In this document: positions 1 to 64,000 of the stretch, piece by piece
Numbering within the stretch: the stretch's first letter is position 1
How the letters are laid out: every line of letters starts with the position of its first letter
Virus record (IMG/VR): IMGVR_UViG_3300017917_001123
Coordinates: 267,571-331,570 of that record
Length of the DNA stretch: 64,000 nucleotides
Source: a virus
Reading direction: 5' to 3' (one strand)
Made by a program: the position numbers and the translations under genes
The notes under the pieces: generated by a model
Database searches by the model: none
Told to the model about the DNA's origin: nothing
The model's input: only the letters and a program-made list of their open reading frames with translations

Positions 1-39
1 TAATACCTTTGATCATATAATTAATTATCGTAAAAAATT

Positions 40-744
40 ATGACACAAACTAAGTTTGAATATTACTACAATAACGTCCCTGGTCACGGATTGTGTCGTA
101 ACAACCTTGTCTATACAAGTCTAATCTCAGCTGACAAGAAAACATTCTGCCAACACTATGTTAATGATCCTGTGTATCACATGGGACAGAATACAGTAGA
201 TCCTGCGCTAATGAATGACAAATGGGCTCGAGAGCTATGTTGGCTTAATCATATGGCAACGTGGTATCCTGACCTTGTTCCTGAGATACAAGACATTGAC
301 TTATTAAACAAGAAGATTTATTTGCGTGTTGACGGGGTTGACTTCTGGGAACGTGCTGGATGTCTGACAGAAAACTTTGATAATGTTCTTCCTGACTGGC
401 AGGAACAAATGCTTAACATTATCAAAGTACATCACAACGAAGGCATGTTTAAGTACAGCATGCATCCTAGCAGTTACTTTGTTGTAGACGGCAAACTTAA
501 GAGCATTAATTATTTCTTCACATACAGCAAAGATGAAGGTCCTATTAAAATATCAGATCATCAGAGTCATCTAAGCGAGATACGACAAGCAGATCTGCGT
601 AAGAAAGTCGAAGCACTGGGCATGGAGTGGGATGCTGTTACTCCATTGAAAGACTTAGAGTACTTGTGCTGGGAAAGTTTTAGAACAAACTATCCAAACG
701 AGTTTGTAAAAAAGGTACACAATCTATGTACGACATACTTGTAA
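40..744 (+). CDS. hypothetical protein
   Basis: 234-aa ORF with coding-like composition and no recognisable motif. Confidence 0.45.
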   Translation: MTQTKFEYYYNNVPGHGLCRNNLVYTSLISADKKTFCQHYVNDPVYHMGQNTVDPALMNDKWARELCWLNHMATWYPDLVPEIQDIDLLNKKIYLRVDGVDFWERAGCLTENFDNVLPDWQEQMLNIIKVHHNEGMFKYSMHPSSYFVVDGKLKSINYFFTYSKDEGPIKISDHQSHLSEIRQADLRKKVEALGMEWDAVTPLKDLEYLCWESFRTNYPNEFVKKVHNLCTTYL

Positions 745-1466
745 ACGAATCTGATAAGTTCCACAACGATTACAACCAATGGCGTGTTAATCGTGTGCGT
801 AAGATGGAACAGGTGCTAGGCAAGGAATGGTTTAAGGGCAAGCGTGTACTAGAGCTTGCCTGCGGACAAGGAAACATTAGCGCATATCTAAAAAGCCTAG
901 GAGCAGACGTAACCGCTAGCGATGCTAGGGCGCAACATTTAATACATGTTGAAAGCACGTACAATATTGATACGTTGCTTATTGATCAGGACAAGCCTTG
1001 GACATTAGATGAACACTACGATTTGATTGTACACTTTGGTGTATTATATCATTTAAAGAACTGGAAGCAGGATTTGTCCTGTGCTCTTAAACACACAGAC
1101 ATGATGTTCTTAGAAAGTGTCGTAGCAGATACAGACGATGCGTACTTTGAACATCAGCTCGCTGAAGCAGAAGAAGGCGGACAGAATGCTTTTCATGGTG
1201 TCGGTACTGTTATGAGTGCGAGTAATGTAGAGCGTGTAATAGAAGAACTGGGTTACGAGTGGATTAGGTTTGATGATCCTGATCTAAACTTACCTAATAG
1301 AAGATTGTATCAATACGATTGGACCGTTAGTAACAACATCGATGGGTACGAGTCCGCAACATCGTTTGAAGACAAGCCATTATACGGCGGCCGCCGACTG
1401 TGGCTTATTAAGAAATCTTTCTCCAACGATCGGCTAGGGCATATGAGCCTTGGTGTACGTGCATAG
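726..1466 (+). CDS. class I SAM-dependent methyltransferase
   Basis: Motif I 'VLELACGQGN' followed by an acidic residue ('DVTASD') typical of a Rossmann MTase. Ends in TAG. Confidence 0.6.
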   Translation: MYDILVNESDKFHNDYNQWRVNRVRKMEQVLGKEWFKGKRVLELACGQGNISAYLKSLGADVTASDARAQHLIHVESTYNIDTLLIDQDKPWTLDEHYDLIVHFGVLYHLKNWKQDLSCALKHTDMMFLESVVADTDDAYFEHQLAEAEEGGQNAFHGVGTVMSASNVERVIEELGYEWIRFDDPDLNLPNRRLYQYDWTVSNNIDGYESATSFEDKPLYGGRRLWLIKKSFSNDRLGHMSLGVRA

Positions 1467-2022
1467 ATATCGCCATACGTCCGCCGTCGACAGGTTGTTC
1501 TTCTACTTCGTGCCACAAGAATCCGGGCCATGCTAATAAGTCACCTTCTTCTGGTTGTATAGTAACTAGCTTTTGTCTATACGGAGCCATTCCTGTTTGC
1601 CCTTCAAAAGGATTGTAGAAAGTAATTGCGCTACTGCCTGCGGGCATTTTGTGATAGTAAGTCATTACCATCTCAGTCGACCCGTGTGCGTGTCCGCCTA
1701 GCTTAGACCCTTTAAAGAACTGATTAATCCAACTGCGCTCTATAGCAATATCGCAGTCTTCGTAGCCAATTTCTCTCCACAGATCTTTCATGACGCTTTC
1801 GGCCCATTTGCGAAAAGGATAAACACTAGGTAAGTTCATGATGTCGTTAAACTGACGAATGGTAGTGCTGTATTCGCCCTTAGCAGTATCAATTTTTCTA
1901 TCCTCTGGTACATTGTTGAGGATATCGTTGATCTCTTTATCAAATGCTTCGCCTAGTAAATGACGATCCTGCCATTTGGTTTTGGCAATGATGACAGGAA
2001 AAACATTTTGTGCTATAATCAT
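1408..2022 (-). CDS. hypothetical protein, possibly 2OG-Fe(II)-oxygenase-like
   Basis: 204-aa ORF. 'HAHGSTEM...WHEVEEQ' His/acidic cluster is weak evidence for a cupin/2OG fold. Its 5' end overlaps the promoter for the divergent gene. Confidence 0.35.
   Translation of the reverse strand: MIIAQNVFPVIIAKTKWQDRHLLGEAFDKEINDILNNVPEDRKIDTAKGEYSTTIRQFNDIMNLPSVYPFRKWAESVMKDLWREIGYEDCDIAIERSWINQFFKGSKLGGHAHGSTEMVMTYYHKMPAGSSAITFYNPFEGQTGMAPYRQKLVTIQPEEGDLLAWPGFLWHEVEEQPVDGGRMAISMHVHQGSYALADRWRKIS
1991..2019 (+). promoter_or_regulatory. sigma70-type early promoter ATGACA-17-TATAAT
   Basis: -35 ATGACA (1991-1996), 17-nt spacer, -10 TATAAT (2014-2019), 22 nt upstream of the 2041 ATG. Confidence 0.45.
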
Positions 2023-2040
2023 GATGTAAATACTTAGCTT

Positions 2041-2592
2041 ATGACATACACCATTAAACCCTATTCCGATGACTTAGACCTAACAGAGTTTTACCAAGAA
2101 GCAGAGCGTCGTGGTTTTGTCAATAATGCTAACAAGAAGATGCTAGTTGATAGCATTTCAAAAGAGCGAGAGTGGTGCGTGTGGGTTCTTTACTACAACG
2201 ATAAAGCCGTAGGCACAGTAGGCGCACACACTCTAGATATGTTTCCAAACGCTGTCCGTATTTGTGTAAGGACTTGTGCATTTACTGATATGTTGCCTAC
2301 TCCTAGTCTTCGTACTCGAGTAGGCATCACAAGTCATCAGCACGTTACAGCACAGTTCTTTATGCCTATTTGTATCGAATGGGCAGGTAACAGAGATATG
2401 TATATTACCAGTCATGATAGTGATGTAGGAACACAGCGATTAGTTCATACTATCTGGGGACCTACATTAGAGATGACTGGTGTGTTGTCCAACGCGGGTG
2501 CTTATGATTATAGAGGACACAGACAAACGTTCTGGAAACTAAACAAGGATGTATTCCTTGAGCAGTTAAACAAGGAACCTAGATGGAAATAA
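2041..2592 (+). CDS. hypothetical protein
   Basis: 183-aa ORF. Its stop overlaps the next start (ATGGAAATAA). Confidence 0.45.
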   Translation: MTYTIKPYSDDLDLTEFYQEAERRGFVNNANKKMLVDSISKEREWCVWVLYYNDKAVGTVGAHTLDMFPNAVRICVRTCAFTDMLPTPSLRTRVGITSHQHVTAQFFMPICIEWAGNRDMYITSHDSDVGTQRLVHTIWGPTLEMTGVLSNAGAYDYRGHRQTFWKLNKDVFLEQLNKEPRWK

Positions 2593-3551
2593 GAATTCCT
2601 CTTAATACGATTACAAAGTTTGGTCAGCAGACAATGTTAGATCGCCCTTTATTCAATGTAAGTTGGATACTAGGGCGATTCTGTAATTACAAGTGTTCTT
2701 ACTGCTGGCCTTATGCTAGATCAGACAAGTTAGACTTTTTGCCTATAGAAACTTATACTAAAGTTATAGACGAAATAAAGCGGCAAGCCAGGGCGAACGG
2801 CTTCACAGAGTTTCACTGGAGTTTTAGTGGAGGCGAACCTACAGCTTTTAAACAGTTGCCAGAAATCTTTAAACACATTGAACGCGATCTTGTAAGTCCT
2901 TATCAGAGTGTTCATATGACTACTAATCTAAGCCCGGGAAGCAATTGGTGGAGAAACTGGTGCTTAATTACAAGTCCTTTACAGCGTAGAAGTATTACTG
3001 CCAGTTACCACGAAGAGTTTGCTAAAGAGCAAGAGTTTGGTGATAAGTGTCTACAGCTAATGTATGAAAGTGTTTTTGTAACAGTTAACCAAGTAATGGT
3101 TCCTGAGCGTTTCTATGAGCTGTATGAACGTTGTGCTAGACTGCGTCAGCGTGGTATCAACGTAACTCTAAAGCCACAGACAAATCCTACAGCTACAGCC
3201 GTTGTTGACGGATACACTGAAGATATGATTGCTATAATGAAGAAAGATTTTCAACAGCAGGCAAACGGAGAACAGCTACATCAAATACGACTAACTGACG
3301 GAAACAATACCTATTTTATTGATCAAGCAGAACGGTTTAATGCTTTAGGATTCAACAAGTTTAAAGGATGGAATTGCGTTGCGGGTTATCAAAGTGTTGT
3401 AATTAGAGGACAAGAAGTTAAACGTAGTCATAGTTGTCACGAAGATTCTTTAGGCACGGTTGATAATTTTACTTTGTTTAAAGAATTAAAGCCCTGTATA
3501 ACTGAGTCTTGTATGAGCTCTGCGGACAGTAAGTTACCTAAGACTAAATAG
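2583..3551 (+). CDS. radical SAM protein (with extra C-terminal Cys cluster)
   Basis: CxxxCxxC motif 'FCNYKCSYCWP'. C-terminal cysteines ('CVAGYQ...SHSCHED...KPCITESC') suggest a SPASM/twitch auxiliary cluster. Ends TAG immediately followed by TAA. Confidence 0.7.
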   Translation: MEIRIPLNTITKFGQQTMLDRPLFNVSWILGRFCNYKCSYCWPYARSDKLDFLPIETYTKVIDEIKRQARANGFTEFHWSFSGGEPTAFKQLPEIFKHIERDLVSPYQSVHMTTNLSPGSNWWRNWCLITSPLQRRSITASYHEEFAKEQEFGDKCLQLMYESVFVTVNQVMVPERFYELYERCARLRQRGINVTLKPQTNPTATAVVDGYTEDMIAIMKKDFQQQANGEQLHQIRLTDGNNTYFIDQAERFNALGFNKFKGWNCVAGYQSVVIRGQEVKRSHSCHEDSLGTVDNFTLFKELKPCITESCMSSADSKLPKTK

Positions 3552-3576
3552 TAAAAAGAAACGGTTATTCTGTCCT

Positions 3577-4299
3577 ATGATCAATACACTACGAGAAAAA
3601 ATACTGAGCTGGACCCCTGAGTTAGCAAATTCTATGTACAATAACGTACCTAGAGTAAGTGATCTCGGAGGCATGATCTACGAAAAAACAGACAATGGTT
3701 GGTTTCTTTACTCAGTAGAAAAAGCCGCATACTACGACTTAAATGGAGAAAGTTTTATTCTAGAACAGAATTCTCCAGAAATAGAAGAATCTTTAAACGT
3801 ACAAAAAACCTATTCTGATTATGCTGACGTACATAATCTTGTTAAGATAGAAAAGCCTGTAGAAATACAACAAGTTAATATCTACGGAAGAACGTACATT
3901 TATTACAAAATGGTAAGACCGTATAATACTCACGGAATACCACAGCTTAATATGATTTACGTCCCTGAAGATCAAAAAGCCTCCGCAGTTCTTGAGCTTT
4001 CAAAAATAAACTTTAAGAAAATGGATGAGCTGTTTCAGTTAATCGATGCTTGTAACGGAACATTGTATCCTAAAGAGCTTAACACTGAAAATCTACATTA
4101 TGATCCGGCAACTGACAATTACTTTTGGGCGGGTGATTTACTATTTGTTAAACCAAGACAAGAGTCAATTGATGCTCATGTATTAATGATTCCTAATTTA
4201 AGTTATTATGTAACTAAGGTAGTAGGAAAACAGGTAGATCTACAGAGCGCAATTACTAACTACGTGAATACAGAATGTTCAATACTTCAACTTCCTTAA
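3577..4299 (+). CDS. hypothetical protein
   Basis: 240-aa ORF, no motif recognised. Confidence 0.45.
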   Translation: MINTLREKILSWTPELANSMYNNVPRVSDLGGMIYEKTDNGWFLYSVEKAAYYDLNGESFILEQNSPEIEESLNVQKTYSDYADVHNLVKIEKPVEIQQVNIYGRTYIYYKMVRPYNTHGIPQLNMIYVPEDQKASAVLELSKINFKKMDELFQLIDACNGTLYPKELNTENLHYDPATDNYFWAGDLLFVKPRQESIDAHVLMIPNLSYYVTKVVGKQVDLQSAITNYVNTECSILQLP

Positions 4300-5060
4300 T
4301 CAGTTATAGAATTAAGTCTAGCAATGGTTCAGTTCTTTTTGAAGGACTAGTACCTTACGGACTACTGCCATTTGTTCAAAAAGCATTTCTTACAAATCAA
4401 GATAGATTAATGGAGTTTGAAGTAGCAACAACATCTCACGTAATTTCTAGAAACTTTTCAGACTTACCGTCAAACACTCAATACGATACAACCAATCCAG
4501 CACACATTTCAAACAGAATGTATCAGGATTTGATTACAAGCAAAGAATTAACACGCATTGCCTCTTTGAATAATGCGGCATTTGAAACTTGGCAAGCACA
4601 GTTAGATGCTGAGAGAGTTCAACAAGAACAAAACGCACTCAATGAAGTAGCCACTCAGGCACAGACATTATACGAGCAGTCCTTATTAAATCAACAACAG
4701 ATTAGTGAAGAATATGCTCAACATCTAAGAGACGAAGCATACAGATTAGACATGCTCCGTGCTCAAACTGTTACACAGATAGCAGTTGATCCTACAACCA
4801 GCGTCAGTGCTCTAATGAGCGAAGTTGGACATAACTCGGATGTACAGCGACAAATTGCCGCGTGTATGCGAGCAAACAAAGAAATTACTAAACTAGTTCT
4901 AGCTAGCACATCAACATTGTGGAATACCAGCTACGAAATTATGGATGTTGTTGCTATACAAGCGGCAACGGATAACGAAATTGCTGATCAATTAGTTGGT
5001 AAGATTCCAGAAACAAGTCTTTTATATCAAAGCCTACAACGTCTCGGTATTCTTAGTTAA
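4275..5060 (+). CDS. hypothetical protein (Gln/Glu-rich coiled-coil region)
   Basis: 261-aa ORF. Central 'QAQLDAERVQQEQNALNEVATQAQTLYEQSLLNQQQ' segment. Confidence 0.45.
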   Translation: MFNTSTSLISYRIKSSNGSVLFEGLVPYGLLPFVQKAFLTNQDRLMEFEVATTSHVISRNFSDLPSNTQYDTTNPAHISNRMYQDLITSKELTRIASLNNAAFETWQAQLDAERVQQEQNALNEVATQAQTLYEQSLLNQQQISEEYAQHLRDEAYRLDMLRAQTVTQIAVDPTTSVSALMSEVGHNSDVQRQIAACMRANKEITKLVLASTSTLWNTSYEIMDVVAIQAATDNEIADQLVGKIPETSLLYQSLQRLGILS

Positions 5061-6528
5061 AGACTTTGACACCGTAGGTATTTTCCCATTCTCTAGAATC
5101 CTCTTCGTTGTTAACCATAGGCTTGCCTTTGATGTTAAGGCTTGTGTTTAACAGTACAGGACACCCTGTAGTTTTATACCACATAACTAGTAGGGCATGA
5201 AACTCAGGATTCATTTCTTTCGTGACAGTTTGTACACGACTAGTCCCGTCAGCATGGACGATAGCAGGAAATAGCTCAGGATTCCGGCAACGAGCGACCA
5301 TTTGCATATAAGGACTGCTACCACTAGGGATATCAAAGTAATAGTGAGCCAGCTCAGCCAAAACTGCCGGCGCAAAAGGTCTGAATTCTTGTCGTTGTTT
5401 AATTCCATTTACTTTATCCTTCATCTCTAAACTTCTAGGGTCGGCTAATAGACTTCTATTACCCAATGCTCTTGGTCCAAACTCTGCTGGCCCTCTTGCT
5501 ACTCCACAAATGCCTCTGGTCATTAAGAAATGTAATATCTTAGCGTTGTTATGTTTTGTTGGGATGTTGTATCCCAAGTATGGTGTGTAGTCGATACGTT
5601 GTTTTGTTTTTGCCAATACACTACCAATTGCGCTTCCGCTATCGCCCGGAGCAGGCATAATCCAAACGTTATCAAAATACTTGTAGGCAATAGGATTTGC
5701 TGAACAGTTCAAAGCACAGCCGCCCATAAAGACTAAATTCTTGCTAGGAACACATTGTCTAGCATACTGTAACACACGTTCGAATAGTAGTTCATATACT
5801 GCCTGCGTTGCTGCCGCAATATCAAACATATCCTGCTCTGTAGTCAAATCAGGACGCCAGTCTTTACAACCTTTGTGAAAATTTCTTTTAAATGAGACTA
5901 GTCCATTAGTTTCACTAAACGGAAAATGAATAAAATCATTTAACATTGTTGTGAATAACCTCTTAGGATCACCATATGCGGCCATGCCCATGAGAATGTA
6001 CTCTTCCTCGTTGGGCTTCAATCCACACCGTTGTGTCATTGCGCTATACCACAAGCCGATACTTTCTGGATACTCTAAACTGAATACCTTTGTAAGCTCG
6101 TCATCCTTGCCCTGCCAAATAGACAGCGTATCATATTCTCCGATGGCATCGATAACTAGAACGCAGGCTTCATCAAACTTGCTAGTGTAGTAGCCTGCTG
6201 CCGCATGGCTATAATGATGTGCTACATATTCTATTGCTGTAGGAAATATGCGTTTTGATACATATTTCTTTACATTGTTTTCTCCCCACATCCATCCTTG
6301 ACCTGCTTCTAGTTGACGCATAGTTTTAAGGAACGGACGTTCGTACCAAACAACTTTGTCTGGCGTGAGTCCTCTGTTATGTAGGTAGTAAGTTAAGTCA
6401 GAGTCCAAATCTGGATCGTTTTTAATTCCAGACCACCGCTCTGTTTCTGTGGCAAATACTAGCCGATCGTTATCAAATACCGCAACTGCGGCATTGTGAC
6501 TGTTAGCTGATATTCCCCAAGTAATCAT
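5053..6528 (-). CDS. carbamoyltransferase (NodU/CmcH/NovN family)
   Basis: N-terminus 'ITWGISANSHNAAVAVFDNDRLVFATETERWSGIKND' is the hallmark of the carbamoyltransferase N-terminal domain. 491 aa, typical length. Confidence 0.8.
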   Translation of the reverse strand: MITWGISANSHNAAVAVFDNDRLVFATETERWSGIKNDPDLDSDLTYYLHNRGLTPDKVVWYERPFLKTMRQLEAGQGWMWGENNVKKYVSKRIFPTAIEYVAHHYSHAAAGYYTSKFDEACVLVIDAIGEYDTLSIWQGKDDELTKVFSLEYPESIGLWYSAMTQRCGLKPNEEEYILMGMAAYGDPKRLFTTMLNDFIHFPFSETNGLVSFKRNFHKGCKDWRPDLTTEQDMFDIAAATQAVYELLFERVLQYARQCVPSKNLVFMGGCALNCSANPIAYKYFDNVWIMPAPGDSGSAIGSVLAKTKQRIDYTPYLGYNIPTKHNNAKILHFLMTRGICGVARGPAEFGPRALGNRSLLADPRSLEMKDKVNGIKQRQEFRPFAPAVLAELAHYYFDIPSGSSPYMQMVARCRNPELFPAIVHADGTSRVQTVTKEMNPEFHALLVMWYKTTGCPVLLNTSLNIKGKPMVNNEEDSREWENTYGVKVFN

Positions 6529-6609
6529 TTGTAAATGTAAGGATCCATTTTACGCAGTTTCTTTATTTGCTGTCTGCGTTTATACCATCTATACGGTGTT
6601 AGCAACCAA

Positions 6610-7290
6610 TCAAGTATTCTTTTCATATTGTTCTCTTAACCAATTATAATTATTAATCAACAACAGGGCTTCTGGGTTATCTTGATTGTACTCTCCGTAG
6701 GACCTTCCTGCTAGTGCGCCACGAATAGCGTCGTGTCCAAATGGTTTGTCCTCTCCTACAGAGCACCATACCTTAAGACGTATAGAAGTTTCCGTGTCTA
6801 CTTGATTGTTAATTGTTTTGCTGGCTAGCTTACAACATTCTCTAAACCCGCTACGCCATGCGCTAAATGCGTCTGTGTTAAATGCTGTGTTGTTACTAAC
6901 TTCGGGCATAGCATTAAACCTAGTACCGATGCTAGTTGTCATGTCGGGCTTGCTAGTATCCATCTCCAGTGTTTGCTTTTTTGGTAAAAGTTTAACACCG
7001 CCGTATCCATATTCTAGTCCGTTAACAGGATTACGACTGCGCCATACATGAACAGCATCGTAGTCCCATTCGGGTGCCTGATAGCTAAAGTCAAAGCTGT
7101 CTAATACATCAGCGTCGCCGTCGATTACCCAAAACATTTCTGTAAACGATTTCTTTGCGGCGGCAAGGTGTGCGTTATGAATACCTTCTACATCCTTAAC
7201 CCGCTTTAATAAAGGAAAGCGACTCTTTAGCTTTTTGTAGTTTTCTTCAGCATTTGGTTCTCCATAGCTGATAAAGATCATATCATACAT
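6610..7290 (-). CDS. nucleotide-diphospho-sugar-transferase-like protein (paralog of 9814..10689)
   Basis: 'IFISYGEPNAEENY...WVIDGDADV' matches 'VFISYDEPNAEMNY...FVTVDADNIV' in the paralog. The DxD-like motif suggests a GT-A fold. Confidence 0.45.
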   Translation of the reverse strand: MYDMIFISYGEPNAEENYKKLKSRFPLLKRVKDVEGIHNAHLAAAKKSFTEMFWVIDGDADVLDSFDFSYQAPEWDYDAVHVWRSRNPVNGLEYGYGGVKLLPKKQTLEMDTSKPDMTTSIGTRFNAMPEVSNNTAFNTDAFSAWRSGFRECCKLASKTINNQVDTETSIRLKVWCSVGEDKPFGHDAIRGALAGRSYGEYNQDNPEALLLINNYNWLREQYEKNT

Positions 7291-8476
7291 TAAAGTAGGC
7301 CTTATAGTGTTCTTCTAACTCAATCATTGCTTTGTGCTTTTTAATCGTTGTTAGATTTTCATAGTTGTGTTTTAAAATTGGTTTGATTGATTCTAACCAG
7401 CTTGCTTTGTCTTCTATGGCTTTTAGTTTTTGTAGACTATTGATAATAGCATCTAGTCTTTGCTCTGTAGGCAATGTGTCGTAGCTTTCGTCTATAAATC
7501 CGTCAAACGTTTTATATCCTAAATCTCGCAACCTCTTCAAACTTCCCCGGCCACCCACAACAATAAACGGCTGTAGACAAGCAATAGGTTTAAAAATCTT
7601 TTCACTACAAAATGTAGATAACTCGTAGTCAGCAAACTGCGGCTCTGTTACAATGCTAACCCATGACTGTGCGTACAGATTTGGTAACACTCTTCCAATG
7701 TACACAGGATCTGGTTCTACATTGTTCGGCTTGCCATCAATTAACATAGGCAAATACTTGCGTCCTTGTTCTAGCAAACTTTGACTTGGCCAATCATTAG
7801 TTAATGGATGTATATGATGACCGTAGTCGTTCATACTAACAATACCGTCATCAAGTAAGCCCGCTTCTAATAACTTTAAGAAGAACCAGCTTCTATGTGA
7901 ACGTGGCCTCTTGTTTAAGCAATCATATAGTTTAGTCTTTGTATTAGCAGACACAACGGGCATTGGTCTAGAACGAGCATACCACATAAGGTCTGGTTCA
8001 AAGTGCTCAAATGTAATAACCTTCATAGGCTTTACATTGTGTGTGCTAACATATATCGAATACTGCTCCGGTGCCTGTGCGTTGCCTGTTATGTATATAA
8101 CTGCCTGCGGGGTAACACTATGGTTAGCTAACTCTTGATGAAACCAATCCCATAACTGAGGTGTCTGATAACCTTCAAGTGATTGATCGATACACAACAT
8201 TGCCCGCCCTTCCTGTAGGTCTAGCAAGTTCTGCTTAGGCAAATGGTTTAGAATACTGTCTCTAGCCCAGTCGTGCGGATGATGGTTAACACCTGTGCCA
8301 ATAATGTAATGATCTGCGCTTCCTGTGATAATGCTTATGTGATTGTCTTGATTAAAGTGATTAATCATTCTATCTAGCATAGGAGGTGTGGTAAATCGTT
8401 TGATACCAGATCCTGCCCTGTCTGTACAAGCAATAAAGTTTTCTCTAGCAGATATATTTTCAAACGCTACACGCAC
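7283..8476 (-). CDS. hypothetical protein (possible glycosyltransferase)
   Basis: 397-aa ORF embedded in the transferase cluster, no clear motif. Confidence 0.4.
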   Translation of the reverse strand: MRVAFENISARENFIACTDRAGSGIKRFTTPPMLDRMINHFNQDNHISIITGSADHYIIGTGVNHHPHDWARDSILNHLPKQNLLDLQEGRAMLCIDQSLEGYQTPQLWDWFHQELANHSVTPQAVIYITGNAQAPEQYSIYVSTHNVKPMKVITFEHFEPDLMWYARSRPMPVVSANTKTKLYDCLNKRPRSHRSWFFLKLLEAGLLDDGIVSMNDYGHHIHPLTNDWPSQSLLEQGRKYLPMLIDGKPNNVEPDPVYIGRVLPNLYAQSWVSIVTEPQFADYELSTFCSEKIFKPIACLQPFIVVGGRGSLKRLRDLGYKTFDGFIDESYDTLPTEQRLDAIINSLQKLKAIEDKASWLESIKPILKHNYENLTTIKKHKAMIELEEHYKAYFNV

Positions 8477-9821
8477 GATAAAACTCCGCTAGGTGTGGGA
8501 AAGTTGTAGTAAAGTTTGTACCACGTCTGCGGTCATGTTCTTTAAACCATTCGTAGAAGTCTTTACGTCCCTCTGTTAACTTGTCCTCTGGATAGTGGGT
8601 AGTTTCCATATAGTCTACTACACGTCTAAACTTTTCGTACTCTAATTCGCTAAACTTTCCTCTAGTCAGTCCCTTCATATGATTCTTAATGAATTCTAAA
8701 TGGCTGTACATGTAAGGCATAAACTCCTCTTTTGGTAGTATGTTCATGTCGTACTGTAAAGGTTCTTTGAGATAGGGTGTGTCAAATCGAATACGCTGAT
8801 ACTGTGTTTGGAATATCTTGTTATACTTCTTACGCCATTCTAGGATCTTTTCTAACAAGCTAGTAAAGCTAGTAACTGCTAGAATGTTAAATGTGATCAT
8901 AAAGGTAATGGGCAAGTTTGTCTTGGTAAGGTATATATCTAAGTTCTTTTCCCAAACTGTTAAGTCTAGTCCTGTGCGAGCATACTCCGCAGGCTTACCC
9001 CACGTGTCGATACTAGTAAACAGTTTAAACTTTTTAATCTTACCTTCTTTGAGCAACTTGTTAACACGTTCTGTTAATCGTTCTACTAGGATAGGCTTTA
9101 CACCTAAGTTACTGTTTAAATTAAGTTCTAAATTAGGTTTAGGATTGTTGTCTAACTCGTCAAACAAACGCCACGTGCTTTTTTGTAGCAAAGGTTCGCC
9201 GCCTGTGATGCGTAAGATGTTTAGTGTCTTACTAACTTCGGGCCACCATTGCCACCATGCGTTAACATACGGGTTATTATCTTCTTCATAGACTTGGAAC
9301 CAATCGACATCGTTTCTATGATTCTTAACCATACTATAAGGGCCGTGATCTCTAATCTCTTTGTAGTAGGCAGAACTATGCTTTGGATGGCAGTAACCGC
9401 ATTTGAAGTTGCACTCGTTTCCAAAACTTATTTCAATGTATTCTGGATTTACGTTAGCCATTGGTGCGTTTTTAATTTCTGCAAAACGCTCGGGTGTATA
9501 GATACTAGCATTTCTTTCGTATCTATCGCTAATGTAGTCTGGACCCATTGCTTCGATGTTCCAGCAATATTGGCAACCACTTGGCTTTTCTCCCTGTAGC
9601 ATAGCGTAACGCTCATCACGCTTTTGATTTGTGTTGTGTAATGCGCTAGGATTAATAGCTAATTCCAACAAAGGAACTACATGCGGTCTTGGATGATAGC
9701 AACTATGTGTCTGCCCTGTTTGTAAGTAGATAGTTGTGTGATGCCACTTAGCCATACAAAATGTAGGGCTAATTTCATTCATTATAGGAATAATCTTTTT
9801 AATGCGATCTACGTCAGACAC
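8460..9821 (-). CDS. radical SAM protein (paralog of 2583..3551)
   Basis: CxxxCxxC 'FGNECNFKCGYCHP' in the same sequence context as the other radical SAM enzyme. Additional Cys motifs 'SGCQYCWNIEA' and 'SCYHPRPH'. Confidence 0.7.
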   Translation of the reverse strand: MSDVDRIKKIIPIMNEISPTFCMAKWHHTTIYLQTGQTHSCYHPRPHVVPLLELAINPSALHNTNQKRDERYAMLQGEKPSGCQYCWNIEAMGPDYISDRYERNASIYTPERFAEIKNAPMANVNPEYIEISFGNECNFKCGYCHPKHSSAYYKEIRDHGPYSMVKNHRNDVDWFQVYEEDNNPYVNAWWQWWPEVSKTLNILRITGGEPLLQKSTWRLFDELDNNPKPNLELNLNSNLGVKPILVERLTERVNKLLKEGKIKKFKLFTSIDTWGKPAEYARTGLDLTVWEKNLDIYLTKTNLPITFMITFNILAVTSFTSLLEKILEWRKKYNKIFQTQYQRIRFDTPYLKEPLQYDMNILPKEEFMPYMYSHLEFIKNHMKGLTRGKFSELEYEKFRRVVDYMETTHYPEDKLTEGRKDFYEWFKEHDRRRGTNFTTTFPHLAEFYRACSV

Positions 9822-10689
9822 GATTTAACCTATAAAATTCGTCAAACGTATGAACTACGTACCCACTAACATCAGCGTCAAGAACAGGAACATCGATAAA
9901 GTTTATCGACTGTGCTTTAAACTTTTTAATCAAATCGTCTGCGCCAAATCGTTCAATTGCTTTAAACATGGTAGTTAGTGTTTCGAAGTCGCGGACGTTA
10001 GTAACATCCCAGTCTGTACACATTGTTAGATAAACACCTTGCCATGCTCCGGCAATAGCCCATAGACCGTTTTCTACGTGTGCGCCAAGGGTAAGCCATT
10101 GCTTTAATCTATGTAGGTTCTCCCACCAAATAACTTCTTTGGCAGGTTTGCCCTGTTCTACTCTAACGCCTTTGTCTAAACACATCTTAACACCTTCGCG
10201 AAACCCTGCTCGCCATGCTTGAAGCGGTGTTGTGTTTATAATAGTATCGCTGTATGAAACTGTGAGTGGATAGTACCCTGCTTCCCAACAGAAGTCTACT
10301 TGGCCTTTGTCTTCTTCTGCGGCTTCGTGTGTTTTCATGTTAAGCACAAAGTCCTTGCGCCAAACTTTAAGACTGCCGTTTCCGTAGCGTAGTCCGTTAA
10401 TACAGTTACGTCCTGGCCAATTGAACGCCTGTGCGTTTGGATATTGGTCTAAGTCTAATTGTAAATCCCAAAACTTAGGATTAACAATGTTGTCAGCATC
10501 AACGGTAACAAACCATTCTGTATTGCTTAGGTTAGCAGCCGCCTTGTGGCAAGCATCACTGCCCTTAACACCGTGAACACGTTCGACCCACGGCGCATCC
10601 TGTAACAGTTTAGCATAGTTCATTTCTGCGTTAGGTTCATCGTACGAGATAAACACACAGTCTAATTCATTAATTTTTAGCAACGACAT
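9814..10689 (-). CDS. nucleotide-diphospho-sugar-transferase-like protein (paralog of 6610..7290)
   Basis: The longest ORF runs to 10767. The paralog alignment supports the internal start 'MSLLKINELDCVFISYDEPNAEMNY' at 10689, which removes most of the overlap with the upstream gene. Confidence 0.45.
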   Translation of the reverse strand: MSLLKINELDCVFISYDEPNAEMNYAKLLQDAPWVERVHGVKGSDACHKAAANLSNTEWFVTVDADNIVNPKFWDLQLDLDQYPNAQAFNWPGRNCINGLRYGNGSLKVWRKDFVLNMKTHEAAEEDKGQVDFCWEAGYYPLTVSYSDTIINTTPLQAWRAGFREGVKMCLDKGVRVEQGKPAKEVIWWENLHRLKQWLTLGAHVENGLWAIAGAWQGVYLTMCTDWDVTNVRDFETLTTMFKAIERFGADDLIKKFKAQSINFIDVPVLDADVSGYVVHTFDEFYRLNRV

Positions 10690-11233
10690 AAACAGAAATA
10701 TCCTTAGGACCTTGATAAGGTAACGACATAGTTCCTTTTGTAATAAAAGGTTCAAGAGTAATCTCAAAGCTATCGTATATAGCGAATGGATTACCTTTGC
10801 GAGTTACATATAGATTGTACACTTTATCTTTAACTAAAGTCAATCGGTCGATGTTCTCTTGATTGGTAATTGTATCAAAGTAATTAGGATCGTAAATTAA
10901 GGTTAAACCTTTATCAGTTGCTTCGGTAATAATTCTTGCGCTGGCAATGAAATTTTCAAAACTACGTAATGCTCTAACAACTTCGTCTTCTGTGTTCAAG
11001 ACGATCTGACTCTCAAAAATTTCTTTTCGTCTAAATCCTACAATGTTACTATCAACTATTAACGGATAGTATTCGCTAGGTATTTTCTTTAAGGTAAAGA
11101 ACGGTTCCAATAGACTGAAATCGTCTACTGGTAAGACTGTATATCCTTCTGCCTCTTCAAATTCAAACCCGATGCCCTTGATAACTAGCGTATCGGATTC
11201 AAACTTTACATAACGTCTTTGTACTTGTTCCAT
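10670..11233 (-). CDS. hypothetical protein
   Basis: 187-aa ORF. Confidence 0.4.
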   Translation of the reverse strand: MEQVQRRYVKFESDTLVIKGIGFEFEEAEGYTVLPVDDFSLLEPFFTLKKIPSEYYPLIVDSNIVGFRRKEIFESQIVLNTEDEVVRALRSFENFIASARIITEATDKGLTLIYDPNYFDTITNQENIDRLTLVKDKVYNLYVTRKGNPFAIYDSFEITLEPFITKGTMSLPYQGPKDISVYVVAKN

Positions 11234-12069
11234 ACTAATGACTCTAATGTGTTGATGAAGTTATCTGTAATAAGATCCTTCTTTGTGTAATGTAGGATAT
11301 CGGACTGAGCGTATGGCCCAATCTTTATATTTAGGTCCCCGTCATAGTAAAACGGAATACGTTCTGTCCATTCGTAGTCTGTTGCGCCAAGCCCTTGACT
11401 TCTGCCCTTCATGTGTGTAAAGCGAGGAAATGGTACAGCAGGATTACTCATATCTTCTACCATATCTAACATCTTAGCAGTTAGCGCACAGGCTTCGTCT
11501 GTTGGGATGCTGTCAAACTTGTAATCCTCTAATTGTTCTTTCCACAGCTCTGGATAATCAGTTAGTGCTTCTAGTACACGAAAAAACTTTGTAGTTTCTC
11601 TACTTTGTTTGAAGTATAACCAGCCACTGTAGAAGTCTGGCAATTTGTTTTGATCAACGACATATCTGTAATAACGATCTGTCATTGTTTCTCCTCTGAA
11701 CGTCATAGGGCGGGTAGCAACATACAAGTCGTGTTTTCTAACAAACGGAAGCCAATGACTAACATCGCTTAGGAACAGCAGGTCGCTATCTAAGAATATA
11801 GTTTCTTTATAAGGCGTGTGCTCATAGGCTCTGCTTCTGGCATTCATTCCTTTAGGGCCATCGTAATTAATGACGGTATCAAATACCCATTTTAGTTTTA
11901 AGTTTTGAACAACCTTTGGAGTAGTTGTTGCGATGCTTACAGAATTAAATCCCTGCGGTTGTGTTAGTTTAATTGTTAGCGCAGTAGCATAGGCTAATCT
12001 AAGATAGTCTGTAGTCTGCGTGTTGTTGGCTATCATAAAGTAGCCTAGGTTAAACTCTTTTGAAATCAT
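11206..12069 (-). CDS. hypothetical protein with DxD motif (glycosyltransferase-like)
   Basis: 'IFLDSDLLFLSD' DxD-type motif. 287 aa. Confidence 0.4.
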   Translation of the reverse strand: MISKEFNLGYFMIANNTQTTDYLRLAYATALTIKLTQPQGFNSVSIATTTPKVVQNLKLKWVFDTVINYDGPKGMNARSRAYEHTPYKETIFLDSDLLFLSDVSHWLPFVRKHDLYVATRPMTFRGETMTDRYYRYVVDQNKLPDFYSGWLYFKQSRETTKFFRVLEALTDYPELWKEQLEDYKFDSIPTDEACALTAKMLDMVEDMSNPAVPFPRFTHMKGRSQGLGATDYEWTERIPFYYDGDLNIKIGPYAQSDILHYTKKDLITDNFINTLESLVWNKYKDVM

Positions 12070-12866
12070 TTGACTAACTCCATGAGCTTTGGTAACTTAT
12101 CTAGCAAGTCGAATTTATTCATGTAGTGTATGTCTTGCCCTTGCGTTTTAACAAGCGTTTCTCCACACATTAGGACTGTCAGTGTTTGATCTTTAACCTG
12201 TAGAATCTCATCTTTGTCTGTAAAGATTATAGGACTTGGTAAGGCAGTATAAAACTTATCAAGACCAAACCCGCCCATAGTATGACAAGCAACACTAAAT
12301 GCGTAATCGTTTCTAAATCTTCTTGTATCGAACTTATAGAGTGCGCCGTAGTAACTCCAGTTTTCTCTAACATGGTCAACAAGTTCAAACAGGGCTTTAA
12401 CTTCAGGTGTCTTGTTAAAAATAATGTTTGTAGCCCAGAGCATAGGAATACTAGCAGGGTCTAGCATTAGTGCGCCTAGTGAATTGCCCAGCATGTCGTT
12501 CATACCTTCGCAAATCATAAAGTCTCTATCTGCTTCTAAGTAAGGCTTCAAGCAACTGCTTTGAACTAAGAAATCGCTGTCAATCACTAGTGTTCTGTCA
12601 TAAGGGCTTAGTTCGTATGCCGAACTTCTGTTGGTGTTCTTAAACGAAATGGTCTTACCGGCAAGTGTTCTAGTATTGTCTGTTTCCACAGTAGTAACAA
12701 TCAGTCCATCAAATACGCCCACATCTGTTGCGTCCAAGGTCTTGCTGTCTGTAACAAGCGTGACAGGAATGTTAAGATGTTTCTTAACAAGGCCTGCGGC
12801 TAAAACAGCTTGAGGGCCGTATGCTATGTCGCCATCAAAGGCGAAAATGACGCACCCTGTTGTCAT
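12066..12866 (-). CDS. hypothetical protein with DxD motif (glycosyltransferase-like)
   Basis: 'LVIDSDFLVQS' DxD-type motif. Start overlaps the previous gene's stop (ATGA). Confidence 0.4.
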   Translation of the reverse strand: MTTGCVIFAFDGDIAYGPQAVLAAGLVKKHLNIPVTLVTDSKTLDATDVGVFDGLIVTTVETDNTRTLAGKTISFKNTNRSSAYELSPYDRTLVIDSDFLVQSSCLKPYLEADRDFMICEGMNDMLGNSLGALMLDPASIPMLWATNIIFNKTPEVKALFELVDHVRENWSYYGALYKFDTRRFRNDYAFSVACHTMGGFGLDKFYTALPSPIIFTDKDEILQVKDQTLTVLMCGETLVKTQGQDIHYMNKFDLLDKLPKLMELVK

Positions 12867-13204
12867 AGGTCCACCAGTTTGGCTGCGGTTCGTTTTTGTT
12901 TGATTTGACTGTAGTCTGTCATGTATCTGTTTGTTACTTCAAAATACACACCTACAATCTTGTTGAAGAAATCCTGTAGGTTTTCAATTTCTACAGGATA
13001 TTCGTTGTCGTCTAAGATAACGGCAGATTCATAATCTTTAATTGAACTGATAAAACCAATCAGTTCTCTGCCTACAGTGAAAATGCCTCCGTTGTGTGCG
13101 ATAACAAGTTCAGCAAGTGCTTTGTCTTTTAAGCGTTGTCTTTCTATTCCTAGTGTCTGTCTATAGTTTGCGTGTTCGATTGCTTGTTTAAGCCGATCAT
13201 CCAT
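12863..13204 (-). CDS. hypothetical protein
   Basis: 113-aa ORF, translationally coupled (ATGA overlap). Confidence 0.4.
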   Translation of the reverse strand: MDDRLKQAIEHANYRQTLGIERQRLKDKALAELVIAHNGGIFTVGRELIGFISSIKDYESAVILDDNEYPVEIENLQDFFNKIVGVYFEVTNRYMTDYSQIKQKRTAAKLVDL

Positions 13205-13213
13205 GTGTGCCTC

Positions 13214-14095
13214 TTAGTAGTTGTTTGGTTTTGTCTGTGAATAAGGATAGTAGATTGCTACGTTATGATATATGTTACCATTAACATAGTCCGGACCGCC
13301 TGCGATGCCCGGGTGATCATCGACATAATACACGGTCATAGTAATAGCAGTTCTTTGTTTAACGTCTGTGTTATTATGCCACAGATATATTTGTACATAG
13401 TTTGCTGTATAAGGACTTTCTGGACTATAAATTCTAAATGCTTCGTTAGCGCCTGTGTTTGATGTTCCATAAACACCACCTGATCCCCAGCTGTTGTAGA
13501 ATGTTCCGCCCCAGGCTGCGCCCGATTGGAACATCCCCGTACGAGTCAGAACAATAGTTCCCATGTTTGCTAGCAAGTTTGACCATGTTGCGTTTTGGCT
13601 AGTGCCGTCGCCCCCTGATCGACTTCCTGTAAATTGTAGTCTGCCACCGCCATTCCAGAAACCCCTGTATGCGGCATTGTCTGCCCAAGTAACTGACACA
13701 GATCCTAATGGAGTTAATACTCCGTTCCATGCTCCGCCATACCCATATGACGGGCCAGCAACATAAGCTAGCTGACCTGTACTGATAGCACCCCTATTAG
13801 AGTAAGCAGTATCAACACGAGCAGAGATTGTTGACAAATCAGTTGAAGTAATAATCGCCGTATCGGCTCTTGTTGTAAGGTCTGAGTTAGCACCTGTTTG
13901 TAATAGGTATGCTTTGTTAACGTCGGCTCTTAGATTGTTCCATTGAACACCGGTAATTTTTTCATTATCGGCTACCGTTGCCGCAGAGTAAGTTGTGTTA
14001 TAGCCAAGATCGTTAGTAGTACCATCTGGTGTGCTTAACACACTACGCATTTTAAGAATAACTGGGTTCCAGTCTTCGTTTTGAATGATTGCCAT
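13214..14095 (-). CDS. hypothetical beta-rich protein, paralog A
   Basis: 293 aa, Gly/Ser/Thr/Asn/Tyr/Trp-rich. Shares 'DLGYN', 'RxDxAY(S/A)xR' and 'SGGxGxSQxxSW(T/S)N' blocks with the adjacent gene. Confidence 0.5.
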   Translation of the reverse strand: MAIIQNEDWNPVILKMRSVLSTPDGTTNDLGYNTTYSAATVADNEKITGVQWNNLRADVNKAYLLQTGANSDLTTRADTAIITSTDLSTISARVDTAYSNRGAISTGQLAYVAGPSYGYGGAWNGVLTPLGSVSVTWADNAAYRGFWNGGGRLQFTGSRSGGDGTSQNATWSNLLANMGTIVLTRTGMFQSGAAWGGTFYNSWGSGGVYGTSNTGANEAFRIYSPESPYTANYVQIYLWHNNTDVKQRTAITMTVYYVDDHPGIAGGPDYVNGNIYHNVAIYYPYSQTKPNNY

Positions 14096-14099
14096 AATT

Positions 14100-14999
14100 T
14101 TATCCTAATGTAGATCCTAGCTGTGTAGCTGTTGGTGTTTTATTATACGAGTAATATGTGTTAACAGAAAAACCTAATGTGCCGTCGACTAGGTCTGGAC
14201 CTTGCCCTGTTGCTACGTGTGGGTCTAGTAATACATATTCGATCTCAAAACCTGTTGCAGTAAGAACATTATTACCGCCATATGGTCTAATATAAATGGT
14301 AAAGCTATTAGAAGTGTAGTTTGCGTCACTGGCAAGTATTCTAAAAGCAATACCAGCGTTTACACCAGTTTGTCCATTCTGTAACAAATTATATAGCCCG
14401 CCGTTTGGAAAACTACCGTTACGTGATTGATTTTGTTGAATGGCAGAGTTACCACTGAATACTAAAATTCCAATAGCCTGGAAGATATTAGTCCAGGAAG
14501 AAGTTTGACTTGAACCACTACCTCCTGTCATTGATCCGCCAATGGTAATAAATCCGCCTAAGTTAGCCCACCCACGAAACTCTGCGTTTGATCCCCAATC
14601 GAATCTTACTTTATATTTGTGCTCGGTCTTCCATGTGGAACCGTTAACATAATTATCTGATGTTGTAATTTGTAATTTTCCAACACCGGCAGTAGTTCTG
14701 CTAGCATAGGCAATGTCAACTTTTGCTGATACTTCTGTTAAGTCGTCTGTTTCGATTAACTGACTTCTGTTGTAGATAGCTAGTCCAGTAGACAATCCTG
14801 TTTGATGTTCAATTGCTAGGTTAACGTCTTGAATTACTAGGTTAAGGTCTTGTCCAACAACTTTGGCGCCTTGGACGGCAGGCAAACTAGCAACAGCTAG
14901 GTTGTATCCGAGGTCGAACACCGTGCCGCTAGGTGATCCGATAATTGATGCTATTTTGTTCTGTACTAAATTGAACGCTTCGTCCGTTACTTTTGCCAT
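14100..14999 (-). CDS. hypothetical beta-rich protein, paralog B
   Basis: 299 aa. Collinear similarity to 13214..14095 ('FDLGYN', 'AKVDIAYASR', 'GGSGSSQTSSWTN'). Confidence 0.5.
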   Translation of the reverse strand: MAKVTDEAFNLVQNKIASIIGSPSGTVFDLGYNLAVASLPAVQGAKVVGQDLNLVIQDVNLAIEHQTGLSTGLAIYNRSQLIETDDLTEVSAKVDIAYASRTTAGVGKLQITTSDNYVNGSTWKTEHKYKVRFDWGSNAEFRGWANLGGFITIGGSMTGGSGSSQTSSWTNIFQAIGILVFSGNSAIQQNQSRNGSFPNGGLYNLLQNGQTGVNAGIAFRILASDANYTSNSFTIYIRPYGGNNVLTATGFEIEYVLLDPHVATGQGPDLVDGTLGFSVNTYYSYNKTPTATQLGSTLG

Positions 15000-15010
15000 C
15001 AGTTGCTCCG

Positions 15011-15331
15011 TTATACCCTAAACGACTCGCCGCATCCGCAACGATCTCTTTCATTAGGGTTCTTAAATTCAAATCCTTCGTTTAGCCCGTTCCTTACATA
15101 ATCAACAGTTAGGCCATCTACATAAACATGGCTTTTGGGATCAACAAAAATGCTGAATCCGGTTTTTTCAAACACTAAATCGGAACTGTCGGGCTCGTCT
15201 ACATATTCTAACACATAAGCTAGCCCTGAACAGCCAGTAGTTTTAACGCCTATCCGAATGCCCATTCCTTTCCCTCTCTTTTGTAGGTTTAACAAGAATT
15301 TATTGTAGGCTTCAGTTGTTAAGTTGACCAT
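15011..15331 (-). CDS. Fe-S cluster assembly protein IscA/HesB/ErpA family
   Basis: 106 aa. 'GCSGLAY' and C-terminal 'CGCGESF' are the three conserved Cys of A-type carriers. Confidence 0.8.
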
Positions 15332-15353
15332 AAAGTGTTAAAATAAATATTAT
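15324..15353 (+). promoter_or_regulatory. sigma70-type promoter TTGACC-18-TATTAT (rightward, iscU)
   Basis: -35 at 15324-15329, -10 at 15348-15353. Overlaps a leftward promoter in the same AT-rich stretch. Confidence 0.35.
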
Positions 15354-15377
15354 ACGCATATTTAGCGAGTAAAGCAA
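15349..15377 (-). promoter_or_regulatory. sigma70-type promoter TTGCTT-17-TATAAT (leftward, minus-strand gene array)
   Basis: On the minus strand, TTGCTT (complement of 15372-15377), a 17-nt spacer, and TATAAT (complement of 15349-15354). Confidence 0.35.
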
Positions 15378-15397
15378 CGGCTTAAAAGGAGTCTGAT

Positions 15398-15796
15398 ATG
15401 GCATACAGCGAAAAGGTAATTGATCATTATGAAAACCCCAGAAATGTGGGTAGTTTTGATAAGTCTGATACTTCCGTTGGTACTGGTATGGTTGGTGCAC
15501 CTGCTTGCGGCGATGTTATGAAATTACAAATAAAGGTGGACGATGCTACAGGTATTATTACAGATGCGAAATTTAAAACGTATGGCTGTGGATCGGCTAT
15601 CGCAAGTTCGAGCCTTGTCACAGAGTGGGTCAAAGGAAAAACTCTTGACGAAGCCGGAGCAATCAAAAACAGCCAAATTGCCGAAGAATTAGCCCTTCCC
15701 CCGGTAAAGATTCACTGTTCAATTCTAGCAGAAGATGCTATCAAAGCCGCAGTAGCGGACTACAAGGAAAAACATGGAAGCAATAACAGTAACTGA
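15398..15796 (+). CDS. iscU: Fe-S cluster scaffold protein IscU/NifU-like
   Basis: '[13 protein letters not shown]', '[11 protein letters not shown]' and '[12 protein letters not shown]' are the three conserved Cys motifs of IscU. Confidence 0.85.
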
Positions 15797-16100
15797 TGCG
15801 GCTTATGACAAGATAATTGACGTACTTGCCGAAGAAAACAATCCTAATATTGCTCTTAGGGTATTTGTTCAGGGCGGCGGCTGTTCGGGCTTCCAATATG
15901 GTTTTACCCTAGACGAAGAACAAAACGAAGACGACTTTGTTATTGAAGGCAAAGTTAAGATTTTAGTTGACTCGATGAGCTACCAGTACCTTGTAGGTGC
16001 TACTATAGATTACAAAGATGAAATCTACGGTAGCCAATTTACTATTAAAAATCCCAACGCCCAATCAACTTGTGGCTGTGGCTCTAGTTTTTCCGTTTAA
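15774..16100 (+). CDS. Fe-S cluster assembly protein IscA/HesB family (second copy)
   Basis: '[11 protein letters not shown]' and C-terminal 'CGCGSSFSV'. Confidence 0.8.
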
Positions 16101-16108
16101 GGATATTA

Positions 16109-17359
16109 ATGAAGATAGCTATACTAGGTGTAGGTTCAGCAGGTTCTATTTCAATTGCCCAACTTTGTGCTCATGTTCCTAAAGGTTGTAAAGTAGTCAG
16201 CATACACGATCCATCAATTCCTATGTTTCAAATAGGCGAAAGTACAAATGCTAATATGGTATCTGTTCTTGAGCAAGCATGTCACTTTAGTTTCACTGAA
16301 GATCTTCCAGCAATGGAAAGTACAATCAAATTCGGTAATAAGTTTATGAAGTGGCGTGACCGAGATTGGTTCAACCCTTTGCTCGATGGTGGCATCGGAA
16401 TACATTTCAACAACTTTAAATTAAAAGAATTTGTAATCAGTCGAGTTAAAAAACATTGGCCTGATAAATTTGAAATGATAGAGGGAAACGTTTCTAATTT
16501 AGTGAACCATGGAACGTATGCCGACGTTGTAGTTGACGGACAGACCCATAGGTTTGATTGGGTAATTGATACACGAGGAACACCAACCAACTGGAGCGAA
16601 TACGAAATTGTAGACGGCATTTCGATTAATAGCGGAATTATTCATACAGTAAACGAGCCAGGAAACTTTCAATATACAGAACATCTAGCAACAGCAAATG
16701 GCTGGATGTTCGGAGTACCACTAACATCTCGTCATACTCACGGTTATCTCTTTAATGATAAAATTACTTCTAAAGAAGAAGCCATTGAAGATATGAAAAA
16801 ATATTTTGGCACAGACGATATTGGCCGTAAGAATGCTCCGGTACACTATCAATTTAAGAGTTACTTTGCTAAAAAAGTTCTAGAAGGTAGAGTCTTAAAG
16901 AACGGCAACAGGGCTAACTTCTTTGAACCAATTAGCGCCAGTGGAATATTCTACTATATCTATACAAACTATCTTCTAATTGATTTGTTTAAGAAAAGAC
17001 ACAACGAAGATGAACTAAATCAAAAATTTAGAGATTTCGGAAATCAGTTGGCAGATCTTATTTGTTTCTTTTATCACGGCGGAAGTACTTACGATACACC
17101 ATTTTGGAAATATGCCAAAGAAAACGCAAGACAGCGACTTTTTAGAAGTCCGTTTTTTAGAAAAGCGTTAATTGACTGTTTTGTCAAGGGCGAAGCAGGG
17201 TTACCACATTATGCTGACCCGTGGATCTTTAGTGGATATCATCTTCATTTAATCGATAAAAAGTTTGGATATAATTACTTCACAGATCCTGTAAAAAATC
17301 GGCAAGCAGTAGCAGAAATTGATGCCAACTTAAAGTCTCAAGGAAAAATAATATTATGA
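16109..17359 (+). CDS. flavin-dependent (tryptophan-type) halogenase-like protein
   Basis: N-terminal dinucleotide-binding 'IAILGVGSAGSI'. 'QIGESTNA' resembles the halogenase 'IGVGEAT' motif. 'ANGWMFGVPL' resembles the 'GWxWxIPL' motif. Confidence 0.5.
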   Translation: MKIAILGVGSAGSISIAQLCAHVPKGCKVVSIHDPSIPMFQIGESTNANMVSVLEQACHFSFTEDLPAMESTIKFGNKFMKWRDRDWFNPLLDGGIGIHFNNFKLKEFVISRVKKHWPDKFEMIEGNVSNLVNHGTYADVVVDGQTHRFDWVIDTRGTPTNWSEYEIVDGISINSGIIHTVNEPGNFQYTEHLATANGWMFGVPLTSRHTHGYLFNDKITSKEEAIEDMKKYFGTDDIGRKNAPVHYQFKSYFAKKVLEGRVLKNGNRANFFEPISASGIFYYIYTNYLLIDLFKKRHNEDELNQKFRDFGNQLADLICFFYHGGSTYDTPFWKYAKENARQRLFRSPFFRKALIDCFVKGEAGLPHYADPWIFSGYHLHLIDKKFGYNYFTDPVKNRQAVAEIDANLKSQGKIIL

Positions 17360-18075
17360 TTGAATATAGATCGCCGACAACTGTAAAAGATTCTCTACCC
17401 CAAACAGAACAACGTACCGAATGGATGGATGGTTGGTTTAAAATTCGTAAGCTCGACTTGAACATGGATGCTCTAAGACACGAATGTCTAGGAGTTCAAA
17501 AAATGGTCAAGGAACGTTACGGAGACCAAGACGGAATGAATTACTATGAGAATAAGACAACAAACTTATTTGGCAAGTACAACATTTTTATGTTTAGTTC
17601 TTTTTCTCTACATACATTGTACTCTGAGATAGTTAAGACTTGGAACATGGTCAAACCCGATGATCAAAAATATTATCTACAAAGTTGGTTAAATGTCTAT
17701 GACCAGAGCAAAAGTATTGGCTGGCACTATCATTGGACAGAAAAGTATCTTGCTTGGCATGGATTTTTCTGTGTTGATGTCGACGTGAGTAAAACAACTT
17801 ACGCATTACAGCCACCACACTTTCAGCGTAGCAAGTCAATTCCTTACGGAACTTACAACGGTCGAGAAATCCTTGAATACAACGATGAGTACGAACTAAT
17901 CGATGTAGTAGGACAAGACGGTCTCTTAATTATGAGCCCTAGCGCAGGAGATAGCCACAGAAATATTCCGTGGAAGATTGCGGAACGTCCTCGAATTACT
18001 ATTGCGTTTGATATTGTGCCAGGTCAACATATTTTTAATGAAGACTGGGAGAATCACTGGATACCTCTAGTATGA
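17356..18075 (+). CDS. hypothetical protein
   Basis: 239-aa ORF, ATGA overlap with the upstream gene. Confidence 0.45.
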   Translation: MIEYRSPTTVKDSLPQTEQRTEWMDGWFKIRKLDLNMDALRHECLGVQKMVKERYGDQDGMNYYENKTTNLFGKYNIFMFSSFSLHTLYSEIVKTWNMVKPDDQKYYLQSWLNVYDQSKSIGWHYHWTEKYLAWHGFFCVDVDVSKTTYALQPPHFQRSKSIPYGTYNGREILEYNDEYELIDVVGQDGLLIMSPSAGDSHRNIPWKIAERPRITIAFDIVPGQHIFNEDWENHWIPLV

Positions 18076-18326
18076 GCTTATATAAACAACTACACATTGA
18101 CACAATTAAGTTAGGAGCCCGTGCCCAAACTGAACACGATTTTGGAGAGGAGGGAGCCATTCTTATTCCAAATGGAAAATCCAAAATATTTGTACATTGG
18201 ATGACCGACAAAGGCAATATTCGTTCAACTTGGACTATGACTTATGCGTCCAAAATAAAAGGAAAAGTTCGTTTAATTAACGGTTTGGACAATGAACTTT
18301 CAATTCAAGTCTTGACAGACTGGTAA
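18072..18326 (+). CDS. hypothetical protein
   Basis: 84-aa ORF. Its 3' end carries the ligase promoter. Confidence 0.35.
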   Translation: MSLYKQLHIDTIKLGARAQTEHDFGEEGAILIPNGKSKIFVHWMTDKGNIRSTWTMTYASKIKGKVRLINGLDNELSIQVLTDW

Positions 18327-18340
18327 ATCTTTGCTATAAT
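18312..18340 (+). promoter_or_regulatory. consensus sigma70-type early promoter TTGACA-17-TATAAT
   Basis: Perfect hexamers: -35 at 18312-18317, -10 at 18335-18340, 30 nt upstream of the ligase ATG. Confidence 0.55.
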
Positions 18341-18369
18341 ATACATATAGACACTGAAAAAGGATCCAA

Positions 18370-19659
18370 ATGTATCAGATTATTCAAGAGCTTGAAGCAG
18401 ACAATAGTCGCCTTGCTAAAGAAGCAATCATTGAACGTGAAAAAGATAATGCTGAATTGTTTGAGGGCTTTGAACTTGCCCTAAGTCCATACATTACTTT
18501 TGGTGTTAAGAAAGTCCCTACACACGGTGGTCCAGACGGGCAAGGACTTCCTTGGGACGCATTTAAAGAACTTTGTCATCTTCTTAGCACTCGTCAGCTA
18601 ACTGGCGACGATGCTCGTTCTGCTATTGAACTAGCCCTTGGCGCAAGCACTAAAGCTCAATGGAATGATTGGTACCGTCGAATTCTTATTAAAGACCTCC
18701 GTTGCGGCGTTAGCGAAAAAACTGTAAATAAAGTTAAGAAAAACGCTGTACCAGTGTTTGAATGTATGCTGGCACACGACGGAGCCAATCATGAGAAGAA
18801 AATTAACGGTCTACGACTCCTCGAACCAAAGTTGGACGGTGTACGATGCCTCACAATCGTCGACTATGAATCTCGAACCGTGGTTCAGTACACACGAAAT
18901 GGCAAAGTATTGGAAAACTTTAGCCACATTACAGATAGCCTTCTTGCTAACATCGATGATATTGGTCGATCATATGTTCTTGACGGAGAAGTCGTTAGTC
19001 ATAGCTTCCAAGACTTGATGAAGCAGGTACATCGCAAAGACGATGTAAAAGCACAAGACGCTCGGCTGATGCTGTTTGACATTTTGCCTCTTAGCGAGTT
19101 TAAGAAAGGCAAGAGCATCATGGGCCAAAAGCGCCGTAGCAATCTACTCAAAACCCTCAAACCCATCTTTGACAAGTGCGGTAGCATCGATGTTATTCCG
19201 CAAATTGAAGTCGACCTCGACAGCTATGTGGGAGAACTTCAATTCAAAGAATTTAACAAACAAGCAATCGAAGACGGCTTCGAAGGCATTATGATCAAGG
19301 TGCCAGATGCGGCATATGAATGTAAGCGAAGCACTAGCTGGCTCAAAATTAAACCCTTTATCGAAGTGTCGCTAACTGTAGTTGGCATTGAAGAGGGTAC
19401 TGGTAAAAACGAAGGCCGACTTGGCGCATTAATCTGTGAGGGTGTAGATGACGGAAAAACTATCTCTGTCAATGTTGGATCGGGCTTTACTGACGACCAA
19501 CGTTCTGAATTCTGGTCCGATCAAGGATCTTTGGTTGGTCAAGTCGTGGAGATCCGCGCTGATGCGGCGACTCGGAGCCAAGATAGCGAGGATGTGTGGT
19601 CGCTACGTTTTCCTCGTTTTCTCCGATTCCGAGGTTTCAAAGCAGGTGAAAAAATTTAA
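18370..19659 (+). CDS. ATP-dependent DNA ligase
   Basis: Adenylation motif I 'EPKLDGVRC' (KxDG). Length and 'EGIMIK' motif fit the T4/T7-like ligase family. Confidence 0.85.
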   Translation: MYQIIQELEADNSRLAKEAIIEREKDNAELFEGFELALSPYITFGVKKVPTHGGPDGQGLPWDAFKELCHLLSTRQLTGDDARSAIELALGASTKAQWNDWYRRILIKDLRCGVSEKTVNKVKKNAVPVFECMLAHDGANHEKKINGLRLLEPKLDGVRCLTIVDYESRTVVQYTRNGKVLENFSHITDSLLANIDDIGRSYVLDGEVVSHSFQDLMKQVHRKDDVKAQDARLMLFDILPLSEFKKGKSIMGQKRRSNLLKTLKPIFDKCGSIDVIPQIEVDLDSYVGELQFKEFNKQAIEDGFEGIMIKVPDAAYECKRSTSWLKIKPFIEVSLTVVGIEEGTGKNEGRLGALICEGVDDGKTISVNVGSGFTDDQRSEFWSDQGSLVGQVVEIRADAATRSQDSEDVWSLRFPRFLRFRGFKAGEKI

Positions 19660-19660
19660 G

Positions 19661-19921
19661 ATGGAAAAATCAGCAGTTAAAGACTTACTATTTGGGGGCA
19701 TCAATGAGTTGATGCGTGACCGAAGATACTACTATCACAGTTCGGTAGGATCGGGTTACAGTTATTGGACTGATGAAGGCAAGGAAGCCCTTATTGAGTA
19801 TATGAATGTAATGGGCTGGAAACTAAAGGAAGCCGAAGAGGCCGACTTGAATAAGCGTTCGAAGGATATGGTAATGAACGCATTAAAGGGAAAGAATCTT
19901 GACGGAAGTAAGAGTTCTTGA
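19661..19921 (+). CDS. hypothetical protein
   Basis: The ORF track gives 19448..19921, but that overlaps the ligase 3' end. The internal ATG at 19661, right after the ligase stop, is taken as the start (MEKSAVKDLL...). Confidence 0.4.
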   Translation: MEKSAVKDLLFGGINELMRDRRYYYHSSVGSGYSYWTDEGKEALIEYMNVMGWKLKEAEEADLNKRSKDMVMNALKGKNLDGSKSS

Positions 19922-20507
19922 TAATGTAGTACCTGTAGAAATACAGGATAAGGTGCTGGACATGGTTCAGCACCATCGCTTCAATTGGCATTTCGCACCT
20001 AGTAATGTCTATGAAGACGATGAAAATCGTGGCCAGACTTTTCTGGACAATCAAACTGTAGATTCTTATCAGTTTTATCATTTGTTTCTACAGACTCAAA
20101 TGGGTTACAACGAGCCTTTCTATCAAAATTTTAGGCCGTTAATTCAAGAGATACAAAAGTCGTTTGATCTACAAAGCCGAAATGTCTTGCGTGTTAAAGC
20201 AAATATGCTGACTAACAACAGACGTTTCTATCCACTGGCGTATAATCCTGCCCATGTGGATAATGAAGAAGAACATTGGGTAGTTGTTTACTATGTTAAC
20301 GATTCGGATGGGGATACAGTAATTTTCAATGAAACTTACGGTTCTTCGTTTGATAAACTTACCGAACAGGCAAGAGTTTCGCCTAAGAAAGGCAGAGCTG
20401 TATGCTTTCCGGGTAAGTATTTTCACGCTAGTTCAAATCCTATCAATTCGGAGTGGAGATGCGTGTTTAACATTAACCTGTCGATGACAGGGCCCATTGT
20501 TCTATAA
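19899..20507 (+). CDS. 2OG-Fe(II) oxygenase superfamily protein
   Basis: HxD 'HVDNEEE', distal His 'KYFHASS' and basic 'RCVFNIN' fit the 2-His-1-carboxylate facial triad plus the 2OG-binding residue. Confidence 0.55.
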   Translation: MTEVRVLDNVVPVEIQDKVLDMVQHHRFNWHFAPSNVYEDDENRGQTFLDNQTVDSYQFYHLFLQTQMGYNEPFYQNFRPLIQEIQKSFDLQSRNVLRVKANMLTNNRRFYPLAYNPAHVDNEEEHWVVVYYVNDSDGDTVIFNETYGSSFDKLTEQARVSPKKGRAVCFPGKYFHASSNPINSEWRCVFNINLSMTGPIVL

Positions 20508-20523
20508 GGAGATGTAACTCAAA

Positions 20524-20739
20524 GTGGCAAAAGACGATTGTATCGTAATGTTCGGTACTGTTGAAGAAGTACTACCCAACGCAATGTTTCGCGTTAAGCT
20601 CGAAAGCGGACAATATGTTCTAGGACATATCTCTGGTAAGATGCGTCAAAACAGAATTCAAATTCTACTAGGTGATAATGTCAAAATTGAAATGAGTCCA
20701 TATGATTTGTCTAAGGGACGAATAGTTTATAGACAATGA
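20524..20739 (+). CDS. infA: translation initiation factor IF-1
   Basis: 71 aa, GTG start. '[60 protein letters not shown]' is near-identical in pattern to bacterial IF-1 ('...HISGKMRKNYIRILTGDKV...[12 protein letters not shown]'). Confidence 0.85.
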
Positions 20740-21536
20740 TCCCTATCATTACAGGTTCTGACGGTTATATAGGAACCAACCTATCCCAGCTATTCAATAA
20801 GCACAATAGATCTTTTGTTGGGCTTGATCGCAAATCAGGTCCAGATCTCCTGAGTGCCGAGGGCAAGGATCTTTTTGAGGAATGTGCTAGTACAGCGGAT
20901 GTAGTTATACATCTTGCGGCTCGTCCTCGAATTCCTCCTAGCTGGGTAGATACTACTGCTTATATTCGTGATAACATTGAGCTAACAGAATATGTTGCTC
21001 GAATATGCGCCGAACAAGGCTGTCATTTAATATTTGCTAGTTCTAGCTCTGTTTACGGGAACGGAACAGGTCCTCTGAATCCCTATGCTTGGACTAAAAA
21101 AGCCGGAGAGGACATTATTCGTATCTACGGCGAAAAAGGACTAAGTTACACAATTTGTCGCTTGTTTACTACCTTTGGCAATAACGGACCCTTGGTTTTA
21201 GATAAGTGGCTCAAGCAAAGCCTAGCCGGAGAACCTATAACACTCTACGGCGATGGCACACAAAGTAGAGATTTTATTCATGTAGAGGATGTAGCAGATG
21301 CTCTTTACTCTGCTTATCTTGCCAAATTAGACAAAGAAACGCTAGATGTAGGCACAGGCAAAGCCCACAAACTACAGGATATTGCGGACTGGTACGGGAA
21401 CGAAATTATTCGTGGTCCTGCTCAAGAGGGCTATGCTCACAGCACTCAAGCGAAAGCCCAGCGAACAATGGAATTGCTCAACTGGGCTCCTAAACGTCCA
21501 GTAATTAGTTGGATCCGTTCTGGCCTAGATATGTAG
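20736..21536 (+). CDS. NAD-dependent epimerase/dehydratase (SDR family)
   Basis: N-terminal 'ITGSDGYIG' GxxGxxG and 'YAWTKK' YxxxK catalytic motif. Ends in TAG. Confidence 0.65.
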
Positions 21537-22038
21537 CCCAACTTGGGTGCGCCATGTGAAATGGCAACTTCTTACGTTGTTCAATAAGTTCCCAATAAGT
21601 AGGCTTATAAGGCTTCTTCTTAGGCACGATTTTCTTGTTGTTACCCTTGTTTGCGTTACATGGAGAACAGGCAGTCGTTGCGTTTTCAAAGGTAGACTTA
21701 CCACCGTGCGATGTTGGAACCACGTGGTCTAGGGTAGCAGTCTTTTTATTGACTTCGGTACCGCAGTACTGGCATTTAAATCCGTCGCGAAGAAATACGT
21801 TCTGCTTAGAGTAGCGAACGCCTGTTTTCGGCTTCATGTATTCTTTTACCATAATAACAGCCGGTACAGGAGTAGACCAGCGAGCTGATCTAACGACCCA
21901 GTCGTCGTGCCATTCCAATACAATAGCTTTGTCCAAAACCATGTATCGAATAGCTTCCTGCCATGTAATTACACTCAACGGAAGCATTGAAACTGGGCTT
22001 CCGTCTGTGTTTAAAACTAAAACGTCTGACATAATCAC
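21505..22038 (-). CDS. HNH homing endonuclease
   Basis: 'CQYCGTE...LDHVVPTSHGGKSTFENATTACSPCNANKG' is a canonical HNH motif. Free-standing, opposite strand, overlaps the 3' end of the epimerase gene. Confidence 0.8.
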   Translation of the reverse strand: MIMSDVLVLNTDGSPVSMLPLSVITWQEAIRYMVLDKAIVLEWHDDWVVRSARWSTPVPAVIMVKEYMKPKTGVRYSKQNVFLRDGFKCQYCGTEVNKKTATLDHVVPTSHGGKSTFENATTACSPCNANKGNNKKIVPKKKPYKPTYWELIEQRKKLPFHMAHPSWATYLGQNGSN

Positions 22039-22120
22039 ATATTTAGTGGGGGTTAAAACAGCTTTTAGTATAACAGATCACAATGGTTTAATCAAGAGCT
22101 CTAGGCAATAAATACGCAGT

Positions 22121-22387
22121 ATGAGCCGCCAAAAATCACTATTACAAGAATATACCGCCGATCCAAAAGCTATAAAAGAAGCACGTTCTGAGCCCTTTCC
22201 AGAGCCAGTAATCGACCGCAGTTTGAGCTTTTTACGTGCTATTGTGCTAGATTTACCCATCCAAACGGGTAGTGTAGTAGAAAGTACACAAGAATATACC
22301 GAAATGGAACGAGCAATTATGGAAGGTGGACACAGTTTAGAAGAAGAACAAATGGCAATGCTTAAAAAATTAGCAGGATTAAAATAA
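22121..22387 (+). CDS. hypothetical protein
   Basis: 88-aa ORF immediately upstream of the fibre genes. Confidence 0.4.
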   Translation: MSRQKSLLQEYTADPKAIKEARSEPFPEPVIDRSLSFLRAIVLDLPIQTGSVVESTQEYTEMERAIMEGGHSLEEEQMAMLKKLAGLK

Positions 22388-24145
22388 ATGACAACAGCGA
22401 CAATTCTTTTTATTAACACAGGAACATCTGCTAATAAGGGCGACGGTGATAGTCTACGCCTAGCATTTCACAAAGTAAACAAAAACTTTGAGCTTTTAGG
22501 TGTTACTACAGGTTTCGACACAAATGCTGTCAAAGATACAGTTTCGGAAATTTTAACTCAAGGAACACACTACGGTATTTCATATCTGTACAACACAGCA
22601 ACAAACGTAATTATTTCTAGTTTAACTACAGCAACAACTGATCGTTTAGGCGGTGTTAAACCGGGATCGGGAATTTCTATTACCGCAGACGGTACAATTT
22701 CTGCGGCTACTGCTTATGTGCTACCTATTGCTACAGCAAACCAATTAGGCGGTGTGCGTGTAGGTAATGGCCTAGCAATTGATCAATTTGGTGTGCTTTC
22801 AAATGACGGCGTTACAGCATTCCGTCCTAATGTAAGTCAACCATTTAGAACAGGTAATATTACATTACAATCAACAGACATTAGTTTTGCCCTAGGATTT
22901 ACTCCTCTTAACGCAAACCTAAAAGGCGCCCTAAACGGCGTAGCAGAATTAGACGGTACAGGTAAGGTTCCGTTAAGTCAAATGAACGAGGCAGTTCTTG
23001 GAGGATTGAACTTCCAAGGAACATGGAACGCAAGTTCAAACAATCCACAGATACAAAGCGGAGTTGGTACTAAAGGTTACTACTATAAAGTCAGTGTAGC
23101 AGGTACTACTAGCATTGACGGGATTGGTATTTGGAACGTTGGTGACTTAATTCTTTATAATGGTACTGCTTGGCTAAAGATTGACGGTACTACAACAGAA
23201 GTTTTATCTGTTGCAGGCCGTACAGGCGACGTTGTACTTTCTTTTACAGACATCAACGGAAATATCGATCGTTCTGCGTTCAGCGCAACAAGTACAGCAA
23301 CTAACCTAGCACTGGGCACAGTTAAGTTAGGTACAGGTCTAGTAGGTGCGGTAGACGGAACAGTTAGTGTATCTGAAGCACTACTTGGAAGTACATTACC
23401 TGCCACAACATCTACACTTGGAGTTATTAAAGTTGGAGATGGTTTATTAATTACTCCAGACGGTACATTAAGTGCTGTTGTTGGTAGTTCTGGAAACATT
23501 ACTTTCCAAGGCAACGAAATTAGAACTATTGAATTAGATACTGATCTAGTTCTTCGTCCGACCAGTAACGTAGTAAGATTCTATACAACATTGTTACATA
23601 TGGGCGGTAATAACAACTTGTTGTTAAGAACTAACCAATTTTTAAATGCAGGTCTAGCAACAGATTCAACAAACTTCAGCTTACGTATTGTAGGTGATAG
23701 TAACGTAGGTACTACATTATTTGATGCTGGTATCTACAATAGCCCAATTGCAACCACTGGTTGGTCAAGTAAGATGCTGTTAACAAAGAATGGTAACTTA
23801 ACAGTTGCTGGTACGTTGCGTGTTAACGGTGTGGGCGGAATTACATTTGCGGACGGATCAACTCAAACAACCGCAGCCGCATTAACTACAGCAACAACTA
23901 CAGCAGTCGGTGGTATTGTTGTAGGCAATGGTTTGACAATAGATGGTGCTGGTGTTCTTAGCGTTGTGTTAGGAACAACAGGCGGACAGATTACGGACGT
24001 AAGCGCAACAAGAGGTACTATTACTTCTGGAACAGAACCAGGTGATCCAGGTATGGTATCTTATGACGGTTCTTATCTATATCTATGTATTGCTACAAAT
24101 ACATGGGCAAGGATCGCAATCGTTGACGTTCCAGGACAATGGTAA
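22388..24145 (+). CDS. tail fibre protein (repeat-containing)
   Basis: 585 aa, Thr/Gly/Ser-rich. Recurrent 'TTATxxxLGGV(K/R)xGxGLxIDxxG(V/T)LS' repeats typical of long tail fibres. Confidence 0.6.
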   Translation: MTTATILFINTGTSANKGDGDSLRLAFHKVNKNFELLGVTTGFDTNAVKDTVSEILTQGTHYGISYLYNTATNVIISSLTTATTDRLGGVKPGSGISITADGTISAATAYVLPIATANQLGGVRVGNGLAIDQFGVLSNDGVTAFRPNVSQPFRTGNITLQSTDISFALGFTPLNANLKGALNGVAELDGTGKVPLSQMNEAVLGGLNFQGTWNASSNNPQIQSGVGTKGYYYKVSVAGTTSIDGIGIWNVGDLILYNGTAWLKIDGTTTEVLSVAGRTGDVVLSFTDINGNIDRSAFSATSTATNLALGTVKLGTGLVGAVDGTVSVSEALLGSTLPATTSTLGVIKVGDGLLITPDGTLSAVVGSSGNITFQGNEIRTIELDTDLVLRPTSNVVRFYTTLLHMGGNNNLLLRTNQFLNAGLATDSTNFSLRIVGDSNVGTTLFDAGIYNSPIATTGWSSKMLLTKNGNLTVAGTLRVNGVGGITFADGSTQTTAAALTTATTTAVGGIVVGNGLTIDGAGVLSVVLGTTGGQITDVSATRGTITSGTEPGDPGMVSYDGSYLYLCIATNTWARIAIVDVPGQW

Positions 24146-24165
24146 AAACTTTTTAGGATAGATAT

Positions 24166-27100
24166 ATGGGTATTAAGATTTCACAACTGCCAACACTGAC
24201 TCTTGGAAACATCAGAGATGCTAACCAATTGCCAGTAGTTGATACTACAACACTAGGTACTAAAAAAGTTACCATCGGTGACATTAAAACCTATGCGACA
24301 CAGGGATTAAGTGCGCTGGCGTTTTCTGGAAGCTACGCAGATCTAGTTAACGTTCCAACAACGTTTCCAATTCCTACAGCTAGCCCAACAACGTTGGGTG
24401 GTATACGTGTTGGTGGATTTTTAAATATTGACCAAAACGGTGTTCTAAGCGCAGACCCTGGCTTCTATAACATCAACGTAGGTAACGTACAGATTAACTC
24501 TGCCAATGGCGCATTAAACGTTATTGCTGGTAATAACGTAACTATTGACGCAGACGATCTAACTAACACAATTATTATCAACAGCTCCGGTGGCAGCGGC
24601 GGTGGCTCTGGCAACGTAGGAAAAGCAAACACAGGAACATTAGCAGTTTACTTTAATACTAATACCGTAACAGGTACAAACATTACAATCGAAGGCGGAA
24701 GTATTACTACTGACGGAGTAGTAACAGCCGCAGGCTTTGTTGGCGAAAGACTTACCGCAACTAGCATTGTTACTACAGTAGGCGATTTAATACTAGCACC
24801 AAGCGCAAACGTTTCTGTAACAGGAAAACGTATCGTTAACTTATCAACACCAGTTGGTTCAAACGATGCGGCAACCAAAGCCTACGTAGATGCTCAGACA
24901 AGTCGTGCGTTTGGTAAAGTTTCTGTTCCAGGACAGGGACTAGTATCAGCAACTTCTGGTACAGATACATTAAACTTTGCCGCAGGTAATAACGTTACGC
25001 TTTCGACTAACCCTGCTACAAAGACAGTTACTATCGCAGTTAACAATACACTATCTTTTGCTCTATTACCTGCTACAACAAGTAGTATCGGTGGTGTTAT
25101 CATTGGCTCAGGATTGTCAATTGACCAAAACGGTGTAGTAACTGCTTCGGCTCAAGCTCTTACAACCGCAACAACAAGTACGCTCGGCGGAATCATTATC
25201 GGTGATGGACTATCAATTGACGGCAATGGAAGATTAAGTTCAGCCGCTCAGTTTGTTCTTAATACTGCGTCTTCAACAGTTGTTGGTGGTGTTAAGATTG
25301 GTTTTGGTTTACAAATTGATAGTCAAGGTACTATTAGCGTACCAACACAAGTTTTAACAACAGCAACTAAATTCTTATTAGGTGGTGTTAAGATTGGTAA
25401 CTCGATTGCTGCCGCGGTAGACGGAACAATTGATGTTAACGTAGGTCAACTAACTCCAGCAACTACATCTTCCTTAGGAGTTGTAAAACCGGGTTACGGT
25501 CTAAGTGTAAGACCAGATGGATCACTAGACTTAGGAGTCGACGGTAACTTTACTATCACAGGTAACCTAAGCGTTGCTGGTGTAATTAGTGCCACAAACA
25601 TTTTTACAACAGGCACAGCAGTTACTATTATTAGTAGTGCTAATGATCTTCAATTACGTGCGGCAGGCCAAGTAATTACAAATACAACATTGTATGTAAA
25701 CACTAGTACACCTGCTACTTCTACATCAACTGGTGCTTTACAAGTGTGGGGCGGAATTGGCGTAGGTAAGAATATTATTACAGGTGAACCAAGTATTATT
25801 GATGGCGTTTATATCAGCGGTTCTCGTACAGCCGGAGGTGTTTACAACATTGCTTTAGGTTCAGGTGCGTTGGGATCTAACGCAGGCGCATCTTATCTAA
25901 CAGCAGTCGGTTATAATGCTCTTCAATTAGCAAACGTAAGTGAAAACTCTGCGTTCGGGTATAATGCTGGTAATTCTTTAACTAACGGCAGCAAGAATAC
26001 ATTCATCGGACAAGCCGCCGGTTCTGGACTGGCAAGCGGAACATTTAACTCTGTATTAGGCCATCAGTCTTATACTGGTCAAGGTGCTAGTTCGTACAAT
26101 ACTATTTTAGGTAGCAATATCAATGCTAACGCTAACCAAGTACAAAGTTACAATACATTTATTGGTTATAATATTGCTAACATTACAAACCGTCCTGGTT
26201 CGTATAACATCGCAATCGGTGGTAACAACCTACAGGCAACAACTGGCACAAGTAACATTGTAATTGGATACGGTGCTGGAAGCGGATTAACAACAGCCAG
26301 CAACCAAGTTATCATTGGTGGATACAACGGAACGGCTATTGCTACACAAACAGGCTACATTAGTCTTGCTGACGGAATAGGTAATCTTCGTGCTCAGTGG
26401 GATAACAAAGGACAGGTTACATTCTTTAATACAGCAACATTCTTTGCCACACAGAATGCTACTAACTCTACAAACAGCGGCGCATTAATTGTTGCTGGTG
26501 GTGCTGGTATTGGACAGGATTTATATGTTGGCGGAACAATTTACTCACAAGGTTCTCCAGTAATTACACAGGCGTATCTTGGTACTCCAATTAGTACAAT
26601 CACAGCAGGTACTGATACTAAAGTAGTTACAGCAGGTAGCGCAGTTACAATTTGGAATACATCGACTCTACAATCTATTACGTCAAGAGGAAACACTACT
26701 TCTAACCCAATTAGAATTACAAGTCAAGCATCAACAACTGGTACTAGTACAGGTGCCTTAATCCTTGACGGCGGACTAGGACTAGCAGGAAGTATCCAAG
26801 CAGGTGGTACTATTAACGCAGGTGCTGACAGTACCGCAAGTTCGATTGCTGAAACTGTTGGTTTATTTGATCGTGGCCGTCGTGTAATGACACAGGCAAT
26901 TTTAACTGGCGACCTAGGAATCGAAGTAACATCAAGTAGCAATACTGCTACTGTAATGGCCTATAACATCAAGAACACTGGTGTAAGATTTATTACTCCG
27001 GGCGATGGCCTTGCTATGTTAGTAAACGGAACAAGTGCGGTTGCTAATGGTACTGGCTCTGTTACACTTTCTGTTACTGCGGGCCTTGAACAAGTTTCTG

Positions 27101-28041
27101 TAAACGGTAATACAACAGCATTCCCGATTAAAGTTCTAAGTACAGGATCTGTTTCAACAAGTTCCAACTCTGGTGCTCTTGTTGTTGCGGGCGGTATGGG
27201 TGTAACTGGTGCTGTTAATATTTCTGGTAGTTTAACTTTAAACGGCGCGGCAATTACAACATCTACTGTGTTTAACGGTGGAACAATTACCGGAGCATTG
27301 TTTGTTAATAATGCTACTGCTAGTACAACTCCGACAACTGGTGCGTTACGTGTAGCAGGCGGAGCAGGTATTCAAGGAGATGTTAACGTAGGTGGAAGTA
27401 TCTTCATCAACGGTGTTCAGTTATCAACAAGTACAATCTTTAACGGCGGTACTATTACTGGAGCATTAACAGTTAATAATGCCACTGATGCTACTTCAAC
27501 CGGAACTGGTGCTATTATTACTACAGGTGGCGTAGGTATTGGTAAGAACTTGTACGTCGGCGGAAGTATTTTTGAAGTAAACGTTGCGTCAGGAACTACA
27601 TCGTTGGTTGGCAATGGACCTTCATTTAGTGCCTATAGGTCGACCACCCAGGCAGTTGCCTCCGGAGCAACACCAGTTAAGATTACTTACAACACAGAAG
27701 AATTTGATACAGATGGCGCATACGACAACGTTTCAAATTTCCGCTTCCAACCTGTAGTTGCTGGATATTATAGAGTTAGTGCGTCAATACAGCAAGGCGG
27801 TACAAGTGCTACTGGCTATTCAGCAATATCAATTTACAAAAACGGTTCGGCATTTAAACACGGTAATCGCTTGCCAAACAACGCTAACTCGGTTGTTGTA
27901 CAAGTGACTGCTCTAATTCAAATGAACGGCACTACTGATTACTTAGAAATCTTTTACGCACAAACAACTGGCGCAAGTATGACTATTGCGGCAAGCCAGC
28001 AATACAATTATTTCCAAGCAGAATTTGTAAGAGGTCTGTAA
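24166..28041 (+). CDS. large tail fibre protein
   Basis: 1291 aa with the same 'LGG(I/V)xxGxGLSIDxNG' repeat family and extreme Gly/Thr/Asn/Ser content. Confidence 0.65.
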   Translation: MGIKISQLPTLTLGNIRDANQLPVVDTTTLGTKKVTIGDIKTYATQGLSALAFSGSYADLVNVPTTFPIPTASPTTLGGIRVGGFLNIDQNGVLSADPGFYNINVGNVQINSANGALNVIAGNNVTIDADDLTNTIIINSSGGSGGGSGNVGKANTGTLAVYFNTNTVTGTNITIEGGSITTDGVVTAAGFVGERLTATSIVTTVGDLILAPSANVSVTGKRIVNLSTPVGSNDAATKAYVDAQTSRAFGKVSVPGQGLVSATSGTDTLNFAAGNNVTLSTNPATKTVTIAVNNTLSFALLPATTSSIGGVIIGSGLSIDQNGVVTASAQALTTATTSTLGGIIIGDGLSIDGNGRLSSAAQFVLNTASSTVVGGVKIGFGLQIDSQGTISVPTQVLTTATKFLLGGVKIGNSIAAAVDGTIDVNVGQLTPATTSSLGVVKPGYGLSVRPDGSLDLGVDGNFTITGNLSVAGVISATNIFTTGTAVTIISSANDLQLRAAGQVITNTTLYVNTSTPATSTSTGALQVWGGIGVGKNIITGEPSIIDGVYISGSRTAGGVYNIALGSGALGSNAGASYLTAVGYNALQLANVSENSAFGYNAGNSLTNGSKNTFIGQAAGSGLASGTFNSVLGHQSYTGQGASSYNTILGSNINANANQVQSYNTFIGYNIANITNRPGSYNIAIGGNNLQATTGTSNIVIGYGAGSGLTTASNQVIIGGYNGTAIATQTGYISLADGIGNLRAQWDNKGQVTFFNTATFFATQNATNSTNSGALIVAGGAGIGQDLYVGGTIYSQGSPVITQAYLGTPISTITAGTDTKVVTAGSAVTIWNTSTLQSITSRGNTTSNPIRITSQASTTGTSTGALILDGGLGLAGSIQAGGTINAGADSTASSIAETVGLFDRGRRVMTQAILTGDLGIEVTSSSNTATVMAYNIKNTGVRFITPGDGLAMLVNGTSAVANGTGSVTLSVTAGLEQVSVNGNTTAFPIKVLSTGSVSTSSNSGALVVAGGMGVTGAVNISGSLTLNGAAITTSTVFNGGTITGALFVNNATASTTPTTGALRVAGGAGIQGDVNVGGSIFINGVQLSTSTIFNGGTITGALTVNNATDATSTGTGAIITTGGVGIGKNLYVGGSIFEVNVASGTTSLVGNGPSFSAYRSTTQAVASGATPVKITYNTEEFDTDGAYDNVSNFRFQPVVAGYYRVSASIQQGGTSATGYSAISIYKNGSAFKHGNRLPNNANSVVVQVTALIQMNGTTDYLEIFYAQTTGASMTIAASQQYNYFQAEFVRGL

Positions 28042-28042
28042 T

Positions 28043-29611
28043 ATGAAGTATAGATATTACGTAGTTGTAAATGATCCGCAGTTTAAGGCTGCGGTTCATA
28101 CAGAATTAGTCAGTGACAGAGGAACAGAATTTGTCCCTTCAAGAAGAGTATCGGCAGACAATCCAATGCGCCATAGCGAGTATAATGGTTGTTATATGTT
28201 AACTCCTGAAGAAGCTCAACAACTACAAAACGACTCTAGAGTAAATGCTGTAGAGCGTGTTCCTGAAGATATTGGGATCAGTTTAAAACCACTGTCTGTT
28301 ATGACAGCACAATATAATAAGACAACCGCTATAGCAAACACTCACAGAAATTGGGGGTTAGTTAGATCTTCTAGCAGAGCAGAGCCTTACGGTGCGGCAA
28401 CTAATTTAACTACTTTCAATTACAACCTAGATGGAACAGGAGTAGACATTGTTATTATGGATAGTGGTGTTTTAAAATACCATCCAGAAATGGCAAAACG
28501 TTCAGATGGTACTGGCGGAACACGATATGTAGACATTAACTGGAGTCAGTTTGGTATCATAGCAAATAACGGTTCAGGTAGCTGGCAAGGGGATATTGAC
28601 GGTCACGGAAGTCACTGTGCCGGCATTGCCGCAGGTATCACCTGCGGATGGGCCAAAGGCGCACAAGTCTATGGATTTAATATTTTAGATCCTAACAATG
28701 CTACAACCTACGTTAGTCCGTTGCTGGCCTTCCAAACAGTACGTGCTTGGCATAATGCCAAACCTATTGATCCTAATACAGGTTATAAACGCCCGACTGT
28801 TGTTTCAATGAGTTTTGGTTACGAACTGACCTACACTGACATGGTTACAACAACATGGCGCGGCACAACATACAATACAACTGGCCCGGCAAGCGCATAC
28901 GGTCAAGTTAGTGCCGATGGTAGTGCTCCTCTAGCAGATAGCGACTTGTCAACACACGGATATCGATCACCTTCCTTAGAAGCAGAAATACAAAGCTGTA
29001 TTGATGCTGGCATTATTATGATTGGTGCGGCAGGTAATCAAGCAATAAAAGTAGATGTTCCAGGAGGAATCGACTACGATAACTACTATACCGACTCGTT
29101 TGGCGATCGTTGGTATTATCATAGAGGTACAACTCCTAGCGCAACATCAAATGTCGTTTGCGTAGGATCAATTAGCTATTCAACTCCAGAACATAAAGTA
29201 AGTTATTCAAATACTGGGCCTAGAGTTGATGTGTTTGCTCCGGGACTTGCTATTGCTAGTGCCTACATTAATCAAACAGAGGGAGGCAATCCTGCGGTCA
29301 TAGATCCACGCAGTACAGCAAGCACCTCATCTGTTACAACATCGTTCTACTTACAAAAGATTGGCGGCACGAGTATGGCATGTCCACAGGTTGCTGGAGT
29401 TGTTGCTTGCTTGTTACAAAGTCGTCCTTGGTACACACAGTGGCAAGTATCGCAATGGGTTAAAGAAAATGCCACAACGGGGTTATTAGACGAAACTTTT
29501 TACGGCGGAGCAGGCTATACACAATACGGCGGACTACAGGGGGCAGGGAATAGAATTTTATTCCAGCCATTTAATGATCCGAATCCTTGGTCAATAACAA
29601 GCAACTCTTAA
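28043..29611 (+). CDS. subtilisin-like serine protease (peptidase S8)
   Basis: Catalytic triad motifs in order: Asp 'VDIVIMDSGV', His 'HGSHCAGIAAG', Ser 'GGTSMACPQVAGVVA'. Confidence 0.8.
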   Translation: MKYRYYVVVNDPQFKAAVHTELVSDRGTEFVPSRRVSADNPMRHSEYNGCYMLTPEEAQQLQNDSRVNAVERVPEDIGISLKPLSVMTAQYNKTTAIANTHRNWGLVRSSSRAEPYGAATNLTTFNYNLDGTGVDIVIMDSGVLKYHPEMAKRSDGTGGTRYVDINWSQFGIIANNGSGSWQGDIDGHGSHCAGIAAGITCGWAKGAQVYGFNILDPNNATTYVSPLLAFQTVRAWHNAKPIDPNTGYKRPTVVSMSFGYELTYTDMVTTTWRGTTYNTTGPASAYGQVSADGSAPLADSDLSTHGYRSPSLEAEIQSCIDAGIIMIGAAGNQAIKVDVPGGIDYDNYYTDSFGDRWYYHRGTTPSATSNVVCVGSISYSTPEHKVSYSNTGPRVDVFAPGLAIASAYINQTEGGNPAVIDPRSTASTSSVTTSFYLQKIGGTSMACPQVAGVVACLLQSRPWYTQWQVSQWVKENATTGLLDETFYGGAGYTQYGGLQGAGNRILFQPFNDPNPWSITSNS

Positions 29612-29623
29612 TTTGGAAAAAAT

Positions 29624-32374
29624 ATGTCAGCAATTAAATTTAGTCAATTAAAACTTTTAACAAACCCAACAGGTGAAATATTTTTTCCTGTAGTTTATAA
29701 TGGAACAAACTGGAAACTAACTTTAGATTCGATAAAAGGATCGTTCGCTCCATCATGGACTGATCTTCAGAACAAACCTGTGTTCCATGAAACAGCAATC
29801 AGTGGAGATTATACAAGACTAAACAACTTACCTGCTATTCCTTCTAATACAAGCCAACTAACTAACGGCGCAGGATTTATCACCACAGCTAGTCTAACAT
29901 GGAACAATATCACTGGGAAGCCTAATTTATTCAGCGGCGTGTATAATGACCTAAGTGGCAAACCTAATTTATTCAGCGGTAGCTATAACGATTTAACGGA
30001 CAAGCCTCAGTTGTTTGACGGCAATTACAATTCATTATCGAACAGACCTGAGATACCATCAAACACTAATCAACTAGCCAACGGTGCTGGATTTATTACA
30101 ACTGCTAGCATCACATGGGAATCTCTACAAAGTAGTGTTCCTCTAGCAATGGTTGCCAAAACCGGTAGTTATACTGACTTAGGAAATAAACCAGATCAAG
30201 CATTAAACACTAATAGCAATGTTACTTTCTCTAGTATAACATTCCCAGATGCTAGTGTACAATCGACGGCGTTTATTCCGTTAACTTTTATTACTCCCGA
30301 TGACATCTCATTATCGGGCATTACAACAATCGCACTTACTGGTACTGGAGTAACTGCTTCTGCAGTAGGCAATGCTATTACACTAGATATATCAGGTGGC
30401 GGCAGTGGAAATGTAGGAGACTTTACATTTGTAGGTGGAACAGCAAGTCTTCCTCTAGGAAGCACAATGACTCTTCAAACCTACCAAAACGGTGGAAACA
30501 GAGAGTCTGTGTTAACATTGGCTCCTATTGGAGATTCTGCTCTTGATGTCGGTGGAGGATTAAGAGTAAGAACTGCCTACGGTACAGGTTTTGAAAAGTC
30601 TTGGACATTTAATACAGATGGTAGTATAACATTTCCAGATGCTACATTACAATCAACCGCGTTTGTCGGTACCGGCAATATCCAATTTAGAAATGATACA
30701 TTAAACAATCTTAATGGTGTTATCATTACTAATGCTGATCAAACCACTACTGCTACTGCTCAGATAAGTGTTCCTGCCAATGGCTCTGGAAGTATACTAA
30801 TCACTAATAATAACACCAGTTGGGGATTTGAAAGTAACGGCAATCTATCACTCCCAGGAGATTTAACATTACCTACCGGATGGAGGATTTCATCTAATCA
30901 AATCAACACAGGACTCGGAACCACAGTAACTTCTATTTCATTGATTACAGAGAGTCTATCTGTGGACCGTCGTTTAGAAATATATTCTGAAAGTAATCGA
31001 CTACATTTAGATTCACACAACCCAACTACTGAATTATACATAGGTGATAATTCACAGTTTATCGCTTTGCAACAAAGTGGCGAGATATTTGTCAGTGCTA
31101 CTGGTGGCTTAAGCCTTCATGGTGGCGGGGCAAACAGTCTCGCAAGAGTTGTTATACCCGACCAAGAAGATGCACCGTTTACACCTCTTTATGTAATAAA
31201 CACAGGAACTCCTGGAGTTATAATACAAGCTGGCGCAACTCCGCGGAATTGGCAGTTCCGTGGTAGCGACGGTGGGTTAGTATTCCCAGACAATACCGTT
31301 CAGACTACTGCTTGGTTAGGTACCGCGGACGTAGTTAGAAATGTCACCAGCCTTGGTGGCACGGTCAGTATTCAAACAGCCAGTCAGCAGGGTGATCCTG
31401 ATAAAACTTGGTTGTTTAAGCACGATGGCGCCGGTGCATTAGTTCTAACAGATGGTAGTACCATTAGAGCAAAACACGGATTTAACATTTTAGCCACTGC
31501 GCCAGAATTTGTTAACTTCACGAGCATAAGAAACTTTGATTCTCTGTCATTCCTTGATCTCACTAACATCGTAATAATAAATCCAACAGCTAGTATTTTA
31601 GCCGCCATTGATCCCTCAACTTCCACCTGCGTAGCAGTAACCGGCACTACAGTCAGACTTATGCTTGATAACGGTGTTGTACAAAACTACCAGTTGACAT
31701 CAACATTTGTTGGCGAAGAAAATAATCCGTTTTATGGGTTACCAGTATGGACAGCTACTATTCCTAACAGCGGTATTGCATCAACTTCAATCAAAGAAGT
31801 TAGTTTTGGATACTCTGCCAACTGGAGGTTTGATACAGCCGGCCGCATAACTTTCCCCGATGGTACAACATCAACTGGTGCTACTATATTTGCTAATTCT
31901 TCTAGTTATAAGATTCAAACAATATCGTTTGCCGGCAGTCCTAGCAATTTAGTTTCTACATATGAATTTGGTGTAGCTAGTATAACTATCCCCGGAAATG
32001 GAATAATTTACAATGAAGGCCAATCAGGATATTGGGCACTTGATGGTGTTAACGGAGAGTTTTCATTCCCTAACAATTCAAGAATTAGTTACGGTTTAAA
32101 TAATGCTGGACTAACTGAAGACGACTTAAAAATTCAAGCCATTAACACAGGTAATGTAGTTGTATCCGCCAACGGAGCTGACTGGATATTCGGAACCGAC
32201 GGCAGTCTAACACTCCCAGACTCTACTGTACAAACTACCGCATGGACTACAACATCTAACTATACTCCCGCAACACCCAGTGACTGGTCAGGAACACCTC
32301 CTACTACCATAGCAGAAGCATTAGATAGGTTAGCCGCAAGGATTAAATTAATTGACGGCGGCATCGGAGCATAA
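29624..32374 (+). CDS. tail fibre protein with tandem 14-aa repeats
   Basis: 916 aa. 'KPNLFSGxYNDLS' tandem repeats and duplicated 'SNTxQLxNGAGFITTAS(L/I)TW' blocks. Confidence 0.6.
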   Translation: MSAIKFSQLKLLTNPTGEIFFPVVYNGTNWKLTLDSIKGSFAPSWTDLQNKPVFHETAISGDYTRLNNLPAIPSNTSQLTNGAGFITTASLTWNNITGKPNLFSGVYNDLSGKPNLFSGSYNDLTDKPQLFDGNYNSLSNRPEIPSNTNQLANGAGFITTASITWESLQSSVPLAMVAKTGSYTDLGNKPDQALNTNSNVTFSSITFPDASVQSTAFIPLTFITPDDISLSGITTIALTGTGVTASAVGNAITLDISGGGSGNVGDFTFVGGTASLPLGSTMTLQTYQNGGNRESVLTLAPIGDSALDVGGGLRVRTAYGTGFEKSWTFNTDGSITFPDATLQSTAFVGTGNIQFRNDTLNNLNGVIITNADQTTTATAQISVPANGSGSILITNNNTSWGFESNGNLSLPGDLTLPTGWRISSNQINTGLGTTVTSISLITESLSVDRRLEIYSESNRLHLDSHNPTTELYIGDNSQFIALQQSGEIFVSATGGLSLHGGGANSLARVVIPDQEDAPFTPLYVINTGTPGVIIQAGATPRNWQFRGSDGGLVFPDNTVQTTAWLGTADVVRNVTSLGGTVSIQTASQQGDPDKTWLFKHDGAGALVLTDGSTIRAKHGFNILATAPEFVNFTSIRNFDSLSFLDLTNIVIINPTASILAAIDPSTSTCVAVTGTTVRLMLDNGVVQNYQLTSTFVGEENNPFYGLPVWTATIPNSGIASTSIKEVSFGYSANWRFDTAGRITFPDGTTSTGATIFANSSSYKIQTISFAGSPSNLVSTYEFGVASITIPGNGIIYNEGQSGYWALDGVNGEFSFPNNSRISYGLNNAGLTEDDLKIQAINTGNVVVSANGADWIFGTDGSLTLPDSTVQTTAWTTTSNYTPATPSDWSGTPPTTIAEALDRLAARIKLIDGGIGA
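29918..30043 (+). repeat. 3 x 42-nt tandem repeat inside fibre gene
   Basis: Units 29918-29959, 29960-30001 and 30002-30043 (the third is degenerate). Each encodes 'KPNLFSG(V/S)YNDL(S/T)(G/D)'. Confidence 0.7.
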
Positions 32375-32388
32375 GGTTAAATATAACT

Positions 32389-32733
32389 ATGAGAGCAACT
32401 GACCTAATCCGAAGCGTACTTTGCGTGATCGACCAAATTGAACAAAAAGAACAACAAGCAGAAATTCCAGCGTCGGCTACTATTTCTGTAAGTGTTCCAC
32501 CAGAAGAAGTTCACCAAGCTGATGTAGTAGAGCCAGGGTTTAAGCAGATCTTTGATTTGCTTTCCGGACGTAGACACGGTCAGTATGCCAATAGCCCAAC
32601 CGAAACAGTAGCAGGTATTGATTCAGTAACCAAAGACGCCGGAGCAGAAGGTTGGAACGGAACAAAGCATCCAGCAGATTTACGTGTAAAGGATCCTTCA
32701 ATGTATCCTAACTCACAATTAGGGAGTCAATAA
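32389..32733 (+). CDS. hypothetical protein
   Basis: 114-aa ORF in the fibre module. Confidence 0.4.
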   Translation: MRATDLIRSVLCVIDQIEQKEQQAEIPASATISVSVPPEEVHQADVVEPGFKQIFDLLSGRRHGQYANSPTETVAGIDSVTKDAGAEGWNGTKHPADLRVKDPSMYPNSQLGSQ

Positions 32734-32960
32734 TGTCTTTAAACGGAATAAGCACACTACCTACAAAACGCGAGCGCCAAGATGCTAAACTAGCACAGGC
32801 GGCATTAGATCGTGCGGCAGATGGCAATCCTCGTTCTACTCTTAACGCAACTCAATTACCTACAAGATATAAAGTAGGCGACAACGATACAGCAGATGTT
32901 GTTGATAATCCTAACGTTGGAGGCCTAGTACAAGGCAGACCCTGGACAACCGGAGATTAA
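32733..32960 (+). CDS. hypothetical protein
   Basis: 75-aa ORF, ATGA overlap with the upstream gene. Confidence 0.35.
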   Translation: MSLNGISTLPTKRERQDAKLAQAALDRAADGNPRSTLNATQLPTRYKVGDNDTADVVDNPNVGGLVQGRPWTTGD

Positions 32961-32963
32961 TCA

Positions 32964-34586
32964 ATGACGGTTGACCGCTATCAAAATAGTACCAGCTACG
33001 AACACCCACAGGAGAGCAATCTTCTAAACGTTCATAAGGCTATGGAGTACGACCTTGGCGGTAAGCCAATGCTTCGTGTTGCAGCTAAATTGTCGGGCCC
33101 GAGTATTGCTGGACAAGTATCAGCGTTCGGTGAGCCATTAGCAATCTCACCAACTGCAGTTATACAGTTAGATGGTATTTACGGTACTACCAATGATGTT
33201 ATACAAACATACACTAACGGCACCGGTTCAAGCGCAGGATCAGTAGATGGTATGTTCAGAGTACATTCAGGAACTAGCCAAGGTGGATATGGTGTGCTTC
33301 GTAGCAAACGCTTTGTTCGCTATCGTCCAGGACAGGGTATTCAATGTCGTATGACTGCTGGGTTTACCACAGGTGTAGCAGGTAGCAGTCAGTTTGCTGG
33401 ACTTGCTAACCAAGAGAACCGTGTAGGCTTTGGCTACGATGGCACACGCTTTGGTGTTGTTCGCTCAACAGGCGGCAAGGCTGTAATATTAACTATGGTT
33501 ATTAACACAGCACCCGACGCACCGCAGACTGCTACTATTACTCTAAACGGTGTTGCCTATACTGTAGCACTGACAGCAGGTACGGCCGCACACGCAGTCA
33601 CTGAAATGGTTAATCGTGTAGGTGGGTATGGAACTTGGCTGACACAACAAACAGACGGTGCTATGCTATGGCTAGGGCCAGTAGGCGTTGCCAACGGAGC
33701 ATTTAATTTTACCAGCACAGGTAATGCCACAGCTACGTTTACGGTTGTACAGGCAGGTGTTAACCAAACCCACAACTGGACCTATCAAGAAGAATGGAAT
33801 GTGGACAAGTTAGACGGCAGTGGCGCTATTGACACTAATCCTAGTGGTATGCTGTTAGACACAACTAAACTTAATGTTTATCAAGTTAGTATGCGATGGC
33901 TAGGAGCAGGTGTAATCAGTTATGCTATAGAAGACGAACTATCTGGCACATTAGTCTATGTTCATAGAGAACATTATGTAAACCAACATACTACAACACA
34001 TACCGCTAATCCAAGTTTTAAAGTTCAGTACAATGCCGTTAATACAACCAATACTACAGACATACAGGTCTACGGCGGCAGTATGTATGCGGCAATTGAA
34101 GGTACTATTCACTTAAACGAACTTACACGTTCTGCTTCGACTAGCAAAACAGGATTGGTAAAAGATGTTATTCATCATATGATGACCATTAAGAACTCTG
34201 TGGTCACTAACGGGCTTGCTGGTGCTAACAACGGAAACTATGTGCTCAACACCAAAGAAGCTATCGTTAAAAGTCTAAGCGTATCCTGTCAAAGTACAGA
34301 CCCTGTAGAAGTTTATCTGTACTTTGAACCAGCTGGATTTTCTGGCGCACACGAATACTATGCCATTCCACGTTGTAATGAAGTTAAGAGTACAGTAACA
34401 GGTACATTTAACGGCACTTCAGATACACCTATATATACAGGCTTCTGCGGCATCAACGGGACTATCAACGTTGATCTAAGCCAGTACCGTATTACTATAC
34501 CTCCAGGCAGTTGGCTAAGTATTGCGGTAAAGAGTACTAACTCAATCAGCCCTTGTATCGCTGCCTTGACTTGGAGTGAAGATTAA
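32964..34586 (+). CDS. putative distal tail fibre / receptor-binding protein
   Basis: 540 aa, beta-rich with fibre-like composition. Last large gene of the fibre module. Confidence 0.45.
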   Translation: MTVDRYQNSTSYEHPQESNLLNVHKAMEYDLGGKPMLRVAAKLSGPSIAGQVSAFGEPLAISPTAVIQLDGIYGTTNDVIQTYTNGTGSSAGSVDGMFRVHSGTSQGGYGVLRSKRFVRYRPGQGIQCRMTAGFTTGVAGSSQFAGLANQENRVGFGYDGTRFGVVRSTGGKAVILTMVINTAPDAPQTATITLNGVAYTVALTAGTAAHAVTEMVNRVGGYGTWLTQQTDGAMLWLGPVGVANGAFNFTSTGNATATFTVVQAGVNQTHNWTYQEEWNVDKLDGSGAIDTNPSGMLLDTTKLNVYQVSMRWLGAGVISYAIEDELSGTLVYVHREHYVNQHTTTHTANPSFKVQYNAVNTTNTTDIQVYGGSMYAAIEGTIHLNELTRSASTSKTGLVKDVIHHMMTIKNSVVTNGLAGANNGNYVLNTKEAIVKSLSVSCQSTDPVEVYLYFEPAGFSGAHEYYAIPRCNEVKSTVTGTFNGTSDTPIYTGFCGINGTINVDLSQYRITIPPGSWLSIAVKSTNSISPCIAALTWSED

Positions 34587-34923
34587 GATAAGTACTATTA
34601 TGAAAATACAGCAAATTTTTGAAGCACCTATTGCCGCTACAGACGATCCTAATAATCCTATGATTTATGGACATGAAAAAGCTAATCCAATGGACCTAAA
34701 GGGTCGCATTGTACAAGCTCGCGGACAATTAAAAGAATTAGCTCAGTTAGCAGAAACAAATGATCTAGCTAGCTGGCAACGTATTTGTCAATTAGCCAAG
34801 GGCGGAATGTTTATGGGCCTAGAGCAGAACTTAGAACAAATTCGTCATGGTATAGAAGAACTAAGTAAAAAGAGAGCCAAAGGCGGTGTTCAAAGCCGCG
34901 GCATAGATAAAAACATAGGATAA
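34576..34923 (+). CDS. hypothetical protein
   Basis: 115-aa ORF. Confidence 0.4.
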   Translation: MKIKISTIMKIQQIFEAPIAATDDPNNPMIYGHEKANPMDLKGRIVQARGQLKELAQLAETNDLASWQRICQLAKGGMFMGLEQNLEQIRHGIEELSKKRAKGGVQSRGIDKNIG

Positions 34924-34925
34924 AA

Positions 34926-35360
34926 ATGAAAAAATTATTAGCATTATTATTGTTAGTTCCAACACTAGCATTAGCACAAAAGACACCACAGGGTGTTACG
35001 TATGACGCACAAATTCTAAGGGTAAATGACGGCGATACTGTAGTAATCAGTGCGCCGTTTCTTCCTAAACCCCTTAAGCCAGAACTTGCTGTTCGAGTTT
35101 ACGGAGTTGACACACCTGAAAAAGGATTTAGAGCACAATGCCCAAGCGAAGACCAACGTGGACAAGCTGCCACTGCCTTTACCAAAAACGCAGTTGCTAC
35201 TACCCAAAAGCATCAGGTTACGCTCTATGGATGGGATAAGTTCGGCGGTCGTGTTTTGGGAGACGTCATTCTAAATGGTGTTAGCCTACGTGCTGAATTG
35301 ATTAAAAACGGCTTTGCTCGTGAATACTACGGTGAGGCAAAACAAAGCTGGTGTCAGTAA
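34926..35360 (+). CDS. secreted thermonuclease (staphylococcal nuclease / SNase family)
   Basis: Signal peptide 'MKKLLALLLLVPTLALA'. SNase motifs 'LRVNDGDTVV' and 'RVYGVDTPEKG'. Confidence 0.8.
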   Translation: MKKLLALLLLVPTLALAQKTPQGVTYDAQILRVNDGDTVVISAPFLPKPLKPELAVRVYGVDTPEKGFRAQCPSEDQRGQAATAFTKNAVATTQKHQVTLYGWDKFGGRVLGDVILNGVSLRAELIKNGFAREYYGEAKQSWCQ

Positions 35361-35679
35361 TGAATCCAGATAATCCTAACGATTACCCAGTTTACCCGGA
35401 GGATGATGGTTATGACCGTCCGAGAAACCCTTACAGCCCTGTATAAAAATATTATTATGGGCTTTGCCATGTATGGTATTAGTATGAGTCTAGCCTATGG
35501 TGGCTATGTAGGTCAAGATTACAACGACTTATGTGACCCTAGATATTGCTGTCCTCCAAAAGACATTAACTGATTATAAGAACATACCCTAGGACCGTTT
35601 GGGGTTATGTGGCCGGCTGCTGGCCTGGGACTGAAAGATTCGCTACCTAGTAGGTTCCTAAAGTGAGCACATATTCAAG

Positions 35680-35705
35680 AGAACGCCCCAATTAAGGGGC
35701 GTTCT
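35680..35705. terminator. 10-bp perfect hairpin between convergent gene blocks (bidirectional terminator candidate)
   Basis: agaacgcccc / ggggcgttct arms with an aattaa loop. Lies between the end of the rightward block (35360) and the end of the leftward block (35777). No U-tract. Confidence 0.4.
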
Positions 35706-35776
35706 GCTTTACGGATTAAAGTATAGTAAACTAATACGGGCTATGCCCCGATAATATATTATTTTTGTAAAGCAAA

Positions 35777-36046
35777 TTACTTCTTAGCGCCAGTGTTAAC
35801 AAAGGCATACATCTTTTCAGCTGTCTCTAGAACTTTATCAAGTCCTGGAAACTCTGGCATTTCTACCTTGCTAACGATTTGACCAGTCTTCTCATCACGT
35901 TGAGCAGTCATTTCCCAACCGGCAAATTTAACTTGAAAGTCTTGCTGAACAAGTTCTTTAGCCATTGCTAAGATGTCTGTACGGATTTCGTAACCGTTTT
36001 TATTGAACTTTACTTCTGGTAGTTTTGGTGTATTGAATTCTGACAT
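35777..36046 (-). CDS. hypothetical protein
   Basis: 89-aa ORF preceded by the conserved ACATACACACAGGAGAA ribosome-binding motif. Confidence 0.45.
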   Translation of the reverse strand: MSEFNTPKLPEVKFNKNGYEIRTDILAMAKELVQQDFQVKFAGWEMTAQRDEKTGQIVSKVEMPEFPGLDKVLETAEKMYAFVNTGAKK

Positions 36047-36076
36047 AATTTTTCTCCTGTGTGTATGTCTTACTGC

Positions 36077-36280
36077 TTATTTGGCCACTGCGTTTTTAAA
36101 AAACTTAATGACCGCATCATTAAGTGCGGAATTGCCCTTAACAATACTCTTGGCAAACTCACGTTGTGCTTCTACGTAAGCTAGCATCCCGTTTTTCAGC
36201 GGCTCGTTGGTTACAAATGTATTAACAAACTGTGCCTTGGCATTCTGAATGCCGTCAATGAAAAAATCTGGTGTAAACAT
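36077..36280 (-). CDS. hypothetical protein
   Basis: 67-aa ORF preceded by the same conserved motif. Confidence 0.4.
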   Translation of the reverse strand: MFTPDFFIDGIQNAKAQFVNTFVTNEPLKNGMLAYVEAQREFAKSIVKGNSALNDAVIKFFKNAVAK

Positions 36281-36344
36281 TTTTATTCTCCTGTGTGTAT
36301 GTTTAACAATGCGTTGAACATTGTACTATTATATATCTTTTTAT

Positions 36345-36917
36345 TTAAAATGTCAAAGGAAACCTGAGCATTTGAGCAAATTTTCTCTGAGCCTTACCTA
36401 AGTGATCAATCTTAGCAAGGCTATCGCTAACCGCTTCTCTCCATACACTAACCGGAGTTGGGGCAGGAATTGCTATCTCAGCACTAGCATCGCCGTGCTC
36501 TGACTTAACTAAAATACCGTGCTTACGTGCCAGGCTTTTAATCTTATCGTTGCTACCCAAGCAGACCATACAACCTGTTTTGATACTGTGGTTTTGACAA
36601 TACTCAATGGTACGAGCCATTAGGGCATCGCCCATACCTTGTCCTTGGCATTCTTTTAAAACACTAAAAGCTAGCTCAGCAGGATCATCTTCTAAACTGA
36701 TGTGACCGATACCTACAATTTCAAGGTCATCATTTTCGATCGCAAAGATAATGTGCTTGTCCGAGTTATCGCGCCACTTGTTACAAAGATCGATAATCTG
36801 TTCATTTCGAATGTGGTATCCAAAACGCATATATCGACTTTCTTCATCCAGACTAAGCAGATGTAGTTTGTATCTGTGATACTCGGGCTTTTCTAACTTG
36901 TAGATGGTATGTACCAT
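36345..36917 (-). CDS. GNAT family N-acetyltransferase
   Basis: Motif A 'CQGQGMGDALMARTIEY' (Q/RxxGxG/A). Confidence 0.7.
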   Translation of the reverse strand: MVHTIYKLEKPEYHRYKLHLLSLDEESRYMRFGYHIRNEQIIDLCNKWRDNSDKHIIFAIENDDLEIVGIGHISLEDDPAELAFSVLKECQGQGMGDALMARTIEYCQNHSIKTGCMVCLGSNDKIKSLARKHGILVKSEHGDASAEIAIPAPTPVSVWREAVSDSLAKIDHLGKAQRKFAQMLRFPLTF

Positions 36918-37043
36918 TTACTTTCCTTCCATTACCGCTCTAGCTTCGTCGTATTTGCGGGCTCTAGCTAATTCTGCCGCATACTTAGCACGGCCAATTG
37001 AGCAAAGAAAATCCCAAATAAATTTAATTGTTGTTTTGAACAT
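36918..37043 (-). CDS. small ORF (41 aa), translationally coupled to the GNAT gene
   Basis: MFKTTIKFIWDFLCSIGRAKYAAELARARKYDEARAVMEGK. Its stop overlaps the GNAT start (TAAATG). Preceded by a third copy of the conserved CACACA-GGAGA motif. Missing from the ORF track because it is under 60 aa. Confidence 0.3.
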   Translation of the reverse strand: MFKTTIKFIWDFLCSIGRAKYAAELARARKYDEARAVMEGK

Positions 37044-37131
37044 TGTGTGTTCTCCTTGTGTGTATGTAGCTACTCATGGTTTCTACTGAGTATTTAGCAC
37101 ATTATATGTTGCGGCCGCATAAAACACAAGT

Positions 37132-37160
37132 TTGCGTTTTGCCAAACAAGATGTTATTAT
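37132..37160 (+). promoter_or_regulatory. sigma70-type promoter TTGCGT-17-TATTAT
   Basis: -35 at 37132-37137, -10 at 37155-37160. A back-to-back leftward TTGTGT-17-TATAAT candidate lies just upstream. Confidence 0.4.
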
Positions 37161-37162
37161 AG

Positions 37163-37513
37163 TTGAAGTTAGCCGCTAAATACCAAGTAGAAAAAGGAAA
37201 TGACGTGAAACGCCATACTCGAAGCTTACTAGAAGAACTTAACGATATTGCTGTCCGTAAGGACGCAGAAAGCGTTATCGAAAGTAGAGCACAGCACATT
37301 ATTGACTCAGCAATTAACCTTCTCCACCTTATACGTGAGAATTTTGATCCAGAACAAGCATACGAACTAGAGCGCCGTTTCCTTAATTCAATCAAGGGTG
37401 CTGACCCTGCTAAATTTACACGCGGTATTCGCAAGTTCCGCGATGCTAAACACTCCGATAGTCCGCTACATTCTATCGAAGAAACTGCTAAATCTGACGA
37501 AGATAGCGTCTAA
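37163..37513 (+). CDS. hypothetical protein
   Basis: The ORF starts with TTG at 37163. An in-frame GTG at 37205 with an AAGGAA Shine-Dalgarno is an alternative start. Preferred over the antisense ORF 37102..37434. Confidence 0.4.
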   Translation: MKLAAKYQVEKGNDVKRHTRSLLEELNDIAVRKDAESVIESRAQHIIDSAINLLHLIRENFDPEQAYELERRFLNSIKGADPAKFTRGIRKFRDAKHSDSPLHSIEETAKSDEDSV

Positions 37514-37611
37514 AATTCCCCCATTTGACACGGTTTTTCCTTAACTGGATAAATATTGTTACCAATGCTTCAGAGTAGAAGCGTTAGACATATCGAGTTA
37601 AGGAGAAAATT

Positions 37612-38055
37612 ATGTCAGCAGGAATTACAAGAGTAAATGGTAAGGCCGAAATCGGTGCTTCCCTAAATGTTACAGGTGAAAAGAGCTTTTTCATCGGTGG
37701 TTATCAGCCACTATTTGTTACTATCCAAACAGTAACAGCAACTTACGACTTCACAACAAACTACGGTAACGTAAACAGCGAATTCGAACAAGTCATCCGT
37801 GCTTGCGAAACAGTTGGTACAGTAGTTGGTTATGGTAAGCCAGCAAATGCTAACTCTAGCTCAACAATGGTTGTTATCTATGATGCAGGTTCTGTAAACC
37901 AAGGTGACGGCGCAGGTGGTCAAGCTGGTGCTACAACTGGTTTTGGTGCTCTAAAGTCTGCTTTAGCAGCCGCAGGTGGTGTTACAGCTAGCGATTTCGC
38001 AGTTACAACATACACAGGCTTCTTAGGTGCCGCTTTAGCTAACAACGCATCTTAA
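37612..38055 (+). CDS. hypothetical Gly/Ala/Thr-rich protein, probably highly expressed (structural?)
   Basis: Very strong RBS 'TTAAGGAGAAAATTATG' and a strong intrinsic terminator immediately downstream. Confidence 0.5.
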   Translation: MSAGITRVNGKAEIGASLNVTGEKSFFIGGYQPLFVTIQTVTATYDFTTNYGNVNSEFEQVIRACETVGTVVGYGKPANANSSSTMVVIYDAGSVNQGDGAGGQAGATTGFGALKSALAAAGGVTASDFAVTTYTGFLGAALANNAS

Positions 38056-38076
38056 TCTAATCTAAATTAGATACAA

Positions 38077-38107
38077 GGGCATCTTTTTTAAGGTGCCCTT
38101 TTTCTTT
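38077..38107 (+). terminator. rho-independent terminator
   Basis: GGGCATC / GGTGCCC 7-bp stem (one G-U) followed by TTTTTCTTT. Confidence 0.6.
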
Positions 38108-38138
38108 GGCTTAAATATCAGACAAGAATTGAGCCACA

Positions 38139-38555
38139 ATGCAGAGAATCAAAATAGAAACTTTAATAGATGTTACATGTTCTAGCGCCAAGCGACCTGG
38201 ACAAGGTGATGCTACAGAAATGAACCAGTATAGAAACTATACAACATTGTTACAGGCTATTGGTCTACGAGCCAACGTTTCGTTTGAAGATCCTCCAACA
38301 TGCTCTGTTCAGAAATTAAACGGAAAGAAGTTTGGTACTGAATACGATGGGAAAAGTCACGCTGTTTGGACATTTGAATTTACTACCGATCGTGACGATG
38401 TTTACAATGATGGTAACGGGGAGTTATCTCTGTTAAAAGAAGATCTACACAATGTCCCAGTGGTAAGAAACTTAAAAGAAACAATAAATACAGACAAGAG
38501 CGTATTTGACCTTAAATCAGTCAAATATAGAAACACTATTGTTTCTTTAGATTAA
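38139..38555 (+). CDS. hypothetical protein
   Basis: 138-aa ORF. Confidence 0.4.
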   Translation: MQRIKIETLIDVTCSSAKRPGQGDATEMNQYRNYTTLLQAIGLRANVSFEDPPTCSVQKLNGKKFGTEYDGKSHAVWTFEFTTDRDDVYNDGNGELSLLKEDLHNVPVVRNLKETINTDKSVFDLKSVKYRNTIVSLD

Positions 38556-38567
38556 TGGAGCAAGGTA

Positions 38568-38807
38568 ATGTCCTTACAACCAACAGATATTGAAAAAGAA
38601 AATCTAGAAAGCCACGTTGAACTATGTGCTTTACGTTATGGTGAACTAGAGCGTCGCCTTAGTTCTATTGAAGACAAAGTCGGCAAATTAGCAGAAGCTA
38701 TTCAAGAAAGCCGTACTAGCATGACAAAGGTATTAATTGCCACAGCTGGTACAGTAGTAGCAGGAGTACTTTCTACTCTTGTAGTTTTATTAACAAAGTC
38801 ACTATAA
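38568..38807 (+). CDS. small C-terminally membrane-anchored protein
   Basis: 79 aa with an N-terminal coiled-coil and a C-terminal 'VLIATAGTVVAGVLSTLVVLL' transmembrane segment. Confidence 0.4.
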   Translation: MSLQPTDIEKENLESHVELCALRYGELERRLSSIEDKVGKLAEAIQESRTSMTKVLIATAGTVVAGVLSTLVVLLTKSL

Positions 38808-38808
38808 A

Positions 38809-39231
38809 ATGCGTATCCAAGACTTACTTTCAGAAACCGCTCCAGGAACTATGGGCGTCGGAAATACAATCAAAACAGGTATGGGTTTTAATGCCGGCGC
38901 AGGAACAGGAGCAGTTTTAAAGACAATGGCGTTAAAAGGCCTAGGTCTTGGAAATACAGCTAACGCATACGCACAGCAAAAAGGTGCTATTGGCGACACA
39001 ACTAATCTCGCTAAACAGACACCCCAACAACTAGCACAAAATCTTGCTCTGAAGCCTGGATCTACAGTAGACTTAGGCAACGGACAAAAAGGTCAAATTA
39101 AAGCAATCGATCAAACTGGTGTTAAATTTGCCGACGGCACAATCTGGGGAAGTGAAAAATTAGCTACCCTGGCACAGCAACGTCAAGCACTTCAAACACT
39201 AAGTCAGCAAGGCCAACCGAAGGTTCAGTAA
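38809..39231 (+). CDS. hypothetical protein
   Basis: 140 aa, Gly-rich. Confidence 0.4.
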   Translation: MRIQDLLSETAPGTMGVGNTIKTGMGFNAGAGTGAVLKTMALKGLGLGNTANAYAQQKGAIGDTTNLAKQTPQQLAQNLALKPGSTVDLGNGQKGQIKAIDQTGVKFADGTIWGSEKLATLAQQRQALQTLSQQGQPKVQ

Positions 39232-39232
39232 T

Positions 39233-39451
39233 ATGAGAATTCATCATTTGCTAGATCAGCCTTCTATTATCTTAACAAATGAAGAAAAAGAATTCATTGA
39301 CGCAATGGGCAATGAAATTAGATTGAACGCACTTAAAGAGCGCGAGCAAGTTTTAGCTCGTAACCTTGTCCGTAAGGGCGTTTATACAATAAGTAAAACA
39401 AACGAAACACTTCATTTAAGCCATGCCGAAAGTCCAAAAAGATTTAGTTGA
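39233..39451 (+). CDS. hypothetical protein
   Basis: 72-aa ORF. Confidence 0.35.
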   Translation: MRIHHLLDQPSIILTNEEKEFIDAMGNEIRLNALKEREQVLARNLVRKGVYTISKTNETLHLSHAESPKRFS

Positions 39452-39884
39452 ACGAGTTAACACCATAGCAGAACACGTTAAAGATGATCTGCGTAAAAAA
39501 GGTGTTATTGTTCCTGTCAAACAAAAAGACGGTTCCGTACACTTTGACGATTACATAATGGTCAAAGAGTCCGACGGATACCACATCTATAAAAAGAAAC
39601 TACATATTGCCGGCCCAATAAATTTGCCGCAAACTGCTATCGTTATTGCTAACGGACTAGCACTTGGTAGATTAGTAGATGACAAACTAATAGAACAAGA
39701 TCGCTGGTATGGATTTAAGCTATTTGATGAAGAAGTTTACACAAAGTCAGCAAATAACAGTCTAAAAAGCAAAAACTACGACAAAGCCGACTTCTGTTTT
39801 ACACGGGCTAGTATTGCTAAACAGCAAAAAGAGACTCATAAACGAGATATTATGAGTCACTTCAACCGTATCAAACTAGCTTAA
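39423..39884 (+). CDS. hypothetical protein
   Basis: 153-aa ORF. Confidence 0.4.
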   Translation: MPKVQKDLVERVNTIAEHVKDDLRKKGVIVPVKQKDGSVHFDDYIMVKESDGYHIYKKKLHIAGPINLPQTAIVIANGLALGRLVDDKLIEQDRWYGFKLFDEEVYTKSANNSLKSKNYDKADFCFTRASIAKQQKETHKRDIMSHFNRIKLA

Positions 39885-39888
39885 CGGA

Positions 39889-39896
39889 TATAAATA
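39889..39896 (+). promoter_or_regulatory. T4-type late promoter TATAAATA
   Basis: Exact TATAAATA followed by ACATTACTATT, 29 nt upstream of the 39925 ATG. T4 late consensus is TATAAATActATT. Confidence 0.45.
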
Positions 39897-39924
39897 ACAT
39901 TACTATTGATTTAGGGAAACCTTT

Positions 39925-41424
39925 ATGAGAACGAACGATTTTACAGCACCTATCACAAGCAAACAATTGAACGAAAACATGTTCAAGAAATTCGGAGTTA
40001 AGATAAACTTCGAAAAATACGACCGCGAGCAACTAGAAAACTATCGCAATCTGCTACGTACAAAGTTACACCAGACAGAGCTTTCTAGCAATTTTAACGC
40101 TCTTTTAAGCAACGAGTCATACCAAAAAGATAAGCACATGATGGATCTTTTAACTGCTCGTATTAAAGAGATGCTCGGCGAAGCTAAATTACCAATGAAA
40201 ACCGTTAACGGTAAGAAAGTTCCAGCATTTGCAGCAGATGGCAAGGGCAAGAACGATATTGCTAAGAACAAGAAAACTAAAGAAGGTCTTGATCCAGTTG
40301 GCAAAGAAGATGATGACGTTAACAACGATGGTAAGAAAGACAAGAGTGATTCCTATTTGAAAAATCGTCGTGCGGCAGTTGCTAAGGCAGTTGCTAAGAA
40401 AGGTTCTGTTAAAGAAGGCAAAGCACATGCTTATGAAATGGCACACCGCTATGCTATGGAATACGCAAAAGCAGTTAAAGAAGGCAACCTAGATTACGCA
40501 ATCGAAATGCGTGATGCTTGTGAAAGCTGGGGTGGAAAGATTAGCCACGGTGCTATGGGCGAAGCATTCCACACTCATATGGGATTAAACAATGGCCAGG
40601 CTTACAAGTGCGATGAAGGCGCAGTTGGTATGGGCGTTGGCGGACTAGCAGGCGGAACATTAGGTAAAGCCGGAGGAGCCGCATTAGGTACAACAGTCGG
40701 CGGTCCAATTGGTGGGGTTATTGGCGCAGTTGCCGGCGATATCGCAGGAACAGCATTAGGCGCTAAAGCCGGAGACAAGTTAACTGGTGAGTCAGTTGGA
40801 GAAGGCCTAAAAGGCGGTCAGAAAAAACTTGATAAGAATAAGAACGGCAAGTTAGACGCAAAAGACATGGCAATGCTACGTGCTAGTAAGGACAAAAAAA
40901 TGAAAAAAGTTAAAGAAGGTATTACAGAATCAATCGCACGTTATATTGCTGAAGACGAAGAAGGCAAGGCAAAATCAATTACAGCCGGTCTTGATATGGT
41001 CAACGACTTTACAAGCTGGATGCAACGTATTGCTACATACCAAACAAAGTCAATGATTGAATTAAGCGATCAGATTCGCGCTCACTTTGGTGACGCAGAA
41101 GCTCAACGCTTCAAAGAAGAAACTTATGCGGCTTTAGAAGCATCTCTAAATGCTCTAACACAAAGTCGTGAGCAACTAAGCAATTCTGTTGCTGTTCTAG
41201 CAGGCGAAGCTCCAGCTGAAGAGCCAATGGGAAGCGAGCCAGCAATGGACGCAGGTATGGACGCAGACATGGGCGGCGATATGGCAGGCGCTGAAGAAAT
41301 GCCTCCAGTAGAAGACGAGTTTGGTGCCGCAGACGCTGCCGCCGGCGGTCCAGAAACAACAGGCCGCATTAAACGTGAGAGCATTGAGCGTGGTAATCGC
41401 TTAATGAAAATCTTAGGAGCATAA
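39925..41424 (+). CDS. hypothetical late protein (Lys-rich N-terminus, glycine-zipper segment, acidic C-terminus)
   Basis: 499 aa. 'GAVGMGVGGLAGGTLGKAGGAALGTTVGGPIGGVIGAVAGDIAGTALGAKAGDK' followed by a D/E/M-rich tail. Sits under the late promoter. Confidence 0.45.
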   Translation: MRTNDFTAPITSKQLNENMFKKFGVKINFEKYDREQLENYRNLLRTKLHQTELSSNFNALLSNESYQKDKHMMDLLTARIKEMLGEAKLPMKTVNGKKVPAFAADGKGKNDIAKNKKTKEGLDPVGKEDDDVNNDGKKDKSDSYLKNRRAAVAKAVAKKGSVKEGKAHAYEMAHRYAMEYAKAVKEGNLDYAIEMRDACESWGGKISHGAMGEAFHTHMGLNNGQAYKCDEGAVGMGVGGLAGGTLGKAGGAALGTTVGGPIGGVIGAVAGDIAGTALGAKAGDKLTGESVGEGLKGGQKKLDKNKNGKLDAKDMAMLRASKDKKMKKVKEGITESIARYIAEDEEGKAKSITAGLDMVNDFTSWMQRIATYQTKSMIELSDQIRAHFGDAEAQRFKEETYAALEASLNALTQSREQLSNSVAVLAGEAPAEEPMGSEPAMDAGMDADMGGDMAGAEEMPPVEDEFGAADAAAGGPETTGRIKRESIERGNRLMKILGA

Positions 41425-41772
41425 ATGAGACTGTTTGAGTTTGCCAATCAAGCGGCAGACGATGTTGAAACAGTTTTAAGAAATTTACTTGGGCAGGCTG
41501 ATACAAATCAACAAACTGCCCAAGTTGATTACCAAACACTCAGCAATCTGCTCAATCCCCTAGGCTACGGCGAAATGGATTACGATGCTTTTAAAGCATT
41601 ACATGATGCCGACCCTGACAAATTTAAAGACGTTGTAGCTAACTTTGACAGCGAAGGCGTTACATTAAAAACCAAAGCAGAAACCCCAGCACAAAAACTT
41701 ACGCCAAGTACATCCAGCGGTAAATCCGTTGATCAAATGGCACACAACGTAGTTTCCAAAGAGTTGTCCTAA
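41425..41772 (+). CDS. hypothetical protein
   Basis: 115-aa ORF, ATGA overlap. Confidence 0.4.
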   Translation: MRLFEFANQAADDVETVLRNLLGQADTNQQTAQVDYQTLSNLLNPLGYGEMDYDAFKALHDADPDKFKDVVANFDSEGVTLKTKAETPAQKLTPSTSSGKSVDQMAHNVVSKELS

Positions 41773-41799
41773 CACTAATTAGATGTTATAATTAGTGTT
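41771..41799. repeat. 10-bp inverted repeat (hairpin) filling the intergenic gap
   Basis: aacactaatt-(9 nt)-aattagtgtt, from the stop of the upstream gene to 3 nt before the next ATG. Confidence 0.5.
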
Positions 41800-41801
41800 A
41801 T

Positions 41802-42533
41802 ATGACTACAACTATAATTAACCCACCTCCATTCGTTGAGCGTTTTCAATATAAAAACTGTAAACAAATCAACGACCCTGTAACTGGTAAGAGAGTATAT
41901 GCCACACCAGACGGGGAAACACTTCCAAGCGTAACAACAATCCTTAGTGCTACTAAAGACATGACCCACCTGAATGAGTGGAAAAAGCGTGTCGGTGAAG
42001 ATAACGCTAAACGCATTACGCAAGAAGCCGCAGGCATAGGCACAGCAATGCATAATAATCTAGAAAGATTTATTGCTGGACTAGATCGTATGCCGGGCAA
42101 TAATCATGTTCACCAACATGCCCATAAGATGGCTGATCAGATTATTGAGAATGGGTTAAAGTTTGTAGACGAGGTATGGGCAATCGAGCAGAGTTTATAT
42201 TTCCCTGGGTTGTATTCAGGAACCACAGACATAGTCGGTGTGTACAAGGGCAAGCCTGCGGTAATGGATTACAAACAAACTAACAAGCCTAAGAAAGAAG
42301 AGTGGATTGAAGATTATAAGATGCAGTTGATGGCTTATATTCTAGCACATAACGAAGTCTATGGCACAGACATTCGAGAAGGACATGTTTTTATGTGTTC
42401 AAGAGAATTCCAATATCAACACTTTGAGCTTCGTACAGAAGATTTCAACAAGTATCAAGATTTATGGTTAAGCAAAGTTGAAGAGTTTTACACAACTGGC
42501 TTAATGGGTATGAAACAATTACTAACACAATGA
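41802..42533 (+). CDS. PD-(D/E)XK family nuclease (RecB/Cas4-like exonuclease fold)
   Basis: 'GTTDIVGVY...PAVMDYKQT' matches motifs II/III (D...D/E-x-K) of RecB-family nucleases. Confidence 0.45.
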   Translation: MTTTIINPPPFVERFQYKNCKQINDPVTGKRVYATPDGETLPSVTTILSATKDMTHLNEWKKRVGEDNAKRITQEAAGIGTAMHNNLERFIAGLDRMPGNNHVHQHAHKMADQIIENGLKFVDEVWAIEQSLYFPGLYSGTTDIVGVYKGKPAVMDYKQTNKPKKEEWIEDYKMQLMAYILAHNEVYGTDIREGHVFMCSREFQYQHFELRTEDFNKYQDLWLSKVEEFYTTGLMGMKQLLTQ

Positions 42534-42982
42534 ACGAACAACAGTTAAAAGAATTAGCAAAAGCACTGGCTCCGTACATTAGCCAAGAGTTGTTAAGTCA
42601 GCCCTCTGTTTGGGGAGATCCAAACAGACTACATCTAGGCAACGATGTACATGTAATTAACACTTTCTTTAACTTGTCCTGCGGACATGTTTATATTGGT
42701 GACCATAGCTTTTTTGGAAACCACTGTTCCCTTCTAACAGGAACACACCCTATTGATCGTAAAAACAAGGCAAGACATCATCATCCAGACTCCGGAAACG
42801 ATATTGTAATCGGACAAGGTGTGTGGATTGCTAGCCATGCGGTAGTCATCGGTCCTTGTAAAATTGGTGACCACGCTGTGATTGCGTCGGGGTCTGTGTT
42901 ACTTCCGGGTGAATATGAAGGCGGGTATCTTTATGCTGGATTACCTGCTGTAGCAAAACGCAAAATAGATTTTAAGGACTAA
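42530..42982 (+). CDS. hexapeptide-repeat (left-handed beta-helix) acyl/acetyltransferase
   Basis: Imperfect hexapeptide repeats 'IGDHSFFGNHCSLL...IGQGVWIASHAVVIGPCKIGDHAVIASGSVL'. Confidence 0.6.
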   Translation: MNEQQLKELAKALAPYISQELLSQPSVWGDPNRLHLGNDVHVINTFFNLSCGHVYIGDHSFFGNHCSLLTGTHPIDRKNKARHHHPDSGNDIVIGQGVWIASHAVVIGPCKIGDHAVIASGSVLLPGEYEGGYLYAGLPAVAKRKIDFKD

Positions 42983-42983
42983 T

Positions 42984-43568
42984 ATGAATTTAACACTTCA
43001 AGAAATGCTGAATAAAACTAATCAGCGTCAAATTACTTTTCAGCTAATGCTTGATCATCTTAGAAGGACTAACAATCCTCTTATCATCGAAACAGGGTGT
43101 GCTAGAGCAGAACGTCATGGCTTTGACGGCGATGGATATAGCACATTGATCTTTGATAAGTTTGTAAATGAACACGGCGGAGAATTACGCACAGTTGATA
43201 TTAGTCCTGAAAGTGTAGCATGGGGTAAATCTCAAACCAGTTCCAAAGCACAGTTTTTCTGCGAAGATAGTGTCAGTTTTCTATGGAAATTGAACAAAGA
43301 ATTGGCTGAATCTGGTCGTTATATTGACCTATTGTACTTAGACAGTTTTGACTTTGAACCAAGCAATCCGCATCCTAGCTCTTTCCACCATGTAAAAGAA
43401 TTAACTGCTATCTTTAGTCGTTTGCGTCCCGGTACTATGATTGCTGTAGATGATAACTTTGGCAATGCTGAAAATCGTACAGGCAAAGGCAAATACGTTG
43501 AAGAATTCATGAAAAACATTGGTGTTCCGTTAGTTTACGATGGGTATCAATTGCTGTGGGTGCTTTAA
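42984..43568 (+). CDS. putative class I SAM-dependent methyltransferase (TylF/O-MTase-like)
   Basis: 'LIIETGCARA' glycine-rich loop and 'AVDDNFG' are weak Rossmann-MTase signatures. Confidence 0.35.
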   Translation: MNLTLQEMLNKTNQRQITFQLMLDHLRRTNNPLIIETGCARAERHGFDGDGYSTLIFDKFVNEHGGELRTVDISPESVAWGKSQTSSKAQFFCEDSVSFLWKLNKELAESGRYIDLLYLDSFDFEPSNPHPSSFHHVKELTAIFSRLRPGTMIAVDDNFGNAENRTGKGKYVEEFMKNIGVPLVYDGYQLLWVL

Positions 43569-43582
43569 GGTAAAAGCTAGAT

Positions 43583-43607
43583 AAATATCCTTGTTAAGAG
43601 GATATTT
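43583..43607 (+). promoter_or_regulatory. 9-bp inverted repeat sequestering the Shine-Dalgarno of the tailspike gene
   Basis: aaatatcct-(7 nt)-aggatattt ending 3 nt before the ATG at 43610. AGAGGA lies inside the 3' arm. Confidence 0.35.
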
Positions 43608-43609
43608 TC

Positions 43610-45238
43610 ATGGCTGTATTACAGATCTCCAAAATTCAGGTCCGAAGAGGACAAAAATCACAAGCAGGTATTCCTACTCTGTCCGCGGGCGAATTTGCCT
43701 GGGCAGTTGATGCTCAGGAACTGTACATTGGTAACGGTTCTGTTGGTGAAGGTGCTCCGTTTGTTGGAAACACTCGTCTTTTAACTGAATTGGATGCTAG
43801 TAACATTTTTAAACTAGCAGGTACATACGGTTACGAAGGCAACACTAGTGCTACTGTTATCACAGGCCCGGATGCTAATAGTCCTATTTCAAGAACACTA
43901 CAAGACAAGTTAGATGATTTTGTATCTCTAGCAGATTTTGGGGCAGTAGGTGATGGTGTTACAAATGACACAAGTGCTTTACAACGTGCTATTGATCAGA
44001 TCTACTTAAATTCAGACAAGTCAATTCCTTTAGCTAGAAAAAGACTACGTTTCCCAGCAGGCACATACTTAATTACAGGAACAATTTATATTCCTAGTTA
44101 TGCTACATTAGAAGGCGACGGAATTGATAGAACAATTATCAAACAATCTACAACAGCAACCGCTATTTTTCAAACAGTAGACTTTACTTCTACTCCTAGT
44201 TCAAAGGTATTGTTTCCATCGATTCAAAGCACTACACAACCTAGAAATATCAATGTTTCTGGAATGACACTACAATACGATCAAGCATCAAAACAAGGCA
44301 GTGGCGCATTAATTAATGTAGACTGTGCGACTGACATGACTGTTGAAAAATGTAAGTTTCTAGGACTTGCTTCTAGTCCAGAAAATGATCTTCAAGAATC
44401 TATTCAAATTAGAGGACAAGGCGCAACTACCACAGACAGATTAAAGATCAAAGACTGTGTGTTTAAAAATATTGCCTTAGGTGTTGTTAGCGACTACGAT
44501 GTAACTAACATTGAAATCAGCGACAATAAGTTCATGAACATGGGCCTTAGTATCAAGTTTGCTGAAAACTTGTTAGGAGTAAGTCCTAGCATCTCTGGAC
44601 CAACTAAGGTTGATATTTTAAACAATTACTTCAGTGACATCTTCTCTAGCGCAATTTTTAGTGGCAGTAATACCTCAGGAGTTCCTCTAAACATTCTAAG
44701 TCAAGGAAACAGATTTTATAATTGCGGTAACGAATTAGACCTAAGCCAAGAAGAAAATCAAAAGTATCCTGTTATAATTTTCTTAGGAGAAGGTTGCCGT
44801 TCAATTGATGATCAATTTGGACGATCAGAAGCAAATATCTCCGGCGTTGTTGGCCTATACAATCCAGAAATTCTTGGTCATGTAGCCGACTTCCAACCGT
44901 TAGCAGTTCGTTCTATTGATTTGCCTGTTCAATCTTTTCCAACAACTATTGCTGTTGTTCCAATGGTAACGACAACAGATGTTAGACTAACATTAGACTA
45001 TGTTGCTAGACAACCTAGTTTAAATGTTGCTAGAGTTGGACAAGTACAAGTAATGACTAACGTAACAACCGCAACATGGGTTGAAAGTTTCCAGTACACT
45101 GGATCTACAAACCTAACTGGAGACCTACGTTTTACAGCAAGTTTAAATACTGCTACACAGCTTCTAACAGTTGAGGTTCTTAACCCAACAGGAAGCGTTG
45201 ACACTAATTTAACTTACAAATATAACTTGTTGTTCTAA
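43610..45238 (+). CDS. right-handed beta-helix protein (pectate-lyase-3-like) - putative tailspike/depolymerase
   Basis: 'LADFGAVGDGVTNDTSALQRAID' is characteristic of the pectate_lyase_3 / tailspike N-terminus. 542 aa. Confidence 0.55.
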   Translation: MAVLQISKIQVRRGQKSQAGIPTLSAGEFAWAVDAQELYIGNGSVGEGAPFVGNTRLLTELDASNIFKLAGTYGYEGNTSATVITGPDANSPISRTLQDKLDDFVSLADFGAVGDGVTNDTSALQRAIDQIYLNSDKSIPLARKRLRFPAGTYLITGTIYIPSYATLEGDGIDRTIIKQSTTATAIFQTVDFTSTPSSKVLFPSIQSTTQPRNINVSGMTLQYDQASKQGSGALINVDCATDMTVEKCKFLGLASSPENDLQESIQIRGQGATTTDRLKIKDCVFKNIALGVVSDYDVTNIEISDNKFMNMGLSIKFAENLLGVSPSISGPTKVDILNNYFSDIFSSAIFSGSNTSGVPLNILSQGNRFYNCGNELDLSQEENQKYPVIIFLGEGCRSIDDQFGRSEANISGVVGLYNPEILGHVADFQPLAVRSIDLPVQSFPTTIAVVPMVTTTDVRLTLDYVARQPSLNVARVGQVQVMTNVTTATWVESFQYTGSTNLTGDLRFTASLNTATQLLTVEVLNPTGSVDTNLTYKYNLLF

Positions 45239-45672
45239 TGTTTAAAACTGAAACGGACCAGCGTCTACATCTCTGGTTTGAATTTAGATCTAATCTAGAA
45301 GTCAGCGAAACTCCTTTACAGGATTTAATAGACTTTTGGAATCCTGCTCCTCGCATTCCACACAACCATCTCATCGATCCTTACTTTGATAGGGATTGGC
45401 CTACACCTTGGGAAATTATCGAACGCAACAAATATGATGATTTTACACTCACGTTGATGATGGGTTGGACACTACTAATGACCAAACGGTTTGAAAAAAG
45501 CCAAATGGAAATTAGAACTATAGTTGACGACCGTTCAAAACGAATGTATAATGTTCTATGCGTAGATAATAAATGGGCACTCAATTTCAACGACCTAGAA
45601 CCGGTTTTACTAAGTTCTGTACCGAGTTTATACAGAGTAGAAAATATTGTGCCTCTAAAACGCCCAAGGTAA
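45238..45672 (+). CDS. hypothetical protein
   Basis: 144-aa ORF, ATGT overlap with the upstream gene. Confidence 0.4.
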   Translation: MFKTETDQRLHLWFEFRSNLEVSETPLQDLIDFWNPAPRIPHNHLIDPYFDRDWPTPWEIIERNKYDDFTLTLMMGWTLLMTKRFEKSQMEIRTIVDDRSKRMYNVLCVDNKWALNFNDLEPVLLSSVPSLYRVENIVPLKRPR

Positions 45673-45747
45673 ATATCAATTCCAACAAAAAGATTTCTCG
45701 CCAAAGGTCCGTGCCTTTGGCCATTATAATAATAAGATAGGTGAAGC

Positions 45748-48102
45748 ATGATCACAGTTGTTAAACGCAGTGGAGAAAAAGTACCACTAGACATTAGCAA
45801 AATACAGAGACAGGTAGCATACGGGTGTAAGGGGATAGATGGAGTTAGTCCATCGATGATTGAGATCAAAGCCCAGATCGAATTACACGACGGAATGTCA
45901 ACAGAGACCATCGACGAGCTGTTGTTAAAGGCCATGGTTAACCTGATTGACGAAACAGAAAATCCAGAAATCAATCACACAAATTATCAATATGTAGCAG
46001 GCCGTCAAAAGGTTAGTATGCTACGTAAAGAAGTCTATGGCAAATATACGCCACCACCTCTCTACGAGATTGTTAAAAGAAACGTAGAACTAGGAATGTA
46101 CACACCAGAACTATTAGACTGGTACACAAAAGAAGAATGGGATATTATTGATCTTTTCATTGATCATGCTAAAGATGAAAATTACACCTATGCGGCTATT
46201 GCTCAACTAGCAGAAAAATATCTAGTACAAAATAGGGCAACAGGCAAGATATACGAAACTCCACAGGTGCGTTATGCTGTAGCTGCCGCTACTGCTTTCC
46301 ATAACGAACCAAAAGATAAAAGATTAAAATATGTTAAAGAATATTACGAGTGTGCATCTGATGGTCACTTTACTTTGGCTACTCCTGTACTTGCTGGCCT
46401 CGGTACTCCTACCAAGCAGTTCAGTAGTTGTGTTCTTATTAGTTCTGACGATACACTTGACTCTATTTTTGCCGCAGGCGAAATGATGGCCAAGTATGCT
46501 AGCAAACGTGCTGGCATTGGCTTAGAGATTGGTCGTATTCGCCCACTAGGTGCTCCTATTCGTAACGGAGAGATCAAACATACCGGTCTAATTCCATTTA
46601 TGAAAAAATGGTTTGCTGACTTGCGTAGCTGTTCACAGGGCGGTATTCGTAACGCATCATGTACAGTTACATTTCCTATCTGGCACGCTCAGTTCGAAGA
46701 CCTAATCGTTCTAAAGAATAATCAGGGAACAGAAGAAACTCGTGTTCGTCAGATGGACTACTCAGTTGTAGTTAATGCCATGTTCTGGCGCCGTTATAAG
46801 AATGGCGAAAACATTACATTGTTTGACCCAAGTGAAGTACCGGACTTATACGAAGCATTTTACCGTAGCACAAGCGAGTTTGAGAAGTTATACTTACAGT
46901 ATGAACAAGACAAGACAAAGAAGAAAAAAGTCCTTACGGCCAACCAAGTGTTTAAGGACGGCATACTTAAAGAGCGTACGGATACTGGAAGAATCTACCT
47001 TGTCTTCATCGACAACGTCATCAACCAAGGCCCGTTCGATACAACTGTTGACCCGATATATCAATCAAATCTCTGCCAAGAAATTCTCTTGCCCACAAGA
47101 CCTTTTCAACGCATTGAAGACCCGACGGGGAGAATTGCTCTTTGCACTCTTGGCTCAATCAACTGGGGAAGTTTCAGAAACCCACAAGAGATGAGAAAGG
47201 CTTGCCGTGTACTTGTACGTAGTCTAAGTAACTTATTAAATTACCAAGACTTCTTAAGTATTCAGAGTAAGTTAGCCAACGAAGACTTTGAACCACTAGG
47301 TGTTGGAATTACCAATTTAGCATACTGGCATGCCAAGAGACATTTCAAATATGGTGAAGCAGAATCACTAGCAGAAGTTAAGCGTTGGATGGAACATCAG
47401 GCATATTTCTTAACAGAGATGTCAGTGGAACTTGCCCAAGAACGCGGCGCATGTAAGCGTAGCGAATTTACCTATTATGGCAAAGGTGTGTTTCCTTGGG
47501 AACGCCGTGCTAAGGGTGTAAATGAACTAACGGATTTTACCCCAAGCACAAACCTAGATTGGGAAGGACTACGTGCTAGATTAAAACAGTATGGTATCCG
47601 TAACGCTACACTAATGGCAGTTGCTCCTGTTGAGTCCAGTTCAGTTGTACTTAACAGTACTAACGGCATTGAAATGCCGATGGAAATGATTTCAGTAAAA
47701 GAATCTAAAGCAGGATCATTTGTACAGGTTGTACCAGAATACCGTCGTCTAAAGAATCGCTATCAGTTAATGTGGGATCAAACAAACTGCGAAGATTACT
47801 TAAAGACTGCCGCGGTATTAGCCGTATATATCGACCAAAGTTTATCTACCAATACATTCTATAATCCAGCACATTTCCCAGGCGGAAAGGTTCCGGGTAC
47901 TTTGGTTGCCAAGAACTTAATGTTGGCTTACAAATGGGGCCTAAAGACTATATACTATAGTTTAATTAATAAGGTAGGAGCAAAGGTTAGTGTTACGGGC
48001 ACTAATACACAAACTAACGGCGCCCACGATGTTCCTGCGTTAGCCGGTGAACCTATTACAGTATATGAAGATGACGCAGACTGCGAGGCATGTAAACTAT
48101 GA
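45748..48102 (+). CDS. nrdA: ribonucleoside-diphosphate reductase alpha subunit (class Ia)
   Basis: N-terminal ATP-cone ('VVKRSGEKVPLDISKIQ'), 784 aa. C-terminal 'CEAC' thiol pair. Overlaps nrdB by 4 nt. Confidence 0.9.
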   Translation: MITVVKRSGEKVPLDISKIQRQVAYGCKGIDGVSPSMIEIKAQIELHDGMSTETIDELLLKAMVNLIDETENPEINHTNYQYVAGRQKVSMLRKEVYGKYTPPPLYEIVKRNVELGMYTPELLDWYTKEEWDIIDLFIDHAKDENYTYAAIAQLAEKYLVQNRATGKIYETPQVRYAVAAATAFHNEPKDKRLKYVKEYYECASDGHFTLATPVLAGLGTPTKQFSSCVLISSDDTLDSIFAAGEMMAKYASKRAGIGLEIGRIRPLGAPIRNGEIKHTGLIPFMKKWFADLRSCSQGGIRNASCTVTFPIWHAQFEDLIVLKNNQGTEETRVRQMDYSVVVNAMFWRRYKNGENITLFDPSEVPDLYEAFYRSTSEFEKLYLQYEQDKTKKKKVLTANQVFKDGILKERTDTGRIYLVFIDNVINQGPFDTTVDPIYQSNLCQEILLPTRPFQRIEDPTGRIALCTLGSINWGSFRNPQEMRKACRVLVRSLSNLLNYQDFLSIQSKLANEDFEPLGVGITNLAYWHAKRHFKYGEAESLAEVKRWMEHQAYFLTEMSVELAQERGACKRSEFTYYGKGVFPWERRAKGVNELTDFTPSTNLDWEGLRARLKQYGIRNATLMAVAPVESSSVVLNSTNGIEMPMEMISVKESKAGSFVQVVPEYRRLKNRYQLMWDQTNCEDYLKTAAVLAVYIDQSLSTNTFYNPAHFPGGKVPGTLVAKNLMLAYKWGLKTIYYSLINKVGAKVSVTGTNTQTNGAHDVPALAGEPITVYEDDADCEACKL

Positions 48103-49199
48103 GTAAACAACAATACGATTTTTCTAAACCAACAAACTATCTAAAGCGCCATATGTTTCTGGATCCAGCAGGTCCTGTTACAGTCCAGCGTTTTGAAGAA
48201 GTTAAGTATCCTAAAGTCCAAAAGTACGAAGAATTAGCACGTGGCTTCTTTTGGGTTCCAGAAGAAATTAGTCTTACCAAAGATAAAATTGATCACAAGG
48301 AAGCCAGTGAAGCGGTAAAACATATCTTTACCAGCAACCTATTGCGTCAAACAGCCCTTGACTCAATTCAAGGCCGAGCACCGTTCCAGGTATTTGGTCC
48401 TGTGACAAGTATTCCAGAACTTGAAGCTCTAGCATTAACTTGGAGTTTCTTTGAAACATCGATTCACAGTAAGAGCTACAGTCATATCATTCGTAACGTC
48501 TACGGTGTACCAAAAGAAGAATTTAACAAGATTCATGACACACAAGAAATTGTGGGAATGGCAAGTCACGTTGGCAAGTATTACGAAGATTTACACATTC
48601 TAAACATTCGTAAAGAATTAGGCGAGACAATTCCTCTCAAGGAACATAAGAAGGCAATTTGGTTAGCCCTACATGCTTCTTATGCCCTAGAAGCTCTACG
48701 CTTCATGGTATCCTTTGCTACAAGCCTAGCAATGGTAGAAAATAAAATCTATATCGGTAATGGTAATATCATTAGTCTTATTCTTCAAGACGAATTATTA
48801 CACACCGAGTGGACAGCCTGGCTAATTAACAATGTAACTAAAGACGATCCTGACTTTGTACCAATTGCGGAAGAATGTAAGGATGAAGTCTACGCAATGT
48901 ATTTGGATGTTATCCGTGAAGAAAAAGAATGGGCAGATTACCTATTCAAGAAAGGCGTTGTTATTGGCCTTAACGCTAACATCTTAAAAGACTTTGTAGA
49001 CTACACAGCTTACACTCGTCTAAAAGAAGTCGGTATCAAGTATCTTGAGGATCATCCGAAGACTACACCTATTCCGTGGTTTAATAAGCACGTGAATATT
49101 AATAAAAAACAAACGGCATTACAGGAAAATGAAAGTACTAACTATGTTATCGGTGTTATGAGTGACGCAGTTAGTTACGAAGAACTTCCTGATCTATAA
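48099..49199 (+). CDS. nrdB: ribonucleoside-diphosphate reductase beta subunit
   Basis: Di-iron ligand motifs 'FFETSIHSKSY' and 'QDELLHTEW' (ExxH x2), and 'LHASYALEALRF'. Confidence 0.85.
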   Translation: MSKQQYDFSKPTNYLKRHMFLDPAGPVTVQRFEEVKYPKVQKYEELARGFFWVPEEISLTKDKIDHKEASEAVKHIFTSNLLRQTALDSIQGRAPFQVFGPVTSIPELEALALTWSFFETSIHSKSYSHIIRNVYGVPKEEFNKIHDTQEIVGMASHVGKYYEDLHILNIRKELGETIPLKEHKKAIWLALHASYALEALRFMVSFATSLAMVENKIYIGNGNIISLILQDELLHTEWTAWLINNVTKDDPDFVPIAEECKDEVYAMYLDVIREEKEWADYLFKKGVVIGLNANILKDFVDYTAYTRLKEVGIKYLEDHPKTTPIPWFNKHVNINKKQTALQENESTNYVIGVMSDAVSYEELPDL

Positions 49200-49217
49200 T
49201 AAAAAGAAGGTAGCGAA

Positions 49218-49439
49218 ATGAAAGCGATTGTATGGTCAAAGTATAACTGCCCCTATTGCGAGCAGGCAAAGTCCCTTTTAAAAATGAAGGGCATCGAATT
49301 CGAGGAGCGAAAAATCGGAGACGGCTACACTAAGGAGGACTTGTTGGAAGCAGTTCCAACAGCTCGAACCGTACCCCAAATCTTTTTAGATGAGGAGTTA
49401 GTAGGTGGCTTCGACGATCTTAAACGCAAACTCGGCTAA
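49218..49439 (+). CDS. glutaredoxin (NrdH/Grx-like redoxin)
   Basis: 73 aa with a 'CPYC' active site and a 'TVPQIF' cis-Pro loop. Confidence 0.8.
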   Translation: MKAIVWSKYNCPYCEQAKSLLKMKGIEFEERKIGDGYTKEDLLEAVPTARTVPQIFLDEELVGGFDDLKRKLG

Positions 49440-49818
49440 TGTAACTGCCGGCGGTCAAGGAGGTTCTAATTCAGGTGGAAATGTTTACATCTGGAATAAT
49501 ACAGGAACTTACTCTACTGGCAGTATAACAGTTCCGTCGTCATATTATGTGTCTGGCACAAATGGAGCGTCTTGGTCCACTATTACAACCAGCAACGCAC
49601 AGTCTCAACTGACTGTAACAGGCGATGCCGAAATTGAAGGATCACTTAAAGTGGGCGGCAAAGATATTGCTAAAAGTTTAGAAGCAATAGAAAAACGTCT
49701 TGCTATACTTGTTCCTGATCCAGAGAAGTTAGAACACTTCGAAGCTCTAAAAAAAGCCTATAACCATTACAAAATGTTAGAAGCACTTTGTGAATTACCA
49801 ACAGAAAAGAAAGAATAA
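49405..49818 (+). CDS. hypothetical protein (fibre-like Gly/Ser/Thr N-half, coiled-coil C-half)
   Basis: 137 aa, 35-nt overlap with the glutaredoxin gene. Confidence 0.35.
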   Translation: MASTILNANSANVTAGGQGGSNSGGNVYIWNNTGTYSTGSITVPSSYYVSGTNGASWSTITTSNAQSQLTVTGDAEIEGSLKVGGKDIAKSLEAIEKRLAILVPDPEKLEHFEALKKAYNHYKMLEALCELPTEKKE

Positions 49819-49820
49819 TT

Positions 49821-50522
49821 ATGGATGTTAAACTTGTTTCCTACAGTCAACCAACTGGAGAATTTAAAAACATGGGTCTCGAAGATGCGCAGGATCTCAT
49901 CGCGTATTGTGCCCGTGTGTCAAACCCAGCTAACCAATTCAACAACGAGACAGCAGAAAAGCTCATCAAGTATCTCGTTAAACACGCACACTGGAGCCCA
50001 CTCGAAATGGTGTCAGCCTGCTGTGAAATCACAACCACACGTGACATTGCCCGACAGATTCTACGTCACAGAAGTTTCAGCTTCCAAGAGTTCTCCCAGC
50101 GATATGCTGATCCTACAGCAGAGCTTGACGAAGCGTTTGTTATACGTGAGGCAAGACTCCAGGACACAAAGAATCGACAGAACAGCATAGAAATTCCTAT
50201 GAACAGTCCTGAGAATCGTATGTTAGCCTACGAATGGGAACGTGCTCAGAAACGTGTGCTACACGCAGTTAAAGATTCATATCGTTGGGCTATCGAAAAC
50301 GGTATTGCTAAAGAACAGGCTCGTGCCGTCCTTCCAGAGGGACTAACAATTAGTCGTATGTATATGAACGGAACACTTCGTAGTTGGATTCACTTTATTC
50401 AATTGCGTAGTGGCAACGGCACACAAAAAGAGCACATGGAAGTTGCTCGTGCTTGCGCCAAAGTAATCGCAGAAATCTTCCCAATGGCACAGGACTATGT
50501 CGAACCTAGCCAAGGGGCGTAA
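49821..50522 (+). CDS. thyX: flavin-dependent thymidylate synthase
   Basis: ThyX signature 'RHRSFSFQEFSQRY' (RHRx7S). Confidence 0.85.
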   Translation: MDVKLVSYSQPTGEFKNMGLEDAQDLIAYCARVSNPANQFNNETAEKLIKYLVKHAHWSPLEMVSACCEITTTRDIARQILRHRSFSFQEFSQRYADPTAELDEAFVIREARLQDTKNRQNSIEIPMNSPENRMLAYEWERAQKRVLHAVKDSYRWAIENGIAKEQARAVLPEGLTISRMYMNGTLRSWIHFIQLRSGNGTQKEHMEVARACAKVIAEIFPMAQDYVEPSQGA

Positions 50523-50964
50523 TAGCTACGATTCGACCTCCACTGGAGGTCTTATTGCGTTTTTTAATAAAAACGTAACTCCTTATGCGACTGAGGCAGG
50601 CGGACCTAAGTTTGACCTAGTTCCGGTTACAAAACAAAAAGACATAATGCTAAACAATGCTAGGCATTTTGCTAGGCAAGAATATAATCGCATTATGGAA
50701 CTAGTTGCTGTATTAGAAAAACAAGCACAGGATATTAAACGAAGGTTGGACATTACAGATGCTGTCCATGCCGCAGAGTATCAATTTCAACTATCAGTGG
50801 GTCATGCTTATTGGTTAGTTTGGGATAAACGTAAGGAAAAAACTTTGCTGGTTCATATGGGTCCGACTGAATGGACTACAGGTGTTCCGGTAGATTATGA
50901 TTATATAACACAAGTTCGGTTCCTTGGAGACCATACTTGGGAAGAAATTACAGAAGAGGAATAA
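50497..50964 (+). CDS. hypothetical protein
   Basis: 155-aa ORF. Confidence 0.4.
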   Translation: MSNLAKGRNSYDSTSTGGLIAFFNKNVTPYATEAGGPKFDLVPVTKQKDIMLNNARHFARQEYNRIMELVAVLEKQAQDIKRRLDITDAVHAAEYQFQLSVGHAYWLVWDKRKEKTLLVHMGPTEWTTGVPVDYDYITQVRFLGDHTWEEITEEE

Positions 50965-50965
50965 T

Positions 50966-51256
50966 ATGTTAATTAGTAAACCATACACAGTAGGTGATGT
51001 AGTAAGTATTAAGTTAGTCAATGGTGACGAGCTTATCGCAAAACTTGAAGCAGATGACACTGATACAATCACTGTTAGTCGTCCGCTAGCAATTACAATG
51101 AGTGCTCAAGGCATGGGTTTAATTCCTTGGGTATTTTTAGGCGAAGACGGCAAAATTACTTTGCGTAAAAAACATACATTCTTTGTTGTTACAAGTAAGA
51201 AAGAAGCCGCACAGCAATACATAGAAGGAACCACTGGTATTGCTCTAGTTAAATAA
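50966..51256 (+). CDS. hypothetical protein
   Basis: An in-frame ATG immediately after the upstream stop (TAATATG) is preferred over the longer 50924 start. Confidence 0.4.
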   Translation: MLISKPYTVGDVVSIKLVNGDELIAKLEADDTDTITVSRPLAITMSAQGMGLIPWVFLGEDGKITLRKKHTFFVVTSKKEAAQQYIEGTTGIALVK

Positions 51257-51260
51257 CAGT

Positions 51261-52301
51261 ATGGCACAACAGCATATATTGATCCCCGGAACGCTGACGT
51301 TCGATTTAACAGCCCCGTTTACACAACAGGGGATCTATAATGCTATCCGTACTGCCTATGCTCCTAGCCCTGAATATACAGTTGTCAGTGTAGCAGTTCC
51401 GTTTGTTTACATTAACTGCTTAGATGTTGGCGTTATTGACCCAGTAGGAATGTTCAAAGATGCGGCCCTTAAGTTATACAACTATCTGATGCAATACTAC
51501 ATACAACCAATATGGAATGCTCTGTATTCGTTGTACGAAGCATTAAAAGGATTCGGGCTAGCAATTTTAGATATAACTATTCCTATCCTCGGTTTAACTC
51601 TAGCAGATTTATTTGACCCTAACCTTTTTGAAAAGATTAAATTAAAAGTCTTAGAATGGTATTATTCAGCAAAAGACAAGCTGATTGAACTATTAAACTT
51701 TTTAGGAATCAAGTGGCCTATTACATTTAATGTTTCTTCTCCACAGTTTGAAATTGACTATATCATTAATGCTATTCTTAATAGCCTTTGGAGTTTTATC
51801 TTAAGATTAGTAAAGCAGGTAATCGCATTAATCAAACAAGGGTTAAGATTATGGGAACTAGCAACACAGCAAGGTAGAATTGTTTGGAGCCAAATCTGGG
51901 ATAATCTAGTAGACAGTATATTAGGGGCTATTCTAGGTTTCTTAACAAACGTACCCACCATTCAAGAAATCTGGGATGCTCTAGTTGCCTTTGCTAAAAG
52001 TGTGTACAATAAGGCTGTGGTTACTATTGAAGAAATTTTAGCAGTAATCAAGGATTTTAAATTCTTTGGGTTAAAACCATTTGACTGGGACCTTCCTTGG
52101 AATCTTAAGGTAAACTTTCCAGAAGTTGATCTAATGCGTATGCTAAACTCAATGCTAGTTTGGTTTAAAAATTTCTTATTTTCCATCATCAAACAATTTG
52201 TAGATGCCATAGCAGATATTCTAAACTATTTTGGAATTAATTTGGCAAACTTATTAACCATAAACATACCAATTACGTTCTGTGCGGTAAAAAACGAATA
52301 A
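51261..52301 (+). CDS. hypothetical protein (hydrophobic, Leu/Ile-rich)
   Basis: 346-aa ORF. Confidence 0.4.
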   Translation: MAQQHILIPGTLTFDLTAPFTQQGIYNAIRTAYAPSPEYTVVSVAVPFVYINCLDVGVIDPVGMFKDAALKLYNYLMQYYIQPIWNALYSLYEALKGFGLAILDITIPILGLTLADLFDPNLFEKIKLKVLEWYYSAKDKLIELLNFLGIKWPITFNVSSPQFEIDYIINAILNSLWSFILRLVKQVIALIKQGLRLWELATQQGRIVWSQIWDNLVDSILGAILGFLTNVPTIQEIWDALVAFAKSVYNKAVVTIEEILAVIKDFKFFGLKPFDWDLPWNLKVNFPEVDLMRMLNSMLVWFKNFLFSIIKQFVDAIADILNYFGINLANLLTINIPITFCAVKNE

Positions 52302-52363
52302 GTAATATTATCCGTTGAGCGTACTTGCGTAGCGAGTTTAGTAGTGGTTTGGCGAGGGCTTTC

Positions 52364-52392
52364 TTGACGGGCTCGTCAACTTGTTTTATAAT
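52364..52392 (+). promoter_or_regulatory. sigma70-type promoter TTGACG-17-TATAAT driving the tmRNA precursor
   Basis: -35 at 52364-52369, -10 at 52387-52392. Confidence 0.55.
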
Positions 52393-52469
52393 ATATAAAC
52401 TTTGAAAGGACTACATCATGGCATATAGAGCTAAAAATGGTAGCGTAAAGGCAGCGGCACGTAGAGCAT

Positions 52470-52557
52470 TACGTCGTCGACAGAAATAATTTTATTGCTG
52501 TATGAAGCAAACCCAAAAGGGTTCTGGACGCGGGTTCGACTCCCGCCAGGTCCACCA
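52470..52557 (+). ncRNA. ssrA: tmRNA acceptor piece (3' tRNA-like half, ends CCA) of a permuted two-piece ssrA; 5' boundary approximate
   Basis: T-arm 'GCGGG-TTCGACT-CCCGC' (52530-52546), 3' acceptor strand 'CAGGTCC' + A + CCA (52547-52557). No matching 5' acceptor strand upstream, so this is not a tRNA. Confidence 0.65.
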
Positions 52558-52645
52558 AAAGAGGATTGTATGAACGAAGAAGTAACTAAATGGATGCTGG
52601 GCGTGGGCCTAGTTCTTTTAATGTTCTTTTTAGTCCTTTTTTGAT

Positions 52646-52839
52646 GGGCCTGTACTGGATTTCGACAGGGTCAAGAGTAGGCGAGTGGACAGCACGGTAG
52701 GCGATGACCGTAAATCAAGCAAAACAAAATAGACGCAAACGATGAAGTTTACGCATTGGCGGCCTAATAACGGCTTCCTAGGGTAGGAAATACCTCGTAA
52801 CAGAAAATACCAAAAGGCTCTTCGGAGCCTTTTTCTTTG
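52646..52839 (+). ncRNA. ssrA: tmRNA coding piece (5' acceptor strand, tag reading frame ANDEVYALAA, terminator)
   Basis: 5' 'GGGCCTGTACTGGATTTCGACAGGG' matches the tmRNA 5' consensus (E. coli GGGGCUGAUUCUGGAUUCGACGGG). GGGCCUG pairs with CAGGUCC of the upstream piece. 'UAG-AC-GCA AAC GAU GAA GUU UAC GCA UUG GCG GCC UAA UAA' at 52730-52770 parallels the E. coli resume region and tag. Confidence 0.75.
52813..52839 (+). terminator. rho-independent terminator of the tmRNA transcript
   Basis: AGGCTC-ttcg-GAGCCT followed by TTTTTCTTT. Confidence 0.65.
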
Positions 52840-52853
52840 AGTCAAAAAATGTC

Positions 52854-52882
52854 TTGACTCTTCAGTGAAAACACTATATAAT
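52854..52882 (+). promoter_or_regulatory. sigma70-type promoter TTGACT-17-TATAAT with overlapping palindrome
   Basis: -35 at 52854-52859, -10 at 52877-52882. A 7-bp inverted repeat gagtcaa-N8-ttgactc (52839-52860) overlaps the -35. Confidence 0.5.
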
Positions 52883-52959
52883 ATTCTAAGCTGTGTTGTT
52901 TATCTAAGTGTTACACATAACGAAATGGCACACAGTTAATACATAAAGGAAATTTAAAA

Positions 52960-53424
52960 ATGAGAAAATTCGCAATCGCATCAATCTTGGCTTTGGCCGC
53001 AGTTTCAGCTTCGGCTGTAGAACTTGGCGTTACCGCAACACGTGGTGACACCACAGGTGATACTCGCAACTACGCAGGTGTTACCCTTGGTCAAAGTTTT
53101 GGCAAGCTAAATGCAACTGCTGGCTTTGAGCGTTCAACTGTTGGCGCACAGGGCAATCAGAACCGCTGGAGCTTGGTTGGTGGATACGACATTGCCAAGG
53201 TTGGTCCAGTTACTTTTACTCCTAAACTTGGTTATGCTTACTTAGACAATCAGACTCCGGGTGTTGCCAGCGGCAATGCTTATACAGTTGGTCTAGGCGC
53301 ATCATACGCTCTCACTAAGCAAGTTAGCCTTACCGCAGACTATGCTTATCAAAAGGCCTTTGAAACAAAGGTTGAGCAGTTTGATGGCAACCGAGTTACA
53401 TTGGGTGCTAAGTACCGCTTCTAA
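52960..53424 (+). CDS. small outer-membrane beta-barrel protein (OmpX/Ail/OmpA-like OMP)
   Basis: Signal peptide 'MRKFAIASILALAAVSASAVE', alternating amphipathic beta-strands, and a C-terminal aromatic 'YRF' terminal signature. Confidence 0.6.
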   Translation: MRKFAIASILALAAVSASAVELGVTATRGDTTGDTRNYAGVTLGQSFGKLNATAGFERSTVGAQGNQNRWSLVGGYDIAKVGPVTFTPKLGYAYLDNQTPGVASGNAYTVGLGASYALTKQVSLTADYAYQKAFETKVEQFDGNRVTLGAKYRF

Positions 53425-53442
53425 TTTTTAAATTAGATATCA

Positions 53443-53468
53443 AAGGGGGCTTAGGCCCCCTTTTTATT
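53443..53468 (+). terminator. rho-independent terminator
   Basis: AGGGGGC-ttag-GCCCCCT followed by TTTTTAT. Confidence 0.7.
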
Positions 53469-53479
53469 AGGAACAAGTT

Positions 53480-53725
53480 ATGGGCAATCAAACAGACTAC
53501 TTTAATAAAATTGGATACAAGCCTACCTACTTCATTGGGGATAGAGTTTTCGGCCACTGGAATAAAATTCCCTTTGTTGGAACTGTTGGCAACGATACAC
53601 TTATTAATCACGAAGAAGGACCTAGAATCAGCGTCCATGTAGATCTGCCAATTAAATACAAGGACACTATAAAGAGTGTTATAATTGTAAAACACAAAGA
53701 CATTAAACTATTAAAGGAGATTTAA
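53480..53725 (+). CDS. hypothetical protein
   Basis: 81-aa ORF. Confidence 0.4.
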   Translation: MGNQTDYFNKIGYKPTYFIGDRVFGHWNKIPFVGTVGNDTLINHEEGPRISVHVDLPIKYKDTIKSVIIVKHKDIKLLKEI

Positions 53726-53783
53726 AATGTCGTAGATTGAATATGCGTGTAAAGATATTGTTTTCCACTTTAACAAAAAGCAC

Positions 53784-54302
53784 TTGGAAGACCAGACCAT
53801 TCCCATGTGGGTCTTAAAATTTCATGGCGAAACCCTGTATGTAAATCACGTTGATTGTAGTGTTCCCTGGAGCACAAAAGAGACGCCCGATAACAGCCAT
53901 ACTAAAGGTAGCATCAAAGTTAAAGACGTATTGTTACGTGTTGACAACGAAAACTGTGCTACAATTTCCCAACTAACTCTAATTGACAAGTATAGACTTC
54001 GTAACCAGAAGCTAGGCATCACACGAATTATGTTTAGTCCTGGTACTGCTTTTCACAAGGCTTTACAGAATAACGAATTTAAACATAGTCCGTTTAAGAC
54101 TATTCGTGGCGCCTGTGCTAGTACGTTTATTATCTGTGATCTTTTAAACAAAGCAGATGTAACCATGGCAGGACTGAAGTACACAAGTCAGTTTAGAATT
54201 GTCAAACCAAACGAGGGCTACTTCCAACAGTACGACGAAATCAAAGGGGATAACATTCCTGTAGATTATGGACACCCAAGTACTCCTTACGAGTACAGCT
54301 AA
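53784..54302 (+). CDS. hypothetical protein (start uncertain: TTG at 53784 or ATG at 53805)
   Basis: 172-aa ORF. Confidence 0.4.
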   Translation: MEDQTIPMWVLKFHGETLYVNHVDCSVPWSTKETPDNSHTKGSIKVKDVLLRVDNENCATISQLTLIDKYRLRNQKLGITRIMFSPGTAFHKALQNNEFKHSPFKTIRGACASTFIICDLLNKADVTMAGLKYTSQFRIVKPNEGYFQQYDEIKGDNIPVDYGHPSTPYEYS

Positions 54303-55074
54303 GGTTGTAAATACTCTCATGGACTTTGAGAGAGTATTTTGTTTTGGTTGTAGTTGGACCCATTATCGTTGGCCAACTTGGGCAGACATGTGCCGATACG
54401 GAACGGACAAACCAGTTTATAATTGGGGACTCCGTGGTATCGGCAATGTTGGCATTTTACATAGAATGTTAGAAGCTGATCTTAAACATCAGTTCACAGA
54501 CCGAGACCTGATACTAGTTCAATGGACAACATGGACACGAGAAGATAGGTACTTTGATAAGTGGCAAGCAGGCGGCGCAGTTTTTAATAATAATTTCTAC
54601 GACAAAGCCTTTGTTAACAAGTACTGGAGTTGGAACAACGACATAATAAAAAATGCCACAGCAATTATTACAGCAAATCGCATGTTCAAAATTGCCTATC
54701 AATATACGTTCCATCCGTTTCCTGTAAGCCCGGATTTTGACTATACAGACTCTTTAACAAAACAAGAAATTCTATCCTTTTATAGAACAAATCTTCCTGC
54801 GGTGCCTGTATTTCCGCAGAACCTAAACACAGACTTTGGCAAGAATTGTTTAGACGGACACGCAGATATTAACGCACATCTAAAGTTCTTTGATCAAAAC
54901 ATAAAACCCTTGGGCTTTGACCTAAAGGACAACCATCTAAGACTAGCAGTCCTACACGATTCTATCTCGCAACAGCTAGACAAAAAACAATCGCATAATC
55001 AACAATGGGCAGTTATCAAAGAGCTTGTTCACAAGTTTGATAAAACCATTGACGGTCCTACTCTAGGATTCTAA
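54268..55074 (+). CDS. hypothetical protein
   Basis: 268-aa ORF. Confidence 0.4.
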   Translation: MDTQVLLTSTAKVVNTLMDFERVFCFGCSWTHYRWPTWADMCRYGTDKPVYNWGLRGIGNVGILHRMLEADLKHQFTDRDLILVQWTTWTREDRYFDKWQAGGAVFNNNFYDKAFVNKYWSWNNDIIKNATAIITANRMFKIAYQYTFHPFPVSPDFDYTDSLTKQEILSFYRTNLPAVPVFPQNLNTDFGKNCLDGHADINAHLKFFDQNIKPLGFDLKDNHLRLAVLHDSISQQLDKKQSHNQQWAVIKELVHKFDKTIDGPTLGF

Positions 55075-55088
55075 TTTCTCCAAAACGC

Positions 55089-55117
55089 TTGCTTTTCGCC
55101 CAGTTTTCGCCTATTAT
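55089..55117 (+). promoter_or_regulatory. sigma70-type promoter TTGCTT-17-TATTAT
   Basis: -35 at 55089-55094, -10 at 55112-55117. Confidence 0.4.
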
Positions 55118-55181
55118 TAATTCATAGAGCATAAGTAAAAGTATATGATTGCTCTAAGTTAATGCTCTAAGGAAAGGAAAG

Positions 55182-55538
55182 ATGGCTGAGATTTTTAAAT
55201 GCTTAAACTGCGGGAGAGAAAACCCTGTTAAAGGCGCAAATTATTCAAACAAGTATTGTAATAATCATTGCCAGCAACAGCATAGAAAGAAACTCCTAAA
55301 CGAAAAGCGTATTCAAGAATGGAAGTCAGGATGCGGGCTTTATGTATGGAAGGAAGTTCCGGATTACATTAAAGAACACCTTATCCAAGAGCGTGGGCAT
55401 CAATGTGAAGTATGCGGTATTACAGAGTGGCAGGGCAATCCGGCTCCGCTAACTGTAACGCAGAAAGACCGAGATGCTTATAACAACAAAGAAGATAACT
55501 TAGAAGTCATCTGTTATAATTGCTTATCGCAAAAATAA
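55182..55538 (+). CDS. Cys-rich zinc-ribbon protein with degenerate HNH-like C-terminal module
   Basis: 'CLNCG...CNNHC' and 'CEVCG...NLEVICYNC' CxxC pairs. The usual catalytic His is replaced ('TVTQKDRD' in place of 'xVDHIxP'). Confidence 0.4.
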   Translation: MAEIFKCLNCGRENPVKGANYSNKYCNNHCQQQHRKKLLNEKRIQEWKSGCGLYVWKEVPDYIKEHLIQERGHQCEVCGITEWQGNPAPLTVTQKDRDAYNNKEDNLEVICYNCLSQK

Positions 55539-55565
55539 TTTCATTTCACACAAGGAGAAACACAA

Positions 55566-56105
55566 ATGAAAACCGTTGGACAAAAATTAGATCCGTTTAT
55601 CGTAACTGGTGTTAAGCCAGGTCAACCTGAAGATGCTTTCTTCGACATCACCGAGGAATCATTCCCAGGTAAGTGGAAAGTAATCGTTTACTATCCAAAG
55701 GACTTTACATTCGTTTGCCCAACTGAAATTGTTGCCTACGATAAGTTGGCACAGGATTTCGCAGACCGCGACGCTGTATTGCTAACTGGTTCAACAGACA
55801 ACGAGTTCTGTAAGGTAGCTTGGCAGAAGGCACACCCAGATCTACAAAAGATCACTCACACTCAGTTCGCTGATACACAGCGTGGTGAGAACAGCCTAAT
55901 CGAGCAACTAGGTGTATTCTATGCTCCAGCAGGTGCGGCTCTTCGTGCTACATTCATTGTTGATCCTAACAACGAAATCCAGCACGTTACAGTCAACAAC
56001 TTGAACGTTGGTCGTAGCCCAGAGGAAACACTTCGTGTTCTTGATGCGCTACAAACTGGCGAGCTTTGCGCTTGTAACCGTGCTGTAGGCGGCGAAACAC
56101 TTTAA
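55566..56105 (+). CDS. peroxiredoxin (AhpC/Prx family)
   Basis: Peroxidatic Cys motif 'DFTFVCPTEI'. C-terminal 'GELCACN' is a candidate resolving Cys. Confidence 0.85.
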   Translation: MKTVGQKLDPFIVTGVKPGQPEDAFFDITEESFPGKWKVIVYYPKDFTFVCPTEIVAYDKLAQDFADRDAVLLTGSTDNEFCKVAWQKAHPDLQKITHTQFADTQRGENSLIEQLGVFYAPAGAALRATFIVDPNNEIQHVTVNNLNVGRSPEETLRVLDALQTGELCACNRAVGGETL

Positions 56106-56320
56106 GGGAATACAATGACCGGTAAAGAATTTGAACGTAAGATAAGACAATATCATTACCGTCTCGAGTTGCTACGCACAGTAGCACCGGTCATTATCAT
56201 TACCTTACAATGTATCATCTTATATAAGATTTTTTGGGGGTAGTATTATGAGTTTTCAAGAACAATTTGCTTACTTAAAAAGATGGCATTGCCCATCTTG
56301 TAACACACAAGGAAAATAAA

Positions 56321-56827
56321 ATGGCTTTTATTGAATCAATTAAACAAGCCTTGCCAGAGTACGCAAAGGATACCAAACTTAACTTGGATGCTGTCCTTTT
56401 GCGTAGCACATTGGATGCCGATGTGGCTATGGGCTGTGCGGTTGCCGCATTGGCCGCAACTGGCAATGGAAAGGTACTCGCAGTAATGTTGGCAGATGCT
56501 CCGGTACATGCCGAATCTGCGATGTGTGCCGCAAGCATTATGGCACAGAACAATGTATGGTATCCATATGTTGAAATGGCAGATGATGAGCAACTCAAAG
56601 GCTTGCCAGCACAGTTACGCATGAACGCAATCGCAAGTCATGGCGGAACTACAAAGGCAAACTTTGAAGCATTTAGTTTGGCGGCTAGTATTGTTGGCAA
56701 ATGTCATTTCTGTGTTAAGGCACACTATGACACATTGAAGCAAGAAGGCTACACAGTAGAACAGCTTCGTGACATTGGCCGTATTGCTAGTGTTATGAAC
56801 GCAGTAGCCAAAGTTTTAAACAGTTAA
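56321..56827 (+). CDS. ahpD: alkylhydroperoxidase AhpD-like (carboxymuconolactone decarboxylase family)
   Basis: 'GKCHFCVKAH' CxxC(H) active-site motif of AhpD. Confidence 0.7.
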   Translation: MAFIESIKQALPEYAKDTKLNLDAVLLRSTLDADVAMGCAVAALAATGNGKVLAVMLADAPVHAESAMCAASIMAQNNVWYPYVEMADDEQLKGLPAQLRMNAIASHGGTTKANFEAFSLAASIVGKCHFCVKAHYDTLKQEGYTVEQLRDIGRIASVMNAVAKVLNS

Positions 56828-56833
56828 TCCAAA

Positions 56834-56866
56834 AGCCCTGTTTCCAGGGCTTTCCCTCCTTTCTTC
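56834..56866 (+). terminator. rho-independent terminator
   Basis: AGCCCTG-tttc-CAGGGCT followed by a pyrimidine/T-rich tract. Confidence 0.5.
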
Positions 56867-56898
56867 CAAAATTTTGGTAAATTCTTTGCCAAAAGTGG

Positions 56899-56927
56899 TT
56901 GACCTTTTACCACTTTGACCTTATAAT
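56899..56927 (+). promoter_or_regulatory. sigma70-type early promoter TTGACC-17-TATAAT (rIIA)
   Basis: -35 at 56899-56904, -10 at 56922-56927, 43 nt upstream of the rIIA ATG. Confidence 0.55.
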
Positions 56928-56970
56928 ATATACATACAGTTAGATAACAGACACACAGAAAGGGTCTAAA

Positions 56971-59148
56971 ATGCAACTTTTGAACGCTGTCCAAAACGAA
57001 GCTATTTTGAGCAACGTTGGCGAAATTGGTGAGTTTCGTATCCGCAACTCTGCCAAAGCCTTTAACATCTTGTCCAGCGGTTTGTACGCAAACAAGATTA
57101 AGGCAATCGTTCGCGAATTGAGCTGTAACGCAGTTGACTCGCATACTGCCGCTGGTAAGTCAGACGTTCCGTTTGATGTTCATCTTCCTTCACAATTCGA
57201 ACCTTGGTTTGCTATTCGCGACTACGGTACTGGACTAAGCCATGAACAAGTTACTAACATCTATACGACTTATTTTGAGTCCACTAAGACTGCTTCAAAT
57301 GATTTCATTGGTGCTTTGGGTCTTGGCTCTAAGTCTCCTTTCAGCTACACTGACAATTTCACCGTAACCGCTATCCAAAACGGTCGCAAGGGTATCTACT
57401 CTGCTTTCATTAACGAAGCAGGTGTGCCTAGCATCGCATTGATGATGGAAGAAGCTACAGACGAAGCTAACGGTGTTGAAGTTAAGTTCTCTGTGAACGA
57501 ACGCTGGGACTTTGACAAGTTCCGCCAAGAAGCTCGTTCAGTCTACAAGTGGTTCAAGCAACAGCCCAATGTTATCGGTGTCAGCGACTTCAAGATCGAA
57601 GAAGTTGACTACGAAGACATGAACATTGTTCCTGGAGTTCACAGCCGTCAGCGCGGTTACGGCCATTCGGTTGCCGTTATGGGTAATATTGCTTACCCTA
57701 TCGAAATTCCTAACGCTGACCAAAGCCTCGGTGCTCTGCGTAAACTGTTGAGCTGTGGTCTTGTTATGGAGTTCAAAATTGGTGAACTGGACTTCCAAGC
57801 AAGCCGCGAAGGTTTGAGCTACATTCCTCAGACCATCGCTAGCATTAAGGCTAAGTTGGAAGAACTGAACGGTGCTTTGGCCGGAAAGTTGGCTGAAGAA
57901 GCAGATGCTATTACTAACCAGTGGGAAAAGGCTTTGTTCCTGTCCACTCGTGCTGATAAGGATCTGTGGTCTGCGGCTACTCGTAAGTACATCGCTGACA
58001 CTAAGTTTGAGCTGATCGAAGATCGTTCTGGCTATCTGCGTACTAAGGCATTTGGTCTTAAGACTGAAGATCTCCAAAAGGACTACAACATTATCCTTCG
58101 TGGCTTTAGCAAAGGTCGCGGATCTGTTACTTGTTCTAACATGACTGCTGGTCGTGAATACGACTATCACAAAAAGGACGCTAACGGTCATTCGCTGTCT
58201 TGGACTGAGTGGCGCATGAGCATCAGCAACGGTGTTCAGTTTGTTGTAAACGATACCAAAGTTGGTGCTACCGAACGTGCTAAGAACCACTGGCGCAAGT
58301 GTAAGCAGGACGACCTGCCGCACCAAAGCCATGTGTATGTTGTCGAGCCGTTTGACCGCACTAAGCCGATGAAGACCAAGGAGTTTTTTGAGTTGATCAA
58401 GAATCCTCCGGAGTGCCAAATCCGTTTGGCAAGCTCGCTGATTGAGAAGGAACGTGCCCAAGGTACTAGCCTGAAGAACGTTACTATCCTTAAGCTGGCT
58501 CCTCGTGGCTACGGCGGTTACTATCGTGAACGTGAAATGGTTTGGAAGGACGCAGGTAAGGCTGATCAGTTTGATCAGACCAAAACTTACTACTACATTC
58601 CGTTGAGCGGTTTCGAAATGAACAGTTCTTGTGGTTACACTTCTGGTAAAGAATTGTGGACTGAACTCAAAGAAAGTAAGATGGGTGTTTGCCCAGAAAC
58701 TATCTACGGTGTTCGCAAGTCGGACATTGAGTTTATCCGTACACAAGCTAACTGGGTTAATTTGGAAAAGCATATCAAGGAAACTTTGGAAAAAGTAACC
58801 GAACAAGATATGGTGAAATTTGCTGTTAGCCTACTTGACAATTCCAATGTTGCCAAGTACAATAGTAGCATTGTAAACGGTATTTCAAACCCGAATAGCC
58901 CTTACGTGGTCTTTGTGAATAAACTCAAGGACGTCCAAGCAGAGAGCTTTAACGAACATTACGTCAAGCGTCTGTTTAGTCGTTTCAAGATTCAAGCGCA
59001 CGACCCGTCTGCTATCGCTGAGAAGTTCCGTAAGGAATGTAACGATGTTATCAGTCGTTATCCGTTGATCGACTACGTGCCTAGTAGTAAAGCTACCCAA
59101 GCCCTGGTTGATTACATTAATATGGTTGACACACAGAAAGGTGTTTAA
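56971..59148 (+). CDS. rIIA: rIIA protein (membrane-associated, GHKL-ATPase-like N-terminus)
   Basis: '[30 protein letters not shown]' and '[27 protein letters not shown]' closely match T4 rIIA ('[30 protein letters not shown]', '[27 protein letters not shown]'). Confidence 0.85.
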   Translation: [725 protein letters not shown]

Positions 59149-59149
59149 A

Positions 59150-59917
59150 ATGAGCTATCCGTTTTTGATTCAAGGTAAGAACATTGTTGTCGTTATCGGC
59201 AATAACAGTCATACCATCAGTTCTACTCATATCAGCTATGAGAAGATCAAAGAGGCTATTAAGGCCAACGATTGGGATACTGTAAAGGATCTCATTGAGC
59301 CTCGTAAGGTTGTGCTGAACTACGGTGCTGGTAACATCGCTATCCAAGGTGATAAGATGTTCTGGAAGGGCACCGAGTTCCATAACACTTTGGCCGCCCG
59401 CATTGTTGAGATGTACCAAGAAGGCTTCCCGATTGAGCCAATGGTTAACTTCATGGAAAACTTGATGACTAACCCTAGTAAGCGAGCCGTCGATGAACTG
59501 TACAAGTTCCTCGAAAAGGGTAACCTGCCGATTACTTCGGACGGTCACTTCCTGGCTTACAAGAAAGTCCGTGAAGACTATTTGGACTGCCACAGTGGTA
59601 CTATGGACAATAGTGTCGGTAAGATTGTCGAAATGGAACGTAACCAAGTCGATGACGACAAGAATAACACTTGTTCTACCGGTCTCCACTTCTGTAGCAA
59701 GGAGTACTTGAACCACTTTGGTGGAGCTCGTACTATGATCCTTAAGATCAACCCTCGCGATGTAGTTTCTATTCCTAGCGACTACAATGCAACCAAGGGT
59801 CGTGCTTGCCGCTACGAAGTGGTTGGCGAAGTTGGTGTTTCGGTTGAAGAAGCAGAAGCGGCATTCACTGCTCCTGTCCAAGACTGGAATGTCAATAACC
59901 CGAGTGACATGGAATGA
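59150..59917 (+). CDS. rIIB: rIIB protein
   Basis: 'FMENLMTNPSKRAVDELYKFL...DGHFLAYKKVREDYLDCHSGTMDNSVGKIVEM...TCSTGLHFCSKEY...INPRDVVSIPSDYN' parallels T4 rIIB ('FLENLLENPSQKAVSRLFDFL...DGYFYAWKVVRSNYFDCHSNTFDNSPGKVVKM...TCSRGLHVCSKSY...VHPRDVVSIPIDYN'). Start taken at the ATG right after the rIIA stop. Confidence 0.8.
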   Translation: MSYPFLIQGKNIVVVIGNNSHTISSTHISYEKIKEAIKANDWDTVKDLIEPRKVVLNYGAGNIAIQGDKMFWKGTEFHNTLAARIVEMYQEGFPIEPMVNFMENLMTNPSKRAVDELYKFLEKGNLPITSDGHFLAYKKVREDYLDCHSGTMDNSVGKIVEMERNQVDDDKNNTCSTGLHFCSKEYLNHFGGARTMILKINPRDVVSIPSDYNATKGRACRYEVVGEVGVSVEEAEAAFTAPVQDWNVNNPSDME

Positions 59918-60090
59918 TTAAGATCATTCTTGCGTTTCTGATTGCCTTTGGTATCTGCTTTTTGGGTATCAAAGGCTTCAGAAATTTAACCGGAAAAGAC
60001 CGTTGGGCATTGACAAAACTCCTTGCCTACAGTACAATATGTTCATTGCTAGCAATAGCAATACTTGTTTTAATCGTCATTCTTTTTTAA
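59914..60090 (+). CDS. small membrane protein (2 predicted TM helices)
   Basis: 58 aa 'MIKIILAFLIAFGICFLG...LLAIAILVLIVILF'. ATGA overlap with the rIIB stop. Under 60 aa, so absent from the ORF track. Confidence 0.35.
   Translation: MIKIILAFLIAFGICFLGIKGFRNLTGKDRWALTKLLAYSTICSLLAIAILVLIVILF
60010..60038 (+). promoter_or_regulatory. sigma70-type promoter TTGACA-17-TACAAT
   Basis: -35 at 60010-60015, -10 at 60033-60038, 64 nt upstream of the lipoprotein ATG. Confidence 0.45.
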
Positions 60091-60101
60091 GGAAATTTAC
60101 A

Positions 60102-60896
60102 ATGAAGCGTTCCGCAATTTTGGGTATTTTGGGTTTGGCTATTTTGGCTACGGGTTGTACCCGAATCGAAACCGGTGAGGTTGGTGTGCGAGTGGGCTTT
60201 GACAAACAAGTCCAACCTGGCGAACTGTTGCCCGGTAGTTTCAATCAAGTTATCATCGGTGATGTGCTTACATTCCCAATCAAGGACGTTAACGTCAAAT
60301 TGGAAGACATGACTCCGGTTGCTAAAGATAATAGTACAATGAAAGACCTTGATGCTGTGGTTATCTACAACATCAATCAAGCGCAGGTTGCTGAACTGTA
60401 CAGTCAAAAGAGTCAAGCGTTTCACGCTAAACACCAAGGCGATATCTACTTGATGTACAACTACATTGTTCAAACTGCTCGTAATGCGATCTACAAAGAA
60501 GCACGTAAGTATGAAGCATTGGACATGGCGGACAATCGACAGGCAATGGAACAAGCAATTAAAGAACAAATCCAAAAGTCGTTGGCTGAAGAAAAGCTCG
60601 ACGGTAGTTTGGTTGTTAGTCAAGTTTTGATTCGTAACATTGTGCCTGCTGATTCTGTAGTTGAAAGTGCCAACGCTCTTGTTCGTGCTAAGAACGAGTA
60701 CAAGCAGAAGGAAGTTGAAGTGGCCACTGCTAAGAAAGAAGCAGAACGTATGGCCGCACTGGCTAACAACTCTGCTAGTTCGATTGCCTTTATGAACGCA
60801 CAGGCCGCACTTAATATCTCCGAAGGTATTAAGAACGGTAAGGTACAGACTATTGTTGTACCGAGCAACATGACTGGTTTGATGATTAACAAGTAA
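60102..60896 (+). CDS. SPFH/band-7 (stomatin/prohibitin/HflK-like) domain lipoprotein
   Basis: The ORF is taken from the internal ATG at 60102, giving the lipoprotein signal 'MKRSAILGILGLAILATGC' with the lipobox LATG|C. 'IETGEVGVRVGFDK' and the following segment resemble the start of an SPFH domain. Coiled-coil C-terminus. Confidence 0.55.
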   Translation: MKRSAILGILGLAILATGCTRIETGEVGVRVGFDKQVQPGELLPGSFNQVIIGDVLTFPIKDVNVKLEDMTPVAKDNSTMKDLDAVVIYNINQAQVAELYSQKSQAFHAKHQGDIYLMYNYIVQTARNAIYKEARKYEALDMADNRQAMEQAIKEQIQKSLAEEKLDGSLVVSQVLIRNIVPADSVVESANALVRAKNEYKQKEVEVATAKKEAERMAALANNSASSIAFMNAQAALNISEGIKNGKVQTIVVPSNMTGLMINK

Positions 60897-60901
60897 TCAG
60901 G

Positions 60902-60928
60902 ATAGGGCAGGCAACTGCCCTATTTTCA
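60902..60928 (+). terminator. rho-independent terminator
   Basis: TAGGGCAG-gcaa-CTGCCCTA followed by TTTTC. Confidence 0.55.
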
Positions 60929-60930
60929 AA

Positions 60931-61191
60931 ATGAAACAGCGTGGATTTACCCTCATCGAAATGCTAATTGCTGTAGTCTTTGCCCTGTGCTTGATTACAT
61001 TCATCGCAAATGCTGTCAATGGATTCAGCAACGGTGGCAATATTAGTTTTGGAATCAACGGCATGACCGAAAGCCGTTGTATCGAAGGCTACAAGTTTAT
61101 CGTTGGACAAGAAGGACAGGCCCGTCAAATCCTCGATGAGTTTGGCAAAGGTGTACGCTGTCAGACTAATCCAACTCCGGGCAAGCTATGA
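60931..61191 (+). CDS. type IV prepilin-like protein (pilin/pseudopilin N-terminal signal)
   Basis: 'MKQRG|FTLIEMLIAVVFAL' is a class III (prepilin peptidase) signal with conserved Gly-1, Phe+1 and Glu+5. Two C-terminal Cys (RCIEG...RCQT) could form the pilin disulfide. Confidence 0.6.
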   Translation: MKQRGFTLIEMLIAVVFALCLITFIANAVNGFSNGGNISFGINGMTESRCIEGYKFIVGQEGQARQILDEFGKGVRCQTNPTPGKL

Positions 61192-61664
61192 AGTTTTTTG
61201 ATAGATCAGGAGCACATTGGTTATTCTGGGCAGGAGTGGTATATCTTGTCGTTGGACTAACTGATATCTTCTTATTCAACAAATTTTTTAGTGAATGGAT
61301 ACATGTAGTTTGGATTCTTGTAATTAGTGCGCCTTTTTGGTTTCCTCCCTTAGGGCGTTGGCTTAATTTGGATGTAACCTGGGATCAAAAAATGTTTAAC
61401 TTCTTTAAAGGCAAAAAGCCTAGTAATGTTGTTCCTTTTCCTGAACCTAAATCGGTGCCTAAAATGCCAGAAGTACACACACCTCCTGCTCCAGAACCTG
61501 ACAAAGCTGGAAAGACTTATTACCAACTTGGTCTCACTGATAACAACCGTGTATGCTTTACAATGGGCTACACTCAAATCACGATGAATCGAGCAGGTGT
61601 CCAACAAATGATTAACCAACTTGAGTTCTATCAAAGCCAGCTCTACGATGAAAGCGAAGAGTAA
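61188..61664 (+). CDS. membrane protein (2 TM helices)
   Basis: 'WLFWAGVVYLVVGLTDIFLF' and 'VVWILVISAPFWFPPLG' hydrophobic segments. Confidence 0.45.
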   Translation: MKFFDRSGAHWLFWAGVVYLVVGLTDIFLFNKFFSEWIHVVWILVISAPFWFPPLGRWLNLDVTWDQKMFNFFKGKKPSNVVPFPEPKSVPKMPEVHTPPAPEPDKAGKTYYQLGLTDNNRVCFTMGYTQITMNRAGVQQMINQLEFYQSQLYDESEE

Positions 61665-61885
61665 TGAATCGGCACTACTGTATCAGAGAAACAGACAGCG
61701 GTTCTGAACCTTGCGATATCCTTTTGGACCACGGACTTAAAAGTCCAGACTTCCGAACTTATGTTATTCGTAAGGAAGATTTGTTTCCTTGGAAGATCGC
61801 ACACGAGCTAAACAATGCTTATCAAGCAGGTCGAGCAGATGCTATGCGTGAACTAAGAGACTTCATCGGGATTAAGAGTAATTAA
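61664..61885 (+). CDS. hypothetical protein
   Basis: 73-aa ORF. Confidence 0.4.
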   Translation: MNRHYCIRETDSGSEPCDILLDHGLKSPDFRTYVIRKEDLFPWKIAHELNNAYQAGRADAMRELRDFIGIKSN

Positions 61886-62046
61886 TGGGGCTTTGGAATT
61901 TTGTAGTCGATATGTCTCAAGAAGGTCGTATAAACGAACTTCAAGAACGTGTTGAAAAGCTAGAAGAACAGAATCAAATTTTGTACGAATGGGTACAGTA
62001 CTTTAGAAAGAAAGAAGATGAGCAAAATAGCAACAAACTTCCTTGA
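61885..62046 (+). CDS. small coiled-coil ORF (53 aa)
   Basis: MGLWNFVVDMSQEGRINELQERVEKLEEQNQILYEW.... Starts at a TAATGG overlap and partially overlaps the next ORF. Low confidence. Confidence 0.25.
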   Translation: MGLWNFVVDMSQEGRINELQERVEKLEEQNQILYEWVQYFRKKEDEQNSNKLP

Positions 62047-62230
62047 CCCTATGCGTCTGCCCTGTGGCGGTACAGCATACTTTGACGAGTCTAGCGGTAT
62101 TAGTTATCGCTGTGAGGATTGCGGTGCTGTAGTTGGTAGTATCGGACAGCCTAGAAGCTGTGTAGAAGAAGCAAAGAAATACGAAGTCTGGGAATTACTG
62201 GGCGGAAAAGGTTGGGACTATTTTCAATAA
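62018..62230 (+). CDS. small zinc-ribbon protein
   Basis: 'RLPCGG...YRCEDCGAV' CxxG...CxxC pattern. 70 aa. The tRNA starts immediately after its stop. Confidence 0.4.
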   Translation: MSKIATNFLDPMRLPCGGTAYFDESSGISYRCEDCGAVVGSIGQPRSCVEEAKKYEVWELLGGKGWDYFQ

Positions 62231-62306
62231 GCGTCTGTAGCTAAGTGGCATAGCAGGAGCCTCTAAAACTCTGAATCGCGGGTTCGATTCCCGCCAGACG
62301 CACCAA
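62231..62306 (+). tRNA. tRNA with anticodon loop CU-CUA-AA (putative amber suppressor tRNA-Sup(CUA))
   Basis: Full cloverleaf by hand: acceptor gcgtctg/cagacgc, D-arm gcta-agtggca-tagc, anticodon stem ggagc/actct (one C-A mismatch at 31-39), loop ctctaaa, 5-nt variable loop, T-arm gcggg-ttcgatt-cccgc, discriminator A, encoded CCA. Confidence 0.7.
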
Positions 62307-62317
62307 ATGTTAAAACC

Positions 62318-62500
62318 ATGATACCACATACACAATACGAACGCTTAATTCTCCTCGAAGAAATTGAACGAGGTGATAAAGTTGTAATTCCTACAAGTAT
62401 GGAACATGCTCGTTTCATGTTGCGGGTAGCACAGTTTTATATTGATCAACAACATCAAAACTTGATCGATACTATCAAAAACTCGGAAGGCAAACAATGA
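62318..62500 (+). CDS. hypothetical protein
   Basis: 60-aa ORF. Confidence 0.35.
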   Translation: MIPHTQYERLILLEEIERGDKVVIPTSMEHARFMLRVAQFYIDQQHQNLIDTIKNSEGKQ

Positions 62501-62599
62501 CAGATAACATGACTTTAAATATAATCTGTGCTTTTATTGTGGGAGTGCCGATGTTCTATGTTGCGTGGAGGATTTTAAAATTAATCGACCAGAAATGAC
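62498..62599 (+). CDS. small single-TM peptide (33 aa)
   Basis: MTDNMTLNIICAFIVGVPMFYVAWRILKLIDQK, ATGA-coupled to both neighbours. Under 60 aa, so absent from the ORF track. Confidence 0.3.
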
Positions 62600-62843
62600 T
62601 CCGGAAGAAGCTCGTGCCTTTATTAGAAAGGTAATGGGTCCTCCTAAGCGACAACTTGAAGGCAAAGAACGAGATCACGTTTGGTTATTGATTAAAATGT
62701 CAACACCTGTGCGTGAATCTAACAACCAACGTTTTTGGCACGAAGAATATCTTATCGGCGGACGTAGGTATGATGTAACCTATGGTGTTGAAGATAACCC
62801 TATTGTGGAGGTCTACGAAGATGAGACTGATGTTGGGAACTAA
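62595..62843 (+). CDS. hypothetical protein
   Basis: The ATG at 62595 (ATGA overlap) is preferred over the GTG at 62565. Confidence 0.4.
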   Translation: MTPEEARAFIRKVMGPPKRQLEGKERDHVWLLIKMSTPVRESNNQRFWHEEYLIGGRRYDVTYGVEDNPIVEVYEDETDVGN

Positions 62844-63135
62844 AGATCGTCCTAGTCTGCTAGTAGATGTCGAGCAAGAATACAGCCCAAATCATTTTGA
62901 ATTTTGGGTAGTCAACGGCGCCTGGAAAGGCACATATACAAACGGACACGTTACTGTTTGGCATTACACCCCGTGGAGTGAATTAGAGGAAACAGAAATC
63001 TTGTGTGACAATCAAGATCGTCTGCGTGGTGAATATCAAGAAGTGTTTAACAACTTTTGTGACCCCAACTATGTAGCACCAAAACCCAAGAAGTTTGAAT
63101 ATCCTGCTTGTTGGGACGATGACATTCCGTTTTAA
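62821..63135 (+). CDS. hypothetical protein
   Basis: The first in-frame ATG at 62821 is preferred over the TTG-initiated 62782 start. Confidence 0.35.
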   Translation: MRLMLGTKDRPSLLVDVEQEYSPNHFEFWVVNGAWKGTYTNGHVTVWHYTPWSELEETEILCDNQDRLRGEYQEVFNNFCDPNYVAPKPKKFEYPACWDDDIPF

Positions 63136-63136
63136 C

Positions 63137-63298
63137 ATGACACTCGAAGAAGCAATCAAAATTAAAGAAAGTTTAGAAGAACTCATTGCTGATCCTGAAA
63201 TTGATTTTGGACCTGCGTATGAGTTTACTAAAATTAGGCAGGCGGAAGCTCTAAAGATAATCCGAAGAGAAATTAAACGCCTAAAGGAAGAAAGATGA
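63137..63298 (+). CDS. hypothetical protein
   Basis: In-frame ATG immediately after the upstream stop. Confidence 0.35.
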   Translation: MTLEEAIKIKESLEELIADPEIDFGPAYEFTKIRQAEALKIIRREIKRLKEER

Positions 63299-63678
63299 GA
63301 AACCCATTAAGGAACGCTATGAGATCAGTAAAAGTAGAAAAGAACGAGTTGTTGGGCATTGTCCGTGACAACAAAAAGAAGCACGTTAAAGAGTTCGACG
63401 AAGCAGTTAAGGACTATAAAAAGGCCGCAATCAAAATTGCTAAGGAACATGTTGACCTAGCAAAGACTGGAGACCTAGATCAGATTGCTCGCATTAAGGC
63501 AATGCCGCAACGTCCTACTAGCTACGAAAAAGACTACGATCGTGCTATCCGTATGCTTGAACTAAGCGTAGAGGATACAATTGAACTAGAAGAAGACGTT
63601 TTTAATCAGTTAGTGTTAGACGAGTGGACTTGGAAGAATGCCTTTGTCGCAACTAGTGCCTTGTATAAAACACTCTGA
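63295..63678 (+). CDS. hypothetical protein
   Basis: 127-aa ORF, ATGA overlap. Followed by a GC hairpin gcgggga-cgg-tccccgc at 63691-63709. Confidence 0.4.
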   Translation: MRNPLRNAMRSVKVEKNELLGIVRDNKKKHVKEFDEAVKDYKKAAIKIAKEHVDLAKTGDLDQIARIKAMPQRPTSYEKDYDRAIRMLELSVEDTIELEEDVFNQLVLDEWTWKNAFVATSALYKTL

Positions 63679-63763
63679 TAAATAGAATTGCGGGGACGGT
63701 CCCCGCAACCAACACTCTTTAAATTACTAGGTACTTAGAGTGTGTACCGTAAAAGGAAGAAAA

Positions 63764-64000
63764 ATGATGTACAATCAAAAACTCGTTGCGAGTATAAAAG
63801 CTAACGGAAAAGTCCTTCGTGAATTCAAGGACACAGTCTATATCAACTTTGGATCTGAATACAGCATCCTACTCAAAAATCTCAATACTGTTCGAGCTGT
63901 CGTAAATGTGTTTATCGACGGAGAGAATGTCGTTCCTGGCGGATTGGTCATAGACCCGGGTCGGACTGTCGACTTAGAGCGTTGGATTAAAAACGGCAAT
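63764..64000 (+). CDS. hypothetical protein (5' partial, runs off the window)
   Basis: An ORF starting ATGATG with an AAGGAAGAAAAATG RBS. No stop before the window end. Confidence 0.3.
   Translation, partial: MMYNQKLVASIKANGKVLREFKDTVYINFGSEYSILLKNLNTVRAVVNVFIDGENVVPGGLVIDPGRTVDLERWIKNGN

Follow-up and report, generated by a model that had tools for sequence, protein, structure and literature searches.

Is the small transcription unit found in a stretch of viral DNA really the gene of a two-piece tmRNA, what else does this unit encode, and does the permuted form of the gene disclose the identity of the host? The window analysed, i.e. the whole stretch of 64,000 nucleotides, belongs to a large virulent phage endowed with rIIA, rIIB, nrdA/B, thyX, ligase and tail-fibre proteins; infA and a tRNA with a CUA anticodon, described as a suppressor tRNA in the preliminary description, are also present. 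A megablast comparison of 24 kb of the window with 50,697 phage records yielded no match and the closest relatives are metagenomic, the protein identity in the neighbouring gene being 78% and 49%. In these relatives the synteny, a gene for a 346-aa protein followed by the tmRNA, is kept.

ARAGORN called a permuted tmRNA at 52465-52858, with the tag ANDEVYALAA followed by two stops, and the window scored above the curated gathering thresholds of two Rfam models, RF01850 (beta_tmRNA; 152.6 bits, E 6e-47, threshold 84 bits) and RF04321 (tmRNA_permuted; 132.8 bits, E 9e-26, threshold 47 bits), so that both types of search proposed at the outset for checking the tmRNA assignment gave a positive answer. 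The gene order is circularly permuted, the 3′ tRNA-like half with its CCA (ending at 52557) lying upstream of the 5′ half with the tag (starting at G52646). The elements listed in the preliminary description were all found in place, namely the canonical tmRNA 5′ end at 52646, the frame for the tag and a double stop (52735-52770) in an E. coli-like UAG-NN-GCA context, the T-arm and the acceptor strand CAGGUCC-A-CCA located upstream (52530-52557), a distance between CCA and coding piece given as ~90 nt and amounting to 88 nt, a 7/7 acceptor pairing with one G-U, a strong intrinsic terminator after the tag and a dedicated TTGACG-17-TATAAT promoter (Table 1). The only G-U of the acceptor stem is the alanine identity pair G3:U70 (52648:52551).

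ARAGORN, the two Rfam models, the covariation reported below and the conserved synteny agree in establishing the identity, structure and conservation of a permuted two-piece tmRNA. The assignment of the locus, as read from its sequence, to a phage-encoded, circularly permuted two-piece tmRNA having the acceptor piece first and the tag ANDEVYALAA is fully supported. The gene lies among phage hallmark genes, has its own promoter and terminator and retains its synteny; because its carrier is a phage and not a betaproteobacterial genome, the tmRNA is structurally beta-type yet not a betaproteobacterial gene. Very probably, the locus represents a functional phage-encoded permuted ssrA of the “beta-type” two-piece family, placed within a small early operon.

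Table 1. Elements of the tmRNA unit and their positions in the window (IVS, intervening sequence)
Feature	Position	Strand	Details
Sigma-70-type promoter	52364-52392	+	TTGACG 52364-52369, 17-nt spacer, TATAAT 52387-52392
ORF23, 23-aa highly basic peptide	52418-52489	+	MAYRAKNGSVKAAARRALRRRQK; RBS-like AAAGGA 52405-52410
tmRNA acceptor piece	52496-52557	+	62 nt; 92% identity to relative L135
P2 strands of acceptor piece	52496-52501, 52520-52526	+	
T-arm	52530-52546	+	GCGGG-UUCGACU-CCCGC
Acceptor 3′ strand	52547-52553	+	CAGGUCC; discriminator A 52554; encoded CCA 52555-52557
IVS	52558-52645	+	88 nt; not in the predicted mature RNA
ORF24, candidate 24-aa hydrophobic peptide	52570-52644	+	MNEEVTKWMLGVGLVLLMFFLVLF; inside IVS
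tmRNA coding piece	52646-52838	+	~190 nt; 5′ end GGGCCUGUACUGGAUUUCGACAGGG at 52646
Acceptor 5′ strand	52646-52652	+	GGGCCUG; D-loop analogue next
P2 strands of coding piece	52666-52672, 52689-52694	+	
PK1	52695-52720	+	
Resume codon	52735-52737	+	GCA; context AAUAGAC-GCA
Tag ORF	52735-52764	+	GCA AAC GAU GAA GUU UAC GCA UUG GCG GCC = ANDEVYALAA
Stops	52765-52770	+	UAA UAA
P5 hairpin	52761-52775	+	stops in loop
Further hairpin	52781-52795	+	followed by conserved UCGUAACAGAAA, then terminator
Intrinsic terminator = 3′ end of coding piece	52812-52838	+	hairpin 52812-52833, AAAAGGCUC-UUCG-GAGCCUUUU, then U-tract

The secondary structure was subjected to a formal covariation test based on 23 diverse homologues, 500 shuffles and slid controls. 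In this test 99.6% of the cells are paired, as compared with 91.6% in the shuffles and 38–51% in the slid controls, and 12 pairs are changed on both sides as compared with 4.1 in the shuffles; neither value is matched by any of the 500 shuffles. The acceptor stem and the T-arm are paired in 100% of the cells, with two-sided changes at three acceptor pairs (compensatory changes of this stem occurring in L135 and in phage Marzo), and the G:U at 3:70 is invariant in 23/23 homologues. Two-sided changes are seen at 9 of the 13 P2 pairs, and the P2 pair 52520-52672 is UA, CG, GC or AU in 83 of 84 sequences. The covariation of PK1, judged by motif search and inspection without a formal shuffle control, is evident in stem 1 (CGGT/ACCG, CGAT/ATCG, CAGT/ACTG, GGGT/ACCC) as well as in stem 2, where GCG-A-NNN pairs with NNN-(C/A)GC through five triplet pairs (TGA/TCA, TGG/CCA, CTG/CAG, CGC/GCG, CTC/GAG); in the window stem 2 consists of just 2+3 bp. 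Compensatory changes among relatives are likewise seen in the P5 and 3′ hairpins.

A true pseudoknot follows the tag in some relatives; a second pseudoknot was considered also for the window and was rejected, a hairpin alone being found after the tag. PK2-4 are replaced by this single small hairpin, as is typical of two-piece forms. Folded alone, the coding piece is no better than its shuffles (z = +0.22). In view of its pairing in trans and of its pseudoknot this result was to be expected; it lends no support and, on the same grounds, was rejected as a test.

The precursor was analysed in the region where the two pieces meet. The segment 52547-52652 folds at −43.9 kcal/mol (z = −6.0), none of 200 shuffles being equally stable, and the IVS ends are joined in a 13-bp closing stem (52556-52568 paired with 52631-52643) that stacks onto the acceptor stem. 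Of 89 distinct related IVSs, 78 possess a closing stem of at least 6 uninterrupted bp, and a conserved UGAU stands directly 5′ of the mature G, the TGAT/TAAT junction being kept also in the isolated phages. Processing of the precursor is predicted to yield two RNAs held together by base pairing.

From these elements the following pathway can be envisaged. The host sigma-70 RNA polymerase would transcribe ~440 nt from promoter to terminator; in this precursor the two acceptor strands (52547-52553 and 52646-52652) would pair and the closing stem of the IVS would extend their helix. Host RNase P would cleave 5′ of G52646, whereas an endonucleolytic cut followed by exonuclease trimming would expose the encoded CCA at 52557, leaving the 62-nt acceptor piece and the ~190-nt coding piece held together by the 7-bp acceptor stem and the P2 helices. 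Charging by host AlaRS would rely on G3:U70 and on the discriminator A73, and host SmpB and EF-Tu would bring the phage tmRNA to ribosomes stalled on the truncated mRNAs that abound in infection. Translation would then resume at GCA 52735, append ANDEVYALAA and end at UAA UAA, so that the product would bear a degron of the proteobacterial ClpXP type. In addition to the tmRNA, the transcript would carry the gene of the 23-aa basic peptide upstream and probably that of the 24-aa membrane peptide in the IVS. Ribosome rescue and tagging represent a plausible role for the phage tmRNA. Pfam analysis of 20 ORFs of 120–200 aa and tblastn with an approximate E. coli SmpB query revealed no smpB in the window; therefore, function would depend on the acceptance of the phage tmRNA by host SmpB.

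The promoter, which would drive the whole unit, matches the consensus at 11 of 12 positions and is the joint best in 50000-55000. In L135 an 18-nt insertion yields a new TTGACA, whose distance from an identical TATAAT is again exactly 17 nt, so that the promoter geometry has been kept through the indel. At the opposite end, the terminator hairpin is identical in L135, and the hairpins occupying the same place in other relatives differ in sequence with pairing kept.

The promoter does not adjoin the tmRNA, a 23-codon ORF being interposed, a point absent from the first reading. The end of this ORF23, stop codon included, is separated from the acceptor piece by 6 nt. In the comparison with L135 seven of its codons differ, 7 synonymously and 0 nonsynonymously, the differences being distributed 1/0/6 over the three codon positions; ORF23 is under coding constraint. 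Of 93 distinct related loci, 11 encode a comparable Arg/Lys-rich peptide upstream of their tmRNA (MAYRAKKNSPKATVRRVLRRRKG in L038, for example). Neither the ORF23 nor the ORF24 peptide has a meaningful match in Pfam, PHROG, NCBIfam or PDB. The basic peptide, the hydrophobic peptide and the Csp genes were considered as obligatory partners of the tmRNA, an idea rejected in view of their presence at 11, 32 and 27 of the 93 loci, respectively; this patchiness is compatible with shared ancestry. The nature of the companions, i.e., a basic peptide, a hydrophobic peptide and a CspA-like protein, suggests a translation- or RNA-oriented early module.

The IVS, too, is filled by an ORF of 24 codons that the first reading had not noted. 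Its SD sequence GAGGA (52561-52565) lies inside the closing stem, and 1 nt separates its UGA stop (52642-52644) from the RNase P site. That this stop evolved for the ORF was considered and rejected, since the TGAT-GGG junction is conserved in ORF-less IVSs, those of all isolated phages included; the IVS ORFs would thus exploit a pre-existing motif.

Is ORF24 translated? It might be argued that ORF24 and similar short IVS ORFs are untranslated, the “SD” being simply a purine-rich side of the closing stem, the UGA a part of the UGAU processing motif and the hydrophobicity a reflection of U-rich RNA. Indeed, the SD is buried in a 13-bp stem, junction and closing stem also occur where the IVS has no ORF (in all isolated phages checked, among others), an open frame of 24 codons would arise by chance at such composition with a probability of 0.17–0.20, just 2 of the 20 codons differing between window and L135 carry synonymous changes, and no family match was found for the peptide. 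On the other hand, an SD-like IVS head co-occurs with an ATG 4–9 nt downstream and a long ORF (31/7 vs 9/42, Fisher p = 1.5e-9; 22 distinct N-termini), and the L135 counterpart (MDDDLARFAMGIIAVIVIGAIVLF) retains SD, ATG, frame, 24-codon length and the pattern of polar head and hydrophobic tail at 53% nucleotide identity, the flanking tmRNA being 92% identical. Its substitutions are distributed 13/7/15 over the codon positions, position 2 being the least affected. Furthermore, other relatives encode similar peptides just upstream of the acceptor piece, and the ORF in the IVS of one relative encodes a genuine thioredoxin (PF00085, 75 bits), so that genes do occupy this position. While absence of translation is a serious possibility, about which we remain rather doubtful, the IVS probably encodes a 24-aa membrane peptide. 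A tiny membrane peptide, apparently encoded here in the spacer between the two tmRNA pieces, is not described in the literature searched. We attribute something approaching an even chance to the broader proposal that the IVS is a gene-carrying cassette, the tmRNA precursor doubling as mRNA, and that together with the 23-aa basic leader it defines a small “tmRNA operon”, of which no description was found in the papers searched. If this were the case, with the SD of ORF24 locked in the closing stem and its stop 1 nt away from the cleavage by RNase P, the spacer, once excised, would amount to a minimal mRNA made up of SD, ORF and stop; ORF24 translation and tmRNA maturation would compete or be coupled.

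As to the origin of the tmRNA, the preliminary description had taken the permuted form as an indication that the host belongs to a clade having two-piece tmRNA. A recent capture from such a host could account for the best Rfam match being the betaproteobacterial two-piece model and for the resemblance of ANDEVYALAA to beta/gamma-proteobacterial tags. However, 7 of 7 further isolated phages checked, infecting Pseudomonas, Xanthomonas, Stenotrophomonas and Alcaligenes, possess the beta-type permuted gene, mostly unannotated, and at least the first three of these host genera, which are gammaproteobacterial, have a one-piece tmRNA. The exact 32-nt acceptor end is found on at least 108 viral contigs, always in permuted genes, whereas 185,579 species genomes contain 11 occurrences (in Bacteroidota, Opitutaceae and Geobacteraceae MAGs), 10 of which were called standard one-piece tmRNA and one received no call; none belongs to a permuted bacterial gene. 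The possibility that the 119 viral-contig matches represent the ends of prophages adjoining a tmRNA of the host was rejected, every match with enough downstream sequence being a complete permuted gene. Synteny kept at 49% protein identity argues for a long residence in the phage lineage. Recent host capture is thus unlikely and the claim concerning the host clade is contradicted: judging from these comparisons, the permuted form is the mark of a phage-borne lineage, because the 32-nt end is common to permuted viral genes and absent from permuted bacterial ones, and not of a two-piece-tmRNA host. A different role, that of a decoy titrating SmpB or AlaRS and inhibiting host trans-translation, has a precedent in the TLD-only tmRNA of mycobacteriophage DS6A, such a molecule inhibiting tmRNA in E. 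coli (PMC4131195, PMC11915505), and would fit the lack of smpB among the genes searched in the window. It is very unlikely, since nothing is missing from the mRNA-like domain, which is conserved and has an E. coli-like resume context, an intact 10-codon tag, a YALAA degron and a double stop, since PK1 and P5 covary and since selection acts on the tags throughout the family; the relatives keep the tag frame with differing tags, nearly all of which terminate in an (A/M/I)AA degron of the proteobacterial type. Least probable is a decaying relic devoid of current function, for which nothing specific speaks, although the distant relative L121 seems to have lost P2/PK1, and which is at variance with the integrity of all defining elements in the window, with compensatory changes relative to both close and distant relatives and with the conservation of promoter and terminator.

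The phage-borne tmRNA of the window adds one more well-supported case to a known but scarcely studied phenomenon, namely phages that supply their own ribosome-rescue RNA. The two-piece tmRNA itself does not represent a novel type of element, phage examples having already been published or annotated; what emerges is that one beta-type permuted lineage is widespread among phages of unrelated morphotypes and hosts, mostly unannotated in GenBank, so that the permuted form cannot be used for host inference. Within this lineage, a large uncultivated sub-clade including the window has coding cargo in the removed segment, ranging from 19–26-aa membrane peptides to thioredoxin. If translated, this cargo would offer a compact natural case of a single transcript that is at once structured RNA precursor and mRNA, and a handle on the competition between processing and translation.

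Among the known systems, the betaproteobacterial two-piece tmRNA of RF01850/RF04321 shares with the window the order acceptor piece → IVS → coding piece, the tRNA-like domain with G3:U70, P2, PK1, resume context and tag, the 3′ terminator hairpin and the loss of PK2-4. It differs insofar as the window gene is carried by a phage, its T-arm and acceptor sequence depart from the RF01850 consensus, part of its P2 region and the post-tag hairpin misfit that model (mismatch marks), and its IVS and leader bear ORFs. With the one-piece SsrA of E. coli (RF00023; tag ANDENYALAA instead of ANDEVYALAA) the logic of the tag, the double UAA stop and G3:U70 are shared, and the resume context of the latter, AAUAGUC-GCA, is nearly identical to that of the window; unlike the window, E. 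coli has a single continuous, unpermuted RNA with four pseudoknots, encoded in the chromosome by a gene without internal ORFs.

Closer counterparts are found in phages. The GenBank records of the Stenotrophomonas Menderavirus (Marzo, Bhz51, Yut2/3) annotate a tmRNA/ssrA of the same type, which is phage-borne, beta-type and permuted, with the same TLD architecture, a PK1 having the GCG-A-NNN motif and the TGAT-GGG junction, and is located near nrd genes in a phage of roughly 160 kb. Its acceptor piece, however, is only ~80% identical, its tag is (VA)ANDDSYTVRIAA, and it lies inside a tRNA cluster, with a short IVS, no SD-led ORF noted and no basic-peptide leader. A two-piece tmRNA was published in 2022 for the T4-like OM43 phage Melnitz, in a study that counted tmRNA in 402 out of 18,146 phage genomes, the two-piece form accounting for 53 (PMC9004378). 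Together with the Menderavirus annotations, these data make it an overstatement that a tmRNA is unusual in a T4-like phage, as initially held. Melnitz and the pelagimyophages resemble the window in being T4-like with a two-piece tmRNA; they are marine myophages in which the tmRNA is downstream of an early promoter, near thyX, and the function proposed is the same, i.e., either maintaining the activity of the hijacked translation apparatus or tagging proteins (PMC9004378). Unlike that of the window, the Melnitz tmRNA is reported to be alphaproteobacterial-type and associated with a glutamine riboswitch, with no IVS ORFs reported (PMC9004378); around the window tmRNA neither a glutamine riboswitch nor another relevant Rfam family was found at E ≤ 1. 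Finally, some tmRNA genes are interrupted by group I introns with homing-endonuclease ORFs (PMC11915505), and these share with the window a protein-coding ORF in a segment absent from the mature tmRNA. In that case a self-splicing intron, located in the T-loop and bearing a mobility gene, constitutes the segment, whereas in the window the segment is the IVS of a permuted gene, presumably removed by tRNA-processing enzymes, and the cargo would consist of small peptides or host-like proteins.

The preliminary description of a phage-encoded, circularly permuted two-piece tmRNA is correct and the finding is real. Reading of the segment 52200–53000 bears out the 5′ end of the coding piece, GGGCCUGUACUGGAUUUCGACAGGG, and the resume context AAUAGAC-GCA, the tag with its double stop, the terminator and the promoter are likewise found as described (see the table), with the T-arm and the acceptor 3′ strand CAGGUCC-A-CCA placed upstream, 88 nt separating the CCA end (52557) from the coding piece. 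The two acceptor strands pair 7/7, as claimed, their sole G-U being the G3:U70 alanine identity pair (52648:52551). Furthermore, ARAGORN independently calls a permuted tmRNA carrying this tag and both Rfam models match, beta_tmRNA with 152.6 bits (E 6e-47; cut-off 84) and tmRNA_permuted with 132.8 bits (cut-off 47), so that the description passes the covariance-model check that could have refuted it.

Positions of the features in the window and, where indicated, in related loci
Feature	Position	Strand	Remarks
Promoter TTGACG-17-TATAAT	52364-52392		score 11/12
Permuted tmRNA, ARAGORN call	52465-52858		
ORF23	52418-52489	+	MAYRAKNGSVKAAARRALRRRQK; between promoter and acceptor piece
Acceptor piece	52496-52557		
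T-arm	52530-52546		
Intervening sequence	52558-52645		
ORF24	52570-52644	+	MNEEVTKWMLGVGLVLLMFFLVLF; inside 88-nt intervening sequence
Terminator-like hairpin	52596-52613	+	GCUGGGC-GUGG-GCCUAGU, then U-rich tract
Coding piece	52646-52838		
Resume codon GCA	52735-52737		
Tag ANDEVYALAA	52735-52764		ten codons
UAA UAA	52765-52770		
Terminator hairpin	52812-52833		followed by U-tract
Outer-membrane beta-barrel protein	52960-53424		directly downstream of tmRNA
rIIA	56971-59148		
rIIB	59108-59917		
IF1 (infA)	20524-20736	+	TIGR00008, 110 bits, cut-off 61
tRNA, CUA anticodon	62231-62305	+	ARAGORN label 'Pyl'; Rfam tRNA 65 bits
Unusual auxiliary cluster	5053-17359		Nol-like carbamoyltransferase, radical-SAM, NifU/IscU-like, tryptophan-halogenase-like proteins
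NifU/IscU-like protein	15398-15796		PF01592, 187 bits
Tryptophan-halogenase-like protein	16109-17359		
Second basic-peptide gene	L135 3746-3820		MAKFRAHHPRSIKATARRILKKRK; between ORF23 and acceptor piece
tRNA, UUA anticodon	L142 985-1061		Alcaligenes phage vB_Af_QDWS595; ARAGORN 'tRNA-Stop'; Rfam tRNA 41.6 bits

At least 119 viral contigs of IMG/VR contain an exact copy of the 32-nt acceptor end, GGACGCGGGTTCGACTCCCGCCAGGTCCACCA, and the coding-piece 5′ end lies downstream in 108/108 listed contigs long enough to judge, all of which are therefore permuted; ARAGORN flags 99 of these 108, among the matches listed, as permuted (tmRNA*). The P2 pairs joining the two pieces covary in the 84 distinct spliced sequences among the matches listed, the pair 52520–52672 being UA in 36, CG in 32, GC in 7 and AU in 7. 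A formal covariation test was made on 23 diverse homologues, including the closest, metagenomic relative (L135) and the Stenotrophomonas phage Marzo, both of which deviate from the 32-nt search pattern in their acceptor sequences: 99.6% of the cells were paired, compared to 91.6% in shuffles and 38–51% in slid controls, and 12 pairs were changed on both sides, compared to 4.1 and ≤4, respectively, neither observed value being reached by any of 500 shuffles (0/500). Pseudoknot PK1 is supported, at the level of sequence comparison, by the covariation of stem 1 and by the variation of stem 2, whose motif GCG-A-NNN ... NNN-(C/A)GC is filled by TGA/TCA in the window and by TGG/CCA, CTG/CAG, CGC/GCG or CTC/GAG in relatives. 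Four elements follow the tag, namely the P5 hairpin, with the stop codons in its loop and compensatory variants in relatives, a second hairpin (GGGUA/UACCU in the window, GGGCA/UGCCU in the related locus L073, GGCA/UGCC in L135), the conserved UCGUAACAGAAA stretch and the terminator; a post-tag pseudoknot is real in some relatives, the window having the hairpin only. Many related permuted tmRNAs carry unusually long tags of 23–33 aa (e.g., ANADTFDFSAMSFTGNTVSGKSKVALAA and ANTKTGTVKVTMSKAAFLGRVAANDSAVLLAA; IMG/VR contigs L010–L012, L018, L020, L026, L029, L031, L032, L035, L039, L044, L053, L054, L057 and others), which are conserved from one contig to another and retain a terminal (L/I/V)AA-type degron.

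The permuted form had been taken to point to a host clade with two-piece tmRNA, a premise that fails since the phages bearing it (sipho-, podo-, myo- and jumbo-types) infect both Gamma- and Betaproteobacteria and the bacterial copies of the 32-mer are unpermuted. At least the gammaproteobacterial genera among those hosts use one-piece tmRNA. A search of one genome per species for 185,579 species found the 32-mer 11 times, in Saprospiraceae, Bacteroidota, Opitutaceae and Geobacteraceae MAGs, and none of these copies lies in a permuted gene, 10 being called as standard one-piece tmRNA and one having no call. In addition, relatives whose homologues of the upstream 346-aa protein are 78% and 49% identical to it have the tmRNA directly 3′ of that gene. 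This synteny and the lack of a permuted copy among the 11 led us to reject a recent capture from a host with two-piece tmRNA, the simplest reading being that these permuted tmRNA genes form a phage-borne lineage of long residence.

The structure and conservation of the tmRNA are documented by these comparisons, whereas we infer the steps of its mechanism. Early sigma-70 transcription would proceed from ~52399 to the terminator, the acceptor and closing helices folding in the precursor; RNase P would then cut 5′ of G52646 and 3′ trimming would yield the CCA at 52557, P1 and P2 holding the two pieces together. Alanylation would rely on G3:U70 and A73, and delivery on EF-Tu and the SmpB of the host, the latter being invoked because no smpB was found within the window. 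Translation would resume at GCA, add the tag and terminate at UAA UAA, the product being degraded by host ClpXP-type proteases. Host and phage nucleases produce truncated mRNAs in the course of infection, and with more tmRNA present ribosomes would remain available. That the phage tmRNA acts instead as a decoy is unlikely, because its mRNA-like domain is complete and conserved.

The tmRNA is part of an operon that also contains two small ORFs. Judged from its conservation, ORF23, encoding a 23-aa basic leader peptide without match to a known family, is a real gene: the peptide is identical in L135 despite seven differing codons, so that all changes are synonymous. Arg/Lys-rich peptides of this kind, at times in tandem, precede the tmRNA in 11/93 distinct related loci; L135 has a second such gene, a paralogue that occurs also in the loci L047 and L066 and is absent from the window. 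In 27/93 distinct loci a CspA-type cold-shock gene ends ~6 nt before the acceptor piece, and others have 22-aa hydrophobic peptides of the MKAYQFIVAVLIVIFVLIHVFM type in the same spot (ORFs directly 5′ of the acceptor piece occur, e.g., in L005, L010, L012, L022, L025 and L054). Whatever its kind, the pre-acceptor ORF has its stop codon at a near-fixed distance from the tmRNA.

The ends of the intervening sequence pair as a 13-bp closing stem that prolongs the acceptor helix, the segment 52547–52652 folding to −43.9 kcal/mol (z = −6.0), and 78/89 distinct related intervening sequences have a closing stem with 6 bp or more. The ATG of ORF24 is preceded 4 nt upstream by GAGGA and its UGA ends 1 nt short of G52646; the UGAU junction being general, ORF-less intervening sequences included, these ORFs use a pre-existing stop. 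Against translation of ORF24 speak the burial of its SD in the closing stem, the fast evolution of its peptide and the 17–20% chance of an open frame of this length in such composition. On the other hand, SD, ATG, frame, 24-codon length and the polar-head/hydrophobic-tail pattern are kept in L135 at a nucleotide identity of 53% (92% for the acceptor piece), changes in ORF24-type comparisons are fewest at codon position 2, and an SD-like head is associated with an ATG-led ORF (31/7 vs 9/42, Fisher p = 1.5e-9, 22 different N-termini). On balance, these patterns tilt the case somewhat towards ORF24 being translated. That real genes occur at this site is further supported by a true thioredoxin gene (PF00085, 75 bits; complete, 84 aa, WCGPC), SD-led and with its stop 1 nt before the coding piece, inside a 268-nt intervening sequence of L050 and L121 (IMGVR_UViG_3300008262_005621 and one further contig); the coding piece of L121 appears to lack the P2/PK1 segment. 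SD-led ORFs like ORF24 are absent from the isolated phages checked, and would thus be cargo of an uncultivated sub-clade. In a 101-nt class (L004, L013, L018, L020, L076, L085, L115) an SD-led Cys-rich ORF, MKYTALCPSCF(N/I/S)RFSWVPGKGLTKHKCFSD..., has no stop at the junction and continues past the predicted RNase P site into the beginning of the tmRNA coding piece; once processed, it would be a non-stop mRNA. The terminator-like hairpin within ORF24, which if active would uncouple the two tmRNA pieces, is probably incidental.

The window (41% GC) belongs to a large virulent phage, encoding also nrdA, nrdB, thymidylate synthase, ATP-dependent DNA ligase, tail and tail-fibre proteins as well as several auxiliary genes; the beta-barrel gene indicates a Gram-negative host. 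The label "T4-like" is plausible, yet no T4 core structural and replication genes are seen within the 64 kb, and DNA-level comparison found no isolated phage close to the window. The presence of infA and of a suppressor tRNA had been noted correctly, the CUA-anticodon tRNA being an amber suppressor, and together with the tmRNA they form a gene set oriented to translation. TAG is the rarest stop in 55 long ORFs (TAA 40, TGA 12, TAG 3); the tag itself ends in UAA UAA.

The tmRNA had been deemed unusual for a T4-like phage; it belongs instead to a known kind and is not surprising in itself. Early one-piece phage tmRNAs were catalogued in PMC4131195, 79 unique phage sequences are given in PMC11915505, and PMC9004378 (2022) describes a two-piece tmRNA in the T4-like OM43 phage Melnitz and finds tmRNA genes in 402/18,146 phage genomes, ARAGORN classing 53 of them as two-piece. 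Moreover, the tmRNAs annotated in GenBank for Menderavirus are classed by ARAGORN and Rfam as permuted beta-type, like that of the window. Seven further isolated phages, whose match was confined to the acceptor end (Pseudomonas UF_RH6, Xanthomonas XacN1, BUDD and Rb1, Stenotrophomonas DLP_6 and QDWS359, Alcaligenes QDWS595; L138–L144), all have a permuted tmRNA (RF04321, 77–137 bits); no tmRNA feature is annotated in any of the stretches retrieved from these seven, and a "hypothetical protein" CDS overlies the RNA gene in UF_RH6, BUDD and QDWS359. The UUA tRNA of QDWS595, of ochre-suppressor type, lies directly against the 3′ end of the permuted tmRNA of this phage or overlaps it. As to intervening sequences, the literature searched mentions a tRNA gene and a repeat element only, and no report of a protein-coding one was found. 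What the present analysis adds to the known systems is thus evidence for a widespread, under-annotated, phage-borne lineage of permuted tmRNAs, a conserved leader peptide gene and a probable peptide gene within the intervening sequence.

What the first reader, a model, noticed from the sequence alone, without database searches (positions are those of the whole stretch)
55566..56866. AhpC-type peroxiredoxin plus AhpD-like alkylhydroperoxidase pair carried by the phage
55566-56105 has the peroxidatic 'FTFVCPTEI' motif. 56321-56827 has the AhpD 'CHFCV...H' active site. In actinobacteria, AhpD is the dedicated reductant of AhpC, so the pair forms a self-contained peroxide-detoxifying system.

Both genes carry the CACACAAGGAGAA-type ribosome-binding context of the early genes. 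The block ends in a terminator. Between them lie two tiny ORFs (42 aa with a TM segment, and 23 aa).

This is likely an auxiliary gene set protecting infection from oxidative stress.
Basis: partly seen in the sequence, partly recalled or inferred. Interest (0 to 1): 0.55.

Follow-up and report, generated by a model that had tools for sequence, protein, structure and literature searches.

The report
Phage-borne AhpC–AhpD peroxide-reducing gene pair
A large freshwater phage, probably infecting a betaproteobacterium, carries a peroxide-destroying enzyme (AhpC) and its recycling partner (AhpD), and hundreds of uncultivated phages keep the same pair under strong selection, so it is a real but unsurprising stress-protection gene set.

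Summary
ORF 55566-56105 is an M. tuberculosis-type AhpC peroxiredoxin. ORF 56321-56827 is a full-length AhpD. Every catalytic residue is present in both. Phage genes flank them (HNH, NrdAB, rIIA/rIIB).

The pair is not a one-off:
- At least 593 IMG/VR viral contigs encode a close AhpD relative.
- In 77 of the 80 loci examined, ahpC lies upstream of ahpD.
- Median dN/dS against the window copy is about 0.05, with synonymous sites near saturation.
- The viral sequences form their own clade. Among the cellular genomes retrieved, the closest are Burkholderiales ahpC-ahpD operons (AhpD 47-59%, AhpC 61-68% identity), not actinobacteria.
- A betaproteobacterial-type tmRNA in the window points to the same kind of host.

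- The system is not self-contained. By the M. tuberculosis precedent, AhpD needs a lipoylated E2 protein, Lpd and NADH, presumably from the host.
- The CACACAAGGAGA leader belongs to phage ahpC genes generally. It is not shown to mark early genes.
- The "terminator" is a stable hairpin with a weak U-tail.

Additions:
- Both tiny ORFs are conserved coding genes. The 23-aa one has an H-C-P-x-C motif.
- Close relatives carry AhpC plus AhpF at the same locus.

Peroxidase activity was not assayed. This is a new member of a known kind, of moderate interest.

The parts
55182..55538 (+). HNH endonuclease gene, ending 27 nt upstream of the ahpC start. It is probably a mobile insertion that separates ahpC from the promoter seen in relatives.
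   Evidence: PHROG HNH endonuclease families score E 5e-10. Homologues lie directly upstream of ahpC in L004 (87%) and L087 (47%) only. Nucleotide homology to the close relative L165 begins exactly at 55539.
55547..55559 (+). CA-rich leader plus Shine-Dalgarno sequence (CACACAAGGAGAA) of ahpC.
   Evidence: Exact match. An ACAC..AGGA leader lies within 25 nt of the ahpC start in 54 of 76 viral loci, against 2 of 1520 random windows.
55566..56105 (+). ahpC: M. tuberculosis-type (three-Cys) typical 2-Cys peroxiredoxin, 179 aa. Residues Pro44, Thr48, Cys51 (peroxidatic), Arg127, Cys168 (resolving) and Cys170.
   Evidence: Pfam AhpC-TSA scores 73.3 bits against a cut-off of 26. PDB 2bmx matches at E 2e-43. 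The catalytic residues are conserved in 77 of 77 viral and 69 of 69 cellular homologues. Median dN/dS is 0.048.
56115..56243 (+). 42-aa micro-ORF with a charged N-terminal half and a hydrophobic C-terminal segment (APVIIITLQCIILYKIF). Conserved small gene of unknown function.
   Evidence: Found in 8 further IMG/VR contigs at 79-98% aa identity. In 5 it lies between ahpC and ahpD. In L171 it lies just upstream of ahpD and the contig ends before ahpC. In the other 2 it lies between AhpC and AhpF. Diversity at codon positions 1/2/3 is 0.16/0.05/0.50. The membrane segment is judged by eye only.
56248..56319 (+). 23-aa micro-ORF MSFQEQFAYLKRWHCPSCNTQGK with a conserved [WY]-H-C-P-x-C motif. Its 3' end encodes the ahpD ribosome-binding site.
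   Evidence: Found in 13 IMG/VR contigs, always between ahpC and ahpD, ending at or within about 190 nt of the ahpD match (within about 30 nt in 12 of the 13). Diversity at codon positions 1/2/3 is 0.12/0.18/0.44, with synonymous Cys, Pro, Arg and Ser codon changes. Absent from the bacterial ahpC-ahpD loci examined.
56304..56316 (+). Leader and Shine-Dalgarno sequence of ahpD (CACACAAGGAAAA), lying inside the 23-aa ORF.
   Evidence: One mismatch to the ahpC leader. It lies 4 nt before the ahpD ATG.
56321..56827 (+). ahpD: AhpD-family alkylhydroperoxidase and AhpC reductase, 168 aa. Residues Glu116, Cys128, Cys131 and His135.
   Evidence: PDB 1gu9/1knc matches at E 2e-25 over residues 4-166. 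Pfam CMD scores 41.8 against a cut-off of 23, and TIGR00778 AhpD core scores 29.5 against 27.8. Active-site residues are conserved in 80 of 80 viral and 75 of 75 cellular homologues. Median dN/dS is 0.057. At least 593 IMG/VR contigs encode a relative.
56832..56853 (+). Stable 9-bp hairpin 5 nt after the ahpD stop. Possibly a weak intrinsic terminator or an RNA-stabilising element.
   Evidence: MFE is -15.6 kcal/mol, z = -3.72, with 0 of 200 shuffles as stable. Not called by the terminator scan because the tail has fewer than 5 T in 8.
56899..56927 (+). Sigma-70-like promoter (TTGACC-17-TATAAT) of the next unit, rIIA. It marks the downstream boundary of the cassette.
   Evidence: 11 of 12 consensus matches. 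The region 56872-56972 is 88% identical in L076, directly upstream of its rIIA gene.

Best explanation
This is a phage-borne auxiliary operon for a two-protein thiol peroxidase system of the M. tuberculosis/Burkholderiales AhpC-AhpD type.

**Shown here by sequence**
- AhpC has the full peroxiredoxin active site (Pro44, Thr48, Cys51, Arg127) and the C-terminal Cys168/Cys170 pair.
- AhpD has the Cys128-x-x-Cys131 centre with His135 and Glu116.
- The two genes form a conserved unit, often translationally coupled, in many phages and are under strong purifying selection.

**Inferred from the biochemistry of the M. tuberculosis homologues**
- Cys51 of AhpC reduces H2O2, organic hydroperoxides or peroxynitrite and becomes a sulfenic acid.
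- That sulfenic acid is resolved into a disulfide with Cys168.
- The AhpD CxxC reduces this disulfide.
- Oxidised AhpD is re-reduced by dihydrolipoyl groups on a host 2-oxoacid-dehydrogenase E2 subunit. Host Lpd recharges those groups with NADH.
- The phage therefore supplies the peroxidase and its adaptor, and the host supplies the electrons.

**Inferred role**
- Extra peroxide-scavenging capacity keeps the infected cell and the replicating phage functional in oxic, sunlit fresh water. The phage encodes an iron-dependent class Ia ribonucleotide reductase, a flavin-dependent ThyX and a glutaredoxin nearby.
- The host is probably a betaproteobacterium.

**Inferred history**
- An ahpC-ahpD operon was captured once from a Burkholderiales-like donor and has since evolved as a phage-specific lineage.
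- The interval between the two genes has become a slot for small inserted genes. In this window the slot holds a 42-aa membrane microprotein and a 23-aa CPxC microprotein.
For: - **Homology.** Full-length matches to M. tuberculosis AhpC (E 2e-43) and AhpD (E 2e-25). Pfam and NCBIfam family hits agree.
- **Catalytic residues.** All are conserved in the window copy, in 77-80 viral homologues and in 69-75 cellular homologues.
- **Phage context.** HNH, NrdAB, glutaredoxin, ThyX, rIIA, rIIB and tail proteins are present. GC is 0.37-0.45 across the window, with no composition break at the pair.
- **Pair conservation.** At least 593 IMG/VR contigs carry a close AhpD relative. ahpC lies upstream in 77 of 80 loci, 32 with a TAATG overlap.
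- **Selection.** Against the 80 most similar viral loci, median dN/dS is 0.048 (AhpC) and 0.057 (AhpD), with dS above 1.
- **Origin.** In a neighbour-joining tree the IMG/VR sequences form a clade free of cellular sequences in 100 of 100 bootstraps. Its neighbours are Burkholderiales ahpC-ahpD operons at 47-59% (AhpD) and 61-68% (AhpC) identity.
- **Host.** A betaproteobacterial-type tmRNA scores 152.6 bits against a gathering score of 84.
- **Analogous replacement.** L166 and L167 share the tmRNA, the porin-like gene and the 42-aa ORF with the window. They carry AhpC (TIGR03137, 311.7 against 272) and AhpF (TIGR03140, 738.5 against 502.9) instead.
- **Lipoyl dependence in M. tuberculosis.** PMC12440151.
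- **Ecological context.** Antioxidant genes are common in freshwater phages (PMC6802176). [quoted passage not shown]
Against: - No activity, expression or host data exist. Every mechanistic step is by homology.
- Both proteins score below the NCBIfam whole-family cut-offs: AhpC TIGR03137 at 110.7 against 272, and ahpD TIGR00777 at 121.6 against 191.95.
- His132 of M. tuberculosis AhpD is Phe here (CHFC rather than CSHC). All the Burkholderiales homologues share this change.
- The electron donor is unknown. No lipoyl-domain protein or Lpd was seen in the window ORFs scanned, and the window covers only part of the genome.
- The search for cellular relatives used peptide patterns taken from the query. 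The "closest are Burkholderiales" result may therefore be sampling-biased.
- The structure model was too poor to use (pLDDT 50.7).
Confidence: 0.8

Rival explanations
1. AhpC is a real peroxidase, but its reductant in the infected cell is a thioredoxin or glutaredoxin: host Trx, or the phage glutaredoxin at 49218-49439. AhpD would then do something else, for example act as a stand-alone weak hydroperoxidase or a general disulfide reductase.
For: - The phage encodes a glutaredoxin next to NrdB.
- From my own knowledge, M. tuberculosis AhpC can also be reduced by thioredoxin C.
- In related loci ahpD can lie up to 2.4 kb from ahpC, with unrelated genes between them.
Against: - ahpC lies upstream of ahpD in 77 of 80 loci. 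In 32 of these the stop and start overlap.
- The pair descends from cellular ahpC-ahpD operons.
- In relatives, AhpD is replaced by AhpF, the other dedicated AhpC reductase, not by a Trx or Grx.
Confidence: 0.1
2. The biochemistry is as proposed, but the selected benefit is not everyday peroxide scavenging. Instead the pair counters an oxidative attack. That attack could be a host response or abortive-infection mechanism that uses reactive oxygen, or the oxidative burst inside a grazing protist's phagosome.
For: - Kavagutti et al. proposed phagosome survival for antioxidant genes in freshwater phages (PMC6802176).
- The pair sits next to rIIA and rIIB. PHROGs calls these lysis inhibitors, and one GenBank record annotates rIIA as a protector from prophage-induced early lysis.
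Against: Nothing in the sequence separates this from general protection. Related phages carry the pair in several different gene neighbourhoods.
Confidence: 0.07
3. The second protein is a generic carboxymuconolactone-decarboxylase-family protein with no link to AhpC, and the adjacency in this window is incidental.
For: - The protein scores below the TIGR00777 cut-off.
- Two ORFs separate it from ahpC in this window.
Against: - It aligns over its full length to M. tuberculosis AhpD.
- Glu, Cys-x-x-Cys and His are all conserved.
- The linkage to ahpC is conserved in phages and in bacteria.
- It matches the AhpD core-domain model above its cut-off.
Confidence: 0.02
4. The pair is host chromosomal DNA that entered the contig by misassembly or transduction, and is not a phage gene set.
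For: The only GenBank "phage" record with the pair, Ralstonia phage YO375_1, looks like host DNA. It is 68% GC and its neighbouring ORFs look like IspF and IspD by eye.
Against: - In the window, phage genes flank the pair on both sides and base composition is uniform.
- Hundreds of viral contigs carry it.
- The viral clade is at most 59% (AhpD) and 68% (AhpC) identical to any cellular copy retrieved.
- The apparent MAG copies at 64-89% lie on low-GC contigs, three of which (L081, L082, L084) carry phage-family genes.
Confidence: 0.01

Closest known systems
Mycobacterium tuberculosis AhpC/AhpD (PDB 2bmx; 1gu9, 1knc): peroxiredoxin plus thioredoxin-like adaptor, recharged through lipoylated E2 and Lpd
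   Same: - These are the best solved-structure matches for both proteins.
- AhpC shares the PxxxTxxC motif, the conserved Arg, and the C-terminal Cys-x-Cys.
- AhpD shares the Glu/Cys-x-x-Cys/His centre.
- The genes are adjacent and in the same order.
   Different: - AhpC is 179 aa, against 195 residues in the 2bmx chain, with a shorter N-terminus.
- The AhpD active site reads CHFC rather than CSHC, so His132 is replaced by Phe.
- The genes are carried by a phage, and two microprotein genes sit between them.
- Lipoyl dependence is not tested.
Burkholderiales ahpC-ahpD operons (Undibacterium, Paraburkholderia, Burkholderia, Cupriavidus, Caldimonas and others)
   Same: - They are the closest cellular relatives retrieved: AhpD 47-59% and AhpC 61-68% identity.
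- Gene order is the same, and the CHFC motif is the same.
   Different: - The cellular genes have 12-420 nt spacers, with no TAATG coupling and no 23-aa micro-ORF.
- The phage copies form a separate clade and sit in DNA of about 40% GC.
Enterobacterial-type AhpC/AhpF alkyl hydroperoxide reductase
   Same: - It has the same logic of a peroxiredoxin plus a dedicated reductase.
- Relatives of this phage (L166, L167) carry it at the equivalent locus, with the same 42-aa ORF between the two genes.
   Different: - AhpF is an NADH-dependent flavoprotein that makes the system truly self-contained.
- The window's AhpC is only about 28-30% identical to that AhpC type. It scores 110.7 against the 272 cut-off of TIGR03137.
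Antioxidant auxiliary genes of aquatic phages: cyanophage peroxiredoxin, thioredoxin and glutaredoxin; freshwater phage ferritin, SOD and glutathione peroxidase
   Same: They share the proposed role, which is relief of oxidative stress during infection (PMC12801897; PMC6802176).
   Different: - Those reports describe single enzymes.
- I found no description of a phage AhpC-AhpD pair in the searchable literature.
- No verified phage genome in the GenBank collection carries one.

Membership tests
AhpC/Prx1-type typical 2-Cys peroxiredoxin (M. tuberculosis AhpC subtype) | Thioredoxin-fold AhpC-TSA domain scoring above the Pfam gathering score | tested here: met
   PF00578 scores 73.3 bits against a cut-off of 26, E 2.2e-20.
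AhpC/Prx1-type typical 2-Cys peroxiredoxin (M. tuberculosis AhpC subtype) | Peroxidatic site PxxxTxxC plus the conserved Arg | tested here: met
   Pro44, Thr48, Cys51 and Arg127 align with M. tuberculosis Pro54, Thr58, Cys61 and Arg133. They are invariant in 77 viral and 69 cellular homologues.
AhpC/Prx1-type typical 2-Cys peroxiredoxin (M. tuberculosis AhpC subtype) | C-terminal resolving Cys and third Cys (M. tuberculosis Cys174 and Cys176) | tested here: met
   ELCACN, with Cys168 and Cys170, aligns to M. tuberculosis ELCA(C/S)N.
AhpC/Prx1-type typical 2-Cys peroxiredoxin (M. tuberculosis AhpC subtype) | Score above the NCBIfam AhpC equivalog cut-off (TIGR03137, the AhpF-coupled type) | tested here: not met
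   The score is 110.7 bits against a cut-off of 272. The AhpF-linked AhpC of L166 passes at 311.7. The window protein is therefore an AhpC-family peroxiredoxin but not the AhpF-coupled equivalog.
AhpC/Prx1-type typical 2-Cys peroxiredoxin (M. tuberculosis AhpC subtype) | Thiol-dependent peroxidase activity | not testable with these tools
   This needs an enzyme assay.
AhpD alkylhydroperoxidase (CMD superfamily) | CMD domain and AhpD core domain scoring above their cut-offs | tested here: met
   PF02627 scores 41.8 against 23. TIGR00778 ahpD_dom scores 29.5 against 27.8.
AhpD alkylhydroperoxidase (CMD superfamily) | Active site Cys-x-x-Cys with the His and Glu proton relay (M. tuberculosis Cys130, Cys133, His137, Glu118) | tested here: met
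   Cys128, Cys131, His135 and Glu116 are present and invariant in 80 viral and 75 cellular homologues. M. tuberculosis His132 is Phe here, as in all the Burkholderiales copies.
AhpD alkylhydroperoxidase (CMD superfamily) | Full-length similarity to characterised AhpD, and a score above the TIGR00777 subfamily cut-off | tested here: inconclusive
   The protein aligns to M. tuberculosis AhpD over residues 4-166 at E 2e-25. TIGR00777 scores 121.6 against a cut-off of 191.95.
AhpD alkylhydroperoxidase (CMD superfamily) | Gene linked to ahpC, on the same strand and downstream | tested here: met
   The gap is 215 nt in the window. ahpC lies upstream in 77 of 80 viral loci and in nearly all the cellular loci.
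AhpD alkylhydroperoxidase (CMD superfamily) | Reduces oxidised AhpC and is recharged by dihydrolipoamide or lipoyl-E2 | not testable with these tools
   This rests only on the M. tuberculosis precedent (PMC12440151).
AhpD alkylhydroperoxidase (CMD superfamily) | All-helical AhpD fold | tested here: inconclusive
   The AlphaFold2 model built from a shallow 15-sequence alignment is all-helical, but its mean pLDDT is 50.7. It was not used for a fold search.
Phage auxiliary (host-derived) gene | Lies inside a phage genome, has cellular homologues, and is maintained by selection in phages | tested here: met
   Phage genes flank it. Burkholderiales homologues exist. Median dN/dS is about 0.05 across the 80 most similar viral loci.

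The most novel reading that the evidence does not exclude
The two conserved microproteins are previously unrecognised accessory parts of phage peroxiredoxin systems. One is a 42-aa tail-anchored membrane peptide, found with both AhpC-AhpD and AhpC-AhpF. The other is a 23-aa [WY]-H-C-P-x-C peptide, found only in the ahpC-ahpD interval, usually within about 30 nt of the ahpD start.

The CPxC peptide might act as a miniature redox relay or a metal- or thiol-sensing element. Alternatively it might be a leader ORF that couples ahpD translation to redox state. The membrane peptide might localise the system.

More broadly, the locus would be a modular "peroxidase slot" in a lineage of freshwater phages, in which reductase modules (AhpD or AhpF) and small inserted genes are exchanged between conserved flanks.
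Probability: 0.2. Interest if true: 0.6.

Novelty: new member of a known kind. Interest (0 to 1): 0.4.

Why it matters
Antioxidant auxiliary genes are already known in aquatic phages. The general idea is therefore not new.

What this adds:
- **A complete adaptor-type peroxiredoxin system in phages.** AhpC and AhpD together form a distinct and apparently old phage lineage, shown by dS above 1 and a monophyletic viral clade.
- **High abundance in metagenomes.** At least 593 IMG/VR contigs carry it, and some protein clusters hold thousands of member sequences.
- **Absence from isolated phages.** No verified GenBank phage genome in the collection carries the pair.

If the mechanism is as inferred, these phages plug a peroxidase into the host's central-metabolism lipoyl/NADH pool during infection. 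Peroxide tolerance of infected freshwater betaproteobacteria would then be a measurable, phage-controlled trait.

The swap between AhpD and AhpF at one locus is a natural experiment on which reductant route suits which host.

The two conserved microproteins are concrete, testable unknowns.

The work also flags database problems. Phage contigs are binned into bacterial MAGs, and host DNA has been deposited as a "phage".

Tried and rejected
- **Megablast of 40000-64000 against GenBank phages.** No match.
- **Distant blastn and tblastn against GenBank phages.** For AhpD, and for the pair, these found only Ralstonia phage YO375_1. That record turned out to look like host DNA: 68% GC, flagged UNVERIFIED_ORG, with IspF/IspD-like neighbours. 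I dropped it as a phage precedent. The other AhpC hits in that collection are 27-34% identical single peroxiredoxins, many on fragmentary records.
- **Exact look-up of the window's AhpD in the assembly index.** Not on record.
- **Actinobacterial origin.** Rejected. The closest cellular pairs retrieved are Burkholderiales and the tmRNA is of the betaproteobacterial type.
- **Cyanophage identity.** Considered because a baseplate or protease-like protein matches T4-like cyanophages at 28-35%. The tmRNA and the ahpCD origin point to a betaproteobacterial host, so I did not adopt it.
- **MAG contigs at 64-89% identity as "cellular" sources.** Rejected. They are 36-45% GC, and three of them (L081, L082, L084) carry phage-family genes such as virion and tail proteins.
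- **Terminator scan.** It did not call the hairpin. Folding shows a stable stem but a poor U-tail.
- **CACACAAGGAGAA as a window-wide signature.** Not significant.
- **Structure prediction of AhpD.** Mean pLDDT 50.7 from a shallow alignment, so unusable. No fold search was run.
- **First tree attempt.** Timed out. It was redone with fewer sequences.
- **Literature.** Seven searches and one supplement search found no description of a phage AhpC-AhpD pair.
- **First search for the 42-aa ORF.** It was repeated with an alignment.
- **Antisense ORF 56275-56622.** It only mirrors ahpD conservation and is not a gene.
Full report
**1. The observation**

- ORF 55566-56105 (+, 179 aa) reads ...YYPKDFTFVCPTEIVAYDK... 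and ends ...LQTGELCACNRAVGGETL.
- ORF 56321-56827 (+, 168 aa) contains ...KANFEAFSLAASIVGKCHFCVKAHYDTL....
- Between them lie a 42-aa ORF (56115-56243) and a 23-aa ORF (56248-56319).
- CACACAAGGAGAA is exact at 55547-55559. It has one mismatch at 56304-56316.
- A 9-bp hairpin at 56832-56853 folds at -15.6 kcal/mol (z = -3.7).
- A near-consensus promoter (TTGACC-17-TATAAT, 56899-56927) follows, in front of rIIA.

**2. Identity of the two proteins**

- *Family matches.* The first protein matches Pfam AhpC-TSA (E 2e-20). The second matches CMD (E 1e-10) and the AhpD core-domain model above its cut-off.
- *Solved structures.* The best matches are M. tuberculosis AhpC (2bmx, E 2e-43) and M. tuberculosis AhpD (1gu9/1knc, E 2e-25, residues 4-166 of 168).
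- *AhpC residues.* Mapping the M. tuberculosis catalytic residues gives Pro44, Thr48, Cys51 and Arg127, plus the C-terminal Cys168/Cys170.
- *AhpD residues.* The same mapping gives Glu116, Cys128, Cys131 and His135.
- *Conservation.* These residues are invariant in 77-80 viral and 69-75 cellular homologues.
- *One active-site difference.* M. tuberculosis His132 is Phe here (CHFC). All the Burkholderiales copies share this.
- *Scores below curated cut-offs.* AhpC scores 110.7 against 272 for TIGR03137. AhpD scores 121.6 against 191.95 for TIGR00777.
  - TIGR03137 fits the AhpF-coupled AhpC type. The AhpF-linked AhpC of L166 passes it at 311.7.
  - I therefore file the proteins as an AhpC-family peroxiredoxin of the M. 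tuberculosis/Burkholderiales type and an AhpD-family protein, not as those exact equivalogs.
- *Structure model.* An AlphaFold2 model of AhpD from a shallow alignment was too poor to use (pLDDT 50.7).

**3. Context: a phage, probably of a betaproteobacterium**

- *Phage genes in the window.* It encodes rIIA (56971-59148) and rIIB, NrdA and NrdB, a glutaredoxin, ThyX, tail and virion proteins, and an HNH endonuclease ending 27 nt upstream of the ahpC start.
- *Composition.* GC is 0.37-0.45 throughout, with no break at the pair.
- *No close isolate.* No GenBank phage is similar at the nucleotide level.
- *Host clue.* Rfam finds a betaproteobacterial-type two-piece tmRNA at 52447-52836, scoring 152.6 bits against a gathering score of 84. 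Its tag is ANDEVYALAA.

**4. The pair in other sequences**

The best 80 are 89-98% identical. The large protein database holds 6287 related clusters, some with thousands of member sequences.
- *Linkage.* In 77 of the 80 loci an AhpC homologue (80-97% identity) lies upstream on the same strand. In all three exceptions the contig ends upstream of ahpD without an ahpC match, after about 0.8 to 3.8 kb.
- *Spacing.* In 32 loci the ahpC stop overlaps the ahpD start as TAATG. In 45 loci, 190-2400 nt are inserted.
- *Contents of the inserts.* The genes often begin at the same TAATG. Pfam identifies DUF2061, PsiE, a class II aldolase, a GDSL-like hydrolase (a weak match), TerC, a Bax-inhibitor-type protein and a cytochrome c.
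- *Flanks.* Flanking genes are mostly not shared with the window. NrdB and its neighbours recur in 16-18 loci, and rIIA in 2. Another group of 138-kb contigs has the pair among Cpn10, DnaJ and ferritin genes.
- *Selection.* Against these 80 most similar loci, median protein identity is 90-92% but nucleotide identity only 79-81%. Median dS is 1.3-1.5, and median dN/dS is 0.048 (AhpC) and 0.057 (AhpD). The high protein conservation therefore reflects long-term constraint, not recent spread.

**5. Origin**

- *Cellular relatives.* In one genome per species of bacteria and archaea, real chromosomal copies reach only 47-59% (AhpD) and 61-68% (AhpC) identity. Nearly all are Burkholderiales, with ahpC and ahpD adjacent and 12-420 nt spacers.
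- *Apparent exceptions.* Matches at 64-89% sit on short contigs of 36-45% GC, binned into Haliscomenobacter, Hydrogenophaga, Beijerinckiaceae and Acidimicrobiaceae MAGs. L082 carries virion and tail genes. L081 and L084 carry other phage-family genes. They are most likely mis-binned phage contigs.
- *Tree.* In a neighbour-joining tree of the concatenated proteins, rooted on M. tuberculosis, the IMG/VR sequences form a clade free of cellular sequences in 100 of 100 bootstraps. Adding the low-GC MAG contigs gives 79 of 100.
- *Caveat.* The genome scan used peptide patterns taken from the query, so the sampling of cellular relatives is biased.
- *The one GenBank "phage" record.* Ralstonia phage YO375_1 is flagged UNVERIFIED_ORG. 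The stretch is 68% GC and has IspF/IspD-like neighbours, so it looks like host DNA.

**6. Signals**

- *Leader.* The CA-rich leader belongs to phage ahpC genes generally. An ACAC..AGGA element lies within 25 nt of the start in 54 of 76 loci, against 2 of 1520 random windows.
- *Promoter in relatives.* A sigma-70-like promoter (at least 10 of 12 matches) lies within 200 nt upstream in 44 of 76 loci, against 11% of random windows.
- *Promoter in this window.* The HNH gene occupies the place where the promoter would be. Nucleotide homology to the close relative L165 starts exactly at 55539, one base after the HNH stop. Here ahpC is probably transcribed with, or from within, the HNH gene.
- *Window-wide use of the context.* Only five genes have the ACACA(A)GGAG-ATG context: ahpC, ahpD, and three small minus-strand ORFs near 36.0-37.1 kb. 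An "early gene" signature is therefore not established.

**7. The tiny ORFs are real**

- *42-aa ORF.* It recurs in 8 further viral contigs at 79-98% identity.
- *23-aa ORF.* It recurs in 13 contigs, always between ahpC and ahpD. It ends within about 30 nt of the ahpD match in 12 of them and about 190 nt before it in L185. These AhpD proteins are only 51-82% identical to the window's.
- *Coding signature.* Diversity by codon position is 0.16/0.05/0.50 for the 42-aa ORF and 0.12/0.18/0.44 for the 23-aa ORF. Synonymous changes include TGT/TGC, all four Pro codons, AGA/CGT and AGT/TCA.
- *Conserved motif.* The 23-aa peptide keeps E-Q-F-x-Y-L-K-x-[WY]-H-C-P-x-C. In most copies, including the window's, its last codons (N-T-Q-G) are the ahpD leader itself.
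- *Distribution.* It is absent from the bacterial loci and from the 80 top AhpD loci.
- *Function.* Unknown for both. Possible roles are a small redox or metal-binding peptide, or a leader ORF coupling ahpD translation.

**8. An informative swap**

L166 and L167 share three things with the window: the tmRNA (75-98% nt over short segments), the porin-like gene (78-82% nt) and the 42-aa ORF (98% aa). In place of the window's pair they carry an enterobacterial-type AhpC (TIGR03137, 311.7 against 272) and AhpF (TIGR03140, 738.5 against 502.9). The 42-aa ORF sits between those two genes. Two non-homologous reductases for a peroxiredoxin at one locus argue that the selected function is peroxide reduction with a dedicated electron route.

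**9. Mechanism and its limits**

- *Inferred chemistry, from the M. tuberculosis system.* AhpC Cys51 attacks the peroxide. The resulting sulfenic acid is resolved by Cys168. The AhpD CxxC reduces AhpC. Lipoyl groups on E2 subunits reduce AhpD (PMC9227533; PMC12440151).
- *Not self-contained.* Unlike AhpC-AhpF, the pair must draw on the host's lipoyl-E2, Lpd and NADH, or on some other donor. I saw no such protein among the window ORFs scanned, and the window is only part of the genome.
- *Ecological context.* More than 10% of freshwater phage genomes in one survey carry antioxidant genes (PMC6802176). [quoted passage not shown]
- *What is shown and what is inferred.* Only sequence identity, linkage, selection and distribution are shown here. 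Activity, donor, timing and benefit are all inferred.

**10. Verdict**

- The finding is real, and its main interpretation holds.
- It is a new member of a known kind: a host-derived antioxidant auxiliary gene set.
- Three features go beyond the ordinary. The phage lineage is large and old. Reductase modules are interchangeable at one locus. Two conserved microproteins accompany the system.
- I found no published description of a phage AhpC-AhpD pair in the library searched.
- Interest is moderate.

Noticed in passing
window 52447-52836 (+): The phage encodes a two-piece (permuted) tmRNA of the betaproteobacterial type. Rfam RF01850 scores 152.6 bits against a gathering score of 84, and the tag peptide is ANDEVYALAA. 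Parts of it are conserved in the relatives L166 and L167. It is a useful clue to the host.
   Followed up: partly
window 62231-62305 (+): A tRNA with a CUA anticodon, an amber suppressor (ARAGORN labels it Pyl; Rfam tRNA scores 65 bits). TAG ends only 3 of 81 likely genes in the window, against 60 TAA and 18 TGA.
   Followed up: partly
window 55182-55538 (+): An HNH endonuclease gene ends 27 nt upstream of the ahpC start. Homology to the relative L165 begins exactly at 55539, so the gene looks like a mobile insertion next to a highly conserved target. It displaces the promoter that most relatives have there. Similar HNH genes precede ahpC in L004 and L087.
   Followed up: partly
L001-L080, the interval between ahpC and ahpD: In 45 of 77 related phage loci the ahpC-ahpD operon is split by 190-2400 nt. 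The inserts hold one to four extra genes, often starting at the TAATG overlap. They include DUF2061, PsiE, a class II aldolase, a GDSL-like hydrolase, TerC, a Bax-inhibitor-type protein, a cytochrome c and two unknown proteins of about 210 aa. The interval acts as an insertion hot spot between two conserved flanks.
   Followed up: partly
L166 2426-4706; L167: Close relatives of the window phage carry enterobacterial-type AhpC plus AhpF, both above the NCBIfam equivalog cut-offs, at the same locus after the tmRNA and the porin-like gene. The same 42-aa ORF lies between the two genes.
   Followed up: yes
window 52960-53424 (+): A 154-aa ORF matches outer-membrane beta-barrel and porin families (Pfam Porin_4 at E 3e-9, OMP_b-brl at 1.6e-7). 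It is conserved at 43-81% in several related viral contigs. A phage-encoded porin-like protein is unusual.
   Followed up: no
window 45748-50522 (+): A nucleotide-metabolism block: NrdA, NrdB, a 73-aa glutaredoxin (49218-49439) and ThyX (49821-50522). NrdB and its neighbours recur near ahpCD in 16-18 of 80 related loci.
   Followed up: partly
window 56872-56972; L076 7098-7195: The promoter and 5' leader region of rIIA is 88% identical in nucleotides between the window and L076. The rIIA proteins are only 55% identical. The non-coding stretch is thus more conserved than the gene it precedes.
   Followed up: no
L081-L084 (NZ_JBBAKG010000090.1, CAZNWS010000062.1, JBIPLL010000607.1, CAYVOK010000089.1): These contigs are binned into Haliscomenobacter, Hydrogenophaga, Beijerinckiaceae and Acidimicrobiaceae MAGs. 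They are 36-45% GC. L082 carries virion and tail genes, and L081 and L084 carry other phage-family genes. They are most likely mis-binned phage contigs.
   Followed up: partly
L186 (ON170345.1 1-6606): GenBank "Ralstonia phage YO375_1" is flagged UNVERIFIED_ORG. The stretch with ahpC-ahpD is 68% GC and has neighbouring ORFs that look like IspF, IspD and a sensor kinase by eye. It looks like host chromosomal DNA rather than phage.
   Followed up: partly
window 1-22000: The left part of the window is rich in biosynthetic or modification genes that are unusual for a phage. They include a Nol-like carbamoyltransferase (5053-6528, -), radical SAM proteins (2583-3551; 8460-9821, -), a halogenase-like flavoprotein (16109-17359), a nucleotide-sugar epimerase (20736-21536) and an ATP-dependent DNA ligase (18370-19659).
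   Followed up: no
window 36040-37065 (-): Three small minus-strand ORFs (41, 67 and 89 aa) have the same ACACA(A)GGAG-ATG leader as ahpC and ahpD. They are the only other genes in the window with that context.
   Followed up: no
L161-L164 (ENA GROS21 metagenome scaffolds, about 138 kb): A different phage genome type carries the overlapping ahpC-ahpD pair among Cpn10 (GroES), DnaJ and, about 10 kb downstream, ferritin-like genes. That would add chaperone and iron-sequestration functions to the same genome.
   Followed up: no

Follow-up and report, generated by a model that had tools for sequence, protein, structure and literature searches.

Linked genes for a predicted SPFH lipoprotein and a virus-specific mini type IV pilin-like protein in a large phage: a possible envelope-remodelling cassette

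A phage contig of ~331 kb carries, within the 64-kb stretch analysed here (the window), a plus-strand run of four co-directional membrane-protein genes, A to D (59914-61664; Table 1), which is the sole stretch of consecutive membrane-protein genes in the window. All four are genuine genes and are found together again in related phages: of 64 viral loci with a gene for a mini type IV pilin-like protein, 31 have an SPFH gene, belonging to either of two lineages, at most ~3.5 kb away. The cassette would most likely remodel the envelope of the infected cell. As to how, the reading tentatively favoured here, which falls short of being probable, is that of an early cassette of phage envelope proteins, composed of two sub-modules that often travel together and that would act via an SPFH patch and the host filament machinery. 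The original prediction listed a two-helix membrane peptide coupled to rIIB by an ATGA overlap, an SPFH lipoprotein with a coiled coil and its own promoter, an 86-aa protein with a prepilin signal and a Cys pair, and a further membrane protein, all downstream of rIIA and rIIB. Each of these open reading frames was confirmed where it had been placed, and their assignments, including those of the two rII genes, agree with the hydropathy and profile analyses described below.

Table 1. Features of the cassette and of its upstream region (positions refer to the window)
Feature	Position	Strand	Description
σ70 promoter-like site before rIIA	56899-56927	+	near-consensus, promoter scan
rIIA	56971-59148	+	PHROG 612 RIIA, E 9e-133
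σ70 promoter-like site before rIIB	58835-58863	+	near-consensus, promoter scan
rIIB	59150-59917	+	PHROG 609 RIIB, E 7e-84
Gene A	59914-60090	+	58 aa, two TM helices, basic loop (KGFRNLTGKDRWALTK)
σ70-type promoter-like site in gene A	60010-60038	+	TTGACA-17-TACAAT, 11/12 match
Gene B	60102-60896	+	264 aa, SPFH/Band-7 (prohibitin-like) lipoprotein, lipobox, Cys19
GC-rich hairpin between B and C	60899-60926	+	12-bp stem, GCAA loop, then UUUUC
Gene C	60931-61191	+	86 aa, mini type IV pilin-like protein, leader MKQRG
Gene D	61188-61664	+	158 aa, membrane protein

The source phage is not T4 proper, as indicated by the size of its contig and by its rIIA, whose closest full-length match is that of the Ralstonia jumbo phage RsoM2USA. 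The rII neighbourhood is common to just one related locus (L014), and the cassette travels independently of rII; the association between the two that had been proposed is accordingly weak. Three promoter-like sites matching the σ70 consensus at 11 or more of 12 positions were found on the plus strand of a 5.6-kb region, against 0.04 expected under a first-order Markov model, a count reached in none of 500 simulations (promoter significance test). As far as promoter motifs can tell, these sites mark the region as early. The site within gene A lies 64 nt 5' of the gene B start codon, and the pattern TTGAC[AT]-N16-18-TAnnnT is found at the equivalent position in 17 of 25 related loci, with a spacer of variable sequence. 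Downstream of gene B, a hairpin with a minimum free energy of -18.1 kcal/mol (z = -4.1 relative to shuffled sequences) ends 5 nt before the start codon of gene C. With just four U residues after it, the hairpin escaped the terminator scan, and it could act as a weak terminator, an attenuator or an mRNA-stabilising structure. Similar hairpins are located 3' of gene B in two related loci (L013 and L014) and in phage BUCT-ZZ01, while at other loci the stop codon of gene B abuts the next start codon (TAATATG) in place of the hairpin.

Gene A, whose start codon overlaps the rIIB stop codon as ATGA, encodes the first product of the cassette. This product displays two hydrophobic segments (Kyte-Doolittle 19-residue peaks of 2.64 and 2.97) and has no family match in Pfam, PHROG, NCBIfam or PADLOC. 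At least 21 viral loci and phage BUCT-ZZ01 encode a homolog of the same length, 58 aa, 5' of an SPFH gene, and in the lineage of the source phage gene A is always positioned directly 5' of the SPFH lipoprotein gene. Such homologs are absent beside the bacterial SPFH homologs.

Gene B encodes a predicted lipoprotein, whose signal peptide (MKRSAILGILGLAILATG, followed by C) conforms to the lipobox pattern. All 30 homologs compared retain Cys19, and bacterial homologs show canonical LAGC or LVAC boxes at the equivalent position. The SPFH domain begins two residues past the predicted lipidated Cys19: the Pfam Band_7 profile (PF01145) aligns to residues 21-214 over positions 2-176 of its 176 (71.3 bits against a threshold of 23.6, E 1.3e-19), confirming the SPFH homology originally proposed, and the protein also matches PHROG 200 'lipoprotein' (E 1.8e-33). 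An extended helical segment of coiled-coil type and, at the C-terminus, the motif GKVQTIVVPS complete the protein; the AF2 model of the monomer is poor (pLDDT 46.9), with a helix at 183-244 at low confidence. Among solved structures, the family profile matches prohibitin-2 best (E 1e-17, query residues 20-259) and also QmcA (residues 11-255), stomatin (10-259) and HflK/C. Thus, as in prohibitin 1/2, the FtsH modulator HflK/C, QmcA and stomatin, the match spans the SPFH, helical and C-terminal segments. Like the cage-forming SPFH proteins, B has its SPFH domain attached to the membrane at the N-terminus. However, the predicted lipobox and Cys19 immediately before the domain provide a lipid anchor in place of the N-terminal TM helix of those proteins, and B is therefore predicted to be entirely periplasmic. 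In addition, whereas cage-forming SPFH proteins have NfeD- or FtsH-type partners, gene B lacks such a partner gene and is accompanied instead by the hairpin peptide. When examined as an NfeD-type partner, A, consisting of two TM helices only, gave no NfeD or other Pfam match; by analogy, it would presumably resemble just the membrane part of an NfeD protein, a family that combines TM segments with a C-terminal OB-fold domain.

Gene B has 5431 homologs, the best 120 of them at least 82% identical to it, and chromosomal homologs are present in Bdellovibrionota (65-73% identity) and Burkholderiales (53-60%). These chromosomal SPFH lipoproteins, with a CTRIETGE... N-terminus, share with B full-length identity (53-73%), the lipobox position and the start of the SPFH domain; no characterised function was found for them. 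Unlike gene B, the chromosomal genes stand alone, with homologs of A, C and D absent within 5 kb, and given this degree of identity gene B looks host-derived. The proteins of PHROG 200 (Ackermannviridae, Acinetobacter and Erwinia phages) are likewise SPFH lipoproteins of large virulent phages, and several of their genes are preceded by one for a small two-TM peptide (PhT2, S-CREM1). However, they are only 26-34% identical to B, and in four genomes inspected, among them those of Acinetobacter, Salmonella and Synechococcus phages, the SPFH gene, unlike that of the cassette, has no prepilin gene within 4 kb.

The product of gene C begins with MKQRG followed by FTLIEMLIAVVFALCLITFIA, comprising a predicted prepilin-peptidase site between G and F, a Glu at +5 and a hydrophobic α1 helix (Kyte-Doolittle peak 2.78). 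In line with the class III signal that had been proposed for it, it scores above threshold against both N-methylation motif profiles, PF07963 N_methyl (28.1 bits, threshold 21.2) and TIGR02532 (25.2 bits, threshold 16.3). Across 120 homologs, Gly-1 (G5), Cys50 and Cys77 are invariant and Phe+1 (F6) and Glu+5 (E10) are nearly so (≥90%), and these key residues persist in divergent family members. The helix is followed by a head of ~45 residues with four predicted β-strands and the conserved Cys50-Cys77 pair, and the AF2 model (pLDDT 76.7) consists of a helix at 8-33 plus four strands. The family comprises 788 close matches and 418 clusters at 50% identity, nearly all of 70-105 aa, and has no relatives among 185,579 bacterial and archaeal species genomes. 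By these features, C is a minimal type IV pilin-like protein specific to viruses. Its gene is the single prepilin-motif ORF of the window, and no other such ORF was found within 8 kb on either side of the mini-pilin gene at any locus. The window, out of a genome of ~331 kb, also contains no prepilin-peptidase-like polytopic ORF, which implies that C would be processed by the host.

Gene D, whose start codon overlaps the gene C stop codon as ATGA, has no family match in Pfam or PHROG. Hydropathy supports one strong and one weaker TM segment, in keeping with the second membrane protein expected at this position. The protein is built of an N-terminal TM module (Dn), a Pro-rich linker and a C-terminal soluble module (Dc) with the motif YYQLGLTDNNRV. 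The two modules are fused in the window and are encoded by separate genes on either side of the mini-pilin in other phages: many loci contain Dn-like ORFs of 66-67 aa between the SPFH and pilin genes, and many contain Dc-like ORFs of 90-120 aa just 3' of the pilin, also where SPFH is missing.

The arrangement of these genes across loci bears on whether they form a functional unit. The pair of A and SPFH genes is located directly upstream of the mini-pilin in 27 of the 64 IMG/VR loci (downstream in L050). The second SPFH lineage is TM-anchored and occurs in L021, L052, L058 and L059, and also in L008/L009 (from other sources); it is preceded by a 40-52-aa ORF, the product of which is a TM peptide in L021 and L052. 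Roughly half of the mini-pilin loci show no SPFH link: ~20 have the mini-pilin flanked by an AAA-like gene and a UvsW-like helicase gene and three to four have it in a MoxR-AAA/DUF2201 context, so that the neighbours overall are SPFH, small TM proteins and AAA or UvsW-like genes. Since related loci have common ancestry, these counts overstate the number of independent events. It could be argued that A to D are four unrelated accessory genes ('morons') in a plastic early region, which lie side by side through shared ancestry and because genes for small membrane proteins are commonly tolerated there, and not through a joint mechanism. In that case B, as a host-like SPFH scaffold, would favour membrane organisation, respiration or FtsH-type proteolysis during infection, and C would act on pili by itself. 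Such a reading, although somewhat unlikely, draws on the three different gene contexts of the pilin, the 12 kb that separate pilin and SPFH genes in BUCT-ZZ01, the occurrence of SPFH without prepilin in four cultured phage groups and alone in bacteria, and the division of the window cassette into transcription units by a stable hairpin and a separate promoter. Indeed, the SPFH genes without prepilin in phages and the stand-alone bacterial homologs indicate that the two sub-modules may work independently. On the other hand, two SPFH lineages that are only ~21-24% identical have both come to lie close to one mini-pilin family, and in L044, L046 and L047 the SPFH stop and pilin start codons are one base apart (TAATATG). 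Moreover, random placement of an SPFH gene in a genome of 150-330 kb would bring it within 3.5 kb of the pilin in only a few percent of genomes, compared with the 31 of 64 observed.

A further argument against chance adjacency comes from Aeromonas phage 44RR2.8t, in which the SPFH gene ORF098c adjoins ORF097c, encoding an unrelated 72-aa mini-prepilin with a Cys pair. The block ORF099c-ORF096c, located in a plastic region of this T4-like genome, follows the order of the cassette, i.e., a small ORF, an SPFH/Band_7 gene, the prepilin gene (MKG followed by FTLIELMIVVVIIAILAAIAIPAF) and an envelope lipoprotein gene. The components nevertheless differ: the SPFH protein is TM-anchored and ~16% identical to B, the prepilin head is unrelated in sequence to that of C, and the ORF preceding SPFH encodes a soluble protein lacking the TM hairpin of A. 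Nolan et al. (2006; PMC1524935) had already listed SPFH ORFs and ORFs with an N-methyl motif for T4-like phages; in the available part of that paper, the 44RR2.8t pair appears just as Pfam matches, its adjacency without discussion. Together with the large PHROG 200 family, this listing qualifies the earlier statement that such genes are not standard in T4: it holds for T4 itself and does not extend to T4-like phages.

Whether C enters a filament can also be questioned. Its prepilin signal might be no more than a route to inner-membrane topology and N-terminal processing, the head binding a non-pilus periplasmic target such as the tail lysozyme or DNA-injection apparatus of an incoming phage (as for T4 Sp and Imm) or a host defence sensor. 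Conservation is higher in the head than in the hydrophobic helix, and the head has no relative in sequence or fold, just the N-terminal helix matching solved pilins; the target thus need not be a pilus. The absence of the family from bacterial genomes, and of any other pilin, assembly ATPase or secretin gene near the mini-pilin in every locus examined, fit this possibility as well. It is nonetheless improbable, given that Glu+5, which in type IV pilins is needed for subunit packing in filaments, is near-invariant, that many family members carry a textbook α1N (FTLIELMIVIAIIGILAAI..P) of the same pattern as major pilins, and that the profile matches of gene C are major pilins and GspG.

Of the functions originally suggested, superinfection exclusion, anti-defence and lysis timing gained no computed support, as PADLOC and PHROGs contain no functional match for A to D. 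A lysis or lysis-inhibition module operating with rIIA/rIIB, in which A would serve as a hairpin resembling a class II holin or an antiholin, C as a periplasmic sensor tethered by its N-terminal helix and B as a stabiliser of the membrane until lysis, could explain the location of the cassette directly 3' of rIIA/rIIB, the small two-TM design of A and the layout of C (an N-terminal membrane helix and a small, predicted disulfide-bonded periplasmic head), which we take to resemble that of T4 RI, but is very improbable: A to D have no holin, antiholin, endolysin or spanin match in Pfam or PHROGs (nor do A, C and D match Imm, Sp or RI families there at E ≤ 0.01), endolysin and spanin genes are absent nearby, the promoters are of the early σ70 type whereas lysis genes are typically late, the link to rII recurs in one locus only, A is always paired with SPFH and never with a lysin, its C-terminus consists of hydrophobic residues whereas holins usually have a charged tail, and the G/FTLIE signal is conserved far past the needs of a simple anchor.

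Under the favoured reading of two co-travelling envelope sub-modules, the first would consist of A and B. Lipidated B would sit on the periplasmic face of a membrane and, like prohibitin, HflK/C, QmcA and stomatin, would probably form a large ring or cage fencing off a membrane patch, with the phage-specific peptide A as its likely membrane partner or client. In the second, formed by C and the D modules, a host prepilin peptidase would cut C after Gly5, and the processed protein would be anchored in the inner membrane, its small disulfide-bonded head projecting into the periplasm. From there, C could join the filament machinery of the host, that of the type IV pilus or of the type II secretion pseudopilus, and become part of the filament, cap it or poison it. 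A type IV filament system is assumed for the host; the betaproteobacterial two-piece tmRNA of the phage and the B homologs in Burkholderiales are compatible with this, since PilD-type peptidases, along with type IV pili and type II secretion, are found in such bacteria.

Virus-encoded pilins that depend on host machinery have been described. The type IV pilins of archaeal virus SNJ2 hijack the host secretion and assembly machinery, as proposed for C; in contrast to C, they belong to a temperate virus, are full-size, form the dominant surface filaments, serve as receptor for another virus and apparently originated in host chromosomes (Xiang et al., 2025; PMC12426801). Closer to the proposed role, prophage FimU-like minor pilins (P-FimU) of Pseudomonas enter pili and block pilus-tip-binding phages, and virulent phages carry PilA-like proteins, including truncated ones of ~60 aa (Sztanko et al., 2024; bioRxiv 10.1101/2024.03.29.587342). 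Action of a phage pilin-like protein on the type IV pili of its host, as originally suggested, has experimental precedent in this work. Like P-FimU and P-PilA, C has a class III (prepilin) signal and would depend on host machinery, and protection from pilus-dependent phages, shown or proposed for those proteins, is proposed for C. In their head domains, P-FimU and P-PilA are similar to FimU or PilA of the host, whereas the head of C has no detectable homolog; its family is not found in bacterial genomes, and its gene is located in the early region of a large lytic-type environmental phage, in a family often found beside SPFH and small TM genes. The benefit to the phage would be receptor masking or superinfection exclusion, together with a general loss of pilus or secretion activity once the cell is infected. 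By analogy with these systems, envelope remodelling or superinfection exclusion through the host type IV filament machinery would be the likeliest role of the cassette.

Four consecutive genes on the + strand, A to D, follow rIIA and rIIB and are the sole consecutive membrane-protein genes within the 64-kb window. The original prediction had placed here a two-helix peptide ATGA-coupled to rIIB, an SPFH lipoprotein, a prepilin-type protein and a further membrane protein, together with a TTGACA-17-TACAAT promoter, and this observation of a four-gene membrane cluster, made from the sequence only, is confirmed in every particular. The A peptide consists of a basic loop between two strongly hydrophobic segments. 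B passes the Pfam Band_7/SPFH profile with 71.3 bits (threshold 23.6), in a match that starts two residues past the cysteine, and also matches PHROG 200 ('lipoprotein'). C is above threshold for both PF07963 (28.1 bits; threshold 21.2) and TIGR02532 (25.2 bits; threshold 16.3), and D carries one strong and one weaker TM segment. D has no family match in Pfam or PHROGs, an NCBIfam search returned nothing for A, B or D, and PADLOC gave no meaningful defence-system match for A-D. A was also considered as an NfeD-like partner and as a holin, and both candidates were rejected, since neither has a supporting profile in Pfam or PHROGs. As a nucleotide search with window positions 59000-62500 against 50,697 phage records gave no match, the genomic context was taken from protein-level searches.

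Features in and around the membrane-protein cassette (window coordinates)
Feature	Coordinates	Strand	Description
tmRNA	52447-52836	+	Rfam RF01850 (Betaproteobacteria two-piece), 152.6 bits, E 1e-47
154-aa ORF	52960-53424	+	Sec signal peptide MRKFAIASILALAAVSASA; Porin_4 37.6 bits, OMP_b-brl 32.1 bits
AhpC/TSA peroxiredoxin	55566-56105	+	Pfam 73 bits
AhpD-like CMD-family protein	56321-56827	+	41.8 bits
rIIA	56971-59148	+	PHROG match E 9e-133
rIIB	59150-59917	+	PHROG match E 7e-84
Gene A	59914-60090	+	58 aa; ATG overlaps rIIB stop (ATGA)
Sigma-70-like site	60010-60038	+	TTGACA-17-TACAAT; inside gene A; 11/12 consensus match
Gene B	60102-60896	+	264 aa; N-terminus MKRSAILGILGLAILATG/C; Band_7/SPFH lipoprotein
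Gene C	60931-61191	+	86 aa; N-terminus MKQRG/FTLIEM; prepilin-type signal
Gene D	61188-61664	+	158 aa; start overlaps C stop
73-aa ORF	61664-61885	+	73% identical to an ORF of the related locus L014
tRNA	62231-62305	+	Anticodon CUA; 65 bits on Rfam tRNA
82-aa ORF	62595-62843	+	'f12' small-protein family

The best full-length match of rIIA is in the 344-kb Ralstonia phage RsoM2USA, and the contig of the present phage is ~331 kb long, with ~41% GC in the window. Its tmRNA, an unusual cargo for a phage and a useful host hint, also matches the permuted-tmRNA model and encodes the tag ANDEVYALAA according to ARAGORN. The rIIA match, the betaproteobacterial type of this tmRNA and the Burkholderiales homologs of B (see below) together hint at a probable betaproteobacterial host. 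Betaproteobacteria normally possess both type IV pili and type II secretion, along with a peptidase of the PilD type. An assignment to the bS21 freshwater jumbo phages was rejected, as these have 31-34% GC and Bacteroidetes hosts (PMC9723584). The region also holds other cargo. Directly 5' of rIIA lies a host-like peroxide-detoxification pair (the AhpC/TSA and AhpD-like genes), and 6.5 kb upstream of the cassette the 154-aa ORF, with its outer-membrane beta-barrel matches, is another envelope protein encoded by the phage. On the 3' side, neither the 73-aa ORF nor the family of the 82-aa ORF, which is found 3' of the pilin cassette in 13 related loci, has a family assignment. The tRNA ~570 nt 3' of gene D, of the amber-suppressor type and labelled 'Pyl' by ARAGORN, could be a sign of stop-codon readthrough or recoding in the phage.

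Gene C belongs to a large family of mini-pilins. In a 90%-clustered collection it has 788 homologs at E <= 0.01 (78-105 aa among the 120 matches listed), and when 1.84 billion cluster representatives were searched exhaustively with a profile, at least 418 clusters (at 50% identity) scored E <= 1e-3, 135 of them E <= 1e-10, nearly all 70-105 aa long and matching end to end. An alignment of 120 members shows no variation at Gly-1, at either cysteine or across much of the head motif (G.NG..E.RC…Q..DE.GKG..C), and Phe+1 and Glu+5 are nearly invariant (at least 90%). The prepilin signal and the two cysteines are retained in divergent members, many of which have the textbook major-pilin helix FTLIELMIVIAIIGILAAI..P. 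The prepilin signal and the head of C, as well as all of B, are under strong purifying selection. The head domain has no detectable relative, and a pattern and tblastn scan of 185,579 bacterial and archaeal species, one genome each, recovered no relative of C, so the family appears to be specific to viruses. No locus has more than one prepilin gene or any pilus-assembly genes beside it, and neither further prepilin genes nor a peptidase were found near the pilin in the window or in 70 loci. The 64-kb window likewise contains no peptidase-like polytopic ORF, and processing of C would thus depend on the host.

For B, 5431 homologs reach E <= 1e-5, the best 120 being at least 82% identical and residing on contigs as long as 357 kb. 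When B, its relatives and two further phage SPFH lineages were combined into one profile, this profile matched solved structures, with prohibitin-2 as the best reported (E 1e-17, query residues 20-259) and prohibitin-1, QmcA, HflK/C and stomatin also matched, across the SPFH domain and the helical and C-terminal regions of cage-forming members; a search of the PDB with the single sequence returned nothing. The AF2 model of B, made from a shallow alignment with all members at least 82% identical, is poor (pLDDT 46.9). Chromosomal homologs occur in Bdellovibrio and Bacteriovorax (65-73% identity) and in Polaromonas, Rhodoferax, Aquabacterium, Massilia and other Burkholderiales (53-60%), and share the N-terminus (lipobox)C-TRIETGE. 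In these bacteria the SPFH gene stands alone, with no homolog of A, C or D within 5 kb; hence, B is most plausibly a gene of host type carried by the phage, and A an addition specific to phages. The phage protein is nearer to the Bdellovibrionota homologs than to those of Burkholderiales, and the family is unusually conserved across these phyla, the Bdellovibrio and Polaromonas proteins being 66% identical to each other. This pattern of identities suggests that the SPFH lipoprotein has moved horizontally between phages, predatory bacteria and the prey of the latter. Literature searches for a phage SPFH protein that has been characterised turned up annotations and, beyond these, a single virion-proteomics listing (3 peptides). 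In Vi01-like phages, an SPFH lipoprotein lies directly 3' of a gene annotated, by name only, as 'superinfection exclusion' (Salmonella phage SJ3, 3403-4720 of the locus compared), and PhiSH19 has the same arrangement, again named by annotation only (PMC3220722).

Mini-pilins and SPFH proteins are recurrently linked. Of 64 IMG/VR loci encoding a mini-pilin, 27 have A and a B-type SPFH gene beside it, usually in the order A, SPFH, then Dn (the N-terminal TM module of D), a small lipoprotein or nothing, then pilin, optionally Dc (the soluble C-terminal module) and two conserved small genes; in one exception (L050) the A-SPFH pair lies 1.1 kb downstream of the pilin. A second SPFH lineage, TM-anchored and 21-24% identical to B, is found 0.8-2.3 kb from the pilin in four IMG/VR loci (L021, L052, L058, L059) and in two from other sources (L008/L009); a 40-52-aa ORF lies in front of it, and in L021 and L052 this ORF encodes a TM peptide. 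An independent case is Aeromonas phage 44RR2.8t, in which ORF098c (SPFH) is directly followed by ORF097c, a 72-aa prepilin, and then by a lipoprotein (Nolan et al. 2006, PMC1524935); the head of ORF097c has a Cys pair but is unrelated to that of C. Small TM peptides likewise accompany phage SPFH genes repeatedly, and small two-TM peptides are also present 5' of the SPFH gene in Acinetobacter phage PhT2 and Synechococcus phage S-CREM1. The D modules undergo fusion and fission around the pilin: D is a Dn-Dc fusion in the window, and in the related locus L003 the two are separate genes on either side of the pilin.

On the main rival view, the two sub-modules have no functional connection and are independent accessory genes that merely share a plastic region. 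In agreement with this explanation, the mini-pilin occurs in three gene contexts, since ~20 of the remaining loci place it between an AAA-like gene and a UvsW-like helicase, and three or four have a MoxR-type AAA gene on one side of it and a DUF2201 gene on the other, with a Dc homolog after the pilin. The MoxR-type context is exemplified by L006 (4585-8106), L036 and L056, the AAA protein being of the AAA_3/AAA_5 type, and the DUF2201 protein is presumably a VWA-type partner of MoxR ATPases. In Synechococcus phage BUCT-ZZ01, a 58-aa peptide and SPFH pair (49% identity) is separated by 12 kb from the mini-pilin homolog (44%), and SPFH genes that stand alone point the same way. Four cultured phages with an SPFH gene were examined, and in none of them does a prepilin gene lie within 4 kb of it. 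Against mere sharing of a region stand the repeated juxtaposition of the pilin with different SPFH lineages and the spacing of the two genes: in some relatives a single base separates the B stop from the next start (TAATATG), and in three loci (L044, L046, L047) that next gene is the pilin. In the window, the B-C gap instead contains a 12-bp GC-rich hairpin (MFE -18.1 kcal/mol, z = -4.1) followed by four U only, possibly a weak terminator or attenuator; hairpins of this kind are located 3' of B in some relatives.

The cassette lies in an early-promoter context. On the + strand between 56.8 and 62.4 kb, three sites match the sigma-70 consensus at 11/12 positions, the one inside gene A and two others that precede rIIA and rIIB; 0.04 were expected under a first-order Markov model of the region, and three were reached in 0/500 simulations. 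At the same place in the A homolog, 17/25 related loci have TTGAC[AT]-N16-18-TAnnnT, with variable spacer sequence. The sites and the kept element thus place the cassette in a region read from host-type early promoters. Across the window there are ten matches of at least 11/12, nine on the + strand (starting at 1991, 18312, 45524, 52364, 52854, 56899, 58835, 60010 and 62497) and one on the - strand (36356), and the phage seems to depend strongly on promoters of the host type that are close to perfect. A lysis-timing role tied to rIIA/B, which had been proposed for the cluster on account of this neighbourhood, has almost no support.

In the likeliest reading, B would be lipidated and form a ring or cage facing the periplasm, with A as its partner or client, and C, cut by the host peptidase, would enter the host type IV filament machinery, where it could modify, cap or block the filament; the outcome would be receptor masking or superinfection exclusion, or shut-down of pilus or secretion activity. 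This scheme draws on the precedent of prophage FimU-like and archaeal virus pilins: the former become part of the pilus in Pseudomonas and block tip-binding phages, in a study that also lists PilA-like proteins, including truncated ones of ~60 residues, in virulent phages (bioRxiv 10.1101/2024.03.29.587342), and the pilins of archaeal virus SNJ2 use host machinery (PMC12426801). In its strongest form, SPFH with its TM peptide, mini-pilin and Dn/Dc would be one phage system, in which a periplasmic SPFH ring corrals the processed mini-pilin or the pilus platform, so that the host machine is re-programmed to a phage-specified stub or plug or shut off. We regard this unified system as improbable, a long shot; if true, viruses would have a new mechanism for taking over a surface nanomachine of bacteria, and it would be conserved in T4-like and jumbo phages of freshwater, hundreds of them uncultured.

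Phage SPFH lipoproteins already form an annotated family, PHROG 200, and the 2006 survey of T4-like phages includes a tabulation of SPFH and N-methyl-motif ORFs (PMC1524935). Three points appear to be new: how large the mini-pilin family is, together with its lack of members in the scanned genomes of bacteria and archaea; the head domain of the family; and the repeated occurrence of the pilin gene with SPFH, TM-peptide and Dn/Dc genes; no paper describing the family size, head or SPFH association was found in the literature library, which is incomplete. Among the major phage receptors are type IV pili and type II secretion, which are also machines of virulence or competence. To our knowledge, one bacterial example of a phage-encoded pilin has been characterised experimentally, and we know of few phage proteins that tamper with these machines (Tip, PfsE and the prophage minor pilin P-FimU), all from Pseudomonas temperate or filamentous phages. 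To this set is added a large mini-pilin family from virulent-type environmental phages, with a new head domain and repeated SPFH linkage. If A-D are unrelated, the region is well-annotated accessory cargo and nothing more. B itself is a tractable example of how a virus borrows a prohibitin-like scaffold. If the C family acts on host filaments, it would provide a minimal pilin of ~80 residues for the study of filament assembly, and receptor remodelling by substitute subunits would be widespread in nature.
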